NCBI RefSeq assembly: GCF_053078305.1
Contig: NZ_CP166879.1
Strand: one strand, 5' to 3'
Length of the DNA: 64,000 bases
Shown: positions 1 to 64,000 of the stretch, in pieces
Layout of the letters: every line of letters begins with the position of its first letter
Numbering within the stretch: position 1 is the first letter of the stretch
The notes under the pieces: generated by a model
Seen by the model: the letters and a program-made list of their open reading frames with translations, nothing else
Told to the model about the DNA's origin: nothing
The model's database searches: none
Made by a program: the position numbers and the translations under genes

Positions 1-8565: not shown

Positions 8566-8762
8566 GCTTCACCTCGACAGGCTTGATGGTGTCGATCAGT
8601 AGTCGGCGGCGCGTATTTTCTGCAAAGTGGCGGCGTCCGGTTTCTTTGTGGTAAAACTCGTTTTTGTCGACGACCCACATCCGCTCCGTCTGGTGCAATT
8701 TTTTTTACCTGCGGACCGTCTTTGGTGATCACGATGCCGGTATGGGTTTTTACGATTGTCAT
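8558..8762 (-). pseudogene. Small prophage gene apparently disrupted at an A8 homopolymer (8699-8706)
   Basis: As read, the frame after the A-run gives an R/C/P-rich tail; with one A fewer it gives a plausible 66-aa protein whose stop overlaps the next start. Confidence 0.35.
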
Positions 8763-8875
8763 GCCACCACCTCTTCGAATTTCAATTGTTCACCCCAGAT
8801 TTCACATGACTCTGAACACGAGCCGGTATCGAATCGCCTGGCCTGCACCATCGCCTGATAGTTAATCTTCATCAT
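8759..8875 (-). CDS. Hypothetical small protein (38 aa)
   Basis: GAGG then ATG at 8875; stop overlaps the next start (ATGA); N-terminus MMKINYQ resembles the N-termini of neighbouring genes. Confidence 0.3.
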   Translation of the reverse strand: MMKINYQAMVQARRFDTGSCSESCEIWGEQLKFEEVVA

Positions 8876-9047
8876 CCTCACCCCACTCATCACAATAAGC
8901 TTCAACCGGAGTTTTTCCTGCTTCATAGTCATCACGCCATGCTTCAGCATCGGCGGCACTTCCACCGCGTAACTCTGCATAGTCCATTAACAGTTCATGC
9001 CATTCTTCAAAACTGGCGTTATATTTAGTTGAACCAAAATCAGCCAT
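8862..9047 (-). CDS. Hypothetical acidic small protein
   Basis: 61-aa ORF in the packed operon. Confidence 0.45.
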   Translation of the reverse strand: MADFGSTKYNASFEEWHELLMDYAELRGGSAADAEAWRDDYEAGKTPVEAYCDEWGEDDED

Positions 9048-9222
9048 TTTGTTCTTCCTCTTCGTCTTTTATTTCGTGATATGAGTAATTGCAGTAGTTA
9101 AAGAAAATTTCTTTTGCTTCGTCATGAATTTCATCAGGTGTTGCGTCATCGTCCACTTCGAATACATCCTCGAAACCTCCACCGGCTATTCCCGTTTCAA
9201 TAATTATTTTGAACTTTCGCAT
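9040..9222 (-). CDS. Hypothetical acidic small protein
   Basis: 60-aa ORF with 8-nt overlap to the next gene. Confidence 0.45.
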   Translation of the reverse strand: MRKFKIIIETGIAGGGFEDVFEVDDDATPDEIHDEAKEIFFNYCNYSYHEIKDEEEEQNG

Positions 9223-9369
9223 TTCACTACCACCCTGCCGGGCGGTCTCCTGATGTTCTGAGGGTGCAGGAATCCCTCCTGTTAAGGATTAAATTTTATT
9301 TACAGTGCTGATTTTAATTATTCAGATCTGGATTATGCTTTCTCTTTTACCTGCCGTAGTTCCTGGTAA

Positions 9370-9675
9370 TTAATTTCGCTCACTGGTTGCCTCCTGGAAA
9401 ATAACGGCATGTCCCAGTTTCTCCGCCAGTGCCAGTTCTGCCTTAGCGCCTGCCGACCGCTGCCAGCCTTTCAGCATATAAACCGCATCCACACAACGAA
9501 TCATTGCCATGCAAATATCCATGTAATGTGGCTGAGTCAGCCCGTCCGGAAGTACTGCCGGGTTTAAAACGGTATGCCCTTCCCGTTTCAGTGCTTCTTC
9601 CGCCTTGTGAAATGCCTCGCAGTTGAAATTTTCATATCCCGTCATTGGACCGGCGATATAAACCCTAACCCTCAC
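9370..9675 (-). CDS. DUF4406-like protein (nucleoside 2-deoxyribosyltransferase-like fold)
   Basis: 101 aa; N-terminal YIAGPMTG...NF motif. Confidence 0.55.
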   Translation of the reverse strand: MRVRVYIAGPMTGYENFNCEAFHKAEEALKREGHTVLNPAVLPDGLTQPHYMDICMAMIRCVDAVYMLKGWQRSAGAKAELALAEKLGHAVIFQEATSERN

Positions 9676-9926
9676 TCCTGAATCCTCCTGTCGAAATAAA
9701 CGTAGTTATTCACTGTGCGCAACTTCATTCCGAACTTTTCGGCAATTTCCCGTCGGGGTACGCCGCGCTGATACAGTTGCCGCGTCAGCTCAATATCACG
9801 CTGTGAATATTTTGCCGACGGGTGAAAATCGCCACGTAACATCATGCTGATGCCCAACTCCCGTGCCTTCGTTCTCACTGCCGCTTCAGTTCGTCCGATA
9901 AGTGCGCCAATGCTTTTCACCTTCAT
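9672..9926 (-). CDS. Hypothetical HTH-containing protein (84 aa)
   Basis: ATG at 9926; the upstream extension in the ORF track looks non-coding. Confidence 0.45.
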   Translation of the reverse strand: MKVKSIGALIGRTEAAVRTKARELGISMMLRGDFHPSAKYSQRDIELTRQLYQRGVPRREIAEKFGMKLRTVNNYVYFDRRIQE

Positions 9927-9985
9927 AGTTCCCGCACACTGACGGAGTATCAGGATTTCAGCCCGGCACCACTTCTTCCAGCCAC

Positions 9986-10699
9986 TCACTGCTGCTCTCT
10001 GGTGGCGGTAATATCCCGGAGAATATCCCGGCACTTGTTCAGCTCCCGCAGAGCGGCACAGACTCGCTCCCACTTCTGAACCTGACCTTTTGCCCGGCGC
10101 AGCTCGCGGTTAGCCACATGCAGCGATGGTAGAATCAGGTCATCTGCTTTCGTTTCGGTGACCGATGGCTGTAACTTCACAATGTCTTCCACGATTTCTG
10201 TTTTCATTTCTTCCTGTGTTTCCGCTTCCCGGACTGGTAACGCAACACCTGCTGGCTGAGGAAAGGCTTTACCATCGTTTTTCTCTGCGGATGTAACTTC
10301 CAGCTCTGCTGGTAAATCAGCGCCCGGTATGCAGTAACGAAATTTACCGCCCTGATTCACGCGAATCAGACGCCCTTTGCTGATTGCCATGGCCAGCGAT
10401 GAATTCGCCCGGCGGGAGGTAATCCCGAACATCAGTGCCAGCTCATCCGCCGTTTGTGGGCCATGTTGTTCAATCGCCTCAGTCAGCATTTGCGCTGTCA
10501 CTTTCGGTACCGGTGACACTGGTTCACTTTCACCAGCCTGAATCAGCCACCACATCGACCCCTTGTTATCCGCTTCACCGCGGCGCTTCAGTTTCCACAG
10601 TTCGTTGACAGCATCTTCGCGGCTGATTCCAAGGCGCGATGCCACTACCTGTGAAGAGGCTCTTTTCAGTGCTTTCAGTGCGTCAAATACGGTTTCCAT
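9986..10699 (-). CDS. Hypothetical prophage protein (237 aa)
   Basis: ORF immediately downstream of the DnaC-like gene. Confidence 0.5.
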   Translation of the reverse strand: METVFDALKALKRASSQVVASRLGISREDAVNELWKLKRRGEADNKGSMWWLIQAGESEPVSPVPKVTAQMLTEAIEQHGPQTADELALMFGITSRRANSSLAMAISKGRLIRVNQGGKFRYCIPGADLPAELEVTSAEKNDGKAFPQPAGVALPVREAETQEEMKTEIVEDIVKLQPSVTETKADDLILPSLHVANRELRRAKGQVQKWERVCAALRELNKCRDILRDITATREQQ

Positions 10700-10728
10700 T
10701 AAAATTTCCTCCGGATAAAAATTACTTC

Positions 10729-11469
10729 TCAGTTCCTGTGCTGGCTGACGTTCGGACGCCAGCTCTCCCAGTTAAACGTCACCCAGCGACCACCGTTCAT
10801 GGACATGCGGTCCATCACCCGCTCGCCGAGAAGTGTATTCATCGCTGCATGGTTAAGATTTGTCAGCATCCCCACACTGAGTAACGATGCCGTTCTGCGG
10901 TCAACAATCTGATTCAGCGTGACCTGCTCATTACGCGTATCCCGTTGCATGCCAATTTCATCCAGTACCAGCAGGTCAACGCCACACAATCCCTGCAAAA
11001 ATTTTTCGCCCGAGTTTTTGTTGTCGTAGCTGCCATGTAACGCCAGCATCACATCCGCCACTGTTATCACAATCACACTGCGACCTTTCGCCAGAAGGTG
11101 GTTGCCAATAGCCGCCGCCAGGTGGTTTTTTCCTGTGCCAGGCCTGCCACTGAAAACAAAATTCGTACAGCCGCCTTCCAGCTCTGCCGCAATGGATTTC
11201 GCCTGACTCAGGGCATGGCGCTGACCATCGTTCTGCACCCGGTAGTTACCGAACGTACACTTCCGGTGAAGCGGCTGGATACCGGAGCGGTTAATGATTT
11301 TTTCAACCCGCGTCTGATGATTCAGACGATTAACCTCCTCGCTTCGCTTACGCCCTTCAGCAAGCTGCCATTCCCGCCACTCCGCCACCGTACGGTACGG
11401 AGGGATTGCATCCTGCGGCACAAATCTGCTGACTCTTGCCAGAACACCACCTGACGTAATGTTTTTCAT
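10729..11469 (-). CDS. DnaC-like helicase loader (IstB-type ATPase, lambda P functional analogue)
   Basis: 246 aa; Walker A GRPGTGKNHLAAAIG; Walker B LLVLDEIG. Confidence 0.8.
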   Translation of the reverse strand: MKNITSGGVLARVSRFVPQDAIPPYRTVAEWREWQLAEGRKRSEEVNRLNHQTRVEKIINRSGIQPLHRKCTFGNYRVQNDGQRHALSQAKSIAAELEGGCTNFVFSGRPGTGKNHLAAAIGNHLLAKGRSVIVITVADVMLALHGSYDNKNSGEKFLQGLCGVDLLVLDEIGMQRDTRNEQVTLNQIVDRRTASLLSVGMLTNLNHAAMNTLLGERVMDRMSMNGGRWVTFNWESWRPNVSQHRN

Positions 11470-11475
11470 GATGCG

Positions 11476-12465
11476 CTACCCCCTGAAACCCGGCGGAATT
11501 TCGGTATCCGGTTCAGAAATATGATTCACGCAACGCTGCGCGGGACCACGCCACAGTCGAATAACCAGTTCATCCCATTTCTCACGGAGTTTTTCCGGGC
11601 TCTTGATGTTTTTTATCCAGAACGGATCCCGTTGTGCCCGGCTGAACATTTCGCAAATTTGTCTGTGACTTCTTCCATCCAGCATCCGCATTGTGCGCAC
11701 GTCATTGGCCCACGCCGTCCAGTTGGGCTCTTTCGGTCGCGTGATCTCACCATCGTCACTGGCAGCCTGTTCGTACAGGTTTACAACCCGCCCCCAGATC
11801 CACTGCGCACACGTCAAATCCTCCCGGGTTCCCCACTGGCGTTTTTTCACGCTGAACACAACTGCATCAGGATGGCGGGTTAAAAACGCCTGTTCAGCCG
11901 TCAGCTCGTCCGGTTGCGAAGCGTCCGGACAAGAGAGTTTTTTATTCTCTGTTGTATTCTCTGTTGTATTCTCTGTTGTATTCTCTGTTGTATTCTCTGT
12001 AGGATCATCGGGCCATTTTGACCTGATGACATTGGGCCGTTTTGAACCAATGGAACGTTTCATTTTGACCTCTTCCATCGTGTCATTTTGACCTGATGGA
12101 GTGGCGCATTTTGACCCGATGGATTCGTTCACTTTGCCATCATCTAAAAGCGCGCTATCGTAGTTAATTGTGTAAAAATTAGTCATATCACGCTTCGATT
12201 TATTGAGCTTTTCGCTACGCAAAAGCCCCAGCGCTTTCAGACTTGCAAACGCACGCTTTAACGTTGACTCTGACCAGAACGGAAACTGTTCCAGCCATTG
12301 TTCCGTTGTGTTGTAAATCCAGCGAACGCCATCACATTCCATGCCGGAACTGGTATCCCTCAACCAGTAATGCAGTTGCTGCAACACAATGGCTTCGTTT
12401 AAACCAATCTTCATCGCCAGCTGTGTGTTTATAACCAGCGGGCGTTCAGCAAAAAGAAGGCTCAT
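11476..12465 (-). CDS. Replication initiator, lambda O-like
   Basis: N-terminal HTH-like segment; tandem repeats and iterons inside the gene as in lambda O/ori; ATG at 12465 preferred over the GTG at 12507. Confidence 0.7.
   Translation of the reverse strand: MSLLFAERPLVINTQLAMKIGLNEAIVLQQLHYWLRDTSSGMECDGVRWIYNTTEQWLEQFPFWSESTLKRAFASLKALGLLRSEKLNKSKRDMTNFYTINYDSALLDDGKVNESIGSKCATPSGQNDTMEEVKMKRSIGSKRPNVIRSKWPDDPTENTTENTTENTTENTTENKKLSCPDASQPDELTAEQAFLTRHPDAVVFSVKKRQWGTREDLTCAQWIWGRVVNLYEQAASDDGEITRPKEPNWTAWANDVRTMRMLDGRSHRQICEMFSRAQRDPFWIKNIKSPEKLREKWDELVIRLWRGPAQRCVNHISEPDTEIPPGFRG
11943..12000. repeat. Tandem 12-bp repeat TATTCTCTGTTG x 4.8, encoding (TTEN)n in the O-like protein
   Basis: Perfect direct repeats read directly in the sequence. 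Confidence 0.9.
12010..12125. repeat. Five iteron-like repeats (CATTTTGACC core, about 23-bp period); candidate replication origin
   Basis: Cores at 12014, 12038 (variant), 12061, 12084 and 12107. Confidence 0.6.
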
Positions 12466-12967
12466 AATTCCATCCGGCTTTTTGTTGGTACTGGTGACGA
12501 TAGGCACGCTTGAAAGCGATTGCTTTTTCTATAAGCTCGTCTGTCTCACGTTCCACAACAGCTGGATCTGCAAAAAGCAGCCCGGACTCCACCACATCGC
12601 CATATTCTTTGTTTAACCCGGCAATCATGTACGTAATGCTTTTTCCGTCAGTAATTTCGCGGTACAACCTGAAATCACTAATCCGGATAGCCTCCATAAT
12701 TGCCGGAATCAGCGCCGTGAATTTTTCTCGCTTATCCCTGGTGTCGATAGCCTTCCAGCGTTCGAATATCTTCACCCGGTTAACGCCAAGCGCACGCTGA
12801 TCAACCCCGCCATCATCAAGCGTGACACGCTGAACATCGATGTTCGGGCGTTCCTGTAGAGCCCAGAAGGCTTCAGTAATTAATATCGTCGCCTGCTCCT
12901 GCGTCATTCCTGGTCGGCTTATCCAGGCATCCAGGGCATCGCGTGCCTGCTCAAGGGTGATTTTCAT
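12446..12967 (-). CDS. Hypothetical protein between dicC and the O-like gene (possibly YdaT-like)
   Basis: 173-aa ORF; the family assignment is a guess from position. Confidence 0.45.
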   Translation of the reverse strand: MKITLEQARDALDAWISRPGMTQEQATILITEAFWALQERPNIDVQRVTLDDGGVDQRALGVNRVKIFERWKAIDTRDKREKFTALIPAIMEAIRISDFRLYREITDGKSITYMIAGLNKEYGDVVESGLLFADPAVVERETDELIEKAIAFKRAYRHQYQQKAGWNYEPSFC

Positions 12968-13181
12968 TGTTCAACCGCCCCGCCCGCTTCGTCTTACGAT
13001 ATTCGTCATAAACTTTGGGGTCATACTGAAGCTCCCCGCCGGATGCCTCTTGCAGGCGCATCGCGCGACCTTCAGGTACTAGCTCCCCTTTCCAGCTATA
13101 AAGCGAAGCCAAACGAATACCAGCAGCTTGTGCGAGTTTTGTTTTTGAACCGAAATACAAAAGTGCGTCAGTTTTAAGCAT
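12951..13181 (-). CDS. dicC: Cro-like regulator DicC
   Basis: 76 aa, divergent from dicA; matches DicC as I recall it. Confidence 0.8.
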   Translation of the reverse strand: MLKTDALLYFGSKTKLAQAAGIRLASLYSWKGELVPEGRAMRLQEASGGELQYDPKVYDEYRKTKRAGRLNNENHP

Positions 13182-13196
13182 TTAAAGCACCCTGAA

Positions 13197-13214
13197 TGTT
13201 AGTCATGACTAACA
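13197..13214. promoter_or_regulatory. Operator-like palindrome in the dicC-dicA intergenic region
   Basis: TGTTAGTCATGACTAACA, near-perfect inverted repeat. Confidence 0.5.
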
Positions 13215-13264
13215 AAATAGATGTTAACAAAAACATAGTCAATAAGATTTAGCATTAGCTAACT

Positions 13265-13672
13265 ATGGATACAAAAAATTTAACCATTGGCGAACGCATT
13301 AGATATCGCCGAAAAAGCCTCAAATACACCCAAAGGTCTCTTGCTAAAGCCCTGAAAATTTCTCATGTATCGGTTTCACAATGGGAACGGGATGACAGCG
13401 AACCGACAGGGAAGAATCTTTTTGCCCTCAGCAACGTACTGCAGTGCTCGCCAACATGGATTCTATTTGGCGATGAAGACAAGCAGCCATCACCACCTAT
13501 TGAGGAGCCAGTTGCTCTATCCCCCAAAGAACATGAGCTCCTTGAGCTTTTTAATGCATTGCCTGAATCAGAACAGGATGCTCAGCTCACCGAGATGCGC
13601 GCCCGAGTAAAAAATTTCAACAAACTCTTTGAAGAGTTATTAAAAGCCCGTCAACGAACAAACAAAAGATAA
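13265..13672 (+). CDS. dicA: Repressor DicA (XRE-family HTH)
   Basis: 135 aa; near-identical to DicA as I recall it. Confidence 0.85.
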   Translation: MDTKNLTIGERIRYRRKSLKYTQRSLAKALKISHVSVSQWERDDSEPTGKNLFALSNVLQCSPTWILFGDEDKQPSPPIEEPVALSPKEHELLELFNALPESEQDAQLTEMRARVKNFNKLFEELLKARQRTNKR

Positions 13673-13695
13673 CGCAATCAATGCGTTATCTTTTT
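13671..13695 (+). terminator. Possible terminator after dicA
   Basis: Stem AACGCA / TGCGTT followed by a T5 run. Confidence 0.35.
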
Positions 13696-13707
13696 GATCG
13701 CTAAAAA

Positions 13708-13760
13708 TGTTAGCCATAACAAACAAAAGCACTTGACCGGATTGTTAGTCATAGCTAATC
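13708..13760. promoter_or_regulatory. Two further operator-like half-palindromes upstream of the dicB operon
   Basis: TGTTAGCCATAACAAACA (13708-13725) and TGTTAGTCATAGCTAATC (13743-13760), related to the 13197 site. Confidence 0.45.
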
Positions 13761-13838
13761 TTACTTACATCAAGACACCGCACGGTGTTCTCAGCAAACA
13801 GTTCCGCTACCCCGGCGTTAAGGGGAAATGAGGTCAAC

Positions 13839-13991
13839 ATGGATACGCTCAATCTTGGCAACAACGAATCTCTGGTATGCGGCGTGTTTCCCAACCAGGA
13901 CGGCACGTTTACCGCGATGACGTATACCAAAAGTAAAAAGTTTAAAACCGAAGCTGGCGCGCGTCGCTGGTTAGCCAGAAACACTAACTGA
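13839..13991 (+). CDS. YdfA-like small protein
   Basis: 50 aa starting MDTLNLGNNES; first gene of the dicB-type operon. Confidence 0.5.
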   Translation: MDTLNLGNNESLVCGVFPNQDGTFTAMTYTKSKKFKTEAGARRWLARNTN

Positions 13992-14245
13992 TTAGCACCA
14001 GTAAAAACAGGTTGCCACTGGTTAATTTACCCTGAAAAGTCAGGGCATAACACGAAAGCGCACGGAGAAGCTCGTCTCTCTGTACTTTGTCGCTAAATTT
14101 AATTCGACCGTGCGCTTCCGGTTGTGGCAATCCGCGAAATGGCGCGGCGGTAAGTATGGCTGGGGTTTCCTCCATTGCTCCAGAAAATGCACCGGGTTGT
14201 CAGGTTGACCATACGCTTAAGTGACAGCCCCGCCACAATACCCAT

Positions 14246-14299
14246 GTGTAGTCTTTGGTGGCATCAGTTCTACTCCGTGACTGCTCTGCCACCCTTTTT
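14246..14299 (+). ncRNA. dicF: DicF-like small RNA
   Basis: GGTGGCATCAGTTCTACTCCGTGACTGCTCTGCCACCC then T5; matches DicF as I recall it, including the terminal hairpin. Confidence 0.55.
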
Positions 14300-14788
14300 A
14301 AAGTGAATTTTGTGATGCGGTGAATGCGGCTAAGCGCACGCGGAACAGTTAAAACCGTAAAGTGGTCTTTTACGGGGCGTAACGGGCATACTTCTGTATT
14401 CCGGCGTTAATTGTTAACTGGTTAACGTCACCTGGAGGCACCAGGCACTGCATCAACAAAGTTCACTTCGGTGATGAAGGGTAAGAGAAAATGTTGAATG
14501 TAGCTATTGAAAACCAGAACGGGTGGAATTATAGTGCACCTGCACCTCATAAAACGGGTGCCGGGCGTGGAAACCCGATGATGATCAACGCGCATAACCG
14601 CGCTCAGGCGGTTTTTTTTATGCGTCAAGCACAGCCACATTCAAATTATGGTGGGGCGTGCAGGGCAGCTGCAAGGCTGGCCGGCTCCGTTGGTCACCGG
14701 TATTTCCACCCCTGTACGTCTCACCACCTTTATGGTCGTGGAAAACCTCGGTGGTGAGTTATTTAAACTGATCAACGAGGCTGCCATC

Positions 14789-15346
14789 ATGGCTACTACC
14801 CTTACCCTTTCTCACCCTGACGTAACCATCGAAAATGGTCGCGCAGTCACCACGTCTGTTGCAGTTGCAGAGTTCTTCCACAAACTGCATAAAAACGTCA
14901 TTCAAAAAATTGAAGCTCTGGAATGTTCCGACGAATTCACTGAGCTTAATTTTCAGCCCAGCGAATACACCGACACAACCGGTCGCAAACTCCCAATGTA
15001 CCAAATCACCAAAAACGGCTTCGTTTTCCTGGTGATGGGCTTCACCGGCAAAAAAGCCGCTGCATTTAAAGAAGCCTACATCGCTGAGTTCGATCGCATG
15101 GAGAAAGAACTGCGCCAGAATAACGCCCCGTCTCCCGACAAAATGATTCACGGGGACGGACGTACCCTGGTTATCCGTCTCGACGAACACGGCAATATCA
15201 AATTCACTGAAACCGTTCCGGACGGCGCAATGGTCTGCACCCTGGATACCTTCCAGTTTTATCTGGAAAAACAAGGCTGGACTCTTGTAAACCGGAGCGC
15301 AATTAAAAATATGACTGTGGAGCAATTACTAAAAATTCATTGTTGA
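14789..15346 (+). CDS. Rha-family phage regulatory protein
   Basis: ATG at 14789 with GAGG 9 nt upstream; N-terminal region resembles the Rha family. Confidence 0.55.
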   Translation: MATTLTLSHPDVTIENGRAVTTSVAVAEFFHKLHKNVIQKIEALECSDEFTELNFQPSEYTDTTGRKLPMYQITKNGFVFLVMGFTGKKAAAFKEAYIAEFDRMEKELRQNNAPSPDKMIHGDGRTLVIRLDEHGNIKFTETVPDGAMVCTLDTFQFYLEKQGWTLVNRSAIKNMTVEQLLKIHC

Positions 15347-15356
15347 GGACGCGATA

Positions 15357-15545
15357 ATGGAAACGTTATTACCAAACGTTAATACGTCTGAAGGGTGTTT
15401 TGATATTGGTGTTCTGCTCAGTAACCGGGAGTTTACTGAAGATGCCATTAAGATGAGAAAATATGAGCCTTATCTTCTCAATGATAATTCCATACTCTCC
15501 AGAATTGCCCTTCTTAAACTTGGTATTTTCGGGGGGCAGCAGTGA
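15357..15545 (+). CDS. dicB: Cell-division inhibitor DicB
   Basis: 62 aa; N-terminus METLLPNVNTSEGCF matches DicB as I recall it. Confidence 0.7.
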   Translation: METLLPNVNTSEGCFDIGVLLSNREFTEDAIKMRKYEPYLLNDNSILSRIALLKLGIFGGQQ

Positions 15546-15730
15546 CTTCTGCATTTGCACTGGTAATGACTGTTTTTCTTATAACGGGTGAGCCACAGAA
15601 TGTGATTACCGGAATTTATGCCAGTAAAGAATCATGCCTCCGGGCAAGAGACGAGCAAAAAATTTCTGGCGAATGCCTCCCGTTAAAAAAAGTATCGCTG
15701 TACCTGAATAACGAAATACCGGCTGGATAA
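15542..15730 (+). CDS. YdfD-like small membrane protein
   Basis: 62 aa with hydrophobic N-terminus, ATGA overlap with dicB. Confidence 0.45.
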   Translation: MTSAFALVMTVFLITGEPQNVITGIYASKESCLRARDEQKISGECLPLKKVSLYLNNEIPAG

Positions 15731-15822
15731 TCCACCAGCCATATTAACGCCATACCCGTTGATTAAGCATGCCAGCAATGGCAGGGGTTCGTACAACCTT
15801 AAAATAGTTATGAGGTTTATCC

Positions 15823-18261
15823 ATGAGCACTGATAAAGAAGAATTTTCGCTATATTGCGAAGCAAAAAATGACAAGGTCAGAAAACGCCTTGGGATTAAA
15901 GGGGGTTTTTACTGGACTACAGCAAAAAAATTATCTGTTGCCATCTCACGGTGCGTTGTTGCAATGGACGAGGCAGGCTACGACGCTGATGATTTCAAAA
16001 AACCTGTCCGCGTCCATTTCCCCGTTGTGAATGACCTTCCACCGGAAGGCGTGTTTGATACCGAATTCTGCAACCGCTATGAAAAAGGCGGGGAAGATGG
16101 CATCACAATGATATTTATAGCGCCTTCCCCCTCAGTTCAGGACAAACCAGCCAGCACTGACAATACCAACGTCAATGGCGAAGACATGGCTGAGATTGAG
16201 GATAATATGCTCCTGCCAATTTCCGGTCAGGAACTGCCCATTCGCTGGCTTGCGCAACATGGCTGCGAAAAACCGGTAACGCACGTTTCACGGGAAGAAC
16301 TTCAGGCATTACATATCGCACGAGCTGAAGAACTGCCGGCTGTTACTGCCCTGGCTATTTCCCACAACACAAAGCTGCTCGACCCGCTGGAGATTCGCGA
16401 CCTTCACAAACTGGTACGCGACACAGACAAAGTTTTCCCTAATCCCGTTAATTCCAGTCTGGGGTTAATGACTGCTTTTTTCGAAGCATACCTGAACGCT
16501 GACTATACCGATCGAGGTCTGCTGACAAAAGAGTGGATGAAAGGAAATCGTGTTTCTCGCATCACCCGCACGGCTTCCGGTGCAAATGCCGGTGGCGGAA
16601 ATAAAACGGATCGTAATCCTGATTTAGTACACACCCTCGATACTCTGGATGTGGAGATTGCAGCAGCCACACTTCCGATGGATTTTAATATTTATGAAAT
16701 ACCCGTGAGCGTTTATCGTCGCGCAAAAGAAATCGTCCTGAAAAAAGAAAGTCCGTTCAGGGAATGGTCCCCAGCACTTCGCGCAACCCCTGGTATCCTG
16801 GACTATTCCCGCGCAGCTATTTTTGCACTTATCCGGAGCGCCCACCCTGAGTTTTATCACTACCCGGGACGTCTTCAGGGGTATATCAATGCCAACCTGA
16901 CAGAGACCGATCATGAGAATCCCACAACTGAAACTCTCACGGCTGCCCGGCATACACCGGAAAAAGATATCCTGGAAGAAATTAACGGAGGACTGGCTGC
17001 TGAGTGCAAAACAGAAGAAGAAAAAAATGATGAAGAAAACCCGCAACCATCTGGCGCAATGGCAGATGAACAGGCAACGGCTGAAACAATGGCAGCGGAT
17101 ACAGTTGAACATCATCAGGACCCGCAGCCGCTGGATGACAAGTCACAGGTAAAAGTTACTGCTGAAGAAGTAAATAAAATTATGGAGGCAGCAGACATCA
17201 GTCGACCAGATGCCGACAAATTGCTTGCCGCTTCTCGTGGTGAGTTTGTTGAAGGGATTAGCGACCCGAATGATTCGAAATGGGTTAAGGGGATTGAAAC
17301 CTGCGATTCTGTGAACCAGAACCAGCAAGAAACGGAACAGAACGGTCAGAAAGCGGAACAAAACAGCCCAAATGCGTTACAAAACGAGCCAGAAACGAAA
17401 CAACCTGAACCAGTCGTGCAACAGGAAGAGGAAAAAGTTTGTACCGCATGCAATCAGACTGGTGGTGGTAACTGCCCTGATTGTGGCGCAGTGATGGGTG
17501 ACGCAACCTACCAGGAGACATTCAACGAAGAAAGCCAGGATGAAGCCCGGGAAAAAGATCCGGAGGAAATGGAAAGTGCCGGACTCCCGAACAAGGAGTG
17601 CACCGAAGGCGATCAACATGCCAATGGCAATAATGAAACAGGCGAGACAGCAAATCCCTTAATTAAGGTGAACGGTCATCGTGAAATCACATCCACCAGC
17701 AGGTTGTGGCACCATCTGATGATTGACCTTGAAACAATGGGCAAAAATCCTGACGCACCAATAGCCTCAATAGGCGCTGTATTTTTCGATCCACAAACCG
17801 GAGAGCAGGGGCCTGAATTCAGCAAAATAATTGATATGGGTACATGTGGCGGCACTGTAGACATAAGCACCATCGAATGGTGGCTTCAACGCTCTGGCGA
17901 AGCCCGTGCCGCCATTTTAGCTGATCGAATACCGCTTGATGATGCGCTTTTACAATTACGGGAATTTATAGACGAAAACTCCGGTGAGTTTTTTGTTCAG
18001 GTCTGGGGAAATGGAGCCAACTTCGACAACGTGATTTTACGCCGTTCATATGAACGGCAGGAGATCCCCTGCCCGTGGCGTTACACCAATGATCGCGATG
18101 TAAGAACGATGGTCGCTCTGGGGTTGGTGATGGATTTCGATGCCCACAACGTCACCACATTTGAGGGTGAACGCCATAATGCCCTGCACGATGCGCGTTA
18201 CCAGGCAAAATACGTTTCAGCTATCTGGCAAAAACTGTTCCCGAGTCAGGCTGATTTTTAA
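15823..18261 (+). CDS. Large prophage protein: RecE-like N-terminal/central region, zinc ribbon, C-terminal DnaQ-type (DEDDh) 3'-5' exonuclease domain
   Basis: 812 aa; Exo I DLETMG, Exo II GNGANFD, Exo [12 protein letters not shown]; CxxC-x8-CxxC; acidic low-complexity linker. Confidence 0.6.
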
Positions 18262-18319
18262 TGTTCAACCCTGATCGCCGCTAACCGCATATAGTTAGCG
18301 GCGGTTATGAGATATAGCT

Positions 18320-18523
18320 ATGAGCAGCTTATTTTTAACCGAAGATGAATTGCTAATATTAACGGGCTGCAAATATGCAAGCCACCAGCGCAACTGGTTA
18401 ATAAAAAATGGGCTTCCGTTCTATACCAATCGTAGTGGAAAACCGATCGTCAGTCGGGAACTGTTTACCTGTAGAAACACTTTACCACCACGTGAGGCTG
18501 AACCTGATTTCGGTGCGATCTAA
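18320..18523 (+). CDS. xis: Putative excisionase
   Basis: 67-aa ORF immediately upstream of and overlapping int. Confidence 0.5.
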   Translation: MSSLFLTEDELLILTGCKYASHQRNWLIKNGLPFYTNRSGKPIVSRELFTCRNTLPPREAEPDFGAI

Positions 18524-19548
18524 TGGGAAGACGAAGGAAAAATCCCGAACACGAAAAATTACCGCCAAAGGTATACCCCAATAAATATAGTTATGTATGG
18601 AAACCGACATCCAGAGAATCTGTAACCTTAACTGCAATCGAGGATGGTTTAGCCGCATTATGGAAAAAGTACGAAGAAACAATTAACCATCGCGATCGGG
18701 CAATGACATTTGGGCGTTTGTGGGAAAAATTTCTCGCCAGCGCCTATTACAGCGATCTTAGTCCCAGAACGCAAAAAGATTATCTGCAACATCAAAAAAA
18801 GCTGCTGGCCGTATTCGGTAAGGTGCTGGCCGATTCTGTAAAACCAGAGCACATCAGACGATACATGGACAAAAGGGGCGAGCAGAGTAAAACGCAGGCA
18901 AACCATGAAAAAAGCAGCATGTCACGCGTTTACAGTTGGGGGTATGAACGAGGGTATGTAAAGGCTAATCCTTGTGCCGGTGTAAGTAAATTCAAGGCCA
19001 AAAACCGAGAGCGCTATGTGACTGACAAAGAATACCAGGCCGTATTAAGCGTGGCTCCTGTGCCTGTTTTTATCGCAATGGAAATTGCATACCTGTGCGC
19101 AGCAAGGATTTCCGATGTGTTGTCTCTGAAATGGGAACAGATCGGAAACGACGGGATCTTTATCCAGCAAGGTAAAACAGGAAAGAAACAGATAAAAGCC
19201 TGGAGTCCCCGTCTGCAATCAGTTATAGAAAAAGCTAAACAGCTACCCAAGTCAGCCTATGTAATCAGCAATCAGTACGGCAACCGTTACATGTATAAAG
19301 GATTTAATGAAATGTGGGTTGAGGCAAGAAATTTGGCTGGACAAATATCAGGGATCGCGACGGATTTTACATTCCATGACCTTAAAGCCAAGGGGATATC
19401 AGATTACGAAGGTAGTAGCCGGGATAAGCAACTTTTCTCTGGTCACAAGACCGAAGGACAGGTGCTAATCTATGATAGAAAAGTAAAGATCTCACCCACA
19501 CTGGATGTACCATTACCCCAGAATATTCCAACAAAATATTCCAAGTAA
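18523..19548 (+). CDS. int: Tyrosine integrase, lambda Int family
   Basis: 341 aa; lambda-Int-like N-terminus MGRRRK; ends about 50 bp from the 3' end of serU. Confidence 0.85.
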   Translation: MGRRRKNPEHEKLPPKVYPNKYSYVWKPTSRESVTLTAIEDGLAALWKKYEETINHRDRAMTFGRLWEKFLASAYYSDLSPRTQKDYLQHQKKLLAVFGKVLADSVKPEHIRRYMDKRGEQSKTQANHEKSSMSRVYSWGYERGYVKANPCAGVSKFKAKNRERYVTDKEYQAVLSVAPVPVFIAMEIAYLCAARISDVLSLKWEQIGNDGIFIQQGKTGKKQIKAWSPRLQSVIEKAKQLPKSAYVISNQYGNRYMYKGFNEMWVEARNLAGQISGIATDFTFHDLKAKGISDYEGSSRDKQLFSGHKTEGQVLIYDRKVKISPTLDVPLPQNIPTKYSK

Positions 19549-19600
19549 TTCCAAGTGTGATTTTCGTCATTGACTTAATGATGTGTAAGTGATTGAATTC

Positions 19601-19690
19601 TGGTGGAGAGAGGGGGATTTGAACCCCCGGTGGAGTTGCCCCCACTCCGGTTTTCGAGACCGGTCCGTTCAGCCGCTCCGGCATCTCTCC
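19601..19690 (-). tRNA. serU: tRNA-Ser (anticodon CGA)
   Basis: 90-nt sequence GGAGAGATGCCGGAGCGGCTGAACGGACCGGTCTCGAAAACC...CTCTCTCCACCA. Confidence 0.85.
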
Positions 19691-19783
19691 GTTCAGATGG
19701 TTGCCATGATGCCAGGAAATTTGGCATTTTAACAGTCCCTGTCCGTGCAATTTTGTTCAAGTGACGAGTTTGCGAGCAAAACG

Positions 19784-20581
19784 ATGATTAAGTGGCCCTG
19801 GAAAGTACAAGAATCAGCACATCAAACTGCCCTTCCCTGGCAGGAAGCACTATCGATCCCCCTTTTAACGTGTCTGACGGAACAGGAACAAAGCAAATTA
19901 GTCACTCTTGCCGAACGTTTTTTACAGCAAAAGCGGCTTGTTCCTTTACAGGGCTTTGAACTGGATTCATTAAGAAGCTGCCGGATAGCACTTCTATTTT
20001 GCCTACCCGTTCTGGAGTTAGGACTGGAATGGCTGGATGGTTTTCATGAAGTCTTAATTTATCCTGCGCCATTTGTGGTCGATGATGAATGGGAAGACGA
20101 TATCGGTCTGGTGCATAACCAACGTATTGTTCAGTCAGGTCAGAGCTGGCAGCAAGGGCCTATCGTTTTGAACTGGTTGGATATACAAGATTCTTTTGAT
20201 GCTTCTGGTTTTAACCTGATTATTCATGAAGTCGCTCATAAGCTGGACACCCGTAACGGCGATCGCGCCAGCGGAGTTCCCTTTATTCCGTTGCGTGAGG
20301 TTGCTGGCTGGGAACACGATCTTCATGCTGCAATGAACAACATTCAGGAAGAAATCGAATTGGTTGGCGAGAATGCGGCGAGCATTGATGCTTATGCTGC
20401 CAGTGATCCTGCTGAATGTTTTGCCGTACTTTCTGAATATTTCTTTAGCGCCCCAGAACTTTTTGCTCCTCGTTTCCCTTCATTGTGGCAACGTTTCTGC
20501 CAATTTTATCAACAAGATCCTTTGCAGAGACTGCATCACGCTAATGATACAGACTCGTTTTCGGCGACGAATGTTCATTAA
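19784..20581 (+). CDS. mtfA: Mlc titration factor MtfA
   Basis: 265 aa starting MIKWPWK; HEVAH zinc-binding motif. Confidence 0.8.
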
Positions 20582-20681
20582 TTAACAACTTTGCAGATTA
20601 ATTAACCAATTGAAATGACTTATGAAATTTAGTGTTGACAGACAAGGTACCGCTAAGTAATATGCGCCCCGTTCACACGAT

Positions 20682-20757
20682 TCCTCTGTAGTTCAGTCGG
20701 TAGAACGGCGGACTGTTAATCCGTATGTCACTGGTTCGAGTCCAGTCAGAGGAGCCA
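20682..20757 (+). tRNA. asnT: tRNA-Asn (GUU)
   Basis: Canonical 76-nt E. coli tRNA-Asn sequence. Confidence 0.9.
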
Positions 20758-20846
20758 AATTCTAAAAATTCGCTTCTTAGCGCAATGTCACTAACCTTAG
20801 TTGAACATTGTTTTTTAACGGATAGCGGGTTTTTAACATCTTAAGC

Positions 20847-20876
20847 GCCCTCGACCTTTATGGTTGAGGGCGTTTT
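20847..20876 (+). terminator. Rho-independent terminator after asnT
   Basis: 10-bp stem GCCCTCGACC / GGTTGAGGGC then GTTTT. Confidence 0.5.
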
Positions 20877-21069
20877 GCTATGAATGCCATCACCATTTTC
20901 CCCTCGATTATAAAACTTGAGTTATTCAGTAGTCTCCCCTCTTGCAACTCACACCCAAAACTGCCTAACGAAAAGTTATTAATTTTCAATCATATTGCTA
21001 TCAGGATTTACATTTTTTCGCTGTGCTAGAAAGGGCGCATTTATGTTAGCTCGTTCAGGGAAGGTAAGC

Positions 21070-29070
<8,001 letters not shown>

Positions 29071-29354
29071 TTTTTCGCTATATTTTCTTACAGAGTGCTC
29101 CATTCGGGGCGCTCTGCTTTTACATTCGTTTGCTATCAAACGCTCCATTAATATACCTGCATTTTCCCATACCTCCCTGTTAGTCTGAAGATAGTCGAGC
29201 CTCCTTTCGTTTTTAATAAACGCTTTCACACATGGTATAACCACCTGTTCCACGCCAGCGGGAAACAAAGTATATGATCTATTTTGATAACGATCATTGT
29301 TGCTATGTAGTCAAATTACGTTAATGTTTAGCTAAGTACATCAAGGAGGAAGAT

Positions 29355-29450
29355 ATGTCAGGACGTACAAACAATATCAGTTCATATTTCAATATTACAA
29401 ATTACATCAGTACCACTCATAATAATGTATGCCTGTTAACGGGGATTTAA
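29355..29450 (+). CDS. Candidate small ORF (31 aa, Asn/Ser/Thr-rich) with a perfect Shine-Dalgarno
   Basis: AAGGAGG 7 nt upstream of ATG; no homology recognised. Confidence 0.25.
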   Translation: MSGRTNNISSYFNITNYISTTHNNVCLLTGI

Positions 29451-29651
29451 GTTCAGGTTGTCTTATTTATGATGGTGAAATACATTACAATGTTTTAGTT
29501 CCACCAGATTCGCGTTCGGTGTGACTATGATCGTATCCGGTGAGTACAGCTTTGATCCAAAGGCTGGTTTTCTGTGATGATTGACCAGCCTCAGAGTATT
29601 GATGACACCACCGTTCATAACAGATCGGCATTACTTTGCATACGTACTGCC

Positions 29652-30704
29652 TCAAATTCTCGCCAAAACACTTTTTAATGCCTTTGCGAATTCATCCAGA
29701 CTTATATTGTCAATTTTTTTCCCAACGACGACTGACTCCGAAACATCGGCCATTGCGGGCCATCGCGTTTTGTAATCAGCATAAATTGCAACAACGGGAG
29801 TATTATAGGCACTTGCCATATGTAATATTGAGGTGTCAGGAGTTATTGCGATATAAGCATCTTTTATGATTGCTGCTGAACGTTTAATCGAGGGTGATAA
29901 GGATAAACGGTAGACATTATTATAACAATCCACTAATACCCTGGCTTTATCTTCCCCTTTTGGTCCATGAACGATCACTATTGGTATATCTGTTTCACTT
30001 TGAATTTTTTCTATTAGATTTTCTGCAATCGATAGTGAAAATGTACGTTCCTGCGAGCTACCTTCTAAATTAAGCGCAATGTAAGATCCTAACGATCGCA
30101 TTTCCTCGCGCACCTCATCGAGTACATCCTCACTTAGTGGCAATTCATATATTGGCCTGACTGCTGGAAAACCCGCCTCACGCATCATAAATGCCCATGT
30201 CATGGGTACGGGAGCCCGGAGATTCTGATCCATCCGGGACGCGTTCTTACACACAGGGGAATAGCACTTCATGGTTAAACCAACAACCTGAAAATTCGTT
30301 TTTGCTTTCAACTTACTGATAAATAACATCGTTTTCAGGTTCTTTTTACGCATCGCCTCTATACAAAGATCCGGCGTACCGTATTGCTGTGTTATGTTCT
30401 TCGCTAAATCTTTTATTTCTTTTAATGTTGCGTGATCCTGCATAGTCATTGTGACTAATGTTAATTTAGTCTGTTCAAGTTTGAGCGCATTAAAGACTTC
30501 TAAATTAATTGTCGACGTAACAATTAGTAGATGCTTAATTTTATGCAATTCAAGCGCCCGAATAACAGGAAAGATGGCCATAGCATCGCCAATCTGATCG
30601 GGAATATGGATGACAACAAAATCTGTTTTTTCAATATTGAAATTATAAGCTTTATAATCGTAGTAACTAAATGCAATATGTCTCAACAATGATGCTAAAA
30701 ACAT
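29652..30704 (-). CDS. yeeL: Glycosyltransferase family 9 (heptosyltransferase-like) YeeL, intact
   Basis: 350-aa uninterrupted ORF. Confidence 0.7.
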   Translation of the reverse strand: MFLASLLRHIAFSYYDYKAYNFNIEKTDFVVIHIPDQIGDAMAIFPVIRALELHKIKHLLIVTSTINLEVFNALKLEQTKLTLVTMTMQDHATLKEIKDLAKNITQQYGTPDLCIEAMRKKNLKTMLFISKLKAKTNFQVVGLTMKCYSPVCKNASRMDQNLRAPVPMTWAFMMREAGFPAVRPIYELPLSEDVLDEVREEMRSLGSYIALNLEGSSQERTFSLSIAENLIEKIQSETDIPIVIVHGPKGEDKARVLVDCYNNVYRLSLSPSIKRSAAIIKDAYIAITPDTSILHMASAYNTPVVAIYADYKTRWPAMADVSESVVVGKKIDNISLDEFAKALKSVLARI

Positions 30705-31018
30705 ACCTAACCTCGCCTCCCTACTGGTTATAATGCAATGCAGTCTATCAGACTCATCAGGGTGCCATTTTGTGCATATGCGGACTTTTATGTTTCATAT
30801 CTCGAACCTGTGGGTCCTCTGCTTAATCCTTAAACAACACCAGCAACTCCCGCGCTTTCATCTTCCAGCGAATTTTTCATGTTGCCGCTAATCAGCCATA
30901 AAATCATTTGCAGATGCGCTCTGTCGAGGTAGTCTCATAAGGTTCGTTTATAGATCGACGGCAATGTGAGTTACCTTTTCCATACTAATTATAAAAAGAC
31001 AGTACAAACAGGATCATT

Positions 31019-32335
31019 ATGGACTCCACGCTCATCTCCACCCGTCCCGATGAAGGGACGCTTTCGTTAAGTCGCGCCCGACGAGCTGCGTTAGGCAGTT
31101 TCGCTGGTGCCGTCGTCGACTGGTATGATTTTTTACTCTATGGCATCACCGCCGCACTGGTGTTTAATCGCGAGTTTTTCCCGCAAGTAAGCCCGGCGAT
31201 GGGAACGCTCGCCGCATTTGCTACCTTTGGCGTCGGATTCCTTTTCCGTCCGCTCGGCGGTGTCATTTTCGGTCACTTTGGCGACCGACTGGGACGTAAG
31301 CGCATGTTAATGCTGACCGTCTGGATGATGGGTATCGCGACAGCCTTGATTGGTATTCTTCCTTCATTCTCGACCATTGGGTGGTGGGCACCTATTTTAC
31401 TGGTGACGCTGCGTGCCATTCAGGGATTTGCCGTCGGCGGCGAATGGGGAGGCGCGGCGTTGCTTTCCGTTGAAAGTGCACCAAAAAATAAAAAAGCCTT
31501 TTACAGTAGCGGTGTACAAGTTGGCTACGGTGTAGGTTTACTGCTTTCAACCGGACTGGTTTCATTGATCAGTATGATGACGACTGACGAACAGTTTTTA
31601 AGCTGGGGCTGGCGTATTCCTTTCCTGTTTAGCATCGTACTGGTACTGGGAGCATTGTGGGTGCGCAATGGCATGGAAGAGTCCGCGGAATTTGAACAAC
31701 AGCAACATTATCAAGCTGCCGCGAAAAAACGCATCCCGGTTATCGAAGCTCTGTTACGACATCCCGGTGCTTTCCTGAAGATTATTGCGCTACGACTGTG
31801 CGAGTTGCTGACGATGTACATCGTTACCGCCTTTGCACTTAATTATTCAACCCAGAATATGGGGTTACCGCGCGAACTTTTCCTTAATATTGGTTTGCTG
31901 GTAGGTGGATTAAGCTGCCTGACAATTCCCTGTTTTGCCTGGCTTGCCGATCGTTTTGGTCGCCGCAGGGTTTATATCACAGGTGCGTTAATCGGAACGT
32001 TGAGCGCATTTCCTTTCTTTATGGCGCTTGAAGCACAATCTATTTTCTGGATAGTTTTCTTCTCCATAATGCTGGCAAACATTGCGCATGACATGGTGGT
32101 GTGTGTGCAACAACCGATGTTTACCGAAATGTTTGGTGCCAGTTATCGCTATAGTGGCGCTGGAGTCGGTTATCAGGTTGCCAGTGTGGTTGGTGGTGGA
32201 TTTACACCTTTTATTGCCGCTGCACTCATCACTTACTTTGCCGGGAACTGGCATAGCGTCGCCATTTATTTGCTGGCTGGATGCCTGATTTCCGCAATAA
32301 CCGCTTTGTTGATGAAAGACAATCAACGCGCTTGA
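31019..32335 (+). CDS. shiA: Shikimate transporter ShiA (MFS)
   Basis: 438 aa, multi-TM MFS signature. Confidence 0.85.
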   Translation: MDSTLISTRPDEGTLSLSRARRAALGSFAGAVVDWYDFLLYGITAALVFNREFFPQVSPAMGTLAAFATFGVGFLFRPLGGVIFGHFGDRLGRKRMLMLTVWMMGIATALIGILPSFSTIGWWAPILLVTLRAIQGFAVGGEWGGAALLSVESAPKNKKAFYSSGVQVGYGVGLLLSTGLVSLISMMTTDEQFLSWGWRIPFLFSIVLVLGALWVRNGMEESAEFEQQQHYQAAAKKRIPVIEALLRHPGAFLKIIALRLCELLTMYIVTAFALNYSTQNMGLPRELFLNIGLLVGGLSCLTIPCFAWLADRFGRRRVYITGALIGTLSAFPFFMALEAQSIFWIVFFSIMLANIAHDMVVCVQQPMFTEMFGASYRYSGAGVGYQVASVVGGGFTPFIAAALITYFAGNWHSVAIYLLAGCLISAITALLMKDNQRA

Positions 32336-32436
32336 TAGTCTGGCGAAGATCATCCGATCTTCGCCTTGCACTTTTGTTTCACATTTCTGTGACATACTAT
32401 CGGATGTGCGGTAATTGTATGGAACAGGAGACACAC

Positions 32437-33891
32437 ATGAATAATAAGGGCTCCGGTCTGACCCCAGCTCAGGCACTGGATAAACTCGACGCGCTGTATG
32501 AGCAATCTGTAGTCGCATTACGCAACGCCATTGGCAACTATATTACAAGTGGCGAATTACCTGATGAAAACGCCCGCAAACAAGGTCTTTTTGTCTATCC
32601 ATCACTGACCGTAACCTGGGACGGTAGCACAACCAATCCACCTAAAACGCGCGCATTTGGTCGTTTTACTCACGCAGGCAGCTACACCACCACGATTACT
32701 CGCCCTACTCTCTTTCGTTCGTATCTTAATGAACAACTTACGTTGCTGTATCAGGATTATGATGCGCATATCTCGGTGCAACCCTCGCAGCATGAAATCC
32801 CTTATCCTTATGTCATCGATGGCTCTGAATTGACACTTGATCGCTCAATGAGCGCTGGGTTAACTCGCTATTTCCCGACAACAGAACTGGCGCAAATTGG
32901 CGATGAAACTGCAGACGGCATTTATCACCCAACTGAATTCTCCCCGCTATCGCATTTTGATGCGCGCCGCGTCGATTTTTCCCTCGCGCGGTTGCGTCAT
33001 TATACTGGTACGCCAGTTGAACATTTTCAGCCGTTCGTCTTGTTTACCAACTACACACGTTATGTGGATGAATTCGTTCGTTGGGGATGCAGCCAGATCC
33101 TCGATCCTGATAGTCCCTACATTGCCCTTTCTTGTGCTGGCGGGAACTGGATCACCGCCGAAACCGAAGCGCCAGAAGAAGCCATTTCCGACCTTGCATG
33201 GAAAAAACACCAGATGCCAGCATGGCATTTAATTACCGCCGATGGTCAGGGTATTACTCTGGTGAATATTGGCGTGGGACCGTCAAATGCTAAAACCATC
33301 TGCGATCATCTGGCAGTGCTACGCCCGGATGTCTGGTTGATGATTGGTCACTGTGGCGGATTACGTGAAAGTCAGGCCATTGGCGATTATGTACTTGCAC
33401 ACGCTTATTTACGCGATGACCACGTTCTTGATGCGGTTCTGCCACCCGATATTCCTATTCCGAGCATTGCTGAAGTGCAACGTGCGCTTTATGACGCCAC
33501 CAAGCTGGTGAGCGGCAGGCCCGGTGAGGAAGTCAAACAGCGGCTACGTACTGGTACTGTGGTAACCACAGATGACAGGAACTGGGAATTACGTTACTCA
33601 GCTTCTGCACTTCGTTTTAACTTAAGCCGGGCCGTAGCAATTGATATGGAAAGTGCAACCATTGCCGCGCAAGGATATCGTTTCCGCGTGCCATACGGGA
33701 CACTACTGTGTGTTTCAGATAAACCGTTGCATGGCGAGATTAAACTTCCCGGTCAGGCTAACCGTTTTTATGAAGGCGCTATTTCCGAACACCTACAAAT
33801 TGGCATTCGGGCGATCGATTTGCTGCGCGCAGAAGGCGACCGACTGCATTCACGTAAATTACGAACCTTTAATGAGCCGCCGTTCCGATAA
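32437..33891 (+). CDS. amn: AMP nucleosidase
   Basis: 484 aa from ATG 32437 with GGAG upstream; the ORF track has an over-extended start. Confidence 0.85.
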   Translation: MNNKGSGLTPAQALDKLDALYEQSVVALRNAIGNYITSGELPDENARKQGLFVYPSLTVTWDGSTTNPPKTRAFGRFTHAGSYTTTITRPTLFRSYLNEQLTLLYQDYDAHISVQPSQHEIPYPYVIDGSELTLDRSMSAGLTRYFPTTELAQIGDETADGIYHPTEFSPLSHFDARRVDFSLARLRHYTGTPVEHFQPFVLFTNYTRYVDEFVRWGCSQILDPDSPYIALSCAGGNWITAETEAPEEAISDLAWKKHQMPAWHLITADGQGITLVNIGVGPSNAKTICDHLAVLRPDVWLMIGHCGGLRESQAIGDYVLAHAYLRDDHVLDAVLPPDIPIPSIAEVQRALYDATKLVSGRPGEEVKQRLRTGTVVTTDDRNWELRYSASALRFNLSRAVAIDMESATIAAQGYRFRVPYGTLLCVSDKPLHGEIKLPGQANRFYEGAISEHLQIGIRAIDLLRAEGDRLHSRKLRTFNEPPFR

Positions 33892-34233
33892 TAAGTTCTG
33901 AACCTTCTTATCAAAAATAGATGTGAAGGATTAAGTAAGACATCTGGCAAATAGCCCGCAATAAACGCGGGCTGTTTGCTTCCTTGGGCGGATACGAGTT
34001 TTATTATCGTCTTAATGATTTCCACATATTAAAAGCAAGTATGCTTTCAAAACACAATTATAAAAAATCCCGCCAACAATATAAGTTTTTATAAAATTAA
34101 ATATAAGATTATGGCTTTAGAATATTTTTATTTCTAATAGACGAGATTTTTCCTGTTATGATATAATATGCCGAATTAACACATGTTAACGATTTACCAG
34201 TAATGTAAATAAATTTTCGAGGAGATCATTCCA

Positions 34234-34950
34234 GTGGGACGTAAATGGGCCAATATTGTTGCTAAAAAAACGGCTAAAGACGGTGCAACGTCTAAAATTT
34301 ATGCAAAATTCGGTGTAGAAATCTATGCTGCTGCTAAACAAGGTGAACCCGATCCAGAATTAAACACATCTTTAAAATTCGTTATTGAACGTGCAAAGCA
34401 GGCACAAGTTCCAAAGCACGTTATTGATAAAGCAATTGATAAAGCCAAAGGCGGCGGAGATGAAACGTTCGTACAGGGACGTTATGAAGGCTTTGGTCCT
34501 AATGGCTCAATGATTATCGCCGAGACATTGACTTCAAATGTTAACCGTACGATTGCTAACGTTCGCACAATTTTCAATAAAAAAGGCGGCAATATCGGAG
34601 CGGCAGGTTCTGTCAGCTATATGTTTGACAATACTGGTGTGATTGTATTTAAAGGAACAGACCCTGACCATATTTTTGAAATTTTACTTGAAGCTGAAGT
34701 TGATGTTCGTGATGTGACTGAAGAAGAAGGTAACATTGTTATTTATACTGAACCTACTGACCTTCATAAAGGAATCGCGGCTCTAAAAGCAGCTGGAATC
34801 ACTGAGTTCTCAACAACAGAATTAGAAATGATTGCTCAATCAGAAGTTGAGCTTTCCCCAGAAGATTTAGAAATCTTTGAAGGGCTTGTTGATGCCCTTG
34901 AAGATGACGACGATGTACAAAAAGTTTATCATAACGTCGCAAATCTCTAA
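34234..34950 (+). CDS. yeeN: YebC/PmpR-family regulator YeeN
   Basis: 238 aa, GTG start with GAGGAG upstream. Confidence 0.8.
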
Positions 34951-35305
34951 TTATCTTTTAAAGAAATCTGTCTTTATGGCAGATTTCTTTAATCTCATAT
35001 AATCCTTATAAAAAATATAATGTTCAACTCGTCATATTGCTTATAAAAAATCCTCGTTCCCAGAGAAATAATATTTATTAAAATGGCAGGTCTTCTTTTT
35101 CTGATTACCGAAGACAAAGTGGCAATTACGTATAGTTTCCCGATAAAGACGCGACAGCTACATCCCGCATAAGGCATTTTTCTCTTTATCTTTGTACGGT
35201 ACTTCATGGAACAGAATTTTTGACCTTGTGAATCGTGATGTCTGTTGGGGAGGAGCAATTTGCTCACTGAAGCGTGAGACTCGATTAAGCGCACGAAACA
35301 CAGAA

Positions 35306-35343
35306 ATCAAAAAACCCGGCCACTTTTTTACAAAGTGACCGGG
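35306..35343 (-). terminator. Rho-independent terminator downstream of asnW
   Basis: Palindrome CCCGGCCACTTT..AAAGTGACCGGG flanked by A/T runs. Confidence 0.5.
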
Positions 35344-35405
35344 TAAAAATAATTTTTATTTTTTAACTGCCTTGAGACTCATAGAGATGTCTCAAAACTA
35401 AAATT

Positions 35406-35481
35406 TGGCTCCTCTGACTGGACTCGAACCAGTGACATACGGATTAACAGTCCGCCGTTCTACCGACTGAACTACAGAGGA
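35406..35481 (-). tRNA. asnW: tRNA-Asn (GUU)
   Basis: Reverse complement of the canonical tRNA-Asn sequence. Confidence 0.9.
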
Positions 35482-35581
35482 ATCGTGAGAACGAGGCGAA
35501 TATTAGCGATGCCCACCCACAATGTCAAAGCCTGTTTTTTAAATTTGAAATCGTTTGCTGAAATAATCTGCATTTTGTCGT

Positions 35582-37222
35582 TTATTCCGACACAACTGGC
35601 TTTTTTTCACACTTTTGCGGCTCGGATCGAGGGTATTTCCATAGCCAACGTCCAGTAACCATTCGCCAGTAAAACAGCACGGCCCGCACAGCCCAGTCGG
35701 CAAACATTCCCATCCAGACACCAACCACACCCCAGCCAAGCATGATGCCCAGCACATAACCGACGACAACCCGGCAACCCCACATGCTCAACATAGAAAC
35801 CCACATAGCGTAACGGGCGTCACGAGCCCCCTTAAATCCAGCGGGTAGCACCCATGAGGCGGACCAAATAGGCATAAATAAAGCATTTAGCCAAATCAGA
35901 ATCACAACGACATGTTTAACCTGTGGATCCTGGGTGTAAAACGATGCCATAACCCCGGCAAAGGGAGCCGTTAGCCAGGCGATGGCCGTTAATCCAAGAG
36001 TGGAAAGCCAGAACACATGCCGCAACTGAATCTCTGCTTGCGCTATCTGCCCTACCCCCAACCTTCGGCCTGTAATGATCGTAGAAGCAGAGCCGAGCGC
36101 ACTTCCGGGTAAGTTGATAAGAGCCGCAATTGAAAACGCGATAAAATTTCCGGCAATAACACTGGTCCCCATCCCGGCAACGAACATTTGGGTTAATAAC
36201 CGACCACTGGTAAATAACACTGATTCGACACTCGCGGGAATACCAATCCCCATGACTTCCCAGATAATGCTAAAATTCAGTGGCTTAAAATAGCTCTTTA
36301 ACGAAATCCTTAGCGCAGGATTAAAACCAATCGCCAACACCCACAAAATTGCAACTGCGCCAATATAACGAGAAATGGTTAAACCCAACCCAGCCCCGAC
36401 AAATCCCAGTCCCGGCCAGGAGAAAAGGCCGTAAATCAATATGCCGCTAATAATAATATTAAGAATATTCAGGCTACCGTTAATCAGTAGCGGTATTTTC
36501 GTATTCCCTGCACCACGAAGTGCCCCGCTACCAATTAGAGTGATGGCAGCTGCTGGATAACTGAGTACCGTCAGCTCCAGATAAGTCAACGCCAGTGCTT
36601 TAACTTCTGTCGTGGCATCACCCGCGACGAAATCAATAATTTGCTCGCCAAAATGATGAATAAGCGTTGCCAACAGTACGGCAAACAACGTCATGATCAC
36701 CAATGACTGCCGCGTCGCCACCCTCGCTCGTCGTCGATCCCGCTTACCGAGACTAAATGCCACAACGACAGTAGTACCAAGATCGATAGCAGCAAAAAAA
36801 GCCATAATGACCATATTGAAGCTGTCCGCCAATCCCACGCCGGCCATCGCATCTTTTCCCAGCCAACTGACCAGAAAAGTGCTCAGAACCCCCATCAACA
36901 GGACACAGGCATTCTCCATGAAGATAGGAACAGCAAGCGGGGTTATCTCGCGCCAGAACAACACTTTGTAGCTCTTGCGTTTAGCGTGCCAGCGAGTGCC
37001 GTGAACAACCTGGCGTAAAGCAGAGGAGATATTCAAAGCCGACCTTAATTGCAGAAAGTGAAACCACATTTCAAATAATGAGGGAGAATCAGCAAAGCTG
37101 CAAAGATTTTCGCCAACAAATTGTCTGCAAATGCAACAAACTGTTGATAGAAACGGCAAACAGTTGGGGAATTTAAAAATCGGGTTTGACAAAAGATTTT
37201 TCGCCGTTAAGATGTGCCTCAA
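35582..37222 (-). CDS. yeeO: MATE-family efflux transporter YeeO
   Basis: 546-aa ORF, multi-TM; the true start is probably internal. Confidence 0.75.
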   Translation of the reverse strand: MRHILTAKNLLSNPIFKFPNCLPFLSTVCCICRQFVGENLCSFADSPSLFEMWFHFLQLRSALNISSALRQVVHGTRWHAKRKSYKVLFWREITPLAVPIFMENACVLLMGVLSTFLVSWLGKDAMAGVGLADSFNMVIMAFFAAIDLGTTVVVAFSLGKRDRRRARVATRQSLVIMTLFAVLLATLIHHFGEQIIDFVAGDATTEVKALALTYLELTVLSYPAAAITLIGSGALRGAGNTKIPLLINGSLNILNIIISGILIYGLFSWPGLGFVGAGLGLTISRYIGAVAILWVLAIGFNPALRISLKSYFKPLNFSIIWEVMGIGIPASVESVLFTSGRLLTQMFVAGMGTSVIAGNFIAFSIAALINLPGSALGSASTIITGRRLGVGQIAQAEIQLRHVFWLSTLGLTAIAWLTAPFAGVMASFYTQDPQVKHVVVILIWLNALFMPIWSASWVLPAGFKGARDARYAMWVSMLSMWGCRVVVGYVLGIMLGWGVVGVWMGMFADWAVRAVLFYWRMVTGRWLWKYPRSEPQKCEKKPVVSE

Positions 37223-37229
37223 CAGCGAT

Positions 37230-37305
37230 TCCTCTGTAGTTCAGTCGGTAGAACGGCGGACTGTTAATCCGTATGTCACTGGTTCGAGTCCAGTCAGAGG
37301 AGCCA
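37230..37305 (+). tRNA. asnU: tRNA-Asn (GUU)
   Basis: Canonical sequence. Confidence 0.9.
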
Positions 37306-37316
37306 AATTTCTGAAA

Positions 37317-37342
37317 AGCCCGCTTTTATAGCGGGCTTTTTG
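37317..37342 (+). terminator. Terminator after asnU
   Basis: Stem AGCCCGC / GCGGGCT then T5. Confidence 0.5.
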
Positions 37343-38293
37343 CTATATCTGATAATCAATTTCCTCTTCACTGTTTTCCATCACCTGGCGCTTGATATCC
37401 TCAACTGACAGTCCTGCATTACAAAGTTCCAGAAAGCGCCAGACATAGTTACGCTGAAGTTGTCCTCGCTTGAGTCCCAACCAGACAGTATTAGCATCGA
37501 AAAGATGCCGCGTATCCAGGCGGATTAAATTCTTTTCCTCTTGTTCACCGCTGGATTGTTCGGCAACTAATCCGATCCCAAGCCCAAGAGCAACATAGGT
37601 TTTAATGACATCAGAATCCTGCGCACTTAATACAATATCTGCCAGCAAACCTTTGCGGGCAAATGCGTCATCAATACGTGAGCGCCCCGTAATCCCCTGT
37701 CGGTAAGTGATTAACGGCCACTTCGCTATTGACTCCAGCGTCAATGGTGTAATTTGCGTCAAGGGATGATCGAGTGGAACAAGCAAACTATGGTGCCAAC
37801 GAAACCACGGGAAGGCGACGAGCTGCGGGTCATTACTCAAACGCTCGCTGGCGATACCAATATCAGCTTCACCATTATGCAACAACGTCGCAATTTCCTG
37901 TGGCGTCCCCTGGATTAGCTCGAGCCGAACCTCCGGGAAAAGTTCGCGAAAAGCTTTAATGACCTCTGGCAAGCTATAACGTGCCTGAGTATGCGTCGTT
38001 GCAATAGTGAGAACGCCAGACGTATCGTTGGTAAACAGGTCTGCAAGCCGACGAACATTACTGGCTTCATTGAGAATACGTTCTGCAATGACCAGTAATG
38101 CTTTGCCCGGTTCAGTCATGCCCAGCAATCGCTTACCTCGTCGAACAAATATTTCGATGCCAAGTTCATCCTCCAGTTCCCGAATATGACGGCTGACGCC
38201 TGACTGTGAGGTAAAAAGCATATTCGCAACCTCTGTCAGGTTGTAATCCTGACGTGCAGCTTCGCGGATTATCTTTAGTTGTTGGAAATTCAC
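37343..38293 (-). CDS. cbl: LysR-family regulator Cbl (CysB-like)
   Basis: 316 aa. Confidence 0.85.
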   Translation of the reverse strand: MNFQQLKIIREAARQDYNLTEVANMLFTSQSGVSRHIRELEDELGIEIFVRRGKRLLGMTEPGKALLVIAERILNEASNVRRLADLFTNDTSGVLTIATTHTQARYSLPEVIKAFRELFPEVRLELIQGTPQEIATLLHNGEADIGIASERLSNDPQLVAFPWFRWHHSLLVPLDHPLTQITPLTLESIAKWPLITYRQGITGRSRIDDAFARKGLLADIVLSAQDSDVIKTYVALGLGIGLVAEQSSGEQEEKNLIRLDTRHLFDANTVWLGLKRGQLQRNYVWRFLELCNAGLSVEDIKRQVMENSEEEIDYQI

Positions 38294-38394
38294 GGTAAAC
38301 TCCGGGCAGTTCAGATATCCCGTTATTGTTAAAGTCTAACGCCCGGCATAACAAATAATAAAAACCCGCATCTTATTCCATCCCGATATAACGC

Positions 38395-39312
38395 TTAGCT
38401 CACCAATTGCCACTGCCTTTTTTCCATCACTGGAGAACTAATCACTGACATTAACAACTCTTTCACTGCCTGTGCCTGTGGCGATAAGTTCGCTCTGGCG
38501 GGTAAATTTAATGACAAAGAGAGACTCATGGAAGGCGTGGTAATGCGTGACATCCACCCATTTACTGCGCCACATAACGAACGCGCGGCCGATTCGGGTA
38601 ATACTGCAACGCCCATGCCGCTGGCAATCGCTGCGGTAAGCGTGGCAATAGACTCAATTTCACCAATGACTTTTGCCGTGAGCCGCCGTAGGGAAAACGC
38701 CTCATCAACACGAAGTCTAACAGCGCTGTAATCACTGGGGAGAAAAAGGTTCATTTGTGCAATAGCATTAACATCAACGCTTTGCCCCGGGCAATCTTGA
38801 GTTCCTACCAGGAAAAGATCTTCTTTCAGCAAAGCCTGACTGGATACCCCAGCCACAGGGGAATGCTCATAAATCACCGCCATATCGAGTTGGTGATTTA
38901 TCAGTTTTTCGTTAAGCACTGCACCGCTATTTTCATGAAGATAGATAACGATCTCCGGGAATTCAGCGCGAACCGCCTGTAATAAGGGCATGGTGATGGA
39001 TGACGCAGCGGTTCCTGGCGCAAAGCCAATCGAGACTTGCCCCGATAATGCCTGACCAACGTTATGCACCGCCAGTTGGGCCTGCTCACACTGACGTAAA
39101 ATGGCCCGCGCATGGGTATAGAGAATTTTTCCGGCGTCAGTTGGCGTAACGCCCCGTTTTGTGCGAATCAAAAGTTGTTGATTTAACTCACCTTCCAGTG
39201 TGGCAACCTGCTGGCTGAGCGCTGGTTGTGCGATATGCAATACTTCAGCAGCCTGGGTCAGGCTACCAATATCTACAATTTTTACGAAGTATTTAAGGCG
39301 TCTGAAGTTCAT
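38395..39312 (-). CDS. nac: Nitrogen assimilation control protein Nac (LysR family)
   Basis: 305 aa from ATG 39312, MNFRRLKYFVKIVDIGSLTQAA. Confidence 0.85.
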   Translation of the reverse strand: MNFRRLKYFVKIVDIGSLTQAAEVLHIAQPALSQQVATLEGELNQQLLIRTKRGVTPTDAGKILYTHARAILRQCEQAQLAVHNVGQALSGQVSIGFAPGTAASSITMPLLQAVRAEFPEIVIYLHENSGAVLNEKLINHQLDMAVIYEHSPVAGVSSQALLKEDLFLVGTQDCPGQSVDVNAIAQMNLFLPSDYSAVRLRVDEAFSLRRLTAKVIGEIESIATLTAAIASGMGVAVLPESAARSLCGAVNGWMSRITTPSMSLSLSLNLPARANLSPQAQAVKELLMSVISSPVMEKRQWQLVS

Positions 39313-39637
39313 GTTGCCTCCGGTTTTTAAGAATCGGCCCAAGTGCCGCCATTACTTACAACCAGATTGCAAGATGCTTGCCAGTTTTATTTTGGCGTTG
39401 ATGTACAAGCTAACCAACTGTCAAATAAGAGATTATGATAGATTCGTCATTGGCTCTTTTCACCAGCAGTCGCGTTCCCCTGCCCTATAAAAGGAGGGTA
39501 TGCACCACGATGGTTCATTACCAATAAGATTGAAATCTCATCACTTTGTTGAAATTGGCAGCAAACAAACAAAAAAATGCATTTCACCCTTTGACATCAC
39601 CATGCACTGCCATTAATATGCGCCCCGTTCACACGAT

Positions 39638-39713
39638 TCCTCTGTAGTTCAGTCGGTAGAACGGCGGACTGTTAATCCGTATGTCACTGGTTCGAGTCCA
39701 GTCAGAGGAGCCA
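39638..39713 (+). tRNA. asnV: tRNA-Asn (GUU)
   Basis: Canonical sequence. Confidence 0.9.
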
Positions 39714-39723
39714 AATTCAAAAA

Positions 39724-39748
39724 AGCCTGCTTTCTAGCAGGCTTTTTG
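39724..39748 (+). terminator. Terminator after asnV
   Basis: Stem AGCCTGC / GCAGGCT then T5. Confidence 0.5.
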
Positions 39749-39768
39749 CTTTCTAATTACCAACGCTC

Positions 39769-40704
39769 TTAAAACATCTGTCTTGAACCAGAACTAATTT
39801 GCACAGGCATTCCCGATCGACGTTGCAACGCAGCATTTGCGCGATTCACATCAACTTCTTGCCCGTTGATAAACGCCCGCAAAGATGGGGTTACCGGCAA
39901 TGGCACTTTTCGGTCAGACTCATATTCTGCACGATTGCGCGACAGCGGCTCATGAACTTCCAGCCAGTTCGAGCCATCTGGTTCAGTGGTGTATTTTACT
40001 GGCTGGTCGATAATTTGCACACGCGTCCCAACAGGAACATTATCAAACAGATATTTGATATCGTCATTGCGCAGACGAATACAGCCCTGACTTACCCGGA
40101 GCCCAATACCAAAATTGGCATTGGTACCGTGGATGGCATACAACCTGCCAATATAAATCGCGTACAGCCCCATGGGATTATCGGGACCCGCAGGAACAAA
40201 TGCGGGCAAACTCTCCCCTCGTTTCGCATATTCGCGCCGAGTGTTCGGCGTTGGCGTCCAGGTTGGAGCTTCTTGTTTACGTTCAACGGTAGTCACCCAG
40301 TTACGCGGGGTTTCTCGCCCGGCCTGACCGATTCCAATAGGAAAGACTTCTACAGTATTACTGTCTGGCGGGTAGTAATAAAGACGCATCTCAGCGACGT
40401 TAACCACAATCCCTTTACGAACAGTGGCGGGCAAAATCAGTTGCTGCGGAATGGTGAGTTGCGAGCCAGACTTCGGCAAAAAAACATCAGCGCCCGGGTT
40501 CGCTTCAAGCATGTTACTTAACCCTTGCCCGTATTGTGCGGCAAAAGTCTCCAGCGGCTGGGTATTGTGATCAGGAACAGTTACAGTAAACGACTGCCCC
40601 ACTAAACGGCTACCCTCTGGAGGTAATGGATAAGTTACCGCCAGGCTAGTATGGCTGGCAAAAAGCAGAGCAAATGAGCAAAGAATATTTACACGACGCA
40701 TCAT
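39769..40704 (-). CDS. ldtA: L,D-transpeptidase LdtA (ErfK)
   Basis: 311 aa with signal peptide and YkuD-type catalytic region. Confidence 0.8.
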
Positions 40705-40765
40705 GTCCCTTTCCTAAGTCGCGAAAGCTATCCGTTAAGTATAGCTTTTATCAGACTTTTCGTTT

Positions 40766-41845
40766 TTAACTGTTCAAATCAGAAGTCGTATTCCCCGGTA
40801 GAACAATATTACTGGCAGCAAGTTCGCCCATGTTGTTATATATCGCACAGGCAGCTTCGATGATGGGCATCGCCAGAGCTGCGCCACTCCCCTCACCTAA
40901 ACGCATCTCCATATTGAGATAAGGCTCCAGCCCCAAATGCGACAGCGCTATACGCGCCCCTTTTTCTGCCGACAGGTGAGAAGGAATGAGATACGGTTTG
41001 ATTGCAGGAGACATCTGGCAGGCTGCGAGCGCAGCAGCATAAGAAAGAAATCCATCCAGCAACACGGGTAAACCGCAGGAAGCAGCGCCTAACATCACGC
41101 CAGCCATTCCGACCAAATCAAATCCACCCACTTTTGCCAGAACATCAACGCCATCCTGCGGATTTGGTTGATTCAACGTAATCGCCCGGCGCACAACATC
41201 AATTTTATTAGCCAGTTTATCTGTCGGCAGGTTTGCGCCAATCCCAACCACTTCTTCAGGATCCCGGCCAGTGATTGTGCTGACTATTGCTGCTGCCGGT
41301 GTCGTGTTTGCCATCCCCAGTTCACCTACACCAAACAGCGTGACACCGTTTTTTGCCAGCTCCCGCGTATAACATATGACGTCCAAAAGCAACGTTTCAG
41401 CCTGACGGCGACTCATTGCCGGAGCTGAAGCAATATTGCCGCTACCTCGTGCGACACGCATGTTGATAAGCCCGGGGATAGGCTCAGCAGTATCAATACC
41501 AACATCAACTACGTGGACGTTAGCGCCCGCTTGTGCTGCCAGCACACACACGCCGGTTGTTCCGCGGGTCATATTTTCAGCCTGAATGGCTGTCACTTCT
41601 TTTGGGGAAATAGCGACCCCTTCCTCCCAGACGCCGTGATCGGCACACATAACCAGTACCGCTTTTTTGCCCACATGCAGTATGCCATTCAACCCCGGCA
41701 TTCCTGCCAGTTGTATGGCAAGCGCCTCCAGCCTTCCCAGGCTACCAACAGGTTTGAGTAACCCGTCAATATGCCGTTGTGCACGCGACATAGCGGCAGG
41801 ATCGATGGCAGGGATCGTATTCAGTAAATCGGCAAGTGTTTGCAT
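40766..41845 (-). CDS. cobT: Nicotinate-nucleotide-dimethylbenzimidazole phosphoribosyltransferase
   Basis: 359 aa. Confidence 0.85.
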
Positions 41846-41856
41846 GTCACGTCTCT

Positions 41857-42600
41857 TTATAGCAGTGCCAGCAGGAAGACCAGTTCACCAAGCTCTATAG
41901 CAGCTCCCAGCGTATCGCCGGTTTGCCCGCCCAGCGTACGTTTGAGAAGCTGACCGAGGATGAAAATCGCCACCATCGTCACCACCATAGCAGCCACACC
42001 ATGCATACCCGGCAATAATACGGCAGCAAAAATAGCGGCCAAGCCGAGTGTGACGCAGGTTTGTCGCCCATCAATTTTGCCAATGAACACATTGCCAAGT
42101 CCTTCTTCCCGGGCATAACGATGACGATACATCAATAATGCGGCAGTCCCGCGGCTGACCGCACATGCTGCCGCCAGCGATGCAAGGATCGGTTCGCCAC
42201 GCAGAGCCAACTCGCTTAATACCAGAATCTTTGCCAGTACAACAAAAATCAATGCCAGACCGCCGTGGGTGCCTAAACGGCTATCACGCATGATTTCCAA
42301 CATGCGATCGCGGCTACGTGCAGAAAATACGCCATCACAGGTATCGGCGAGGCCGTCCAGGTGGAATCCCCCGGTCATCAGCGCCAGCACAAGCACGCTA
42401 AACAGTGCCGCCAGTGGTACGCCACACCATGCCTGCAGCACCGTGAAGACCAGCCCGCTAATCGCGCCAAGCAATAATCCAATTAAAGGAAAAGTAATAA
42501 TACCGCGAGAATAATGCTCGAAATCCAGTCCCTGGGACCAGCGACGCGGTACAGGCAGACGCGTAATAAATGAGAGCATCGCCCAAAATAATTTACTCAT
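41857..42600 (-). CDS. cobS: Cobalamin synthase
   Basis: 247 aa from ATG 42600; membrane protein. Confidence 0.85.
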
Positions 42601-43142
42601 TTGATTTTTACTCCAATACCCGAAACCACCAGCCATACTTCATTAGCCGCAGCGGCCAGCTGCTGATTTACCCGCCCGGCAATATCACGAAAATGTCGTG
42701 CCAGACGACTCTCCGGCACAATCCCCATTCCCACTTCGTTAGTCACTAATACAACCTTTGCGGGGCAACGTTGGCAGGCAGCAATCAACGACTGAATCTC
42801 AACATGAATCGCCTGTTCCATCGCCTGATAATCCCATTCATCAGGGTCCTTATCGCCGCCATAATCAAACAACAGATTAGTCACCATTGTGGTAACGCAT
42901 TCCAGCAACACAGCTTCATGCGGGTTAATGTCTGCATGAATTAATTCATCAACATGTTGCCAACGCTCCACCGTGCGCCAGTGCGCCGGGCGGCCTTTCC
43001 GATGATGTTCTATCCGTGCAGCCATCTCATCATCAAGGATTTGCGAGGTGGCGATATACAGAACCTGTGAAGAGTCCCCAATAAGCGCCTCTGCGTGGCG
43101 ACTCTTCCCGCTCCGTGCTCCACCTGTCACCAAAATCATCAT
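42597..43142 (-). CDS. cobU: Adenosylcobinamide kinase / adenosylcobinamide-phosphate guanylyltransferase
   Basis: 181 aa from ATG 43142; P-loop GGARSGKS. Confidence 0.85.
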
Positions 43143-43365
43143 ACCGACTCCTGATTCAATTGTATGATGGTATTCATTGAACAGAACAATGGATCCCCCA
43201 CCGTTGCTGACCACAAAACATTTACGCGATTAATACTGCGCGTAATATAATTAAAAATCCAGCATTCTCAACCCATTACGAAAGAAGATGGCATTGTGGA
43301 ATAGCCAGACTTCCTCGTGTTAACGTCCGATCATTGGAGTAGTCACCAAAGCAGATTTAGCCAGC

Positions 43366-43500
43366 ATGGAACAAATATCTTTGGTGAAATGTTGGTTACG
43401 GGAAGCCGGAGCGCACAACGTGTTAGTAACCAGTGCGGTTAATAACAATGGAGTTACAGAACTTTTTGCCTTGCTGCATACAGAAGATGTCTGTCGCTAA
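43366..43500 (+). pseudogene. Short ORF that may be a gene remnant (possibly yoeF-like) in the cobU-yeeX spacer
   Basis: 44-aa ORF; speculative. Confidence 0.2.
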
Positions 43501-43600
43501 TTTCGATAGGTTATCAGATGGGAATGATGACTTTGATACACAGAAAAGAATCAATGAGCAATGAGGGTTGCCGGGCAACCCTCATTGAATAAAACAGGAA

Positions 43601-43930
43601 TTACTTCGCTTCGCCGTTTTTCATTTCGCCCATAGCTTTCAGCTTTTTGGAGATATCACGGCGTTCTTTGGAGAGCTCGGCATTTTTGATGATGTAATCG
43701 TCAACGCGATCTTCATAGTCACCTTTCATGCTGGCGATGATGCCCTGGATTGCTTCAACGCTCATCCCCGGCTTGATGTAATCGCTCAGGTTGTCCAGCA
43801 GCAGGACGCGCTTCTGGTTGTCACGGATCTTTTTCTCAACGTCCTGAATTTCACGTTGCAGTTTGTTCTTACGACGGAACAGACGAACAAATTCCAGTAC
43901 GTCCTGGAATGAAGGCTTGGTAGTTTCCAT
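43601..43930 (-). CDS. yeeX: DUF496 protein YeeX
   Basis: 109 aa from ATG 43930, [14 protein letters not shown]. Confidence 0.8.
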
Positions 43931-44101
43931 TTTTATACCCCTGATAATGTGAGAGTCGGATTCGTTTAAGCAACCGCTATTCGTTAGGGCCAACATTACT
44001 CATAGCTGCCGCAGATGACAATGCTTTTATCCCTTTTCACTATCATACCCTTTATCCTTGCTGAATCGAAGCAGCAGCAAGATGATTCTGAAGTTCAGGA
44101 A

Positions 44102-45160
44102 TTATTTGCGCAAGGCCCGGCAAATCAGATTCGATAGCAACTCAAGCTGATGCGCCGTTTCCATGTTCAGCCACACATAACCATAGATTGGTGTTTCCAC
44201 AACCTTCAGGTCATGGTGGTTATTGAGCAACTGACGCAGCTCTTCCACAGCATCGTTCAATTTTTCCGTATTGGCAAAAACCGGCTGCGGATTACCTTCG
44301 TACAGCGCATGAACAAGGCTCAGCAGTATTTGCTGCATCATGTGCTGGGTGTCACGAAGTTTTTGCGCGTTCAATAACACGAAATGGCTGGGGCGCGTGG
44401 CCCAGTATGCATTGATTTGCAACTCCAGCATACAAACCAGATTGCGGTTAATGGTCTGGATACCTTCATATATCGATTTTGGAATACGGGTTTCTTTGCT
44501 GGCGGGCGCAATCAACCCACGCATTTTCACGGCATCGGTCAAGAGTTTTTGTAGATGGCTTTCCAGACGTGGGCGTTCGAGTAAGTTCGGTGAGAATGCA
44601 GATTGATAGACCCGATTATACTCGGTCAGACTTTTCGCCAGTTGAATACGCCAGTGGATGAACGCCCGTTGTGGCCAGATACCGGTAAACAACATTGCCA
44701 GTAAAGAGCCGAGGATCACATCGCCGCTTCGCCATAACGCCGTATCAATTTCACCTGTAGGGGAACCCACAACAATTGCCAGCGTCACCCCAATCAATAA
44801 ACCTTGATACGGTTTCTTGCCCAGCGCCAGCCAACCGCAAAGAAACATAGCCGCCGCGCACCAGACTAACATCAGCGGTAACGAAATTAACTCCAGTTGC
44901 AGAGCGATAAGACCTAAAATCGAACCCAACACCGTACCGCCAATACGCTCAAAGGCGCGAGGGACAACGTTACCCCAGAACGAGATTGGCCCCATAATCA
45001 CCACCATGGTGACCAGCGGCCAGGTGCTTTCCGGGATAGTAAACAGGCGGATAATGAGAAAAGTGAGCAGGAATGCCAGCGCGACCCGAGTACCATGCAC
45101 AATGCGGTAATGGCGGTATACCCGGATTTCAAACGGGCTTAATGACTTATCGGCACGCAC
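44102..45160 (-). CDS. yeeA: Inner membrane protein YeeA (FUSC-like)
   Basis: 352 aa. Confidence 0.8.
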   Translation of the reverse strand: MRADKSLSPFEIRVYRHYRIVHGTRVALAFLLTFLIIRLFTIPESTWPLVTMVVIMGPISFWGNVVPRAFERIGGTVLGSILGLIALQLELISLPLMLVWCAAAMFLCGWLALGKKPYQGLLIGVTLAIVVGSPTGEIDTALWRSGDVILGSLLAMLFTGIWPQRAFIHWRIQLAKSLTEYNRVYQSAFSPNLLERPRLESHLQKLLTDAVKMRGLIAPASKETRIPKSIYEGIQTINRNLVCMLELQINAYWATRPSHFVLLNAQKLRDTQHMMQQILLSLVHALYEGNPQPVFANTEKLNDAVEELRQLLNNHHDLKVVETPIYGYVWLNMETAHQLELLSNLICRALRK

Positions 45161-45358
45161 GCAGAAACTCCGTAATGAAGATTAAAAGCGCTCATAACTC
45201 ATCTGTCGGCCAGAAGGCGCGCCTCTGAATTATCCGACGGACAAACCGGGAACAGTGTAATTTCCCGGCAGGAGCGAAAAAATTGAAAGGCGCATCTTAC
45301 TCTTTTCGCTTTCAAAAAAAAGAGTGGTCATCGCGTTAACACACCGCCCTGAGATGAA

Positions 45359-45832
45359 TTAGTGATGTTTTGGCTGCACCGCAACATACATTTCGATATC
45401 CCAGTACCCATCTTCCGCGCCATTGTTCAAATAAACCTCGAAGCAGGGCTTTGGTAACATTTCATAAGCACTGTCCTGCAAGAGGCTATTAAAGAACTGA
45501 TACCAGGGTTTAGCAAAATCATCACCGACTACACGAGCTACCGCCACCGCATACTGACCACCTGAAATTTCTGTCAGAATGACGCCCTCACTGTTTTCGG
45601 GAAGCGTAAAGTAACCCGGCACCGTCACGACGGTGTCGCAGCGTAATTTTTCGGCGGGTGTTTCATCTGGATTGTCGTAATAGACAGCAACCCACTCCTT
45701 CGGCACAATATTTTTACTATCTACCCACATCATCAACTGCTCAAAACCTTTCTTTACCGTCTGTTCCCACGGGCCAACGAGATGGAAACCTGCAACGGTA
45801 CGTTTCTCTTCCTGCTTAATCTCGTAGTTCAT
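45359..45832 (-). CDS. sbmC: DNA gyrase inhibitor SbmC (GyrI)
   Basis: 157 aa. Confidence 0.85.
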
Positions 45833-45950
45833 GACGCCTCCATTAACACTGTTTTTATATACAGTATAGTTGCAAAATTAAAACCACAAGGAATGAGTGT
45901 TGATTATGCGAGCAGACTCGCACTCCTGCCAGTCTGCTGCAAAAGAAAGG

Positions 45951-47123
45951 TCAGGCCTTATGGTGGAAATAATCACTCAGGCGGGAAAACATGCCGCCTT
46001 CCCCGACAGATTCCAGGGTAACCAGCGGCCAGTGCGCCACCTCTTTATCACGGTCGTAAAGTTCAATTTCCCCTACCCGCTGATGGGCGCTAATTGGCGC
46101 GGTGAGTTCTTTACCATCAAGGGTATATTTGGCTTTGATATGTGGAATTTCGGCTTTCGGTAGCACCATCCAGAACTCTTGTTCCGTTCCCAGGTCGATA
46201 TTTTCTTTATCGCCATACCAGATGCGTTCCGTTCCGACCTTTTTCCCACGGTGCAAAATTTGCACCGTAGTAAAGTTTTGTTGCCCCCAACGTAGTAATT
46301 TTCTTGCCTCTTCCTCACGACCTTTTGCACTGTCAGCCCCCATTACCACTGCAATGAGACGACGCTGCCCATCTACAGCCGAAGCAATGAGATTAAACCC
46401 GGCACCAGAAGTATGACCCGTTTTCAGGCCGTCAACATTCATGGTTTTATCCCACAATAACCCGTTACGGTTTTGCTGGGTGATACCGTTCCAGGTGAGG
46501 CTTTTCTCACTGTACATATGATAAAACTCGGGCTCGCCGTGGATGATAGCACGAGAAAGCACAGCTAAATCATAAGCCGAGCTATGCTGACCTGGCGCAT
46601 CCAGGCCATGCACTGTTTCAAAATGCGTATCCTTGAGATGCAGCTTCTCGGCATAGTTGTTCATCATTTCAACAAACTGCCGTTGCCCACCGGCAATATA
46701 GTCAGCCAGAGCAACACAAGCGTCATTTCCGGAATCAACAATTAAACCACGGCTTAAATCACGTACCGATACGCGATCGCCCTCTTTCAAAAACATCAGT
46801 GAAGAACCGACAAACACCGGATTGTCTTTCGCCCACGCATCGCGCCCCACGGTGACAATATCGTCTGGCGTAATGCGATGACTATCGATAGCACGATCCA
46901 CGACATAGCCCGTCATCAGCTTTGTCAGGCTGGCGGGATTGCGCTGTTGATGCTCATTACCCGCGGTGAGGATCTGACCGGTGGTGTAATCCATCAATAC
47001 CCAGGACCCGGCATGAATCTCAGGAGGCTGAGGTGAAAAAGGAATGTTTTCCGCCGCAAAACCAGACGATAAGTTAAAAACGAACAAAGAAGCAGCAATA
47101 ATAAGACGGCGTTTCAACAGCAA
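45951..47123 (-). CDS. dacD: D-alanyl-D-alanine carboxypeptidase DacD (PBP6b)
   Basis: 390-aa ORF with signal peptide; start may differ by a few codons. Confidence 0.8.
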   Translation of the reverse strand: MLLKRRLIIAASLFVFNLSSGFAAENIPFSPQPPEIHAGSWVLMDYTTGQILTAGNEHQQRNPASLTKLMTGYVVDRAIDSHRITPDDIVTVGRDAWAKDNPVFVGSSLMFLKEGDRVSVRDLSRGLIVDSGNDACVALADYIAGGQRQFVEMMNNYAEKLHLKDTHFETVHGLDAPGQHSSAYDLAVLSRAIIHGEPEFYHMYSEKSLTWNGITQQNRNGLLWDKTMNVDGLKTGHTSGAGFNLIASAVDGQRRLIAVVMGADSAKGREEEARKLLRWGQQNFTTVQILHRGKKVGTERIWYGDKENIDLGTEQEFWMVLPKAEIPHIKAKYTLDGKELTAPISAHQRVGEIELYDRDKEVAHWPLVTLESVGEGGMFSRLSDYFHHKA

Positions 47124-47325
47124 ACCCTCAGGAGTTTCAAATAGCTGTTCTTTTTACGGAAATACTTATGAACTGGCTGGAATAAAGTGCAAGAAAATGT
47201 GACTACCCTCTCATTTTTATCTGACATGATCTGTTGCCACTCGCTGCCAAATTGTGGCGCTAAAGCTGATTAGCACGGTGATATTTGATACTCTGGCAGA
47301 CAGCAGAAATAACGGATTTAACCTA

Positions 47326-64000: not shown

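Follow-up and report, generated by a model that had tools for sequence, protein, structure and literature searches.

A putative replication origin built of iterons and a widely conserved 12-bp element within the initiator gene of a lambdoid prophage

Results

The initiator gene and its neighbourhood

The window, that is, the whole stretch of 64,000 nucleotides that was analysed, harbours a replication initiator gene that stands behind cro and cII-like genes in an operon of the pR type and is adjoined by a gene for a DnaC-like helicase loader (Table 1). In a related E. coli genome, the initiator gene had identical boundaries and was annotated as 'phage O protein family'. The loader was 75% identical to Rac YdaV (BLASTP, E 1e-143), and this AAA+ ATPase is presumed to be the partner recruited by the C-domain or the tail of the initiator. 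The wider context was compared with the annotation of E. coli 2012C-4431, of which only the central region was comparable to the window; outside the early region the tRNAs were different, the window having a tRNA-Ser at 19601. Moreover, stx was sought in the first 1 kb downstream of the tRNA cluster and was not found there.

Table 1. Features of the initiator locus, with coordinates in the window
Feature	Position	Residues	Strand	Remarks
Initiator gene	11476..12465	329 aa from MSLLF	-	PHROG 391 'replication initiation O-like', E 6.7e-91
N-terminal winged-helix domain	12136-12465	1-110	-	predicted fold
Disordered linker, encoded by the putative origin	11899-12135	111-189	-	pLDDT 37-62
Lambda-O-like C-domain	11551-11898	190-305	-	
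C-terminal tail of the initiator		306-329		
DnaC-like helicase loader gene	10729..11469		-	PHROG 50, E 4.4e-79; NCBIfam PRK12377, 475 bits, above cut-off
12-mer array, five tandem units	11941..12002		-	ACAGAGAATACA x4 + ACAGAGAATAAA; family consensus ACAGAGAnTACw; also encodes (TENT)n
Iteron array of GGTCAAAATG, five good units and a degenerate sixth	12014..12145		-	semi-palindromic flanks GTCA-AAA-TGAC; 23-24 bp apart
Inverted repeat CTCGTCCGG / CCGGACAAG	11905..11933		.	9-nt arms, 11 nt between; directly past the 12-mers
AT-rich stretch	12140..12215		-	encodes the last part of the folded N-domain (..KRDMTNFYTINYDSALL)
Perfect 12-mer copies by allele				2 (L093), 3 (modal, about 600 records), 4 (L095), 5 (window), 6 (L094), 9 (L092)

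The protein had been described as 'O-like' in a sequence-only reading of this DNA, a description that holds for one of its halves. In a BLASTP comparison with lambda O, only residues 149-302 could be aligned (37% identity over 154 residues, E 5e-25), the TEN repeats of the initiator being paired with the peptide encoded by the lambda AT-rich region, and a tblastn search gave 44% identity over residues 199-302 to many lambda-type O genes. For the initiator and 27 relatives of its N-domain, no Pfam family was matched at E <= 0.001, Phage_rep_O and RepA_N (PF06970) included, and the nearest match among the relatives was that of one member to DnaD_N (E 0.098). The only NCBIfam match of the initiator was below the threshold and related its last 22 residues to the end of DnaT; likewise, the N-domain profile matched none of the sequences of solved structures. 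As the single-sequence AlphaFold model was poor (pLDDT 42), it was replaced by an alignment-based model, in which the N-domain showed a RepA_N/DnaD-like winged-helix fold, with the N-domain of pSK41 Rep as the best structural match. The initiator is thus only half 'O-like', its C-domain being homologous to lambda O and its N-domain being a different one, a RepA_N/DnaD-like winged helix.

Repeats within the linker-encoding part of the gene

Two repeat arrays correspond to initiator residues 110-187 and coincide with the linker predicted to be disordered. The first was identified by Tandem Repeats Finder at 11943-12000 (period 12, 4.8 copies, 100% matches, unit TATTCTCTGTTG), exactly as the perfect tandem repeat had been reported from the letters alone. 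Allowing up to one mismatch, the unit matched five times in the 64-kb window, always within the array, against 0.21 matches expected, and none of 100 shuffles reached five; in the register of the family consensus, ACAGAGAnTACw, there were four exact matches on the minus strand against 0.05 expected. The array encodes the protein stretch PTENTTENTTENTTENTTENKK, and a unit such as ACCGAAAACACC would be a synonymous alternative that keeps TENT. This array was the most AT-rich and most strand-skewed stretch (GC 0.32, AT skew -0.76) and the least stable duplex stretch of the initiator gene, with -46 kcal/mol over 40 bp compared to a gene mean of -55, an AT fraction of 0.65-0.70 and purines making up 75-78% of the coding strand. 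No self-structure was formed by the array as single-stranded DNA, and an Rfam scan of 10500-13800 gave no match at E <= 1.

The second array consists of iterons whose cores, of the CATTTTGACC type, lie at 12014, 12038 (CGTTTTGAAC), 12061, 12084 and 12107, and fall within initiator codons 110-151. The five copies at about 23 bp previously noted were recovered, together with a sixth and degenerate one (CACTTTGCCA at 12130), the successive spacings being 24, 23, 23, 23 and 23 bp. A 16-mer scan for the iterons was marginal when taken alone (four matches vs. 1.2 expected, with 4 of 100 shuffles reaching four); the array is nevertheless considered non-random because its copies are clustered in phase and conserved in relatives. 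Indeed, among 64 distinct relatives the iteron cores were nearly invariant and the spacers variable. The iterons are presumed to be binding sites of the initiator N-domain. Furthermore, from the start of the last iteron to that of the first 12-mer there are 23 bp, both here and in distant phages.

Two more features flank these arrays. The columns of the inverted repeat were conserved among relatives, and Shigella phage VIT_AJPSC had this repeat (SRPDASQPD) despite a different N-domain, different iterons and no 12-mers; the inverted repeat thus moves together with the C-domain module. The AT-rich stretch lies beyond the iterons as seen from the 12-mers (GC 0.33-0.37 over 12140-12219) and has a low duplex stability and no purine skew. 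It had been taken as part of the origin, following the iterons; in gene orientation it lies upstream of them, its residues belong to the folded N-domain (pLDDT 86-95 in the predicted structure), and its third-codon-position conservation was 0.72-0.80, as in ordinary coding sequence and not raised. That assignment is consequently not upheld, and the stretch is probably outside the origin core.

Constraint on the DNA and conservation of the 12-mer

Pairwise codon comparisons were made for seven pairs. Within codons 105-190, 4-13% of the codons specifying the same residue carried a synonymous change, as against 17-60% in the domains on either side (41-60% for the four pairs that had diverged most); thus, synonymous changes were 3-12 times rarer in the region of the repeats, where amino-acid changes were as frequent as elsewhere or more so. 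In agreement, third-position conservation was 0.90-1.00 from about 12150 down to about 11900. These comparisons point to a constraint over codons 105-190 that acts on the DNA and not on the protein.

The 12-mer was then followed beyond E. coli. It appeared after iterons spaced by 23 bp in Klebsiella phage SopranoGao and Pseudomonas phage USP_18, and both Staphylococcus phage StauST398-3 and Bacillus phage proCM3 had units with the ACAGAGA core. Overall, it was conserved at synonymous sites in dozens of species across Enterobacterales, Pseudomonas, Campylobacterota, Thiothrix and Bacillales. In 80 species-level loci gathered with a probe made of the N-domain only, 85 TExT motifs were found, all of them (85/85) written as ACA-GAG-A..T, with Thr encoded by ACA and Glu by GAG, while the background of these codons in the same reading frames was 26% for ACA and 47% for GAG. 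As a control, invariant residues of the N-domain had randomised codons in the same loci. Positions 2-7 and 9-11 of the 12-mer, nine out of 12, were invariant in all 92 units considered, and position 8, which sets the residue as I, N, T or S, was free. The 23-bp periodicity of the iterons was kept in 46 species-level loci, their sequence shifting with the lineage (for instance GGGCAATTTGCCC, GGACAATTTGTCC and GTGCAAAATGCAC in relatives); between lineages, iteron sequences diverge, and the 12-mers and the 23-bp offset stay constant. From this pattern, the 12-mer appears to be a DNA element and not merely a coding repeat prone to slippage. It is widespread, not universal: TExT was found downstream in 40 of the 67 loci having the N-domain motif, and many relatives of the Neobacillus type lacked a clear array.

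Variation of the copy number

Among E. coli alleles otherwise 97.5-99.7% identical (BLAST identities), 2, 3, 4, 5, 6 and 9 perfect copies of the 12-mer were found. In contrast to this variation, lineages with imperfect units almost always had three copies. The array slips in this lineage because its units became identical, and both the proposed unwinding element and the protein linker consequently change in length. The proposal that the 12-bp repeat is a slippage site varying the linker, for which copy numbers in relatives were to be compared, is hence borne out as to the variation, but not as a full account of the repeat, which is also a DNA element conserved at synonymous sites. The occurrence of two to nine copies in apparently intact genes suggests that the length is loosely constrained or that some of the prophages are defective.

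Discussion

A putative origin and its alternatives

Taken together, the region 11900-12145 is probably the replication origin of a lambdoid prophage, written into the linker-encoding part of the initiator gene, with the 12-mers as its opening element. The idea of an origin inside the O-like gene that mirrors lambda, put forward in the sequence-only reading, fits the constraint seen at the DNA level, the coincidence with the disordered linker and the lambda-like layout. According to the proposed model, the N-terminal winged-helix domain of the initiator would bind the five to six semi-palindromic iterons, 23 bp apart. The adjacent 12-mers (five here, usually three) would provide a sequence-specific, AT-rich and purine-skewed stretch where the duplex opens and one strand is captured, and the lambda-O-like C-domain and the C-terminal tail would then recruit DnaB together with the DnaC-like loader. 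[quoted passage not shown] Origin activity, the contact of a protein with the 12-mers and the start of melting at them are what we infer from these features; in the literature searched, no experimental origin activity, initiator binding or melting was found for this initiator family. Two observations count against unwinding at the 12-mers: they are only about 67% AT, below the lambda tract, and a second stretch of low stability is found beyond the iterons, on their other side.

That nine of the 12 bases never vary exceeds what an 'easy to melt' role would require; such conservation would suit a duplex site bound by the initiator or by a universal host factor, or a signal at the RNA level, just as well. 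The alternative that survives best, although we regard it as unlikely, is that the 12-mers are duplex binding sites, recognised either by a conserved initiator surface or by a universal replication protein of the host. They would position or regulate the initiation complex (e.g. as an entry signal for helicase or primase, or as a site of negative control), and melting would start elsewhere. So many invariant bases are usual in a recognition site and less so in a generic unwinding element, the 12-mers remain constant while the iterons co-vary with the lineage, and each 12-mer carries CTG on the bottom strand, the start triplet of the E. coli primase. However, with a period of 12 bp neighbouring sites point to different sides of the helix, the array agrees with the melting region of lambda in position, skew and stability, and no known host-factor consensus was recognised in the 12-mer by eye.

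It is quite improbable, in turn, that the origin is composed of the iterons and the AT-rich 12140-12215, the 12-mers being only a slippage-prone coding repeat that varies the linker and has no role in cis. This reading accommodates an array that is perfect, in frame and located in a disordered linker, a copy number ranging from two to nine and the AT-rich, low-stability character of 12140-12215, as well as the finding that the peptide encoded by the origin is dispensable in lambda (PMC6022878) and in pSK41 (PMC5703833). Yet it leaves aside that, across phyla, the 12-mer shows no variation at its synonymous positions while residue x varies, and that the 23-bp offset between the last iteron and the array is fixed; moreover, 12140-12215 diverges synonymously as usual, encodes folded protein and lies across the iterons from where the AT-rich region of lambda sits.

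An element working in the transcript or in the peptide, either as an mRNA signal for translation of the initiator or primer formation or as a TExT peptide motif, is very improbable. The array is always transcribed and translated within the gene, and the TExT peptide is conserved, as a by-product; a role of the peptide would nonetheless leave the invariant synonymous sites and the free residue x unexplained, neither an Rfam match nor structure was found in the array, and the fixed phasing with the iterons points to the geometry of the DNA. Least probable of all is that the repeats are not an origin, the iterons being autoregulatory operators or a site for partition or incompatibility, with replication of the prophage starting from elsewhere. 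Even if the link of the locus to initiation comes from comparison and iterons can serve control as well as initiation, the repeats fall in the linker of a protein that combines an initiator-type N-domain fold with a C-domain of the lambda-O kind. They are, moreover, adjacent to a DnaC-like loader and in the position of the lambdoid replication module, and two experimentally proven origins, those of lambda (PMC6022878) and pSK41 (PMC5703833), have this arrangement too.

Implications of a conserved 12-mer

Literature searches for the 12-mer string, the N-domain motif and descriptions of this origin type returned nothing relevant, and the origin type appears to be uncharacterised so far. Origins inside initiator genes are textbook cases, as in lambda and pSK41. 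Nevertheless, the way in which such embedded-origin initiators open DNA has yet to be settled, and for RepA_N proteins the mechanism has been described as unknown (PMC7145576). A 12-bp element with nine invariant bases, phased with freely diverging iterons and common to phages of Proteobacteria and Firmicutes, offers a clean handle and allows a direct test of whether unwinding elements can act as specific recognition sequences, and of what reads the 12-mer. In practice, the 12-mer would serve as a signature for annotating the origins of thousands of prophages whose initiator has no Pfam domain, and the series of two to nine copies in E. coli pathotype strains is a natural allelic series for asking whether origin length influences prophage replication after induction. 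The case also cautions that DNA signals can be hidden in "low-complexity linker repeats" of phage replication proteins.

A broader proposal, which we advance tentatively and with clearly less confidence than the origin itself, is that ACAGAGAnTACw could be a universal, sequence-specific signal of strand opening or helicase entry of a very large family of origins in phages and prophages, with a RepA_N-like N-domain and thousands of representatives in Gram-negative and Gram-positive hosts. Such a signal might be recognised by a part of the initiator that does not vary or by a replication protein conserved in all hosts, and the slippage between two and nine units in E. coli prophages (STEC included) might tune or switch origin firing and hence replication after induction.

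Comparison with known systems

The Rac prophage (ydaU-ydaV, oriJ) shares with this locus the YdaV-like loader, a neighbouring gene of the YdaT family and the last 19 residues of the initiator. An identity with Rac oriJ/ydaU was rejected, as YdaU (DUF1376) shares only those 19 residues and ydaU has different repeats; the papers on oriJ gave no sequence detail.

Regarding the 13-mers of oriC and of RK2 oriV, the likeness lies in short tandem repeats of conserved sequence within an AT-rich and least stable stretch adjoining the initiator sites. There, the exact sequence matters and not only the AT content, and one strand is captured by the initiator (PMC5043065). The 12-mers differ in their period (12 and not 13), in their unrelated sequence and in being located in a coding region.

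To our knowledge, no ACAGAGA-type 12-mer array has been described for pSK41, whose origin is, as here, central in the gene and encodes a non-conserved linker. The Rep proteins of pSK41 and pTZ2162 have the same organisation, in which a winged-helix N-domain (about 110-120 aa) and a host-specific C-domain are joined by a linker of some 80 aa that the origin encodes (PMC5703833). The Rep boxes bound by the N-domain of pSK41 Rep occupy the centre of rep, and the central domain encoded by the origin is a dispensable linker (PMC5703833). The iterons of RepA_N origins are semi-palindromes converging on a poly-A tract (PMC7145576), and by this criterion those found here, GTCA-AAA-TGAC, are of the same kind. 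Unlike the RepA_N plasmid initiators, the present one has no Pfam PF06970 match, and its family is borne by phages and prophages and abundant in Proteobacteria.

Finally, lambda ori, together with its Stx-phage variants with six iterons, has the origin in the middle of the initiator gene and iterons 20-24 bp apart, followed in gene orientation by an AT-rich stretch of roughly 40-60 bp, purine-rich on the coding strand, and by an inverted repeat, of which that at 11905-11933 is the positional counterpart. The homologous initiator C-domain and the place of the gene behind cro and cII-like genes in a pR-type operon are shared as well. The AT-rich region of lambda had a duplex stability of -45 to -47 kcal/mol, an AT fraction of 0.70-0.75 and a purine fraction of 0.68-0.80, the latter 0.75-0.78 in the 12-mer array, and a strong purine/pyrimidine asymmetry between its strands has been reported (PMC5043065). 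Moreover, in-frame deletions of 12-15 bp in this AT tract are origin-defective, and the deleted O proteins complement O amber mutants in trans (PMC6022878). On the other hand, the N-terminal DNA-binding domain is unrelated in sequence, the iterons differ, and the partner is lambda P there and a DnaC-type ATPase here. Furthermore, lambda has at most one 12-mer-like unit (TCAGAGAATTCT, about 39163-39174), while the AT-rich element of the present locus is made of exact 12-mers conserved far beyond the lambdoid phages.

Gene setting and domains of the initiator

The initiator gene lies in a setting that is that of a lambdoid early-right operon, whose features are collected in the table below. The YdaT-family gene (CII-like, annotated as 'toxin') overlaps the start of the initiator by 20 nt, which suggests translational coupling. 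Furthermore, many of the relatives of about 87% identity (among loci L003-L008 and L011-L090, including phage mEp460) had no DnaC-like gene after the initiator, its place being taken by a DUF977 gene or others; apparently, a loader encoded by the phage is present in some cases and dispensed with in others, while origin and initiator are the same. tRNA clusters such as the one in this prophage sit upstream of stx in Stx phages, and no stx reading frame was found in the first 1 kb of the window. Moreover, in the closest complete genome the prophage adjoins ompW, not tRNA-Ser(cga).

Features of the initiator gene and its surroundings (window positions)
Feature	Position	Strand	Description
tRNA cluster	982-1231		three genes (Arg-tct, Arg-tcg, Met/Ile-cat), left end of the prophage part
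DnaC-type ATPase gene	10729-11469	-	
Initiator ORF	11476-12465	-	329 aa; PHROG 391 'replication initiation O-like', E 6.7e-91
C-terminal tail	11476-11550		last ~24 codons of the initiator, ..EPDTEIPPGFRG
Inverted repeat	11905-11933		CTCGTCCGG/CCGGACAAG
Inverted near-copy region	11930-11952		last 12-mer core, A-run, CTCTCTTGT
12-mer array	11943-12000		unit TATTCTCTGTTG, period 12, 4.8 copies, 100% identical (Tandem Repeats Finder)
Iterons, good copies	12014, 12038, 12061, 12084, 12107		CATTTTGACC-type, right of the 12-mers
Sixth iteron	12130		degenerate
Overlap of YdaT-family gene and initiator	12446-12465		
YdaT/CII-like gene	12446-12967	-	
Cro-like gene	12951-13181	-	
CI-like repressor	13265-13672	+	
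tRNA-Ser(cga)	19601-19690		probable integration site

No Pfam domain was found in the initiator. In its AlphaFold2 model, based on 110 homologues, residues 10-110 and 190-305 form two confidently predicted domains (pLDDT above 90), and residues 111-189, which connect the two, are unstructured (pLDDT 37-62). The C-domain and that of lambda O are homologous (BLASTP E 5e-25; 44% identity by tblastn). The N-domain is modelled as a winged helix, and its best structural matches were the N-domains of staphylococcal plasmid initiators of the RepA_N family (top Foldseek matches 4pql and 5kbj), with no RepA_N match at the sequence level. Longer family members of 440-880 aa were also found, many with two tandem N-domains (proteins P0145-P0148, P0153, P0164, P0167, P0169, P0188 and others).

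The C-terminal tail is common to otherwise unrelated initiators. It matches Rac YdaU in 13 of 19 residues, these being the only part that the two proteins have in common, and it appears in many Stx-phage O-like genes with a nucleotide identity of 95-97% limited to about 60 nt. A weak resemblance to the C-terminus of the primosomal protein DnaT was also detected (NCBIfam E 0.003, below the cut-off), and the tail is retained in relatives without the downstream DnaC-like gene as well. Possibly, DnaC-type loaders dock on this peptide, and a mosaic joint lies here.

Repeat region and constraint on the linker-coding DNA

The sequence-only reading had placed a 12-bp tandem repeat and iterons inside an O-like gene, and both were confirmed. 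The repeat unit (12-mer; family consensus ACAGAGAnTACw on the minus strand) encodes (TENT)n or, generally, TExT, where x is variable. Allowing up to one mismatch, five matches to the unit were found in the 64-kb window, every one inside the array (0.21 expected), a count matched by none of 100 shuffles. The iterons are spaced by 24, 23, 23, 23 and 23 bp. Residues 110-151 are encoded by the iterons, 155-174 by the 12-mers and 178-187 by the short inverted repeat, and therefore the entire repeat region is the linker. No single-strand self-structure was found in the 12-mer array. At its edge, an inverted near-copy of the last 12-mer core (AGAGA) stands beyond the A-run, and core and near-copy can pair in ssDNA; this near-copy is specific to the window's lineage and is not kept in others.

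In a codon alignment of 64 distinct sequences from 80 IMG/VR relatives, third-position conservation ranged from 0.63 to 0.87 over both domains and from 0.90 to 1.00 between about 12150 and about 11900, a region in which the iteron cores were nearly invariant and the spacers variable. According to seven pairwise comparisons, synonymous changes affected 4-13% of the same-residue codons in codons 105-190, compared to 17-60% in the domains on either side (41-60% for the four pairs that diverged most), and amino-acid replacements in the linker were as frequent as elsewhere or more so. Thus, selection has acted on the nucleotides and not on the peptide. The AT-rich stretch 12140-12215, also noted in the sequence-only reading, is probably not part of the origin core: it is separated from the 12-mer array by the iterons, has no purine skew, encodes the end of the folded N-domain in the AlphaFold2 model and shows ordinary synonymous divergence in the codon alignment.

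Conservation of the 12-mer across phages

The N-domain family is very large, with 12,367 representatives (E <= 0.001). Related arrangements were seen in distant phages whose initiators have only this domain in common with that of the window (44-54% identity). Klebsiella phage SopranoGao and Pseudomonas phage vB_PaeM_USP_18 presented iterons at 23-bp spacing followed by ACAGAGACTAC units, and units with the ACAGAGA core appeared at the same place in Staphylococcus phage StauST398-3 and Bacillus phage proCM3. TExT stood right after the iteron-encoded segment in 61 of 104 representatives of 50%-identity clusters with the N-domain, 39 of which had two or more. Of 67 loci in which the N-domain motif was present, 40 had TExT, which is thus common and not universal, and a clear 12-mer array was absent in several Neobacillus-type relatives.

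Selection on DNA and on peptide were distinguished by scanning one genome per species with an N-domain-only probe and seeking TExT in the protein. Among 85 TExT motifs, Thr was encoded by ACA and Glu by GAG in all cases, codon x began with A in 85 and ended in T in 84, and the last Thr was ACA or ACT in 82, while the background use in the same ORFs was 26% of Thr for ACA and 47% of Glu for GAG. As a control, the codons of invariant residues in the N-domain motif G-L-N-E-A..Q-Q were fully mixed in the same 40 loci (Gly 13/10/9/8 over its four codons; GAA 21 and GAG 19 for Glu), and therefore synonymous sites are saturated at such depth. Moreover, positions 2-7 (CAGAGA) and 9-11 (TAC) were invariant in 92 non-terminal units, with position 8 free (deciding I, N, T or S) and position 12 being A or T; as units were picked by positions 1-7, only positions 8-12 are unbiased in this count, and for positions 3, 6, 7 and 9 the codon count in the 85 motifs provides a test free of this bias. 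These sequence comparisons indicate that the 12-mer is old and has been conserved at the DNA level.

Across 46 species-level loci aligned on the first 12-mer, the iterons were lineage-specific (GGTCAAAATG, GGGCAATTTGCCC, GGACAATTTGTCC, GTGCAAAATGCAC and GATCAAATTGATC), with a constant period of 23 bp and 23 bp also from the start of the last iteron to that of the first 12-mer. The anatomy, constraint and conservation of the repeat region are demonstrated.

Variation in copy number

The species-level loci had one (1 locus), two (9), three (23), four (11) or five (1) units; three copies are strongly modal and five lie at the top of the natural range. A full-length relative was present in 1,749 E. 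coli complete-genome records, and nearly all of an evenly spaced sample had three units, judged by match length. The predicted slippage was borne out by near-identical E. coli alleles with 2, 3, 4, 5, 6 and 9 copies: in the lineage at least 97.5% identical to the window, the units are now identical and their number varies.

Copy classes among the 60 best-scoring records, assigned by match length, with one locus per class read directly, except for five copies
Copies	Records	Locus or genome record
2	2	L093
3	rest of the 60	L002
4	7	L095
5	3 (length as the window)	H138
6	5	L094
9	1	L092

Independent expansions were found in other lineages, with five copies in locus L016, four in L090 and proteins P0032-38, and seven in P0030. 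Furthermore, E. coli relatives of 290 aa (P0023-P0028) showed an in-frame deletion of 31 residues (93 bp) joining 'SESIGSK' to 'WPDD', which is a recombination between iterons with about four lost and about two left, making these proteins natural iteron-number variants. Up to four matching places were found per E. coli genome, and one IMG/VR source genome carried two prophages of this origin type with five and three 12-mers (L011 and L068); origins that reside together in this way might show cross-talk or be incompatible.

Proposed mechanism and comparison with known systems

We infer initiator binding, melting and origin activity, most likely as follows. The N-domain would bind the phased iteron array, the duplex would open at the adjoining 12-mers, where one strand would be held, and the lambda-O-like C-domain together with the conserved tail would recruit DnaB via the DnaC-like loader. 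As the 12-mers are highly conserved while the iterons diverge freely, an invariant reader of the 12-mers is to be expected, either a part of the initiator's surface that stays constant or a host factor that is universal. The main rival, that the 12-mers serve duplex recognition, is considered improbable. The interest of the finding lies in a deeply conserved and testable signal with a natural copy-number series.

In the literature searched, neither the origin of this family nor the 12-mer was found described, which does not by itself prove novelty; systems with an origin within the initiator gene are already known. The inverted repeat, C-domain and tail of the window are also those of Shigella phage VIT_AJPSC, which has another N-domain, iterons of another sequence spaced by 15 bp and no 12-mers. 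Therefore, the N-domain, iterons and 12-mers behave as one cassette, and the inverted repeat, C-domain and tail as another.

In lambda, four iterons (39034-39118), the High-AT-rich tract and the inverted repeat GTCAGAGAATTC/GAATCCTCTGAC follow each other in gene orientation, compared to iterons, 12-mer array with A-run, and inverted repeat in the window. By nearest-neighbour profile, the 40-bp stability was about -46 kcal/mol in the 12-mer array and -45 to -47 kcal/mol in lambda's tract (gene mean -55 in both), with AT contents of 0.65-0.70 and 0.70-0.75 and coding-strand purines of 0.75-0.78 and 0.68-0.80, respectively. Strand asymmetry is a noted feature of lambda's tract (PMC5043065), and BLASTP aligned the TEN repeats opposite its peptide. 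Lambda's left repeat arm by this tract (39163-39174; 664-675 in L091, the lambda locus) reads TCAGAGAATTCT (peptide SENS) and resembles a single 12-mer unit (compare TCAGAGAATACA in the relative L117); this could be a remnant of the element or a coincidence. In-frame deletions of 12 and 15 bp in lambda's tract are classical origin-defective mutations, and the deleted O proteins complement an O amber in trans (PMC6022878), so that, by analogy, a change in 12-mer number would be more likely to act in cis than through linker length. Finally, in pSK41 Rep the N-domain binds Rep boxes in the middle of rep, and the central domain, encoded by the origin, is a linker that can be dispensed with (PMC5703833); the initiator of the window has this same architecture of an N-domain and an origin-encoded linker.

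Follow-up and report, generated by a model that had tools for sequence, protein, structure and literature searches.

A dicA/dicC–DicF–dicB division-inhibition module with a nested isrK–C4–Rha cassette in a mosaic lambdoid prophage of Escherichia coli

The window, a stretch of 64,000 nucleotides from contig NZ_CP166879.1 (RefSeq assembly GCF_053078305.1), contains an E. coli prophage region that carries the known dicA/dicC–DicF–dicB division-inhibition module in a fairly common variant (Table 1). Judging from the assignments of genes and RNAs to families, all of which lie above the curated cutoffs of Pfam, NCBIfam and Rfam, the region very probably represents part of a mosaic lambdoid prophage at the tRNA-Ser gene serU, namely its immunity and early-left segment, with a nested isrK–C4–Rha cassette whose mechanism is read by homology. 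The original prediction had listed dicC, dicA, ydfA, DicF, Rha, dicB and a ydfD-like gene, and each is found where it had been placed. The window covers only part of the prophage, with integrase, exonuclease and replication genes intact, and the late genes lie beyond it.

Table 1. Features of the immunity and early-left region (positions are those of the window)
Feature	Coordinates	Strand	Evidence
YdaT-like gene, full-length, 173 aa	12446..12967	-	Pfam YdaT_toxin
dicC, Cro-like regulator, 76 aa	12951..13181	-	NCBIfam NF007282 159.7 bits vs cutoff 130; Pfam P22_Cro
Operator Oc, perfect palindrome TGTTAGTCATGACTAACA	13197..13214	.	18/20 positions identical to K-12 Oc 20-mer
Fourth, weaker operator-like palindrome, core TTAGCATTAGCTAA at 13249-13262	13247..13264	.	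overlaps dicA start
dicA, short CI-like repressor, 135 aa	13265..13672	+	NCBIfam NF007257 234.7 bits vs 101; HTH_3
Hairpin with perfect 13-bp arms, bidirectional terminator-like, directly 3′ of dicA	13664..13694	.	terminator and repeat searches
dicBp control region	13708..13760	.	TTGACC -35 (13733-13738) and two operators conserved in K-12 and STEC434
ydfA (DUF1391)	13839..13991	+	Pfam DUF1391 101.8 bits; 85.7% identity to K-12 YdfA
DicF sRNA with terminator hairpin and U-tail	14243..14299 (Rfam match 14243-14294)	+	RF00039 61.1 bits vs gathering 48
isrK promoter TTGAAA-17-TATAGT	14507..14535	+	10/12 match, best in region; start ~14542
IsrK sRNA and intrinsic terminator	14542..14619	+	Rfam RF01394 65.7 bits vs 50
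C4-type antisense RNA	14644..14731	+	Rfam RF01695 73.5 bits vs 45, full length 1-87
Downstream C4 targets b2 (14738-14744) and a2 (14769-14777)	14738..14780	+	box search, covariation
Rha-family regulator, 185 aa	14789..15346	+	PF09669 107.5 bits vs 29.9; TIGR02681 115 vs 45.95
dicB, 62 aa	15357..15545	+	Pfam DicB 124.4 bits; NCBIfam 111.2 vs 100
ydfD-like gene (DUF1482)	15542..15730	+	Pfam DUF1482 58.4 bits; overlaps dicB stop codon

The block from ydaT′ through dicC and dicA to ydfA is 88.6% identical in nucleotides to the Qin prophage of E. coli K-12. DicC and DicA share 98.7% and 91.9% amino acid identity, respectively, with their K-12 counterparts, and residues 22–42 of DicA, which span the HTH_3 match, are identical. 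DicA consists of the HTH only, with no peptidase domain; K-12 DicA does not have the bond needed for RecA-mediated cleavage and is inactivated by the antirepressor Rem (PMC10448788). The YdaT-like gene is the first downstream of dicC in the rightward operon, and K-12 YdfX is a truncated homologue of its product, aligning at 89% over 93 aa. No tblastn match to ydfB or ydfC was found here, and about 500 bp of K-12 sequence are missing in the alignment; thus, the module that had been described as complete does contain the dic genes, DicF and the operators, but lacks these two genes of K-12.

Three related palindromes (13197–13214, 13708–13725 and 13743–13760) match TGTTAGYCATRRCTAACA with 0–3 mismatches, and sites of this type produce 8 strand matches in the window compared with 0.19 expected, a number that none of 100 shuffles reaches. 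A repeat search recovered the three independently as one repeat family, and the sites of K-12 and STEC434 can be aligned with them column by column, such that the operators proposed originally are real, non-random and positionally conserved with those of K-12. Oc adjoins the -10 of a dicC promoter-like site (TTGACT-17-TATTTT, 13242 to 13214 on the minus strand). DicA binding to Oc has been shown in vivo for K-12 and is lost on a single A to C change (PMC3441716); this A is kept here. The remaining two operators are located upstream of the dicBp -35 (13708–13725) and between the -35 and the -10 region (13743–13760), and dicBp is repressed by DicA in K-12 (PMC10448788). The identical residues 22–42 together with the conserved operators suggest that DicA would bind these sites and repress dicBp here as well. 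The fourth palindrome, which is invariant in K-12 and STEC434 and was absent from the original list, probably corresponds to K-12 ‘Oa’; K-12 Om and Oa exhibited no DicA binding in the in vivo assay (PMC3441716).

The predicted DicF-like sRNA is homologous to DicF, as seen from its Rfam score above gathering and its alignment to K-12 dicF (79.6% nucleotide identity for the dicF region). Its terminator consists of the stem GGUGGCA...UGCCACC and a U5 tail, the stem differing from that of K-12 by two compensatory changes, and the RNA folds with -15.8 kcal/mol (z = -2.6). Divergence affects the 14 nt at the 5′ end, the xylR-pairing segment of K-12 DicF; the ftsZ-pairing stretch differs by one base, and the 3′ part, used in K-12 for pairing with ftsZ, is otherwise conserved. 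RNAduplex energies of DicF with the ftsZ leader exhibit no excess over shuffles. Further downstream, dicB starts 10 nt past the Rha stop codon and encodes a protein with 61% identity to K-12 DicB and 98% identity to the allele of FHI_NMBU_10 and JNEC-KY171, whereas the YdfD-like protein is 47% identical to K-12 YdfD. Overall, family scores and identity to K-12 support the predicted Qin-type dicAC immunity region and dicBF early-left operon.

The presence of Rha between the sRNA and dicB was proposed to distinguish this prophage from K-12, and indeed no gene separates dicF from dicB in K-12. The 868 bp absent from K-12 at this position comprise a promoter, the IsrK sRNA, a C4 antisense RNA and then Rha, and constitute a complete cassette of the Gifsy-1 isrK and P1 immI type. 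This isrK/C4 RNA layer is the main feature of the region and was overlooked in the original prediction: Rha is not a stand-alone insertion, and the cassette changes how Rha, and possibly also dicB, would be expressed. The isrK promoter ends 6 nt before the start of the Rfam isrK model, and divergent cassettes have promoter hexamers at the same positions (TTGACG/TATATT and TTGATA/TACACT); a palindrome scan of the window found no DicA-type operator in its vicinity. IsrK carries the C4 target boxes b1 (GTGGAAA, 14567–14573) and a1 (TGATCAACG, 14582–14590), where the match to c4-a1b1 (RF03163) is sub-threshold, and terminates at 14596–14619 with a run of 8 T (14612–14619). The C4 RNA folds with a minimum free energy of -44.5 kcal/mol (z = -4.2), with a′ in a loop (14688–14696) and b′ single-stranded (14703–14709), and an ATG equivalent to that of Gifsy-1 orf45 (14648) lies inside its 5′ stem. 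The C4 loops are complementary to two sets of boxes, one within isrK and the other on the Rha ribosome-binding site, where a2 and the Shine-Dalgarno sequence GAGG (14777–14780) have G14777 in common.

This complementarity is maintained by covariation. Across 10 loci representing 6 specificity types, 94.9% and 91.3% of the cells are paired, compared with 80% and 76% after shuffling, and the pairs changed on both sides number 8 and 11, values reached by 0 of 500 shuffles; slid controls yield only 31–55% pairing. The a′–a2 helix is paired at 9/9 positions in 10/10 loci, with 7 of the pairs changing on both sides. Despite 95% identity between the cassettes of the window and STEC434, concerted differences are seen in a1, a′ and a2.

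The Rha protein combines an N-terminal Rha domain, the model of which weakly resembles the DNA-binding KilA-N/APSES folds, with a C-terminal domain common to Gifsy-1 AnrP (phrog_2379). The longest Rha frame here is open from ATG 14648 (232 aa), whereas the 282–284-aa model annotated in most genomes is split by the run of 8 T, which is 7 T in close relatives; the 185-aa ORF remains, as does its Shine-Dalgarno sequence. The gene that had been called intact is therefore whole in its 185-aa and 232-aa frames, but not in its 282–284-aa form. The extra T within the terminator of isrK may reflect either an error in the sequencing or a genuine frameshift in a longer protein. If Rha were a frameshifted pseudogene of the 282–284-aa protein (starting at the counterpart of the ATG at 14491), its frame would be destroyed by the extra T and the cassette left non-functional, which we consider quite unlikely. 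Most database homologues do have this length, with PF10554 and PF09669, the PGAP annotation of STEC434 and FHI_NMBU_10 (7 T) gives 284 aa, and the upstream frame is open for ~100 codons even in divergent cassette types. However, the long ORF starts upstream of the isrK -35 and would run through the intrinsic terminator; the 8-T allele is also present in loci L006, of a different specificity type, and L009; 231-aa and 185-aa forms exist in databases; in phage PA2, annotation of the homologue begins at the short-form start codon, which corresponds to ATG 14789; and nothing is missing here from the Shine-Dalgarno sequence, ATG 14789 or the Rha domain. The Gifsy-1 counterpart of ATG 14648 is the orf45 AUG at +107, from which translation begins there, and orf45 is conserved in nucleotides, but not in amino acids (PMC4825925).

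The dicF–cassette–dicB arrangement is present in 385 of 5,426 complete E. coli genomes (~7%), beside unrelated repressors, as well as in viral contigs. The dicB/ydfD/Rha block is 98–100% identical in prophages with repressors that are only 26–58% identical to DicA here, and closeness to Qin is limited to the immunity block, with dicB and ydfD being divergent alleles, Q and the integration site differing, and ydfB and ydfC absent. This makes it highly improbable that the region is a plain Qin-like dic module, less decayed than that of K-12 and carrying an intact Rha gene on its own, without any additional level of regulation; moreover, the 868-bp difference opens with a promoter, followed by isrK and C4 above Rfam gathering scores and with boxes that co-vary. 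Such a scenario would account for the presence of all dic components, for the lack of a Rha gene in K-12, and for the early genes that are kept here but lost or cut in Qin, namely the full YdaT-like gene, the 812-aa exonuclease (of which K-12 ydfE is an IS2-cut remnant), the tRNA-Ser-adjacent integrase, the replication genes and Q. K-12 itself looks like a deletion derivative, because the junction still contains the 3′-terminal 15 nt of the rha ORF and 8–9 bp of microhomology flank the cassette. Thus, from the proposal of a less decayed relative of Qin, the retention of early genes stands, but only the ydaT′-dicC-dicA-ydfA block is close to Qin: the prophage is a mosaic lambdoid one rather than a less eroded Qin, and the region an ordinary mosaic variant of already known systems. 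A distinctly unlikely role for Rha is that of a dedicated antirepressor of DicA that replaces Rem, with the cassette being a second, immI-type immunity region through which induction is triggered. A cleavage domain is missing from DicA, no Rem homologue is found in the window, which holds part of the prophage, so Rem could lie outside, and the cassette promoter is outside DicA control; AnrP, to which the Rha C-terminal domain is homologous, is annotated as an antirepressor. The same Rha C-terminal domain (100% aa identity), however, occurs beside repressors that are 26% (L007/L012), 57–69% (L005/L014/L015) and 98% (L002) identical to DicA here, a mosaic distribution that argues against a cis-repressor target. 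In addition, the Rha cassette coexists in L015 with a Rem homologue (72% identity), phage PA2 carries the cassette together with a long CI repressor (714-bp gene), and the likeness of the Rha N-terminal domain to DNA-binding folds is only weak.

For a DicA-controlled module with a nested isrK–C4–Rha cassette, we suggest the following course of events. As in K-12 Qin, DicA bound at Oc would keep dicC off, DicC being the likely Cro-like counterpart of DicA, and DicA at the two operators flanking the dicBp -35 would keep off the leftward operon that runs from ydfA and DicF to dicB and ydfD. The operator-free isrK promoter would give rise to IsrK, ending at the intrinsic terminator, and read-through to C4, whose a′ and b′ may pair with a2 and b2 over the Rha ribosome-binding site and thereby block translation of Rha; b1 and a1 in IsrK, which are identical to b2 and a2, could compete for C4. 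In P1, the c4 translational block also brings Rho-dependent polarity and, by analogy, the cassette may restrict transcription into dicB and ydfD. If control by DicA were lost, or if the balance of IsrK and C4 shifted, Rha, DicB and YdfD would be produced, and division would be halted by DicF acting on ftsZ mRNA, DicB acting via MinC on FtsZ, and YdfD-mediated lysis. These steps are modelled on experimentally tested K-12 proteins, to which the alleles here are only 61% (DicB) and 47% (YdfD) identical. In Gifsy-1, the action of IsrK was attributed to alternative mRNA structures, rather than to a C4 decoy, and toxicity was not relieved by co-expression of orf45 RNA (PMC4825925). Among the promoters that precede dicB-ydfD, the closest is that of isrK, located after the DicF terminator, and not dicBp. 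That dicB-ydfD have a DicA-independent route, gated by the IsrK:C4 balance through the Rha translational block and polarity, is a tentative and rather doubtful proposal; if true, cells could filament under IsrK-raising stresses even while the prophage stays repressed. Salmonella IsrK is raised by oxidative stress, low iron and stationary phase.

Compared with dicAC/dicBF of K-12 Qin, the gene order and orientation, the placement of Oc and both dicBp operators, and the dicB/ydfD overlap are alike. This contrasts with the absence here of ydfB and ydfC and of rem in the window, the 868-bp cassette, the DicB (61%) and YdfD (47%) alleles, the diverged 5′ 14 nt of DicF, the intact flanking phage genes and the location at serU instead of the Qin site. 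The succession of isrK (with the c4-a1b1 motif), C4 and a regulator gene is shared with isrK-orf45(STnc1160)-anrP of Salmonella Gifsy-1, as is the C-terminal domain of the regulator. The Gifsy-1 locus likewise has its own promoter, a leaky isrK terminator and the AUG at +107 within the C4 region; there, IsrK in trans raises anrP translation ~140-fold and a processed ~80-nt RNA (STnc1160) derives from the orf45 region (PMC4825925). Unlike Rha, AnrP has an ORF6N N-terminal domain (overall BLASTP similarity 23% over 75 aa), its locus belongs to the late region, downstream of Q, rather than to the early-left operon, and orf45 ends in an AUGA overlap with anrP, whereas here it is fused in frame to Rha. 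The immI region of P1 and P7 (c4 antisense RNA-icd-ant) and P4 (CI RNA with seqA/seqC), grouped in Rfam clan CL00128, produce a C4-family RNA from the same transcript as its target, with one box pair upstream and one downstream, the latter on the ribosome-binding site. The cassette has this same arrangement of RNA and boxes, and box sequences differ between its relatives as they do between heteroimmune P1 and P7. Unlike P1 immI, the downstream gene is of the Rha family and not P1 Ant, there is no separate icd ORF, and the cassette resides inside an operon of the lambdoid PL type, where it directly precedes the gene for a division inhibitor (dicB here and kil in phage PA2). With rha of phi80 and P22, the gene shares an N-terminal domain that scores far above the Pfam and TIGRFAM cutoffs, but has a different C-terminal domain and a different genomic position.

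The dic genes lie where the original prediction placed them, with the ORF list and the family scans agreeing on the coordinates, and the small RNA proposed to be DicF-like is homologous to DicF, as judged from both its RF00039 score and its alignment to K-12. We confirm the locus as the known dic system, present in an architectural variant that recurs but seems not to have been discussed; apart from the cassette upstream of dicB, known parts make up an ordinary mosaic. The module had been described as complete, which holds for dicC, dicA, ydfA, DicF, dicB and the ydfD-like gene, but not for the K-12 ydfB and ydfC segment of roughly 500 bp, which is missing. In a BLASTN comparison with the annotated MG1655 region, positions 12688-13982 are 88.6% identical to ydfX-dicC-dicA-ydfA and positions 14027-14465 are 79.6% identical to the dicF region, followed by 868 bp (14465-15332) without a K-12 counterpart, and similarity resumes at the 5' end of dicB (89%). 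This segment bears out the proposal that a Rha gene absent from K-12 is located between DicF and dicB. Because the final 15 nt of the rha ORF survive at the K-12 junction, with short microhomology on either side of the cassette, the K-12 arrangement looks like a deletion derivative. A tblastn search with K-12 Rem, YdfB, YdfC and Q gave no match within the window.

Features of the prophage immunity region and its flank, with protein identities from a tblastn-type comparison of K-12 proteins to the window
Feature	Position	Observation
YdaT-like gene	12446-12967	173 aa; K-12 YdfX (96 aa) is its truncated N-terminal part, 89% identity over 93 aa
dicC	12951-13181	minus strand; NCBIfam DicC 159.7 bits (cutoff 130); 98.7% identity to K-12 DicC
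dicA	13265-13672	NCBIfam DicA 234.7 (cutoff 101); HTH_3 only; 91.9% identity to K-12 DicA
ydfA (DUF1391)	13839-13991	85.7% identity to K-12 YdfA
DicF	14243-14294	Rfam RF00039, 61.1 bits (gathering score 48)
isrK promoter	14507-14535	TTGAAA-17-TATAGT; top sigma-70-like match of the region, finishing 6 nt short of the start of the isrK model
isrK	14542-14618	Rfam 65.7 bits (threshold 50)
Box b1 (upstream)	14567-14573	inside IsrK
Box a1 (upstream)	14582-14590	inside IsrK
C4 antisense RNA	14644-14731	directly upstream of Rha; Rfam 73.5 bits (threshold 45)
C4 loop a'	14688-14696	
C4 b'	14703-14709	single-stranded
Box b2 (downstream)	14738-14744	
Box a2 (downstream)	14769-14777	
Rha-domain ORF	end 15346	PF09669 107.5 bits; TIGR02681 115 bits
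dicB	15357-15545	Pfam 124.4 bits; NCBIfam 111.2 (cutoff 100); 61.3% identity to K-12 DicB
ydfD-like gene (DUF1482)	15542-15730	46.8% identity to K-12 YdfD
Exonuclease	15823-18261	812 aa, intact; RecE/ExoVIII N-terminal region and Rv2179c-like 3'-5' exoribonuclease domain
Integrase	18523-19548	intact

Residues 22-42 of DicA, which cover the HTH_3 match, show no difference from K-12. The 3' two-thirds of DicF are kept, with two compensatory stem changes relative to K-12, and the 5' 14 nt have diverged; in K-12, the 3' part pairs with ftsZ and pykA and the 5' 14 nt with xylR (PMC5069750). The RNAduplex energy of DicF with the ftsZ leader is not discriminating, at -33.3 kcal/mol for the window and -38.5 kcal/mol for K-12 against a shuffle mean of -29.8 (sd 3.9).

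Three operator palindromes had been predicted at 13197-13214, 13708-13725 and 13743-13760, and the pattern search and an independent repeat search agree on exactly these places. With TGTTAGYCATRRCTAACA and at most three mismatches, 8 strand matches are found in the window against 0.19 expected, a number reached in 0 of 100 shuffles; six of the eight are the three operator sites, which the unsupervised repeat search also grouped as one family (D1). Every column of the operators lines up with those of K-12 and of STEC434, the closest E. coli locus. The first corresponds to the K-12 operator Oc (TTGTTAGTCATAACTAACAA), with which it agrees at 18 of 20 positions, and is a perfect palindrome. The K-12 Oc 20-mer binds DicA in vivo, and the single change from CTAACA to CTCACA abolishes binding (PMC3441716); the A required for binding is kept in the window, where Oc adjoins a minus-strand site that resembles a dicC promoter. 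The remaining two operators are positioned on either side of the conserved -35 element (TTGACC) of dicBp, which fits repression by occlusion, as reported for K-12 (PMC10448788). The start of dicA is overlapped by one more palindrome, the fourth, which is weaker (TTAGCATTAGCTAA, 13249-13262) and probably equals K-12 Oa, for which the PMC3441716 study observed no DicA binding.

The 868-bp segment is more than a Rha gene, since it also holds isrK and a C4 antisense RNA that the original prediction missed. The Rfam model for the "a1,b1 targets of C4" gives a sub-threshold match overlapping isrK, an intrinsic terminator is present at the end of isrK, and the promoter hexamers occupy unchanged positions in divergent cassettes. 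Loop a' and the single-stranded b' of C4 are complementary to two sets of boxes, one within IsrK and one at the Rha ribosome-binding site, where G14777 is common to a2 and the GAGG Shine-Dalgarno of the Rha ATG at 14789. We take this layout of boxes and loops to be the c4 design of P1/P7 (Rfam clan CL00128). The isrK promoter, which has no DicA operator, is thereby placed immediately upstream of dicB-ydfD together with an antisense gate formed by C4 and IsrK, and, by analogy with the c4-mediated polarity of P1, the cassette could provide these toxic genes with a DicA-independent, RNA-controlled route of expression. We also note that the spacer separating DicF from the cassette (14306-14460), which is conserved and found in K-12 as well, matches the Rfam model STnc100 below threshold (30.8 bits against 47). 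The promoter-isrK-C4 segment and the first Rha codons are enclosed by a 16-nt inverted repeat (14470-14485 and 14801-14816, 88% complementary); the repeat is weaker in STEC434 by alignment reading, may be due to chance, and we treat it as unproven.

The antisense interaction of C4 with its target boxes is well supported at the sequence level by paired, co-varying boxes across 10 loci. The cassettes of the window and STEC434 are 95% identical, yet a1, a' and a2 all differ in concert. An exact-pattern scan of viral contigs, together with one Stx-phage match, yielded 10 distinct loci with six box specificities, and in phage PA2 the b boxes are changed too. Counted on alignment A5, the downstream pairing (a'-a2 and b'-b2) is formed in 94.9% of cells, compared with 80% in shuffles and 36-47% in slid controls, with 8 pairs changed on both sides (0 of 500 shuffles); in the a'-a2 helix, all 9 bp form in each of the 10 loci, and seven of the nine pairs carry changes on both sides. 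The upstream pairing (a1-a' and b1-b') is formed in 91.3% of cells compared with 76% in shuffles, with 11 double-change pairs (0 of 500 shuffles). The six co-varying box types constitute a clean natural dataset on the diversification of antisense "immunity" specificities.

The Rha gene had been called intact and full-length, which is correct for the Rha domain, its Shine-Dalgarno and the ATG at 14789, with the frame open from the ATG at 14648 (232 aa), but not for the frame of 282-284 aa annotated in most database homologues, including both closest E. coli loci. These longer models start at an ATG equivalent to 14491 and run through isrK and C4. The T-run of the isrK terminator (14612-14619) comprises 8 T in the window and 7 T in the two closest E. 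coli loci, such that the long frame is split in the window by one T; a homopolymer sequencing error is a possible source of the extra T. The long form may be a real protein, or conservation of the RNAs may have been read as protein, the translated isrK/C4 stretch (14491-14790) being what is modelled by PF10554 (Pfam Phage_ASH) and by phrog_995 in its N-terminal ~100 positions. The long form is favoured by a frame that stays open for about 100 codons, divergent cassettes included. Several points speak against its being essential: the -35 element of the isrK promoter is downstream of its start, 8 T are also found in L009 and in L006, a locus of another specificity type, forms of 231 and 185 aa are present in databases, and the PA2 homologue is annotated from the short start. 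Conversely, we could not sustain the long ORF (284 aa) as a pure annotation artefact of isrK and C4, since the frame is open in most loci. Searches of the PDB with Rha gave no sequence match at E <= 1 and no structural match by Foldseek at E <= 0.001.

Among 5,426 complete E. coli genomes, 385 cover at least 80% of the dicF-cassette-dicB segment, with 99.5% identity in one case, and many cassette-bearing E. coli genomes are STEC; the whole 2.9-kb combination is matched to at least 80% in one genome only. In the E. coli genome FHI_NMBU_10, Rha, DicB and YdfD are 98-100% identical to those of the window, whereas the repressor is only 58% identical to window DicA and the locus has no TGTTAG-type operators. 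Likewise, the same Rha C-domain is found in viral contigs beside repressors that are 26-98% identical to window DicA. Since a near-identical block occurs with such varied repressors, we infer that ydfA-dicF-(cassette)-dicB-ydfD moves as an early-left module and becomes joined to various immunity regions by recombination. The distribution also speaks against a role of Rha as an antirepressor dedicated to the neighbouring DicA. A cis-acting role in place of Rem, the Qin antirepressor, would suit a DicA that lacks a cleavage domain and is relieved by Rem in K-12 (PMC10448788), all the more as tblastn found no Rem homologue in the window; however, an identical C-domain stands beside unrelated repressors and, in the viral contig L015, the Rha cassette occurs together with a Rem homologue, such that we rejected antirepression as the main reading. 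DicB and DicF are among the best-studied prophage-encoded regulators of the host (cell division, metabolism, phage resistance); to our knowledge their regulation has been worked out for the K-12 arrangement only. With a regulator gated by RNA and an additional promoter located just before dicB, cassette-bearing strains may not follow what was learned about the control of dicBp in K-12. A full-text literature search returned no paper joining dicB, Rha, dicF and prophage; papers naming both dicF and isrK exist.

The window belongs to an E. coli chromosome, with mtfA, yeeJ, asn tRNAs and the his leader, and the prophage adjoins, next to its integrase, a tRNA-Ser (19604-19690) that matches the tRNA-Ser of JNEC-KY171. 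This nearest genome shares the backbone, with a different immunity region, and continues into lysis, terminase and capsid genes past the point matching the left edge of the window. Also intact are the YdaT-like gene, O-like and DnaC-like replication genes, a Q gene and hokD/sok. The description as a less decayed relative of Qin is fair as regards decay in the early half, but kinship with Qin is mainly limited to the immunity block. The exonuclease gene is split in JNEC-KY171 and FHI_NMBU_10, and the K-12 ydfE pseudogene starts at the position corresponding to it. Within the O-like gene (ORF 11476-12507, minus strand), the 12-bp tandem repeat TATTCTCTGTTG (11943-12000, perfect, 4.8 copies) encodes a TENT-repeat and may represent origin iterons, which in lambda lie within the O gene. 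The interval from hokD to DUF968, where K-12 Qin has rem, contains two overlapping plus-strand ORFs (5773-6454; 123 and 105 aa) that look like a toxin-antitoxin pair, the second carrying an HTH region that shares 41% identity with residues 10-58 of DicA. HokD (6560-6882) is 100% identical to K-12 HokD and is accompanied by the sok antitoxin RNA (Rfam 121 bits). Three phage-borne tRNA genes (985-1231) have tRNA-Arg, tRNA-Arg and tRNA-Ile as JNEC-KY171 counterparts, and four further tRNA genes, at 20682, 35409, 37230 and 39638, have equal Rfam scores, the first matching JNEC-KY171 tRNA-Asn; all four fit the asnT/W/U/V layout of the chromosomal region.

The cassette resembles that of Gifsy-1, in which isrK overlapping c4-a1b1 and then C4 are likewise found upstream of a regulator gene, anrP. 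Translation of anrP increases ~140-fold with IsrK in trans and starts at an AUG at +107, the "orf45" region yields a processed RNA of ~80 nt, STnc1160, and the authors liken their system to P4 CI RNA (PMC4825925). The AUG at +107 is equivalent to 14648 in the window. The C-domain of the window Rha protein is homologous to the C-terminal domain of AnrP (phrog_2379, E = 1.4e-8), whereas the N-domain of AnrP is ORF6N rather than a Rha domain. In the Stx-type phage PA2 (L020, 4740-5931), the isrK-C4-Rha cassette is located in the leftward operon after cI and directly before kil, another division inhibitor, which parallels its position before dicB in the window, and the counterpart of the cassette in P1 sits before icd.

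Follow-up and report, generated by a model that had tools for sequence, protein, structure and literature searches.

RecE, encoded in the early left region of the Rac prophage of Escherichia coli K-12 near xis and int, combines a long N-terminal region with a PD-(D/E)XK catalytic domain of 5′-3′ polarity. The 3′-5′ exonucleases of the DEDDh type are unrelated to that catalytic domain. The founder of one of their families, PF16473, is the M. tuberculosis exoribonuclease Rv2179c, a stand-alone bacterial RNase, whereas phage T4 DexA (8KEL/8KEN) is a phage-encoded early 3′-5′ DEDDh DNase, also a stand-alone protein, of 227 aa. A plasmid-borne E. coli homologue of DexA, EcD, has been reported to digest T4 DNA and to protect E. 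coli; the signature given for such HREX nucleases is loss of a tetramer-forming aspartate (DexA D90; Ala78 in EcD), and recognition of 5hmC has been attributed to a tryptophan (DexA W152) and that of the hydroxymethyl group to the acidic D169 (PMC12153337, 2025).

Here we analyze a prophage gene in a 64,000-nt stretch of contig NZ_CP166879.1 (assembly GCF_053078305.1; hereafter the window) that joins a RecE-type scaffold to a DEDDh exonuclease domain. An earlier note made from the sequence had called this architecture functionally unexplained, in keeping with our literature searches, which returned no study defining its role, no biochemical or genetic data on this protein or any other RecE-scaffold fusion, and no explanation of RecE's long N-terminal region.

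Results

A RecE-type scaffold joined to a DEDDh exonuclease domain

The gene occupies positions 15823..18261 of the window (plus strand), starts with an ATG that has an AGG 7–9 nt upstream, and encodes an 812-aa fusion that the list of open reading frames, Pfam, NCBIfam and PHROGs together place among the YdfE-type prophage 'exonucleases'. Judged on sequence, its profile and BLASTP matches lie far beyond chance. The protein belongs to a known and catalogued family and, as a sequence feature, is ordinary: proteins of this architecture are annotated at NCBI as 'exonuclease' or '3′-5′ exonuclease' and have PHROG families of their own (607/20376/2082 on this fusion), and an identical copy of the gene occurs in IMG/VR locus L012.

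The scaffold comprises aa 1–614. Its folded RecE-type N-terminal region (aa 1–376; 15823..16950, plus strand) consists of a small alpha/beta domain (aa 1–100) followed by helical domains, and aa 51–189 (15973–16389, plus strand) match Pfam Exonuc_VIII PF06630 with an E-value of 1.9e-33. An acidic low-complexity middle or linker follows (aa 377–614; 16951..17664, plus strand), which BLASTP against K-12 RecE identifies as common to both proteins. In that comparison aa 50–614 align to RecE residues 42–591 with 56% identity over 565 aa, bearing out the note's description of the N-terminal ~600 aa as RecE-like; on the side of RecE, the homology takes in the N-terminal ~590 residues. Among the features kept in K-12 RecE is a zinc ribbon, CTAC-N7-CPDC (aa 540–554; 17440..17484, plus strand), with cysteine pairs C540–C543 and C551–C554. 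The ribbon had been noticed before with a spacing of CxxC-x8-CxxC; it is present, and its actual spacing is CxxC-x7-CxxC. It is retained in homologues P0241, P0242 and P0243 and missing from P0244, P0246 and P0248.

BLASTP against K-12 RecE yields no alignment past aa 614, which corresponds to RecE residue 591. In NCBIfam NF007259 (exodeoxyribonuclease VIII), aa 1–614 match profile positions 1–602 of 877, and the score of the 812-aa protein, 880.5 bits, falls below the equivalog cut-off of 1269 bits. In the homologue P0242 the first ~350 aa show 100% identity to K-12 RecE, and similarity to RecE is lost beyond its residue ~592. Because P0242 matches RecE and then diverges where homology ends, we place the swap point at about RecE residue 592, just past which the crystallised RecE nuclease domain (606–866) begins. 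For the PD-(D/E)XK nuclease domain of RecE itself, no RecE chain was found among the PDB sequence matches, and tblastn of the window was negative. Fold searches with the RecE-type N-terminus produced no informative match.

A predicted 3′-5′ exonuclease domain of the DexA type

Pfam, AlphaFold and Foldseek agree in assigning aa 630–802 (17710..18228, plus strand) to the DEDDh 3′-5′ exonucleases of the Rv2179c/DexA type, as the note had proposed in preference to a PD-(D/E)XK nuclease. The Rv2179c-like model PF16473 matches over its full length (model positions 1–177 of 177; E 3.3e-62). The motifs MIDLETMG (aa 633–640), GNGANFD (729–735) and HNALHDARY (785–793) supply the predicted catalytic residues D635 and E637 (ExoI), D735 (ExoII), and H785 and D790 (ExoIII, H-x4-D). 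Across 90 homologues of 37–74% identity these residues are invariant, except for D790, which is found in 89/90, and they are kept in 77–80 of 80 prophage copies. The AlphaFold model of the domain (pLDDT 93.7, pTM 0.88) retrieved T4 DexA with Foldseek (TM 0.73), followed by RNase T and Orn/REXO2, at a probability of 1.00, and the domain also matches T4 DexA 8KEL in sequence (E 1.7e-5). The domain is accordingly modelled as an RNase H-like alpha/beta exonuclease fold of the PF16473/DexA subfamily. DexA, the best solved match, differs in its extra loops, is only 21–24% identical and has no counterpart of the 614-aa scaffold; Rv2179c is absent from the top 50 Foldseek matches.

The founding of PF16473 on an exoribonuclease, and the presence of RNase T and oligoribonuclease/REXO2 as structural neighbours after DexA, would suit a 3′-5′ exoribonuclease acting during induction on phage or host transcripts or sRNAs, or else on RNA-phage genomes. 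ISG20-like enzymes offer a precedent, as RNA phages are blocked by certain DEDDh exonucleases of prophages that bear auxiliary domains (PMC13344964, 2026 preprint). Those enzymes were nevertheless chosen as ISG20 homologues of <500 aa, and nothing ties them to PF16473; moreover, the characterised proteins nearest to it in sequence, EcD (41%) and DexA, are DNases, and the scaffold derives from a DNA exonuclease. An RNA substrate thus appears improbable.

An early-region gene of a DicB/Qin-type prophage that encodes no detected annealase

The leftward early region that contains the gene is headed by a DicA/cI-like repressor gene (13265..13672, plus strand), which matches PHROG repressor families and holds the position of dicA in Qin. 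On the same strand follow the DicF sRNA (14243..14294; Rfam RF00039, 61.1 bits versus a gathering threshold of 48), a marker of the dicB-type early operon; dicB, a cell-division inhibitor gene (15357..15545; phrog_1251, with DicB annotated in the 97%-identical locus L001); and, directly upstream of the exonuclease gene, a ydfD-like gene (DUF1482; 15542..15730; phrog_1092 and the annotation of L001, L003 and L007). A weak promoter-like site lies at 15778–15805, but such sites are fewer in this region than expected by chance, and it was given no weight. An excisionase gene, xis, of the DUF4224 type (18320..18523, plus strand; phrog_1266 and L001 annotation) begins 58 nt past the exonuclease stop codon, with no gene in the gap, and is followed by the tyrosine integrase gene int (18523..19548, plus strand; phrog_1 and annotation) at the prophage end; the reported adjacency to xis and int is confirmed. 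Beyond it lie the attachment site, tRNA-Ser(CGA) serU (19601..19690, minus strand; ARAGORN, Rfam), and then mtfA and yeeJ.

Loci L001 and L008 have the same serU/prophage junction. A host other than E. coli was considered, given the low identity of most copies of the gene (83–86%), and rejected, as the chromosomal flank is 99.3–99.4% identical to E. coli. The element, a lambdoid prophage of the DicB/Qin type, thus sits at serU in an E. coli chromosome. We considered stx past the phage tRNAs at the left prophage end, where a methyltransferase-like ORF is located instead. The order dicB-ydfD-exonuclease-xis-int is conserved and also occurs in the viable phage mEp460 and in an induced prophage; dicB lies upstream of the exonuclease gene in 74/80 loci.

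In Rac, recE is followed by recT, ralR and rcbA, whereas the gene in the window lacks these companions. RecT, Bet, Erf, lambda Exo and Gam were not detected in the window: tblastn of its whole length with RecT, the RecE catalytic domain and lambda Exo/Bet/Gam gave a best E-value of 0.18, and no SSAP PHROG family was found among the early ORFs scanned, the Sak, Sak4 and Gp2.5 families being covered through PHROGs only. The statement that no RecT- or Bet-like annealase accompanies the gene is upheld by these searches, and 0/80 related prophage loci yielded an annealase, a 5′-3′ exonuclease or Gam. Such a protein could not generate 3′ tails, and no annealase was detected beside it; it is therefore not expected to act as a recombinase of the RecET/Red type.

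The gene nonetheless fills the slot of RecE and keeps its scaffold, and several early ORFs in the window match no known function, so that one might envisage a RecT-independent recombination module whose partner is an unrecognised annealase or else host RecA/RecFOR/SSB, to which the RecE scaffold would provide the link. T4 DexA, too, acts in double-strand-break repair during intron homing (as stated in PMC12153337). Against such a module, which we consider quite unlikely, stand the lack of any detected SSAP family in the window or the 80 loci and the predicted 3′-5′ polarity, which would destroy the 3′ tails required for annealing or RecA loading. The host 3′-5′ exonuclease ExoI is encoded by xonA. 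Consistent with loss of 3′ tails hindering recombination, a xonA mutation reportedly enhances RecET-mediated DNA assembly, according to the title of a 2026 paper (PMC13048471).

Distribution, alleles and selection

Of 5426 complete E. coli genomes, 4191 contain DNA encoding the DEDDh domain, typically more than once and with as many as 8–9 copies per genome, compared with 1818 for recE-nuclease/recT DNA. The rarity that the earlier note had implied is not borne out by these counts: E. coli carries the architecture more often than RecE/RecT, it is routinely annotated, and the K-12 Qin pseudogene ydfE is itself a fragment of such a gene. Carriers include O157:H7, ST131 and relatives of Stx phages, and most copies are only 83–86% identical to that of the window. 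Near-identical, partial proteins of E. coli dominated the word-indexed homologue searches, since draft assemblies break at this gene; homologue diversity was taken from an exhaustive representative search, which was more useful.

YdfE and the common 823-aa 'exonuclease' of O157:H7, ST131 and mEp460 belong to the same family and occupy the same slot. The 823-aa allele shares the middle region and DEDDh domain with the protein studied here, aa 270–812 of which are 60% identical to P0241, but its first ~270 aa form another, non-RecE-like N-terminal module. The RecE-type PF06630 module, which characterizes the allele in the window, was detected in 36/80 loci.

Broken copies do occur, among them K-12 ydfE (interrupted by IS2), a frameshifted copy in JNEC-KY171 and a two-ORF form in Klebsiella, as would be expected if the gene were a mosaic remnant in decay, without function or role. 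That explanation is very hard to credit, given that the ORF spans >=750 aa in 75/80 prophage loci, that the catalytic residues are kept and that the viable mEp460 carries the gene. Values of dN/dS stay at 0.1–0.3 throughout (0.11 for the N-terminal part, 0.28 for the middle (median) and 0.19 for the C-terminal part), indicating that purifying selection acts on every part of the gene. The exonuclease gene is an intact and selectively maintained gene of the prophage's early region.

Comparison with EcD

When traced via the published primers, EcD appears to be a 189-aa stand-alone protein, the candidate showing a 17/17-nt match to the forward primer, a near-match to the reverse primer, and alanine at position 78. 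It belongs to the same PF16473/DexA family, aligns with the C-terminal DEDDh domain at 41% identity over 184 aa (E 6e-36), and is likewise prophage-borne, its gene being located in the early operon of a P2-like prophage beside a Dam-like methylase gene.

This anti-T4 nuclease (PMC12153337) provides a published precedent for the note's idea of a defence nuclease, by which the fusion would serve in superinfection exclusion as an HREX-like enzyme that degrades incoming modified phage DNA (for example, the 5hmC-containing DNA of T-even phages) and spares that of the host. Carriage on prophages, with up to 8–9 copies per genome, would also suit such a role. Two of the three signature positions put forward for EcD nevertheless depart from expectation in the lambdoid proteins. 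The equivalent of DexA D90, alanine in EcD, is D707 and is aspartate in 80/80 copies. The equivalent of W152, tryptophan in EcD, is T755, and the 80 copies carry Y (46), T (29), C (3) or N (2) at this position, never W. D771 aligns with DexA D169 in phmmer and is aspartate in 79/80 copies, but across most of the wider family this column holds glycine or a gap, and the alignment there is unreliable. In addition, the gene belongs to the dicB-xis-int transcription unit, which is under repressor control, rather than occupying the position of a moron expressed in the lysogen, and 0 defence families of PADLOC-DB v2 were matched at E <= 0.01. EcD itself resides in a phage early operon, its defence effect having been shown by plasmid expression only, and this location fits a general phage early function. 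On balance, a defence role of the HREX kind seems rather doubtful.

Discussion

The architecture, intact active site, purifying selection, conserved position and absence of an annealase are directly supported. The DEDDh domain occupies the place of RecE's 5′-3′ PD-(D/E)XK nuclease, and the recT of Rac is missing as well. The reading we favor, to which we give about an even chance of being correct, is that the protein is an early, repressor-controlled 3′-5′ exonuclease, probably acting on DNA, that is mounted on a RecE scaffold and is not a RecET-type recombinase. From gene order and the analogy with Qin, loss of the DicA/cI-like repressor would lead to transcription of the gene together with dicB, ydfD, xis and int. 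We assume that the scaffold would then bring the enzyme to the usual target of the RecE N-terminus, presumably DNA ends or replication or recombination intermediates, where the DEDDh domain would trim nucleotides from free 3′ ends by two-metal chemistry. DNA is the most probable substrate, given that EcD and T4 DexA, the nearest relatives with a characterised activity, are DNases, and the purpose may be the trimming or destruction of 3′ ends, as with T4 DexA in host-DNA breakdown and double-strand-break repair. Without a RecET/Red-type function, the phage would have to rely on host recombination, with its own RusA (encoded at 3573–3935) resolving junctions.

A bolder proposal, which we regard as unlikely, is that the 'recombination slot' of lambdoid prophages in E. 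coli most often holds not a recombinase but a scaffold-delivered 3′-5′ conflict nuclease, for which the RecE N-terminus serves as a general targeting module. If this were true, its targets would be the 3′ ends of rival phage or plasmid DNA or the nucleic acids of host defence systems, or it might instead redirect host RecBCD/RecA processing, and phages would be exchanging nuclease effectors of opposite polarity on the RecE N-terminus.

This exonuclease gene is found, often in multiple copies, in roughly three out of four complete E. coli genomes. Establishing its role would show whether such common prophages recombine via host functions only, a question relevant to how prophages become mosaic and how virulence genes spread. 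It would also explain the long N-terminal region of RecE, which is retained when one nuclease replaces another, and it would tell whether the recent 'HREX' defence claim holds for the DexA homologues that are most abundant.

Domain Architecture of the Prophage Exonuclease

The open reading frame at 15823..18261 (+), which encodes an 812-aa protein exactly where the earlier note had placed it, joins a RecE-like scaffold to a DEDDh exonuclease, and that description is correct. Pfam locates Exonuc_VIII (PF06630) at aa 51-189 (E 1.9e-33) and the Rv2179c-like 3′-5′ exonuclease (PF16473) at aa 630-802, with the whole model covered (E 3.3e-62). The NCBIfam exodeoxyribonuclease VIII model matches aa 1-614 through positions 1-602 of its 877, and the score of 880 bits falls below the cut-off of 1269 because the final third of the model is unmatched. 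RecE homology is confined to aa 50-614, which BLASTP aligns with residues 42-591 of K-12 RecE (from the Rac region) at 56% identity, zinc ribbon included; no alignment to K-12 RecE continues past these residues. The three DEDDh motifs reported previously occur at aa 633-640, 729-735, and 785-793. The CxxC pairs of the proposed zinc ribbon are likewise present, at aa 540-554, with the spacing CxxC-x7-CxxC rather than x8. Among PDB sequence matches of the 812-aa protein there are no RecE chains, the sole protein matched being T4 DexA (8KEL/8KEN, E 1.7e-5). Median dN/dS values are 0.11, 0.28, and 0.19 for the three parts of the gene, all of which are under purifying selection.

Relatives and Exchange of the Nuclease Domain

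An exhaustive representative search recovered 11,307 clusters with the DEDDh domain (E <= 0.001). Among the matches listed, most of the best are stand-alone proteins of ~180-200 aa; in the closest relatives, which span 450-900 aa, the domain is fused at the C-terminus and the N-termini are mosaics assembled from a few modules. In one homologue cluster, P0242, ~350 aa agree with K-12 RecE at 100% identity, identity across RecE 1-592 is 88%, and the DEDDh domain then follows. Because P0242 switches from RecE sequence to the DEDDh domain, the DEDDh and RecE nucleases are alternative effectors sharing one scaffold. The exchange point in this comparison, at about RecE residue 592, lies just before the crystallized RecE nuclease domain (residues 606-866). 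The K-12 Qin prophage (L120) retains at 5079-5999 the ydfE pseudogene, which is cut by IS2 and corresponds to the first 256 aa of the common 823-aa allele (P0241) at 98.8% identity.

Of 5426 complete E. coli genomes, 4191 contain DNA encoding the DEDDh domain, which occurs in 8870 places overall (median 2, at most 8 per genome), and 1818 contain DNA for the K-12 recE nuclease domain and recT. RefSeq names the gene “exonuclease” or “3′-5′ exonuclease,” and PHROGs already includes families that match it. The gene is ordinary, abundant, and already catalogued, and the window copy is one more family member. Public protein databases also hold hundreds of near-identical “partial” entries of varying length, suggesting that short-read assemblies regularly break in the conserved C-terminal half of this multi-copy gene.

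The comparison of homologues and their neighbors proposed in the earlier note reveals a recurrent gene order. The arrangement dicB-ydfD-exonuclease-xis-int recurs in a copy with 97% identity that is likewise integrated at serU, in O157:H7 and ST131, and in phage mEp460 and an induced prophage. Across 80 IMG/VR prophage loci (domain identity 79-100%), the ORF reaches 750 aa or more in 75 and dicB plus ydfD lie upstream in 74, with a median of 1421 bp from gene end to prophage end. The counterpart in Klebsiella grimontii (L009 5672-7720) carries the two halves as separate ORFs, a 423-aa RecE-type scaffold and a 239-aa DEDDh ORF separated by 57 nt, at the corresponding place in the prophage (DUF1482 ... 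DUF4224 xis, int, mtfA-like gene). This split, seen in the three loci listed from among five contigs with the DEDDh ORF, reflects either a two-protein version that occurs naturally or a nonsense mutation that the loci share.

Prophage Setting

The host prophage is lambdoid and integrated at tRNA-Ser (serU), beside mtfA and yeeJ; the cobUST flank matches E. coli chromosomes at 99.3-99.4% identity, which identifies the window as E. coli DNA. From left to right, the + strand carries a DicA/cI-like repressor (13265-13672), a short ORF (13785-13991), the Rfam RNAs DicF (14243-14294), isrK (14542-14618), and C4 antisense RNA (14644-14731), a Rha/Ant-like ORF, dicB, ydfD, the exonuclease, and, after a further 58 nt, xis and then int, the neighbors named in the earlier note. 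The three consecutive RNAs (14243-14731) separate the repressor from the Rha/Ant-like ORF, a layout resembling a P1/P7 immI-type or Gifsy-1 isrK-type antirepressor control module that would sit inside a dicB-type operon. The C4 match overlaps the listed start of the ORF at 14648-15346, whose true start is thus probably more downstream. Between the exonuclease stop and xis, a perfect 8-bp hairpin (CCGCTAAC-n8-GTTAGCGG, 18277-18300) lacks a T-run and is therefore not a canonical terminator; no terminator-like site precedes xis in the window.

The divergent rightward genes on the − strand comprise YdaS-type cro-like, CII-like/YdaT-family, O-like replication-initiation, and DnaC-like loader genes and several unknowns, then HNH-like, RusA, Q, methyltransferase, and phage tRNA genes. 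Within the otherwise − strand nin-like region, two small overlapping ORFs (5773-6454, +) are a possible toxin-antitoxin or controller pair; PADLOC gives the downstream one (6137-6451) a weak “control protein”/RmrA-like match of helix-turn-helix type (E 1.3e-5), and HicA/HicB are annotated in the nin-like region of the related serU locus L001. Downstream of Q lie a DNA methyltransferase gene (1272-2330, −) and tRNAs Arg/Arg/Met (982-1231). Stx phages carry stxAB downstream of Q and the phage tRNAs. The long ORF cut by the left edge of the window (1-~980, −) was considered as a toxin and rejected, as its DGACGSGQL and IMNPPF motifs mark an N6-adenine-methyltransferase-like gene.

Candidate Functions

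The earlier note called the function unexplained, and the searchable literature holds no study of either the fusion architecture or ydfE. Cryptic recombination is one rival reading. As the earlier note had observed for RecT and Bet, no partner is evident: tblastn across all frames of the 64-kb window found no RecT, RecE catalytic domain, or lambda Exo/Bet/Gam (best E 0.18), the − strand early genes of the prophage include no annealase family, and the flanks of the 80 loci lack RecT, RecE nuclease, lambda Exo/Bet/Gam, and P22 Erf/Abc2. Because its predicted polarity is wrong and an annealase is missing, the exonuclease is not a RecET-type recombinase. The host 3′-5′ exonuclease ExoI is encoded by xonA. 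According to the title of a 2026 paper, RecET-mediated linear DNA assembly is enhanced by xonA mutation (PMC13048471), which would fit a 3′-5′ activity counteracting RecET-type recombination.

Defense is another rival. The experimental study nearest to this fusion is that of Kang et al. (2025), who determined the T4 DexA structure and reported degradation of 5hmC DNA by an E. coli homologue, EcD, along with protection against T4 upon its expression from a plasmid (PMC12153337). From the published primers (forward 17/17 nt, reverse a near-match), we infer EcD to be a 189-aa stand-alone protein with Ala at residue 78, in agreement with that report, and 41% identical to the window DEDDh domain. 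A P2-like prophage (L103) carries it at 6401-6970 (−) within its early operon, where small early ORFs lie on one side and a Dam-like methyltransferase on the other, with a gpA-like nickase downstream; this position suggests that EcD has a phage lytic function and is not a lysogen-expressed defense gene. The lambdoid copies depart from that study (PMC12153337) at two of its three signature positions: all 80 have Asp at the D90-equivalent, and at the W152-equivalent the window copy has Thr and the 80 have Tyr, Thr, Cys, or Asn, never Trp. The third, the D169-equivalent, is D771 in the window and Asp in 79/80 copies, in a column unreliably aligned across the wider family. No PADLOC model matches the exonuclease protein.

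An RNase is the remaining rival. Because dicB/ydfD and xis/int flank the gene and xis is not preceded by a terminator-like site, we favor a putative early lytic role, in which a predicted 3′-5′ exonuclease, probably a DNase, would be delivered by the RecE scaffold to the scaffold's usual target.

Follow-up and report, generated by a model that had tools for sequence, protein, structure and literature searches.

Results

Genomic setting of the ORF

The 31-codon open reading frame (ORF) considered here occupies part of the 581-bp spacer that separates two convergent genes in the 64,000-nucleotide stretch of DNA that we analyzed (contig NZ_CP166879.1; hereafter, the window). On the plus strand, the spacer is preceded by an 8-kb gene (positions 20995 to 29070) that the list of ORFs and the gene order yeeJ, yeeL, shiA, and amn identify as a divergent allele of yeeJ, encoding an inverse autotransporter adhesin, in agreement with the initial annotation, which had placed the ORF downstream of yeeJ. 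RefSeq names the product here "Ig-like domain-containing protein," the gene probably starts further downstream than the listed TTG, and its 3' end shares 73% identity with K-12 yeeJ. On the other side, a 1053-bp gene on the minus strand (29652 to 30704) encodes an intact yeeL-type family 9 glycosyltransferase of 350 amino acids, beyond which follow shiA, starting at 31019, and then amn. An intact glycosyltransferase ORF is found here and in many strains, and yeeL of K-12 is annotated as a pseudogene. The next gene after the ORF is therefore on the opposite strand, convergent with yeeJ, and no co-oriented gene follows downstream. Gene-length variants of yeeJ have been described (PMC5595812); in the passages of that paper matched by keyword, yeeL is never mentioned and the downstream spacer is absent. 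Our literature search returned no paper in which a small ORF is tied to yeeJ and yeeL.

We then looked for signals that could govern transcription of the spacer. Twenty bases past the yeeJ stop codon, a terminator scan and folding both pointed to an intrinsic terminator of yeeJ on the plus strand (29091 to 29116), composed of an 11-bp G+C-rich stem followed by CTTTTACATT, with a folding energy of -19.9 kcal/mol (z = -6.7 versus shuffled sequences). K-12 has a homologous terminator hairpin. A consensus scan found no sigma-70 promoter between this terminator and the ORF, and only by eye could a weak extended -10-like site be made out at 29213 to 29241 (TTAATA, 17 nt, TGgTATAAC). Promoter-like sites were not enriched either, 2 being found against 3.3 expected from shuffled sequences. 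A promoter-like site at 29394 to 29423 lies ahead of a weak plus-strand hairpin at 29547 to 29566, which is situated about 100 nt past the ORF and precedes the T-run GTTTTCTGTG (-9.7 kcal/mol, z = -1.25). We rejected this hairpin as the ORF's own terminator, since it is weak and also persists in genomes without the ORF. The yeeJ locus is reported to be poorly expressed and silenced by H-NS.

Anatomy of the ORF and structure of its surroundings

Direct reading and the ORF list agree on a plus-strand ORF (29355 to 29450) that opens with ATG at 29355 to 29357, continues through 31 sense codons (MSGRTNNISSYFNITNYISTTHNNVCLLTGI), and closes with TAA at 29448 to 29450; on the strength of the allele comparison presented below, we judged it to be a chance ORF. 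It is preceded by the Shine-Dalgarno (SD)-like heptamer AAGGAGG at 29343 to 29349, read directly from the plus strand and separated from the ATG by the pentanucleotide AAGAT. The perfect heptamer, the ATG, and the 31 codons were thus as initially annotated, but the gap, which had been given as 7 nt, is in reality 5 nt, a near-optimal spacing within the usual optimum. The predicted peptide is rich in asparagine, serine, threonine, and isoleucine, as had been noticed before, these four accounting for 19 of the 31 residues (61%), and asparagine alone is encoded by 6 of the 31 codons, including two Asn-Asn pairs. The AT-rich setting noted initially was equally borne out, G+C content being 31% in the ORF and 39% in the spacer versus 49% in the whole window, and the 31 to 35% found around the ORF segment is the minimum of the neighborhood. 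Inspection of the 31-residue sequence revealed no hydrophobic helix, no transmembrane stretch of about 15 to 20 residues, and no long hydrophobic run.

The 161-nt region around the ORF folded less stably than its shuffled counterparts (z = +2.4), which argues against a structured RNA and indicates that, in a transcript of this region, the SD sequence would be accessible. Folding of the ORF region gave no signal of alternative terminator and antiterminator structures overlapping the ORF end. A scan of positions 28500 to 30500 with Rfam 15 returned one chance match, to an archaeal snoRNA model, at 15.3 bits against a gathering threshold of 38 (E = 0.43).

Frequency of comparable configurations

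We asked how often such a combination of an SD sequence, a start codon, and an open frame would be expected in DNA of this composition. Counting both strands, the 64-kb window contains 8 copies of AAGGAGG, about as many as expected at random, and 3 of them are followed by an ATG within 3 to 10 nt. When the window was simulated 300 times with a first-order Markov model, the configuration AAGGAGG, 4 to 9 nt, ATG, and at least 31 codons occurred 0.19 times per 64-kb window, and at least one instance was present in 16% of the simulated windows. The arrangement of SD sequence, ATG, and ORF is thus statistically unremarkable.

The only other orphan case of AAGGAGG followed by ATG in the window lies on the minus strand at 7200 to 7297, where AAGGAGG (7297 to 7291) is followed after 7 nt by the ATG of a 27-codon hydrophobic ORF, MSWPEAFSNVGIAMAVALVVYSICRWG. 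This ORF overlaps or adjoins a prophage gene encoding a DUF551-domain protein, and it could plausibly encode a small membrane protein of the phage.

Distribution of the ORF-bearing segment

We next considered how widely the spacer is shared within the species. When the spacer was compared by megablast with 5426 complete E. coli genomes, 5044 of them gave matches, nearly all confined to the last ~155 bp (29497 to 29651), with only 187 genomes matching over the full length. With a more sensitive search, using positions 29200 to 29500 as the query, the AT-rich, strain-variable segment that bears the ORF (~375 bp, about 29128 to 29500) was detected in 211 of the 5426 genomes (~4%), always on the chromosome and in single copy in nearly all carriers. 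In K-12, ~55 unrelated base pairs replace these ~375 bp, and homology is retained on either side, in the terminator hairpin and the final ~155 bp. The expression strains C41(DE3) and NEBExpress also match only the conserved 3' part of the spacer. No annotated feature underlies the ORF segment in any matching RefSeq genome.

The common part of the spacer (29497 to 29651), which lies 3' of the convergent glycosyltransferase gene's stop codon, is ~92 to 99% identical across the 5044 of 5426 genomes that match it and stands beside hypervariable spacer DNA. This 155-bp stretch could be a 3' untranslated region (3'UTR) or a back-up terminator.

In several carriers of the segment (alleles L001, L005, L009, and L010), RefSeq annotates a frameshift, a truncation, or an internal stop in yeeJ, so that decay of the adhesin gene itself is frequent in this group of lineages.

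Outside E. coli, a degenerate 43-nt DNA pattern that fits every known allele was sought in 100,044 species genomes (16.6 million contigs), a search that requires an exact match to the pattern and that strongly diverged copies would escape; a single contig matched, and no other species was found to carry the sequence. This lone match (JAIJJM010000903.1) is a 1140-bp contig in a Collinsella metagenome-assembled genome with 94.7% identity to the window. Since that identity covers the spacer and the flanking gene ends, the contig is E. coli DNA and an evident binning contaminant. Collections of phages and plasmids contained no match to the segment. We rejected an origin of the segment as a mobile element, given the lack of phage or plasmid matches, its single-copy state in nearly all carriers, and the absence of notable terminal inverted repeats.

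At the protein level, the initial statement that the ORF has no recognized homology still holds. Neither Pfam nor NCBIfam matched the 31-residue peptide or three neighboring ORFs on either strand, and among the 1.84 billion representative proteins searched, only three matched, all of them E. coli alleles of this very locus. Gene finders do call the ORF on occasion, for example as ELG88635.1 ("hypothetical protein"), and such calls are few in public protein collections, where the allelic versions include stop-loss forms of 47 residues.

Allelic variation and decay of the ORF

We then aligned ten allelic versions of the segment, translated each from the aligned start, and counted the genomes carrying particular changes by means of short-query searches. 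The 99 bases extending from the SD sequence to codon 28 (29340 to 29438) were present in 193 genomes, being identical to the window in 114, 95 to 99% identical in 50, and less than 95% identical in 29; about 18 further carrier genomes hold the segment without this stretch. Each element of the ORF proved to have decayed in one lineage or another.

Concerning the start codon, ATG is changed to ATA in 26 genomes, identified by an exact match to an ATA query and belonging mainly to O145:H28, indicating that the start codon has been lost in a whole pathogenic lineage. The ~24 genomes that show 95 to 99% identity without the ATA change are represented by two sequences that were read, both of which keep the SD sequence and the ATG. 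The diverged allele L005 has lost its start codon independently and has AGAAAGG in place of the SD sequence. The latter varies further among the alleles, which show AAGAAGG, ATGGAGG, or AGAAAGG at this position; those alleles with 80 to 90% identity that were read have either AAGAAGG or AGAAAGG. In two of them (L002 and L006, ~88% identity), AAGAAGG is combined with a change of the TAA stop codon to AAA, extending the frame to 33 amino acids, and stop-loss versions of 33 and 47 amino acids occur altogether. The frame itself is disrupted in a contig (L013) with an 11-nt deletion inside the ORF, which shifts the frame after codon 25; this contig is the source of one of the three protein matches mentioned above.

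A further change is a 66-bp deletion in two alleles (L007 and L008) that removes the SD sequence, the ATG, and the first 15 codons. A repeat search on the plus strand (29334 to 29409) showed that its ends coincide exactly with two 10-nt direct repeats, AAGTACATCA (29334 to 29343) and AATTACATCA (29400 to 29409), which lie 66 bp apart; repeat-bounded deletions of this kind bear the mark of slippage or illegitimate recombination. The same two alleles harbor a second deletion, of ~67 bp, further downstream (alignment columns 400 to 466). The spacer thus evolves largely by small deletions.

Reading-frame conservation across E. coli, the check put forward in the initial annotation, consequently failed: the segment is absent from ~96% of the genomes, and the start codon, SD sequence, frame, and stop codon have each been lost in some of the carriers.

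Tests for selection on the reading frame

We finally determined whether the substitutions bear the mark of a coding sequence. Unique substitutions among the alleles were spread over codon positions 1, 2, and 3 in a ratio of 8:6:8. They comprised 17 nonsynonymous (or start- or stop-altering) and 5 synonymous changes, which are small counts, and since nonsynonymous sites in the ORF outnumber synonymous ones by a factor of 3.65 (73 versus 20), these numbers correspond to the neutral expectation. Pairwise pN/pS values against the diverged alleles ranged from 0.4 to 0.8, based on only 3 to 4 synonymous changes. Identity to these alleles was 87.5 to 88.5% in the ORF versus 90 to 94% in the flanking spacer, showing that the ORF is conserved no better than its flanks. 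None of the eight full-length variants sampled from complete genomes had an interrupted frame; this is uninformative, however, because a stop codon results from only 4.3% of single substitutions and 12 random substitutions would leave the frame open with a probability of 0.59.

Overall, we sought the hallmarks of a small-protein gene, namely, conservation of the start codon and ribosome binding site, purifying selection, and presence throughout the species or homologues in related genera, and found none of them.

Discussion

Of the three options raised in the initial annotation, a small protein, a leader peptide, or a coincidence, the last is the one that the data favor. We conclude with high confidence that the ORF is a chance reading frame in neutrally evolving, indel-prone, AT-rich spacer DNA carried by a minority of E. 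coli genomes. A G-rich heptamer would happen to equal the SD consensus 5 nt ahead of an ATG, the AT-rich sequence beyond it would happen to be free of stop codons for 31 codons, and the segment would evolve neutrally through substitutions and small deletions. Given a strong terminator upstream and no consensus promoter, transcription of the ORF is probably low or absent, and stray transcripts, if any, would expose an unstructured SD site to "pervasive translation," yielding a peptide that would have no fitness effect. The anatomy of the ORF, its distribution, and the decay by mutation of each of its elements are demonstrated; from these we infer that it has no function and little or no expression. 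Some observations count against this verdict: the open frame in the eight variants, which is a weak point; the pN/pS values of 0.4 to 0.8; the -10-like site; and the occasional calls by gene finders. Furthermore, the perfect 7-mer SD, its near-optimal spacing, and the unstructured context make translation likely if the region is transcribed.

We considered whether the segment might instead be functional as a noncoding sequence to which the ORF is incidental, for example, as an AT-rich stretch bound by H-NS, as a small RNA, or as an element in the 3'UTR of yeeJ or the glycosyltransferase gene. The low G+C content of 31 to 35%, a local minimum, would suit such a role, as would the promoter-like site at 29394 to 29423 ahead of the hairpin at 29547 to 29566 and the reported silencing of the yeeJ locus by H-NS. 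Against it, no Rfam family was matched, the region folds less stably than shuffled sequences, promoter-like sites do not exceed the number found in shuffled sequences (2 versus 3.3), and the segment is missing from 96% of the genomes and riddled with indels where it is present. We therefore regard a noncoding function as very unlikely, and it would in any case be compatible with, rather than exclusive of, a chance origin of the ORF.

A second alternative is that the ORF is a young, lineage-restricted small-protein gene, or proto-gene, whose SD sequence drives synthesis of a 31-residue polar peptide and which is intact in ~2.5% of E. coli genomes and lost elsewhere. The perfect SD sequence, the ATG, and the unstructured initiation region are what such a gene would need; 114 genomes carry the exact sequence and ~24 more are 95 to 99% identical without the ATA change, the two that were read keeping both SD and ATG; no full-length variant taken from a complete genome interrupts the frame; and pN/pS is below 1 against the diverged alleles. 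However, each element of the ORF has been lost in some lineage, substitutions show no codon-position bias and a nonsynonymous-to-synonymous ratio equal to the neutral one, and the flanks are at least as well conserved as the ORF. In addition, the genome and protein searches gave no homologue outside this locus, a strong terminator and no consensus promoter precede the ORF, and neither a hydrophobic helix nor any other recognizable feature is present in the peptide. We consequently hold a proto-gene to be very unlikely, and its more specific form, a de novo proto-gene whose 31-residue peptide is expressed only in carrier lineages (e.g., ST167-type or O157:H16 Santai), to be highly improbable.

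Validated E. coli small proteins of up to 50 amino acids, such as MgrB, AcrZ, and MgtS, many of which are single transmembrane helices, offer a further comparison. The ORF resembles them in its size class, strong SD sequence, and ATG start, but unlike them it specifies a polar peptide that has no hydrophobic helix and is not conserved even within the species, its start, frame, and stop all being variable. A type I toxin or small membrane protein was rejected, the peptide being 61% asparagine, serine, threonine, and isoleucine and having no long hydrophobic run.

The last alternative, a leader peptide or regulatory upstream ORF that attenuates a downstream gene, has next to no probability left. 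Like the leader peptides of amino acid operons, e.g., hisL, thrL, and pheL, the ORF is short, has a strong SD sequence, and is enriched in one amino acid (asparagine, 6 of 31), and a hairpin with a T-run follows ~100 nt downstream. Unlike in these systems, no co-oriented operon follows, no terminator/antiterminator pair spans the ORF end, there being no signal of alternative structures, and no tandem regulatory codons exist beyond the two Asn-Asn pairs. Asparagine richness is also to be expected of an AT-rich sequence, and the hairpin is weak and is kept in ~4800 genomes without the ORF, indicating that the two are uncoupled. Decisively, the gene layout excludes such a role, since the next gene is convergent and shiA (31019) lies beyond this 1053-bp antisense gene.

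If the chance ORF were translated at all, its closest counterparts would be the nonfunctional, "pervasively translated" short ORFs revealed by Ribo-RET and Ribo-Api in E. coli. Of the 365 novel short ORFs described in that work, the majority lack Pfam domains and homologues in other genera and show no evidence of purifying selection (Stringer et al., bioRxiv 10.1101/2021.07.02.450978). Our ORF is similarly short and intergenic, has a usable initiation site, and shows no Pfam domain, homologues, or purifying selection. It differs in that ribosome occupancy was measured for those ORFs, while this one is known from its sequence, lies behind a strong terminator, and is strain specific, the Ribo-RET and Ribo-Api studies having used K-12 and BL21 strains, which lack the segment.

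Were the proto-gene to be real after all, it would represent a strain-specific case of de novo gene birth, of modest interest rather than a breakthrough, and the O145:H28 allele with its ATG-to-ATA change would provide a natural knock-out for comparison. As a chance ORF, it illustrates that coincidence alone will place a consensus SD sequence ahead of an ATG and 31 open codons about once in every five 64-kb windows, and that such cases are quickly settled by comparison within the species. Taken together, these data support the treatment of this spacer in RefSeq, where it is left unannotated.

Follow-up and report, generated by a model that had tools for sequence, protein, structure and literature searches.

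A cobU-tmaR spacer in Escherichia coli interpreted as the remnant of a lost propanediol-utilisation locus

The two genes cobU and yeeX stand only 458 bp apart in the 64,000-nucleotide stretch of contig NZ_CP166879.1 that we analysed (the window), and this spacer is probably a non-functional scar, formed when a pdu+ E. coli ancestor lost its propanediol-utilisation (pdu) locus. Here we use the name tmaR for yeeX, as does the annotation of K-12 and of all compared genomes. The first-pass annotation, which had put the spacing at about 460 bp, took the spacer for an empty CP4-44 site. The island is indeed absent, but alignment with K-12, in which CP4-44 does lie at the cobU-yeeX junction, identified a deletion scar rather than an unoccupied site, most plausibly that of a 17,664-bp loss of pocR, pduF and pduA to pduV. 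Neither CP4-44 DNA nor DNA of the O157 cobU island was found anywhere in the window. The cobU-tmaR interval is well known to vary, and the spacer is thus one of its alleles, free of the island and deleted for pdu, which represents ordinary strain variation and known biology. The pdu operon is an accessory trait that occurs intermittently in E. coli, its presence or absence being already documented (PMC9836092), and the finding has little import beyond annotation and strain typing.

Make-up of the spacer and the missing 17,664 bp

The features of the spacer and its two flanking genes are as follows.

42597 to 43142, minus strand: cobU (cobinamide kinase / guanylyltransferase), 181 aa, intact, collinear with K-12 cobU (Pfam CobU PF02283, E=1.8e-63)
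43244 to 43271, minus strand: candidate sigma-70-like promoter for cobUST, TTGAGA-16-TATATT, 10/12 consensus matches, about 100 nt upstream of cobU
43276 to 43330, minus strand: 3' end of a CbiG-like 145-aa ORF, about 17 codons (...TLTRGSLAIPQCHLLS) and the stop codon; the translation equals the C-terminus of the ORF at L006 18927-19364
43324 to 43330, no strand: deletion junction CGTCCGA, with left parent ...GTTAACGTC[C/T]GACAAAATG and right parent ...ATGAATCGCCCGATCATTGG
43324 to 43503, plus strand: 3' remnant of pduV, codons 90-147 and the stop codon; the translation, RPIIGVVTKADLASMEQ...HTEDVCR and stop, is near-identical to residues 90-147 of pdu+ PduV
43366 to 43500, plus strand: 44-aa ORF, equal to pduV codons 104-147, beginning at the internal Met104 and confined to the C-terminal part of the GTPase domain
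43559 to 43587, no strand: perfect hairpin with a 13-bp stem and a 3-nt loop, located where the pduV remnant and tmaR converge, starting 13 nt past the tmaR stop codon
43601 to 43930, minus strand: yeeX (tmaR), 109 aa, intact (Pfam DUF496, E=2.3e-45)

The spacer extends from 43143 to 43600, with the cobU start codon at 43142 and the tmaR stop codon at 43601-43603. While cobT, cobS and cobU are all encoded on the minus strand, yeeA, sbmC and dacD follow beyond tmaR. From cobU onwards, the spacer first holds 133 bp of DNA proximal to cobU, then the end of the CbiG-like ORF and the 58 final codons of pduV, and lastly a pduV-tmaR intergenic piece of 97 bp that includes the hairpin.

The origin of these pieces becomes apparent by comparison, using BLAST and alignment, with the pdu+ reference E. 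coli strain 2014C-4587 (locus L006). There, yeeA and tmaR are followed by a convergent pduV and the operon back to pduA, then by pduF, pocR, a cobalamin riboswitch, the 145-aa ORF and cobU-cobS-cobT, an order that recurs in a second pdu+ genome. Window positions 42597-43330 and 43324-43930 match two L006 sites that are 17,664 bp apart, the missing DNA being L006 1646-19309. Lost are the 5' 60% of pduV, 18 further genes of the pdu operon back to pduA, pduF, pocR, the riboswitch and most of the CbiG-like ORF; among the lost pdu genes, PduU, T, P, O, M, J, E, C, B and A are identified by name, and the others by their enzyme or shell-protein descriptions. The 145-aa ORF, flanked in pdu+ E. coli by the cobalamin riboswitch and cobU, matches CbiG over the latter's N-terminal third (NCBIfam NF004463, E=1.6e-19). 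Hence, both halves of the spacer are the outermost remnants of the pdu locus known from pdu+ E. coli and from Salmonella, where pocR-pduF and pduA to pduV lie next to cob, whereas no functional pdu gene, and neither pocR, pduF nor the riboswitch, is left in the window. The Pdu microcompartment, PocR and PduF would consequently be absent, and the strain is predicted to be unable to use 1,2-propanediol.

In Salmonella the gene order is pduBAF-pocR-cbiA..P-cobUST (PMC5282855). In pdu+ E. coli (L006 18534-19497; L010 2290-3120), the cobalamin riboswitch is kept and all cbi genes are gone, and the last gene of the pdu operon, pduV, is the immediate neighbour of tmaR, pduW and pduX being absent. Lawrence and Roth, writing in 1996 on the loss of cob and pdu in enteric bacteria, reportedly found that of the cob operon only cobUST is left in E. 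coli, as is also the case in the annotations considered here.

At the breakpoint, the sequence GTGTTAACG[T/C]CCG[A/G]TCATTGG joins the tail of the CbiG-like ORF to pduV codon 90, and this junction defines the pdu-deletion allele that we designate W. In the proposed ancestor, cobU would have been preceded by the CbiG-like remnant ORF, the riboswitch, pocR and pduF, and a divergent pduA-to-pduV operon would have ended convergently against tmaR, an arrangement that some 12% of complete genomes still have. An illegitimate deletion at 2-7 bp of microhomology (AACG|CCCGATC, or within CCGA) may then have joined the last ~17 CbiG-like codons to pduV codon 90. The 17,664 bp could have been lost in one step or, alternatively, by a 410-bp second step from a smaller deletion allele (B, see below), and the W allele would later have spread among lineages via homologous recombination.

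The K-12 island and the alleles of the interval

The first-pass annotation was correct in that K-12 carries CP4-44, with flu and the cbeA/cbtA pair, between cobU and yeeX. In MG1655 the island is annotated between exactly these flanks and includes IS5, IS2, yeeP, isrC, flu, yeeR/S/T, cbeA, cbtA, yeeW, yoeD and yoeF. Furthermore, islands named for cobU ('PAI-cobU') have been described in CFT073, 536, UTI89, RS218 and other ExPEC strains (PMC7545054). CP4-44 of K-12 and the UPEC 'PAI-cobU' occupy the same cobU-tmaR interval as the window spacer, but the window has no island DNA and its breakpoints differ, by 117 bp on the left and by 6-8 bp on the right. More precisely, the left flank of K-12 is homologous to the pdu+ allele for 117 bp past the window breakpoint (L6rc 23693-23809), and its right flank starts 6-8 bp earlier in pduV (ATGAATCAC, codon 88; L6rc 41344-41349) with bases that are absent from the window. 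Accordingly, the interval replaced by the K-12 island is L6rc 23810-41343, and the one missing from the window is 23693-41356. Since K-12 keeps on either side DNA that is missing in the window, the two alleles are not interconvertible by insertion or by precise excision. At this locus the window strain is also predicted to lack Ag43 and the CbtA/CbeA pair.

The right end of the island in K-type genomes is a C-terminal fragment of an IS66-family transposase (yoeD; PF13817, E=5.8e-16) that is fused to pduV nt 262, and its left end is an internal fragment of an IS4-family transposase. At the ends of the K-12 island, we found no att direct repeats, no IS termini and no integrase or other cognate recombinase, and there are no repeats between the island's own ends; a 3-4 bp CCG(A/G) overlap with the window is all that is shared, and site-specific integration of the K-12 island was rejected accordingly. 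Both island boundaries are illegitimate junctions, because both ends are truncated IS fragments and not att sites or IS termini. The right-end architecture of K-12 recurs, with other island cargo, in O157:H7 and a canine isolate, which indicates one ancestral event. CP4-44 would represent a separate allele of the interval, with nearly the same 17.5 kb replaced by an island that has truncated IS fragments at its boundaries, and the window allele most likely never contained this island.

A census of 5,426 complete E. coli genomes distinguished four alleles, which could serve to mark recombination history.

K, K-12-type right junction, island-bearing: 4,172 genomes (77%)
pdu+, full pduU-pduV: 644 genomes (12%)
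W, window-type junction: 331 genomes (6%)
B, smaller deletion: at least 169 genomes (3%)

ATCC 8739 is among the carriers of W. The replaced or deleted intervals are nested, that of B lying inside that of K and that of K inside that of W, so that the missing interval of B is wholly contained in the one missing from the window. In B, 17,254 bp are missing at a junction with 5 bp of microhomology, leaving a cobU-tmaR spacer of 868 bp (versus 458 bp in the window) in which a 119-aa CbiG-like ORF and pduV from nt 146 are kept. Thus, genomes such as isolate 162, PS10-3 and GDSC2227PM resemble the window in being island-free, in having cobU close to tmaR and in retaining remnants of the same two genes, but keep longer stretches of both, with an extra 286 bp of the CbiG-like ORF and an extra 124 bp of pduV. 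The flank backgrounds of B alleles (L007 2001-2868, L008, L009, L017, L019) differ from one another by ~1-2% (17-35 SNPs in 1.4-1.8 kb).

Across 17-20 loci, SNP tables and distance matrices revealed heavily mosaic flank haplotypes, too mixed to point to a parent of the window allele and implying that W moved between backgrounds by recombination. The left haplotype CATTGT occurs in all sampled W sequences, and also in K-type (L016, L018) and B-type (L017) genomes. The best match to window positions 41500-45500 is a B-type genome with 99.4% identity, whose right flank has 4 differing sites in 2.1 kb when the three junction-proximal sites are set aside. As no complete genome among the 5,426 scores higher, the source lineage of the window is not represented in this set.

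One further feature of the region, an IS621 copy in yeeA, has the same layout in the pdu+ genome JNE131328 (L010 20779-23116) and in the W genome JNE132847 (L014 3960-6297), and in GMM060 an IS621 transposase likewise lies next to the FUSC-family (yeeA) gene. IS621 is strongly site-specific, and independent insertions at one site are plausible. We discounted this insertion as a marker of relatedness, as it probably reflects a site-specific IS621 target and not shared ancestry.

Parent of the W allele

Comparison of the junction sequences favours a pdu+ or B parent of W over loss of an island. The window has A and C at positions 43330 and 43344, like pdu+ 2014C-4587 and the B strain PS10-3, whereas G and A are found in K-12, O157 and CUVET; across these sites, no fewer than 93% of K alleles show the K-12 sequence. 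Moreover, a CGC-bearing pdu+ or B parent offers a 2-bp CG microhomology at AACG|CCCG, whereas the CAC codon of K offers none, and only a 410-bp deletion is needed to convert B into W. The B-type genome that best matches window positions 41500-45500 points the same way.

W itself is not uniform. Three variants can be distinguished at positions 43326/43330/43344, namely T-A-C in 173 genomes including the window, C-A-C in ~30 and C-G-A in ~125; over 60 bp at the junction, the window sequence recurs exactly in 173 genomes. C-A-C is the likeliest original junction, as it is one step away from each of the other two variants. A single origin of W has to explain all three by later mutation or by gene conversion very near the junction. 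Both the window and strain S10 combine junction-proximal sites of one haplotype with a remaining right flank of another, which implies recombination breakpoints within tens of bp of the junction.

A K-12-like parent, from which the whole CP4-44 or PAI-cobU island would have been deleted together with the 117 bp of left flank and the 6-8 bp of pduV remnant, is the alternative that fares best, and we consider it unlikely. It would agree with the W interval fully enclosing the K interval, with right endpoints just 8 bp apart (pduV nt 262 in K and nt 270 in W), and with K being the majority allele (4,172/5,426). In addition, the left-flank haplotype of W is found in some K genomes, by which an early view of the K haplotypes as distant was weakened, and the C-G-A variant of W has the G..A sites typical of K. 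However, not a single island-derived base is left at the junction, the A..C sites of the window set it apart from the great majority of K alleles as described above, the CAC codon of K deprives AACG|CCCG of microhomology, and the deletion would have had to span 12.8 to 43 kb, against 410 bp from B. Even the closeness of the right endpoints is left unexplained by island loss, and a distance of 8 bp within a permissible stretch of ~240 bp would arise by chance in ~5% of cases.

W could in principle have arisen more than once, if the 17.7-kb deletion occurred several times on different parental haplotypes between the short imperfect repeats CCTCGTGTTAACG and CCTCGTCAATGAATCG, a scenario that we regard as very improbable. 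Such recurrence would account for the existence of three junction variants, whose right-hand sites fit two parental haplotypes (A..C and G..A) and which differ at sites lying just 4 and 18 bp away from the junction, a distance over which ordinary recombination rarely separates markers. It would likewise account for W flanks that are near-identical to different pdu+ or B genomes, for instance S10 compared with JNE131328 (2 SNPs in 1.4 kb) or the window compared with GDSC2227PM (4 SNPs in 2.1 kb, junction-proximal sites excluded). Yet the exact microhomology amounts to just 2-4 bp across 17.7 kb, which makes a repeat of the deletion to the same base improbable, and the left CATTGT haplotype is common to all sampled W sequences. 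The junction-proximal sites could also have been converted by heteroduplex extending to the homology boundary, followed by mismatch repair.

Finally, the reading of the spacer as a pristine attB, with K-12 being the window sequence plus CP4-44, has next to no chance of being right: the flanks are contiguous in the window and a pairwise alignment places the K-12 island between the same flanks with a 4-bp CCG(A/G) overlap, but the three-way alignment of window, K-12 and pdu+ allele has already refuted it on sequence grounds, as K-12 has 117 bp more of the ancestral left flank and ATGAATCAC more of pduV than the window (which is hence not the occupied allele minus its island, with or without a target duplication), the island ends lie inside IS66-family and IS4-family transposase genes with no adjacent integrase, and both alleles derive from the pdu+ state.

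Retained elements and neighbouring features

On the cobU side, loss of the intervening DNA has removed the B12 riboswitch of cobUST, and an Rfam scan of 42500-44200 detected neither a cobalamin riboswitch nor any other Rfam family. Stripped of the riboswitch and of the upstream promoter, cobUST would have to depend on a proximal promoter. The candidate listed above lies inside the 133-bp cobU-proximal segment that is retained by every allele, although the match alone is not significant, as the consensus scan found 1 promoter site versus 2.0 expected in shuffles. The remnant of the CbiG-like ORF in K-type genomes is labelled 'cobalamin biosynthesis protein' by PGAP.

On the other side of the junction, the first-pass annotation had suspected a gene remnant in the 44-aa ORF at 43366-43500, and rightly so, since this plus-strand ORF is the tail of pduV. 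In-frame homology extends from codon 90 (RPIIGVVTKADLAS...) to the stop codon and is preceded by an in-frame TAA at 43321-43323. The ORF aligns with full-length 147-aa PduV proteins of E. coli and matches Pfam PduV-EutP PF10662 at profile positions 106-142 of 143 (E=3.5e-5), compared with E=5.5e-55 for full-length PduV. Members of the EutP/PduV GTPase family (PF10662 / TIGR02528) have ~143-147 aa and an N-terminal P-loop, GPSQCGKTS, and the 44-aa ORF has neither this length nor the P-loop. The same stretch is annotated by PGAP as an incomplete EutP/PduV pseudogene in S10, ET120 and ATCC 8739. No function is expected for the ORF, because it lacks the P-loop and an evident ribosome-binding site and is a PGAP pseudogene in several W genomes. 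An origin from an island gene was ruled out by its homology to the chromosomal pduV.

The same tail also bears on K-12 yoeF (b4538), which has been counted among the uncharacterised genes of CP4-44 (PMC11551758) and which PGAP treats as a pseudogene of an 'EutP/PduV family microcompartment system protein'. This gene (L001, NC_000913.3, 15576-15932) is a chimera, the first ~58 codons of which run antisense to the IS66-family transposase fragment yoeD, while the last ~60 are pduV codons 88-147. Its conserved half therefore corresponds to the same pduV tail as the 44-aa ORF, but the window lacks the part antisense to yoeD and has an in-frame stop there instead. Although yoeF usually figures among the CP4-44 genes of unknown function, its conserved half is thus left over from the chromosomal pduV rather than part of the island's cargo.

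A perfect 13-bp palindrome, proposed earlier to span 43559-43589 and to terminate yeeX, is real with regard to its stem, and ends at 43587. Its arms, 43559-43572 and 43574-43587, are 100% complementary (14-nt arms, effectively 13 bp of stem and 3 nt of loop), and its sequence is unique in the window, with 0 occurrences expected by chance. The 81-nt context, taken as RNA of the yeeX strand, is predicted to fold with -23.9 kcal/mol (z = -3.6), and 0/200 shuffles folded as well. The hairpin is thus stable, G+C-rich and positioned just downstream of the yeeX stop codon, but it is followed by no U-tract on either strand (the tail on the tmaR strand reads CUCAUUGAUUCUUUUC) and was not called in a terminator scan. 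A role in termination is plausible from the fold prediction, and the hairpin may act as a weak terminator or as a stabiliser of the transcript 3' end. Retained past tmaR, it probably ends or stabilises the tmaR transcript.

The hairpin is conserved in pdu+, K-12, W and most B alleles, and the pduV tail together with the hairpin is present in 5,423/5,426 genomes, having been spared by all three independent breakpoints. The pduV tail and hairpin might be kept because they serve tmaR as a 3' end or antisense element. This reading, like that of the interval as a hot spot of recurrent 17.7-kb pdu deletion, we regard as improbable.

As for mobile DNA elsewhere in the window, the first-pass annotation had concluded from the empty cobU locus that the prophage content of this strain is at serU. 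A prophage is indeed located there, but the inference does not follow, since this element is a lambdoid prophage unrelated to CP4-44 and thus says nothing about the cobU locus. Its genes match the families of phage replication protein O, exonuclease VIII, antirepressor and methyltransferase, and the following features were assigned.

1 to 19690: lambdoid prophage at serU
982 to 1231: prophage tRNA genes (tRNA-Arg, tRNA-Arg, tRNA-Met)
6707 to 6882: sok RNA
14243 to 14294: DicF RNA
14542 to 14618: isrK RNA
14644 to 14731: C4 RNA
18523 to 19548: integrase (PF00589)
19601 to 19690, minus strand: serU

The presence of stx beside the prophage tRNA genes was considered and rejected, as the first 985 nt encode a DNA methyltransferase instead. 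Between serU and the cob genes, four tRNA-Asn genes lie at 20682, 35406, 37230 and 39638 (region 20682-39713), next to which no island-sized gap or integrase was noticed in the ORF list. Other strains have the yersiniabactin island at asnT and the colibactin island at asnW (PMC7545054). At the pdu+ locus L006, integrases lie beside two of the asn tRNA genes.
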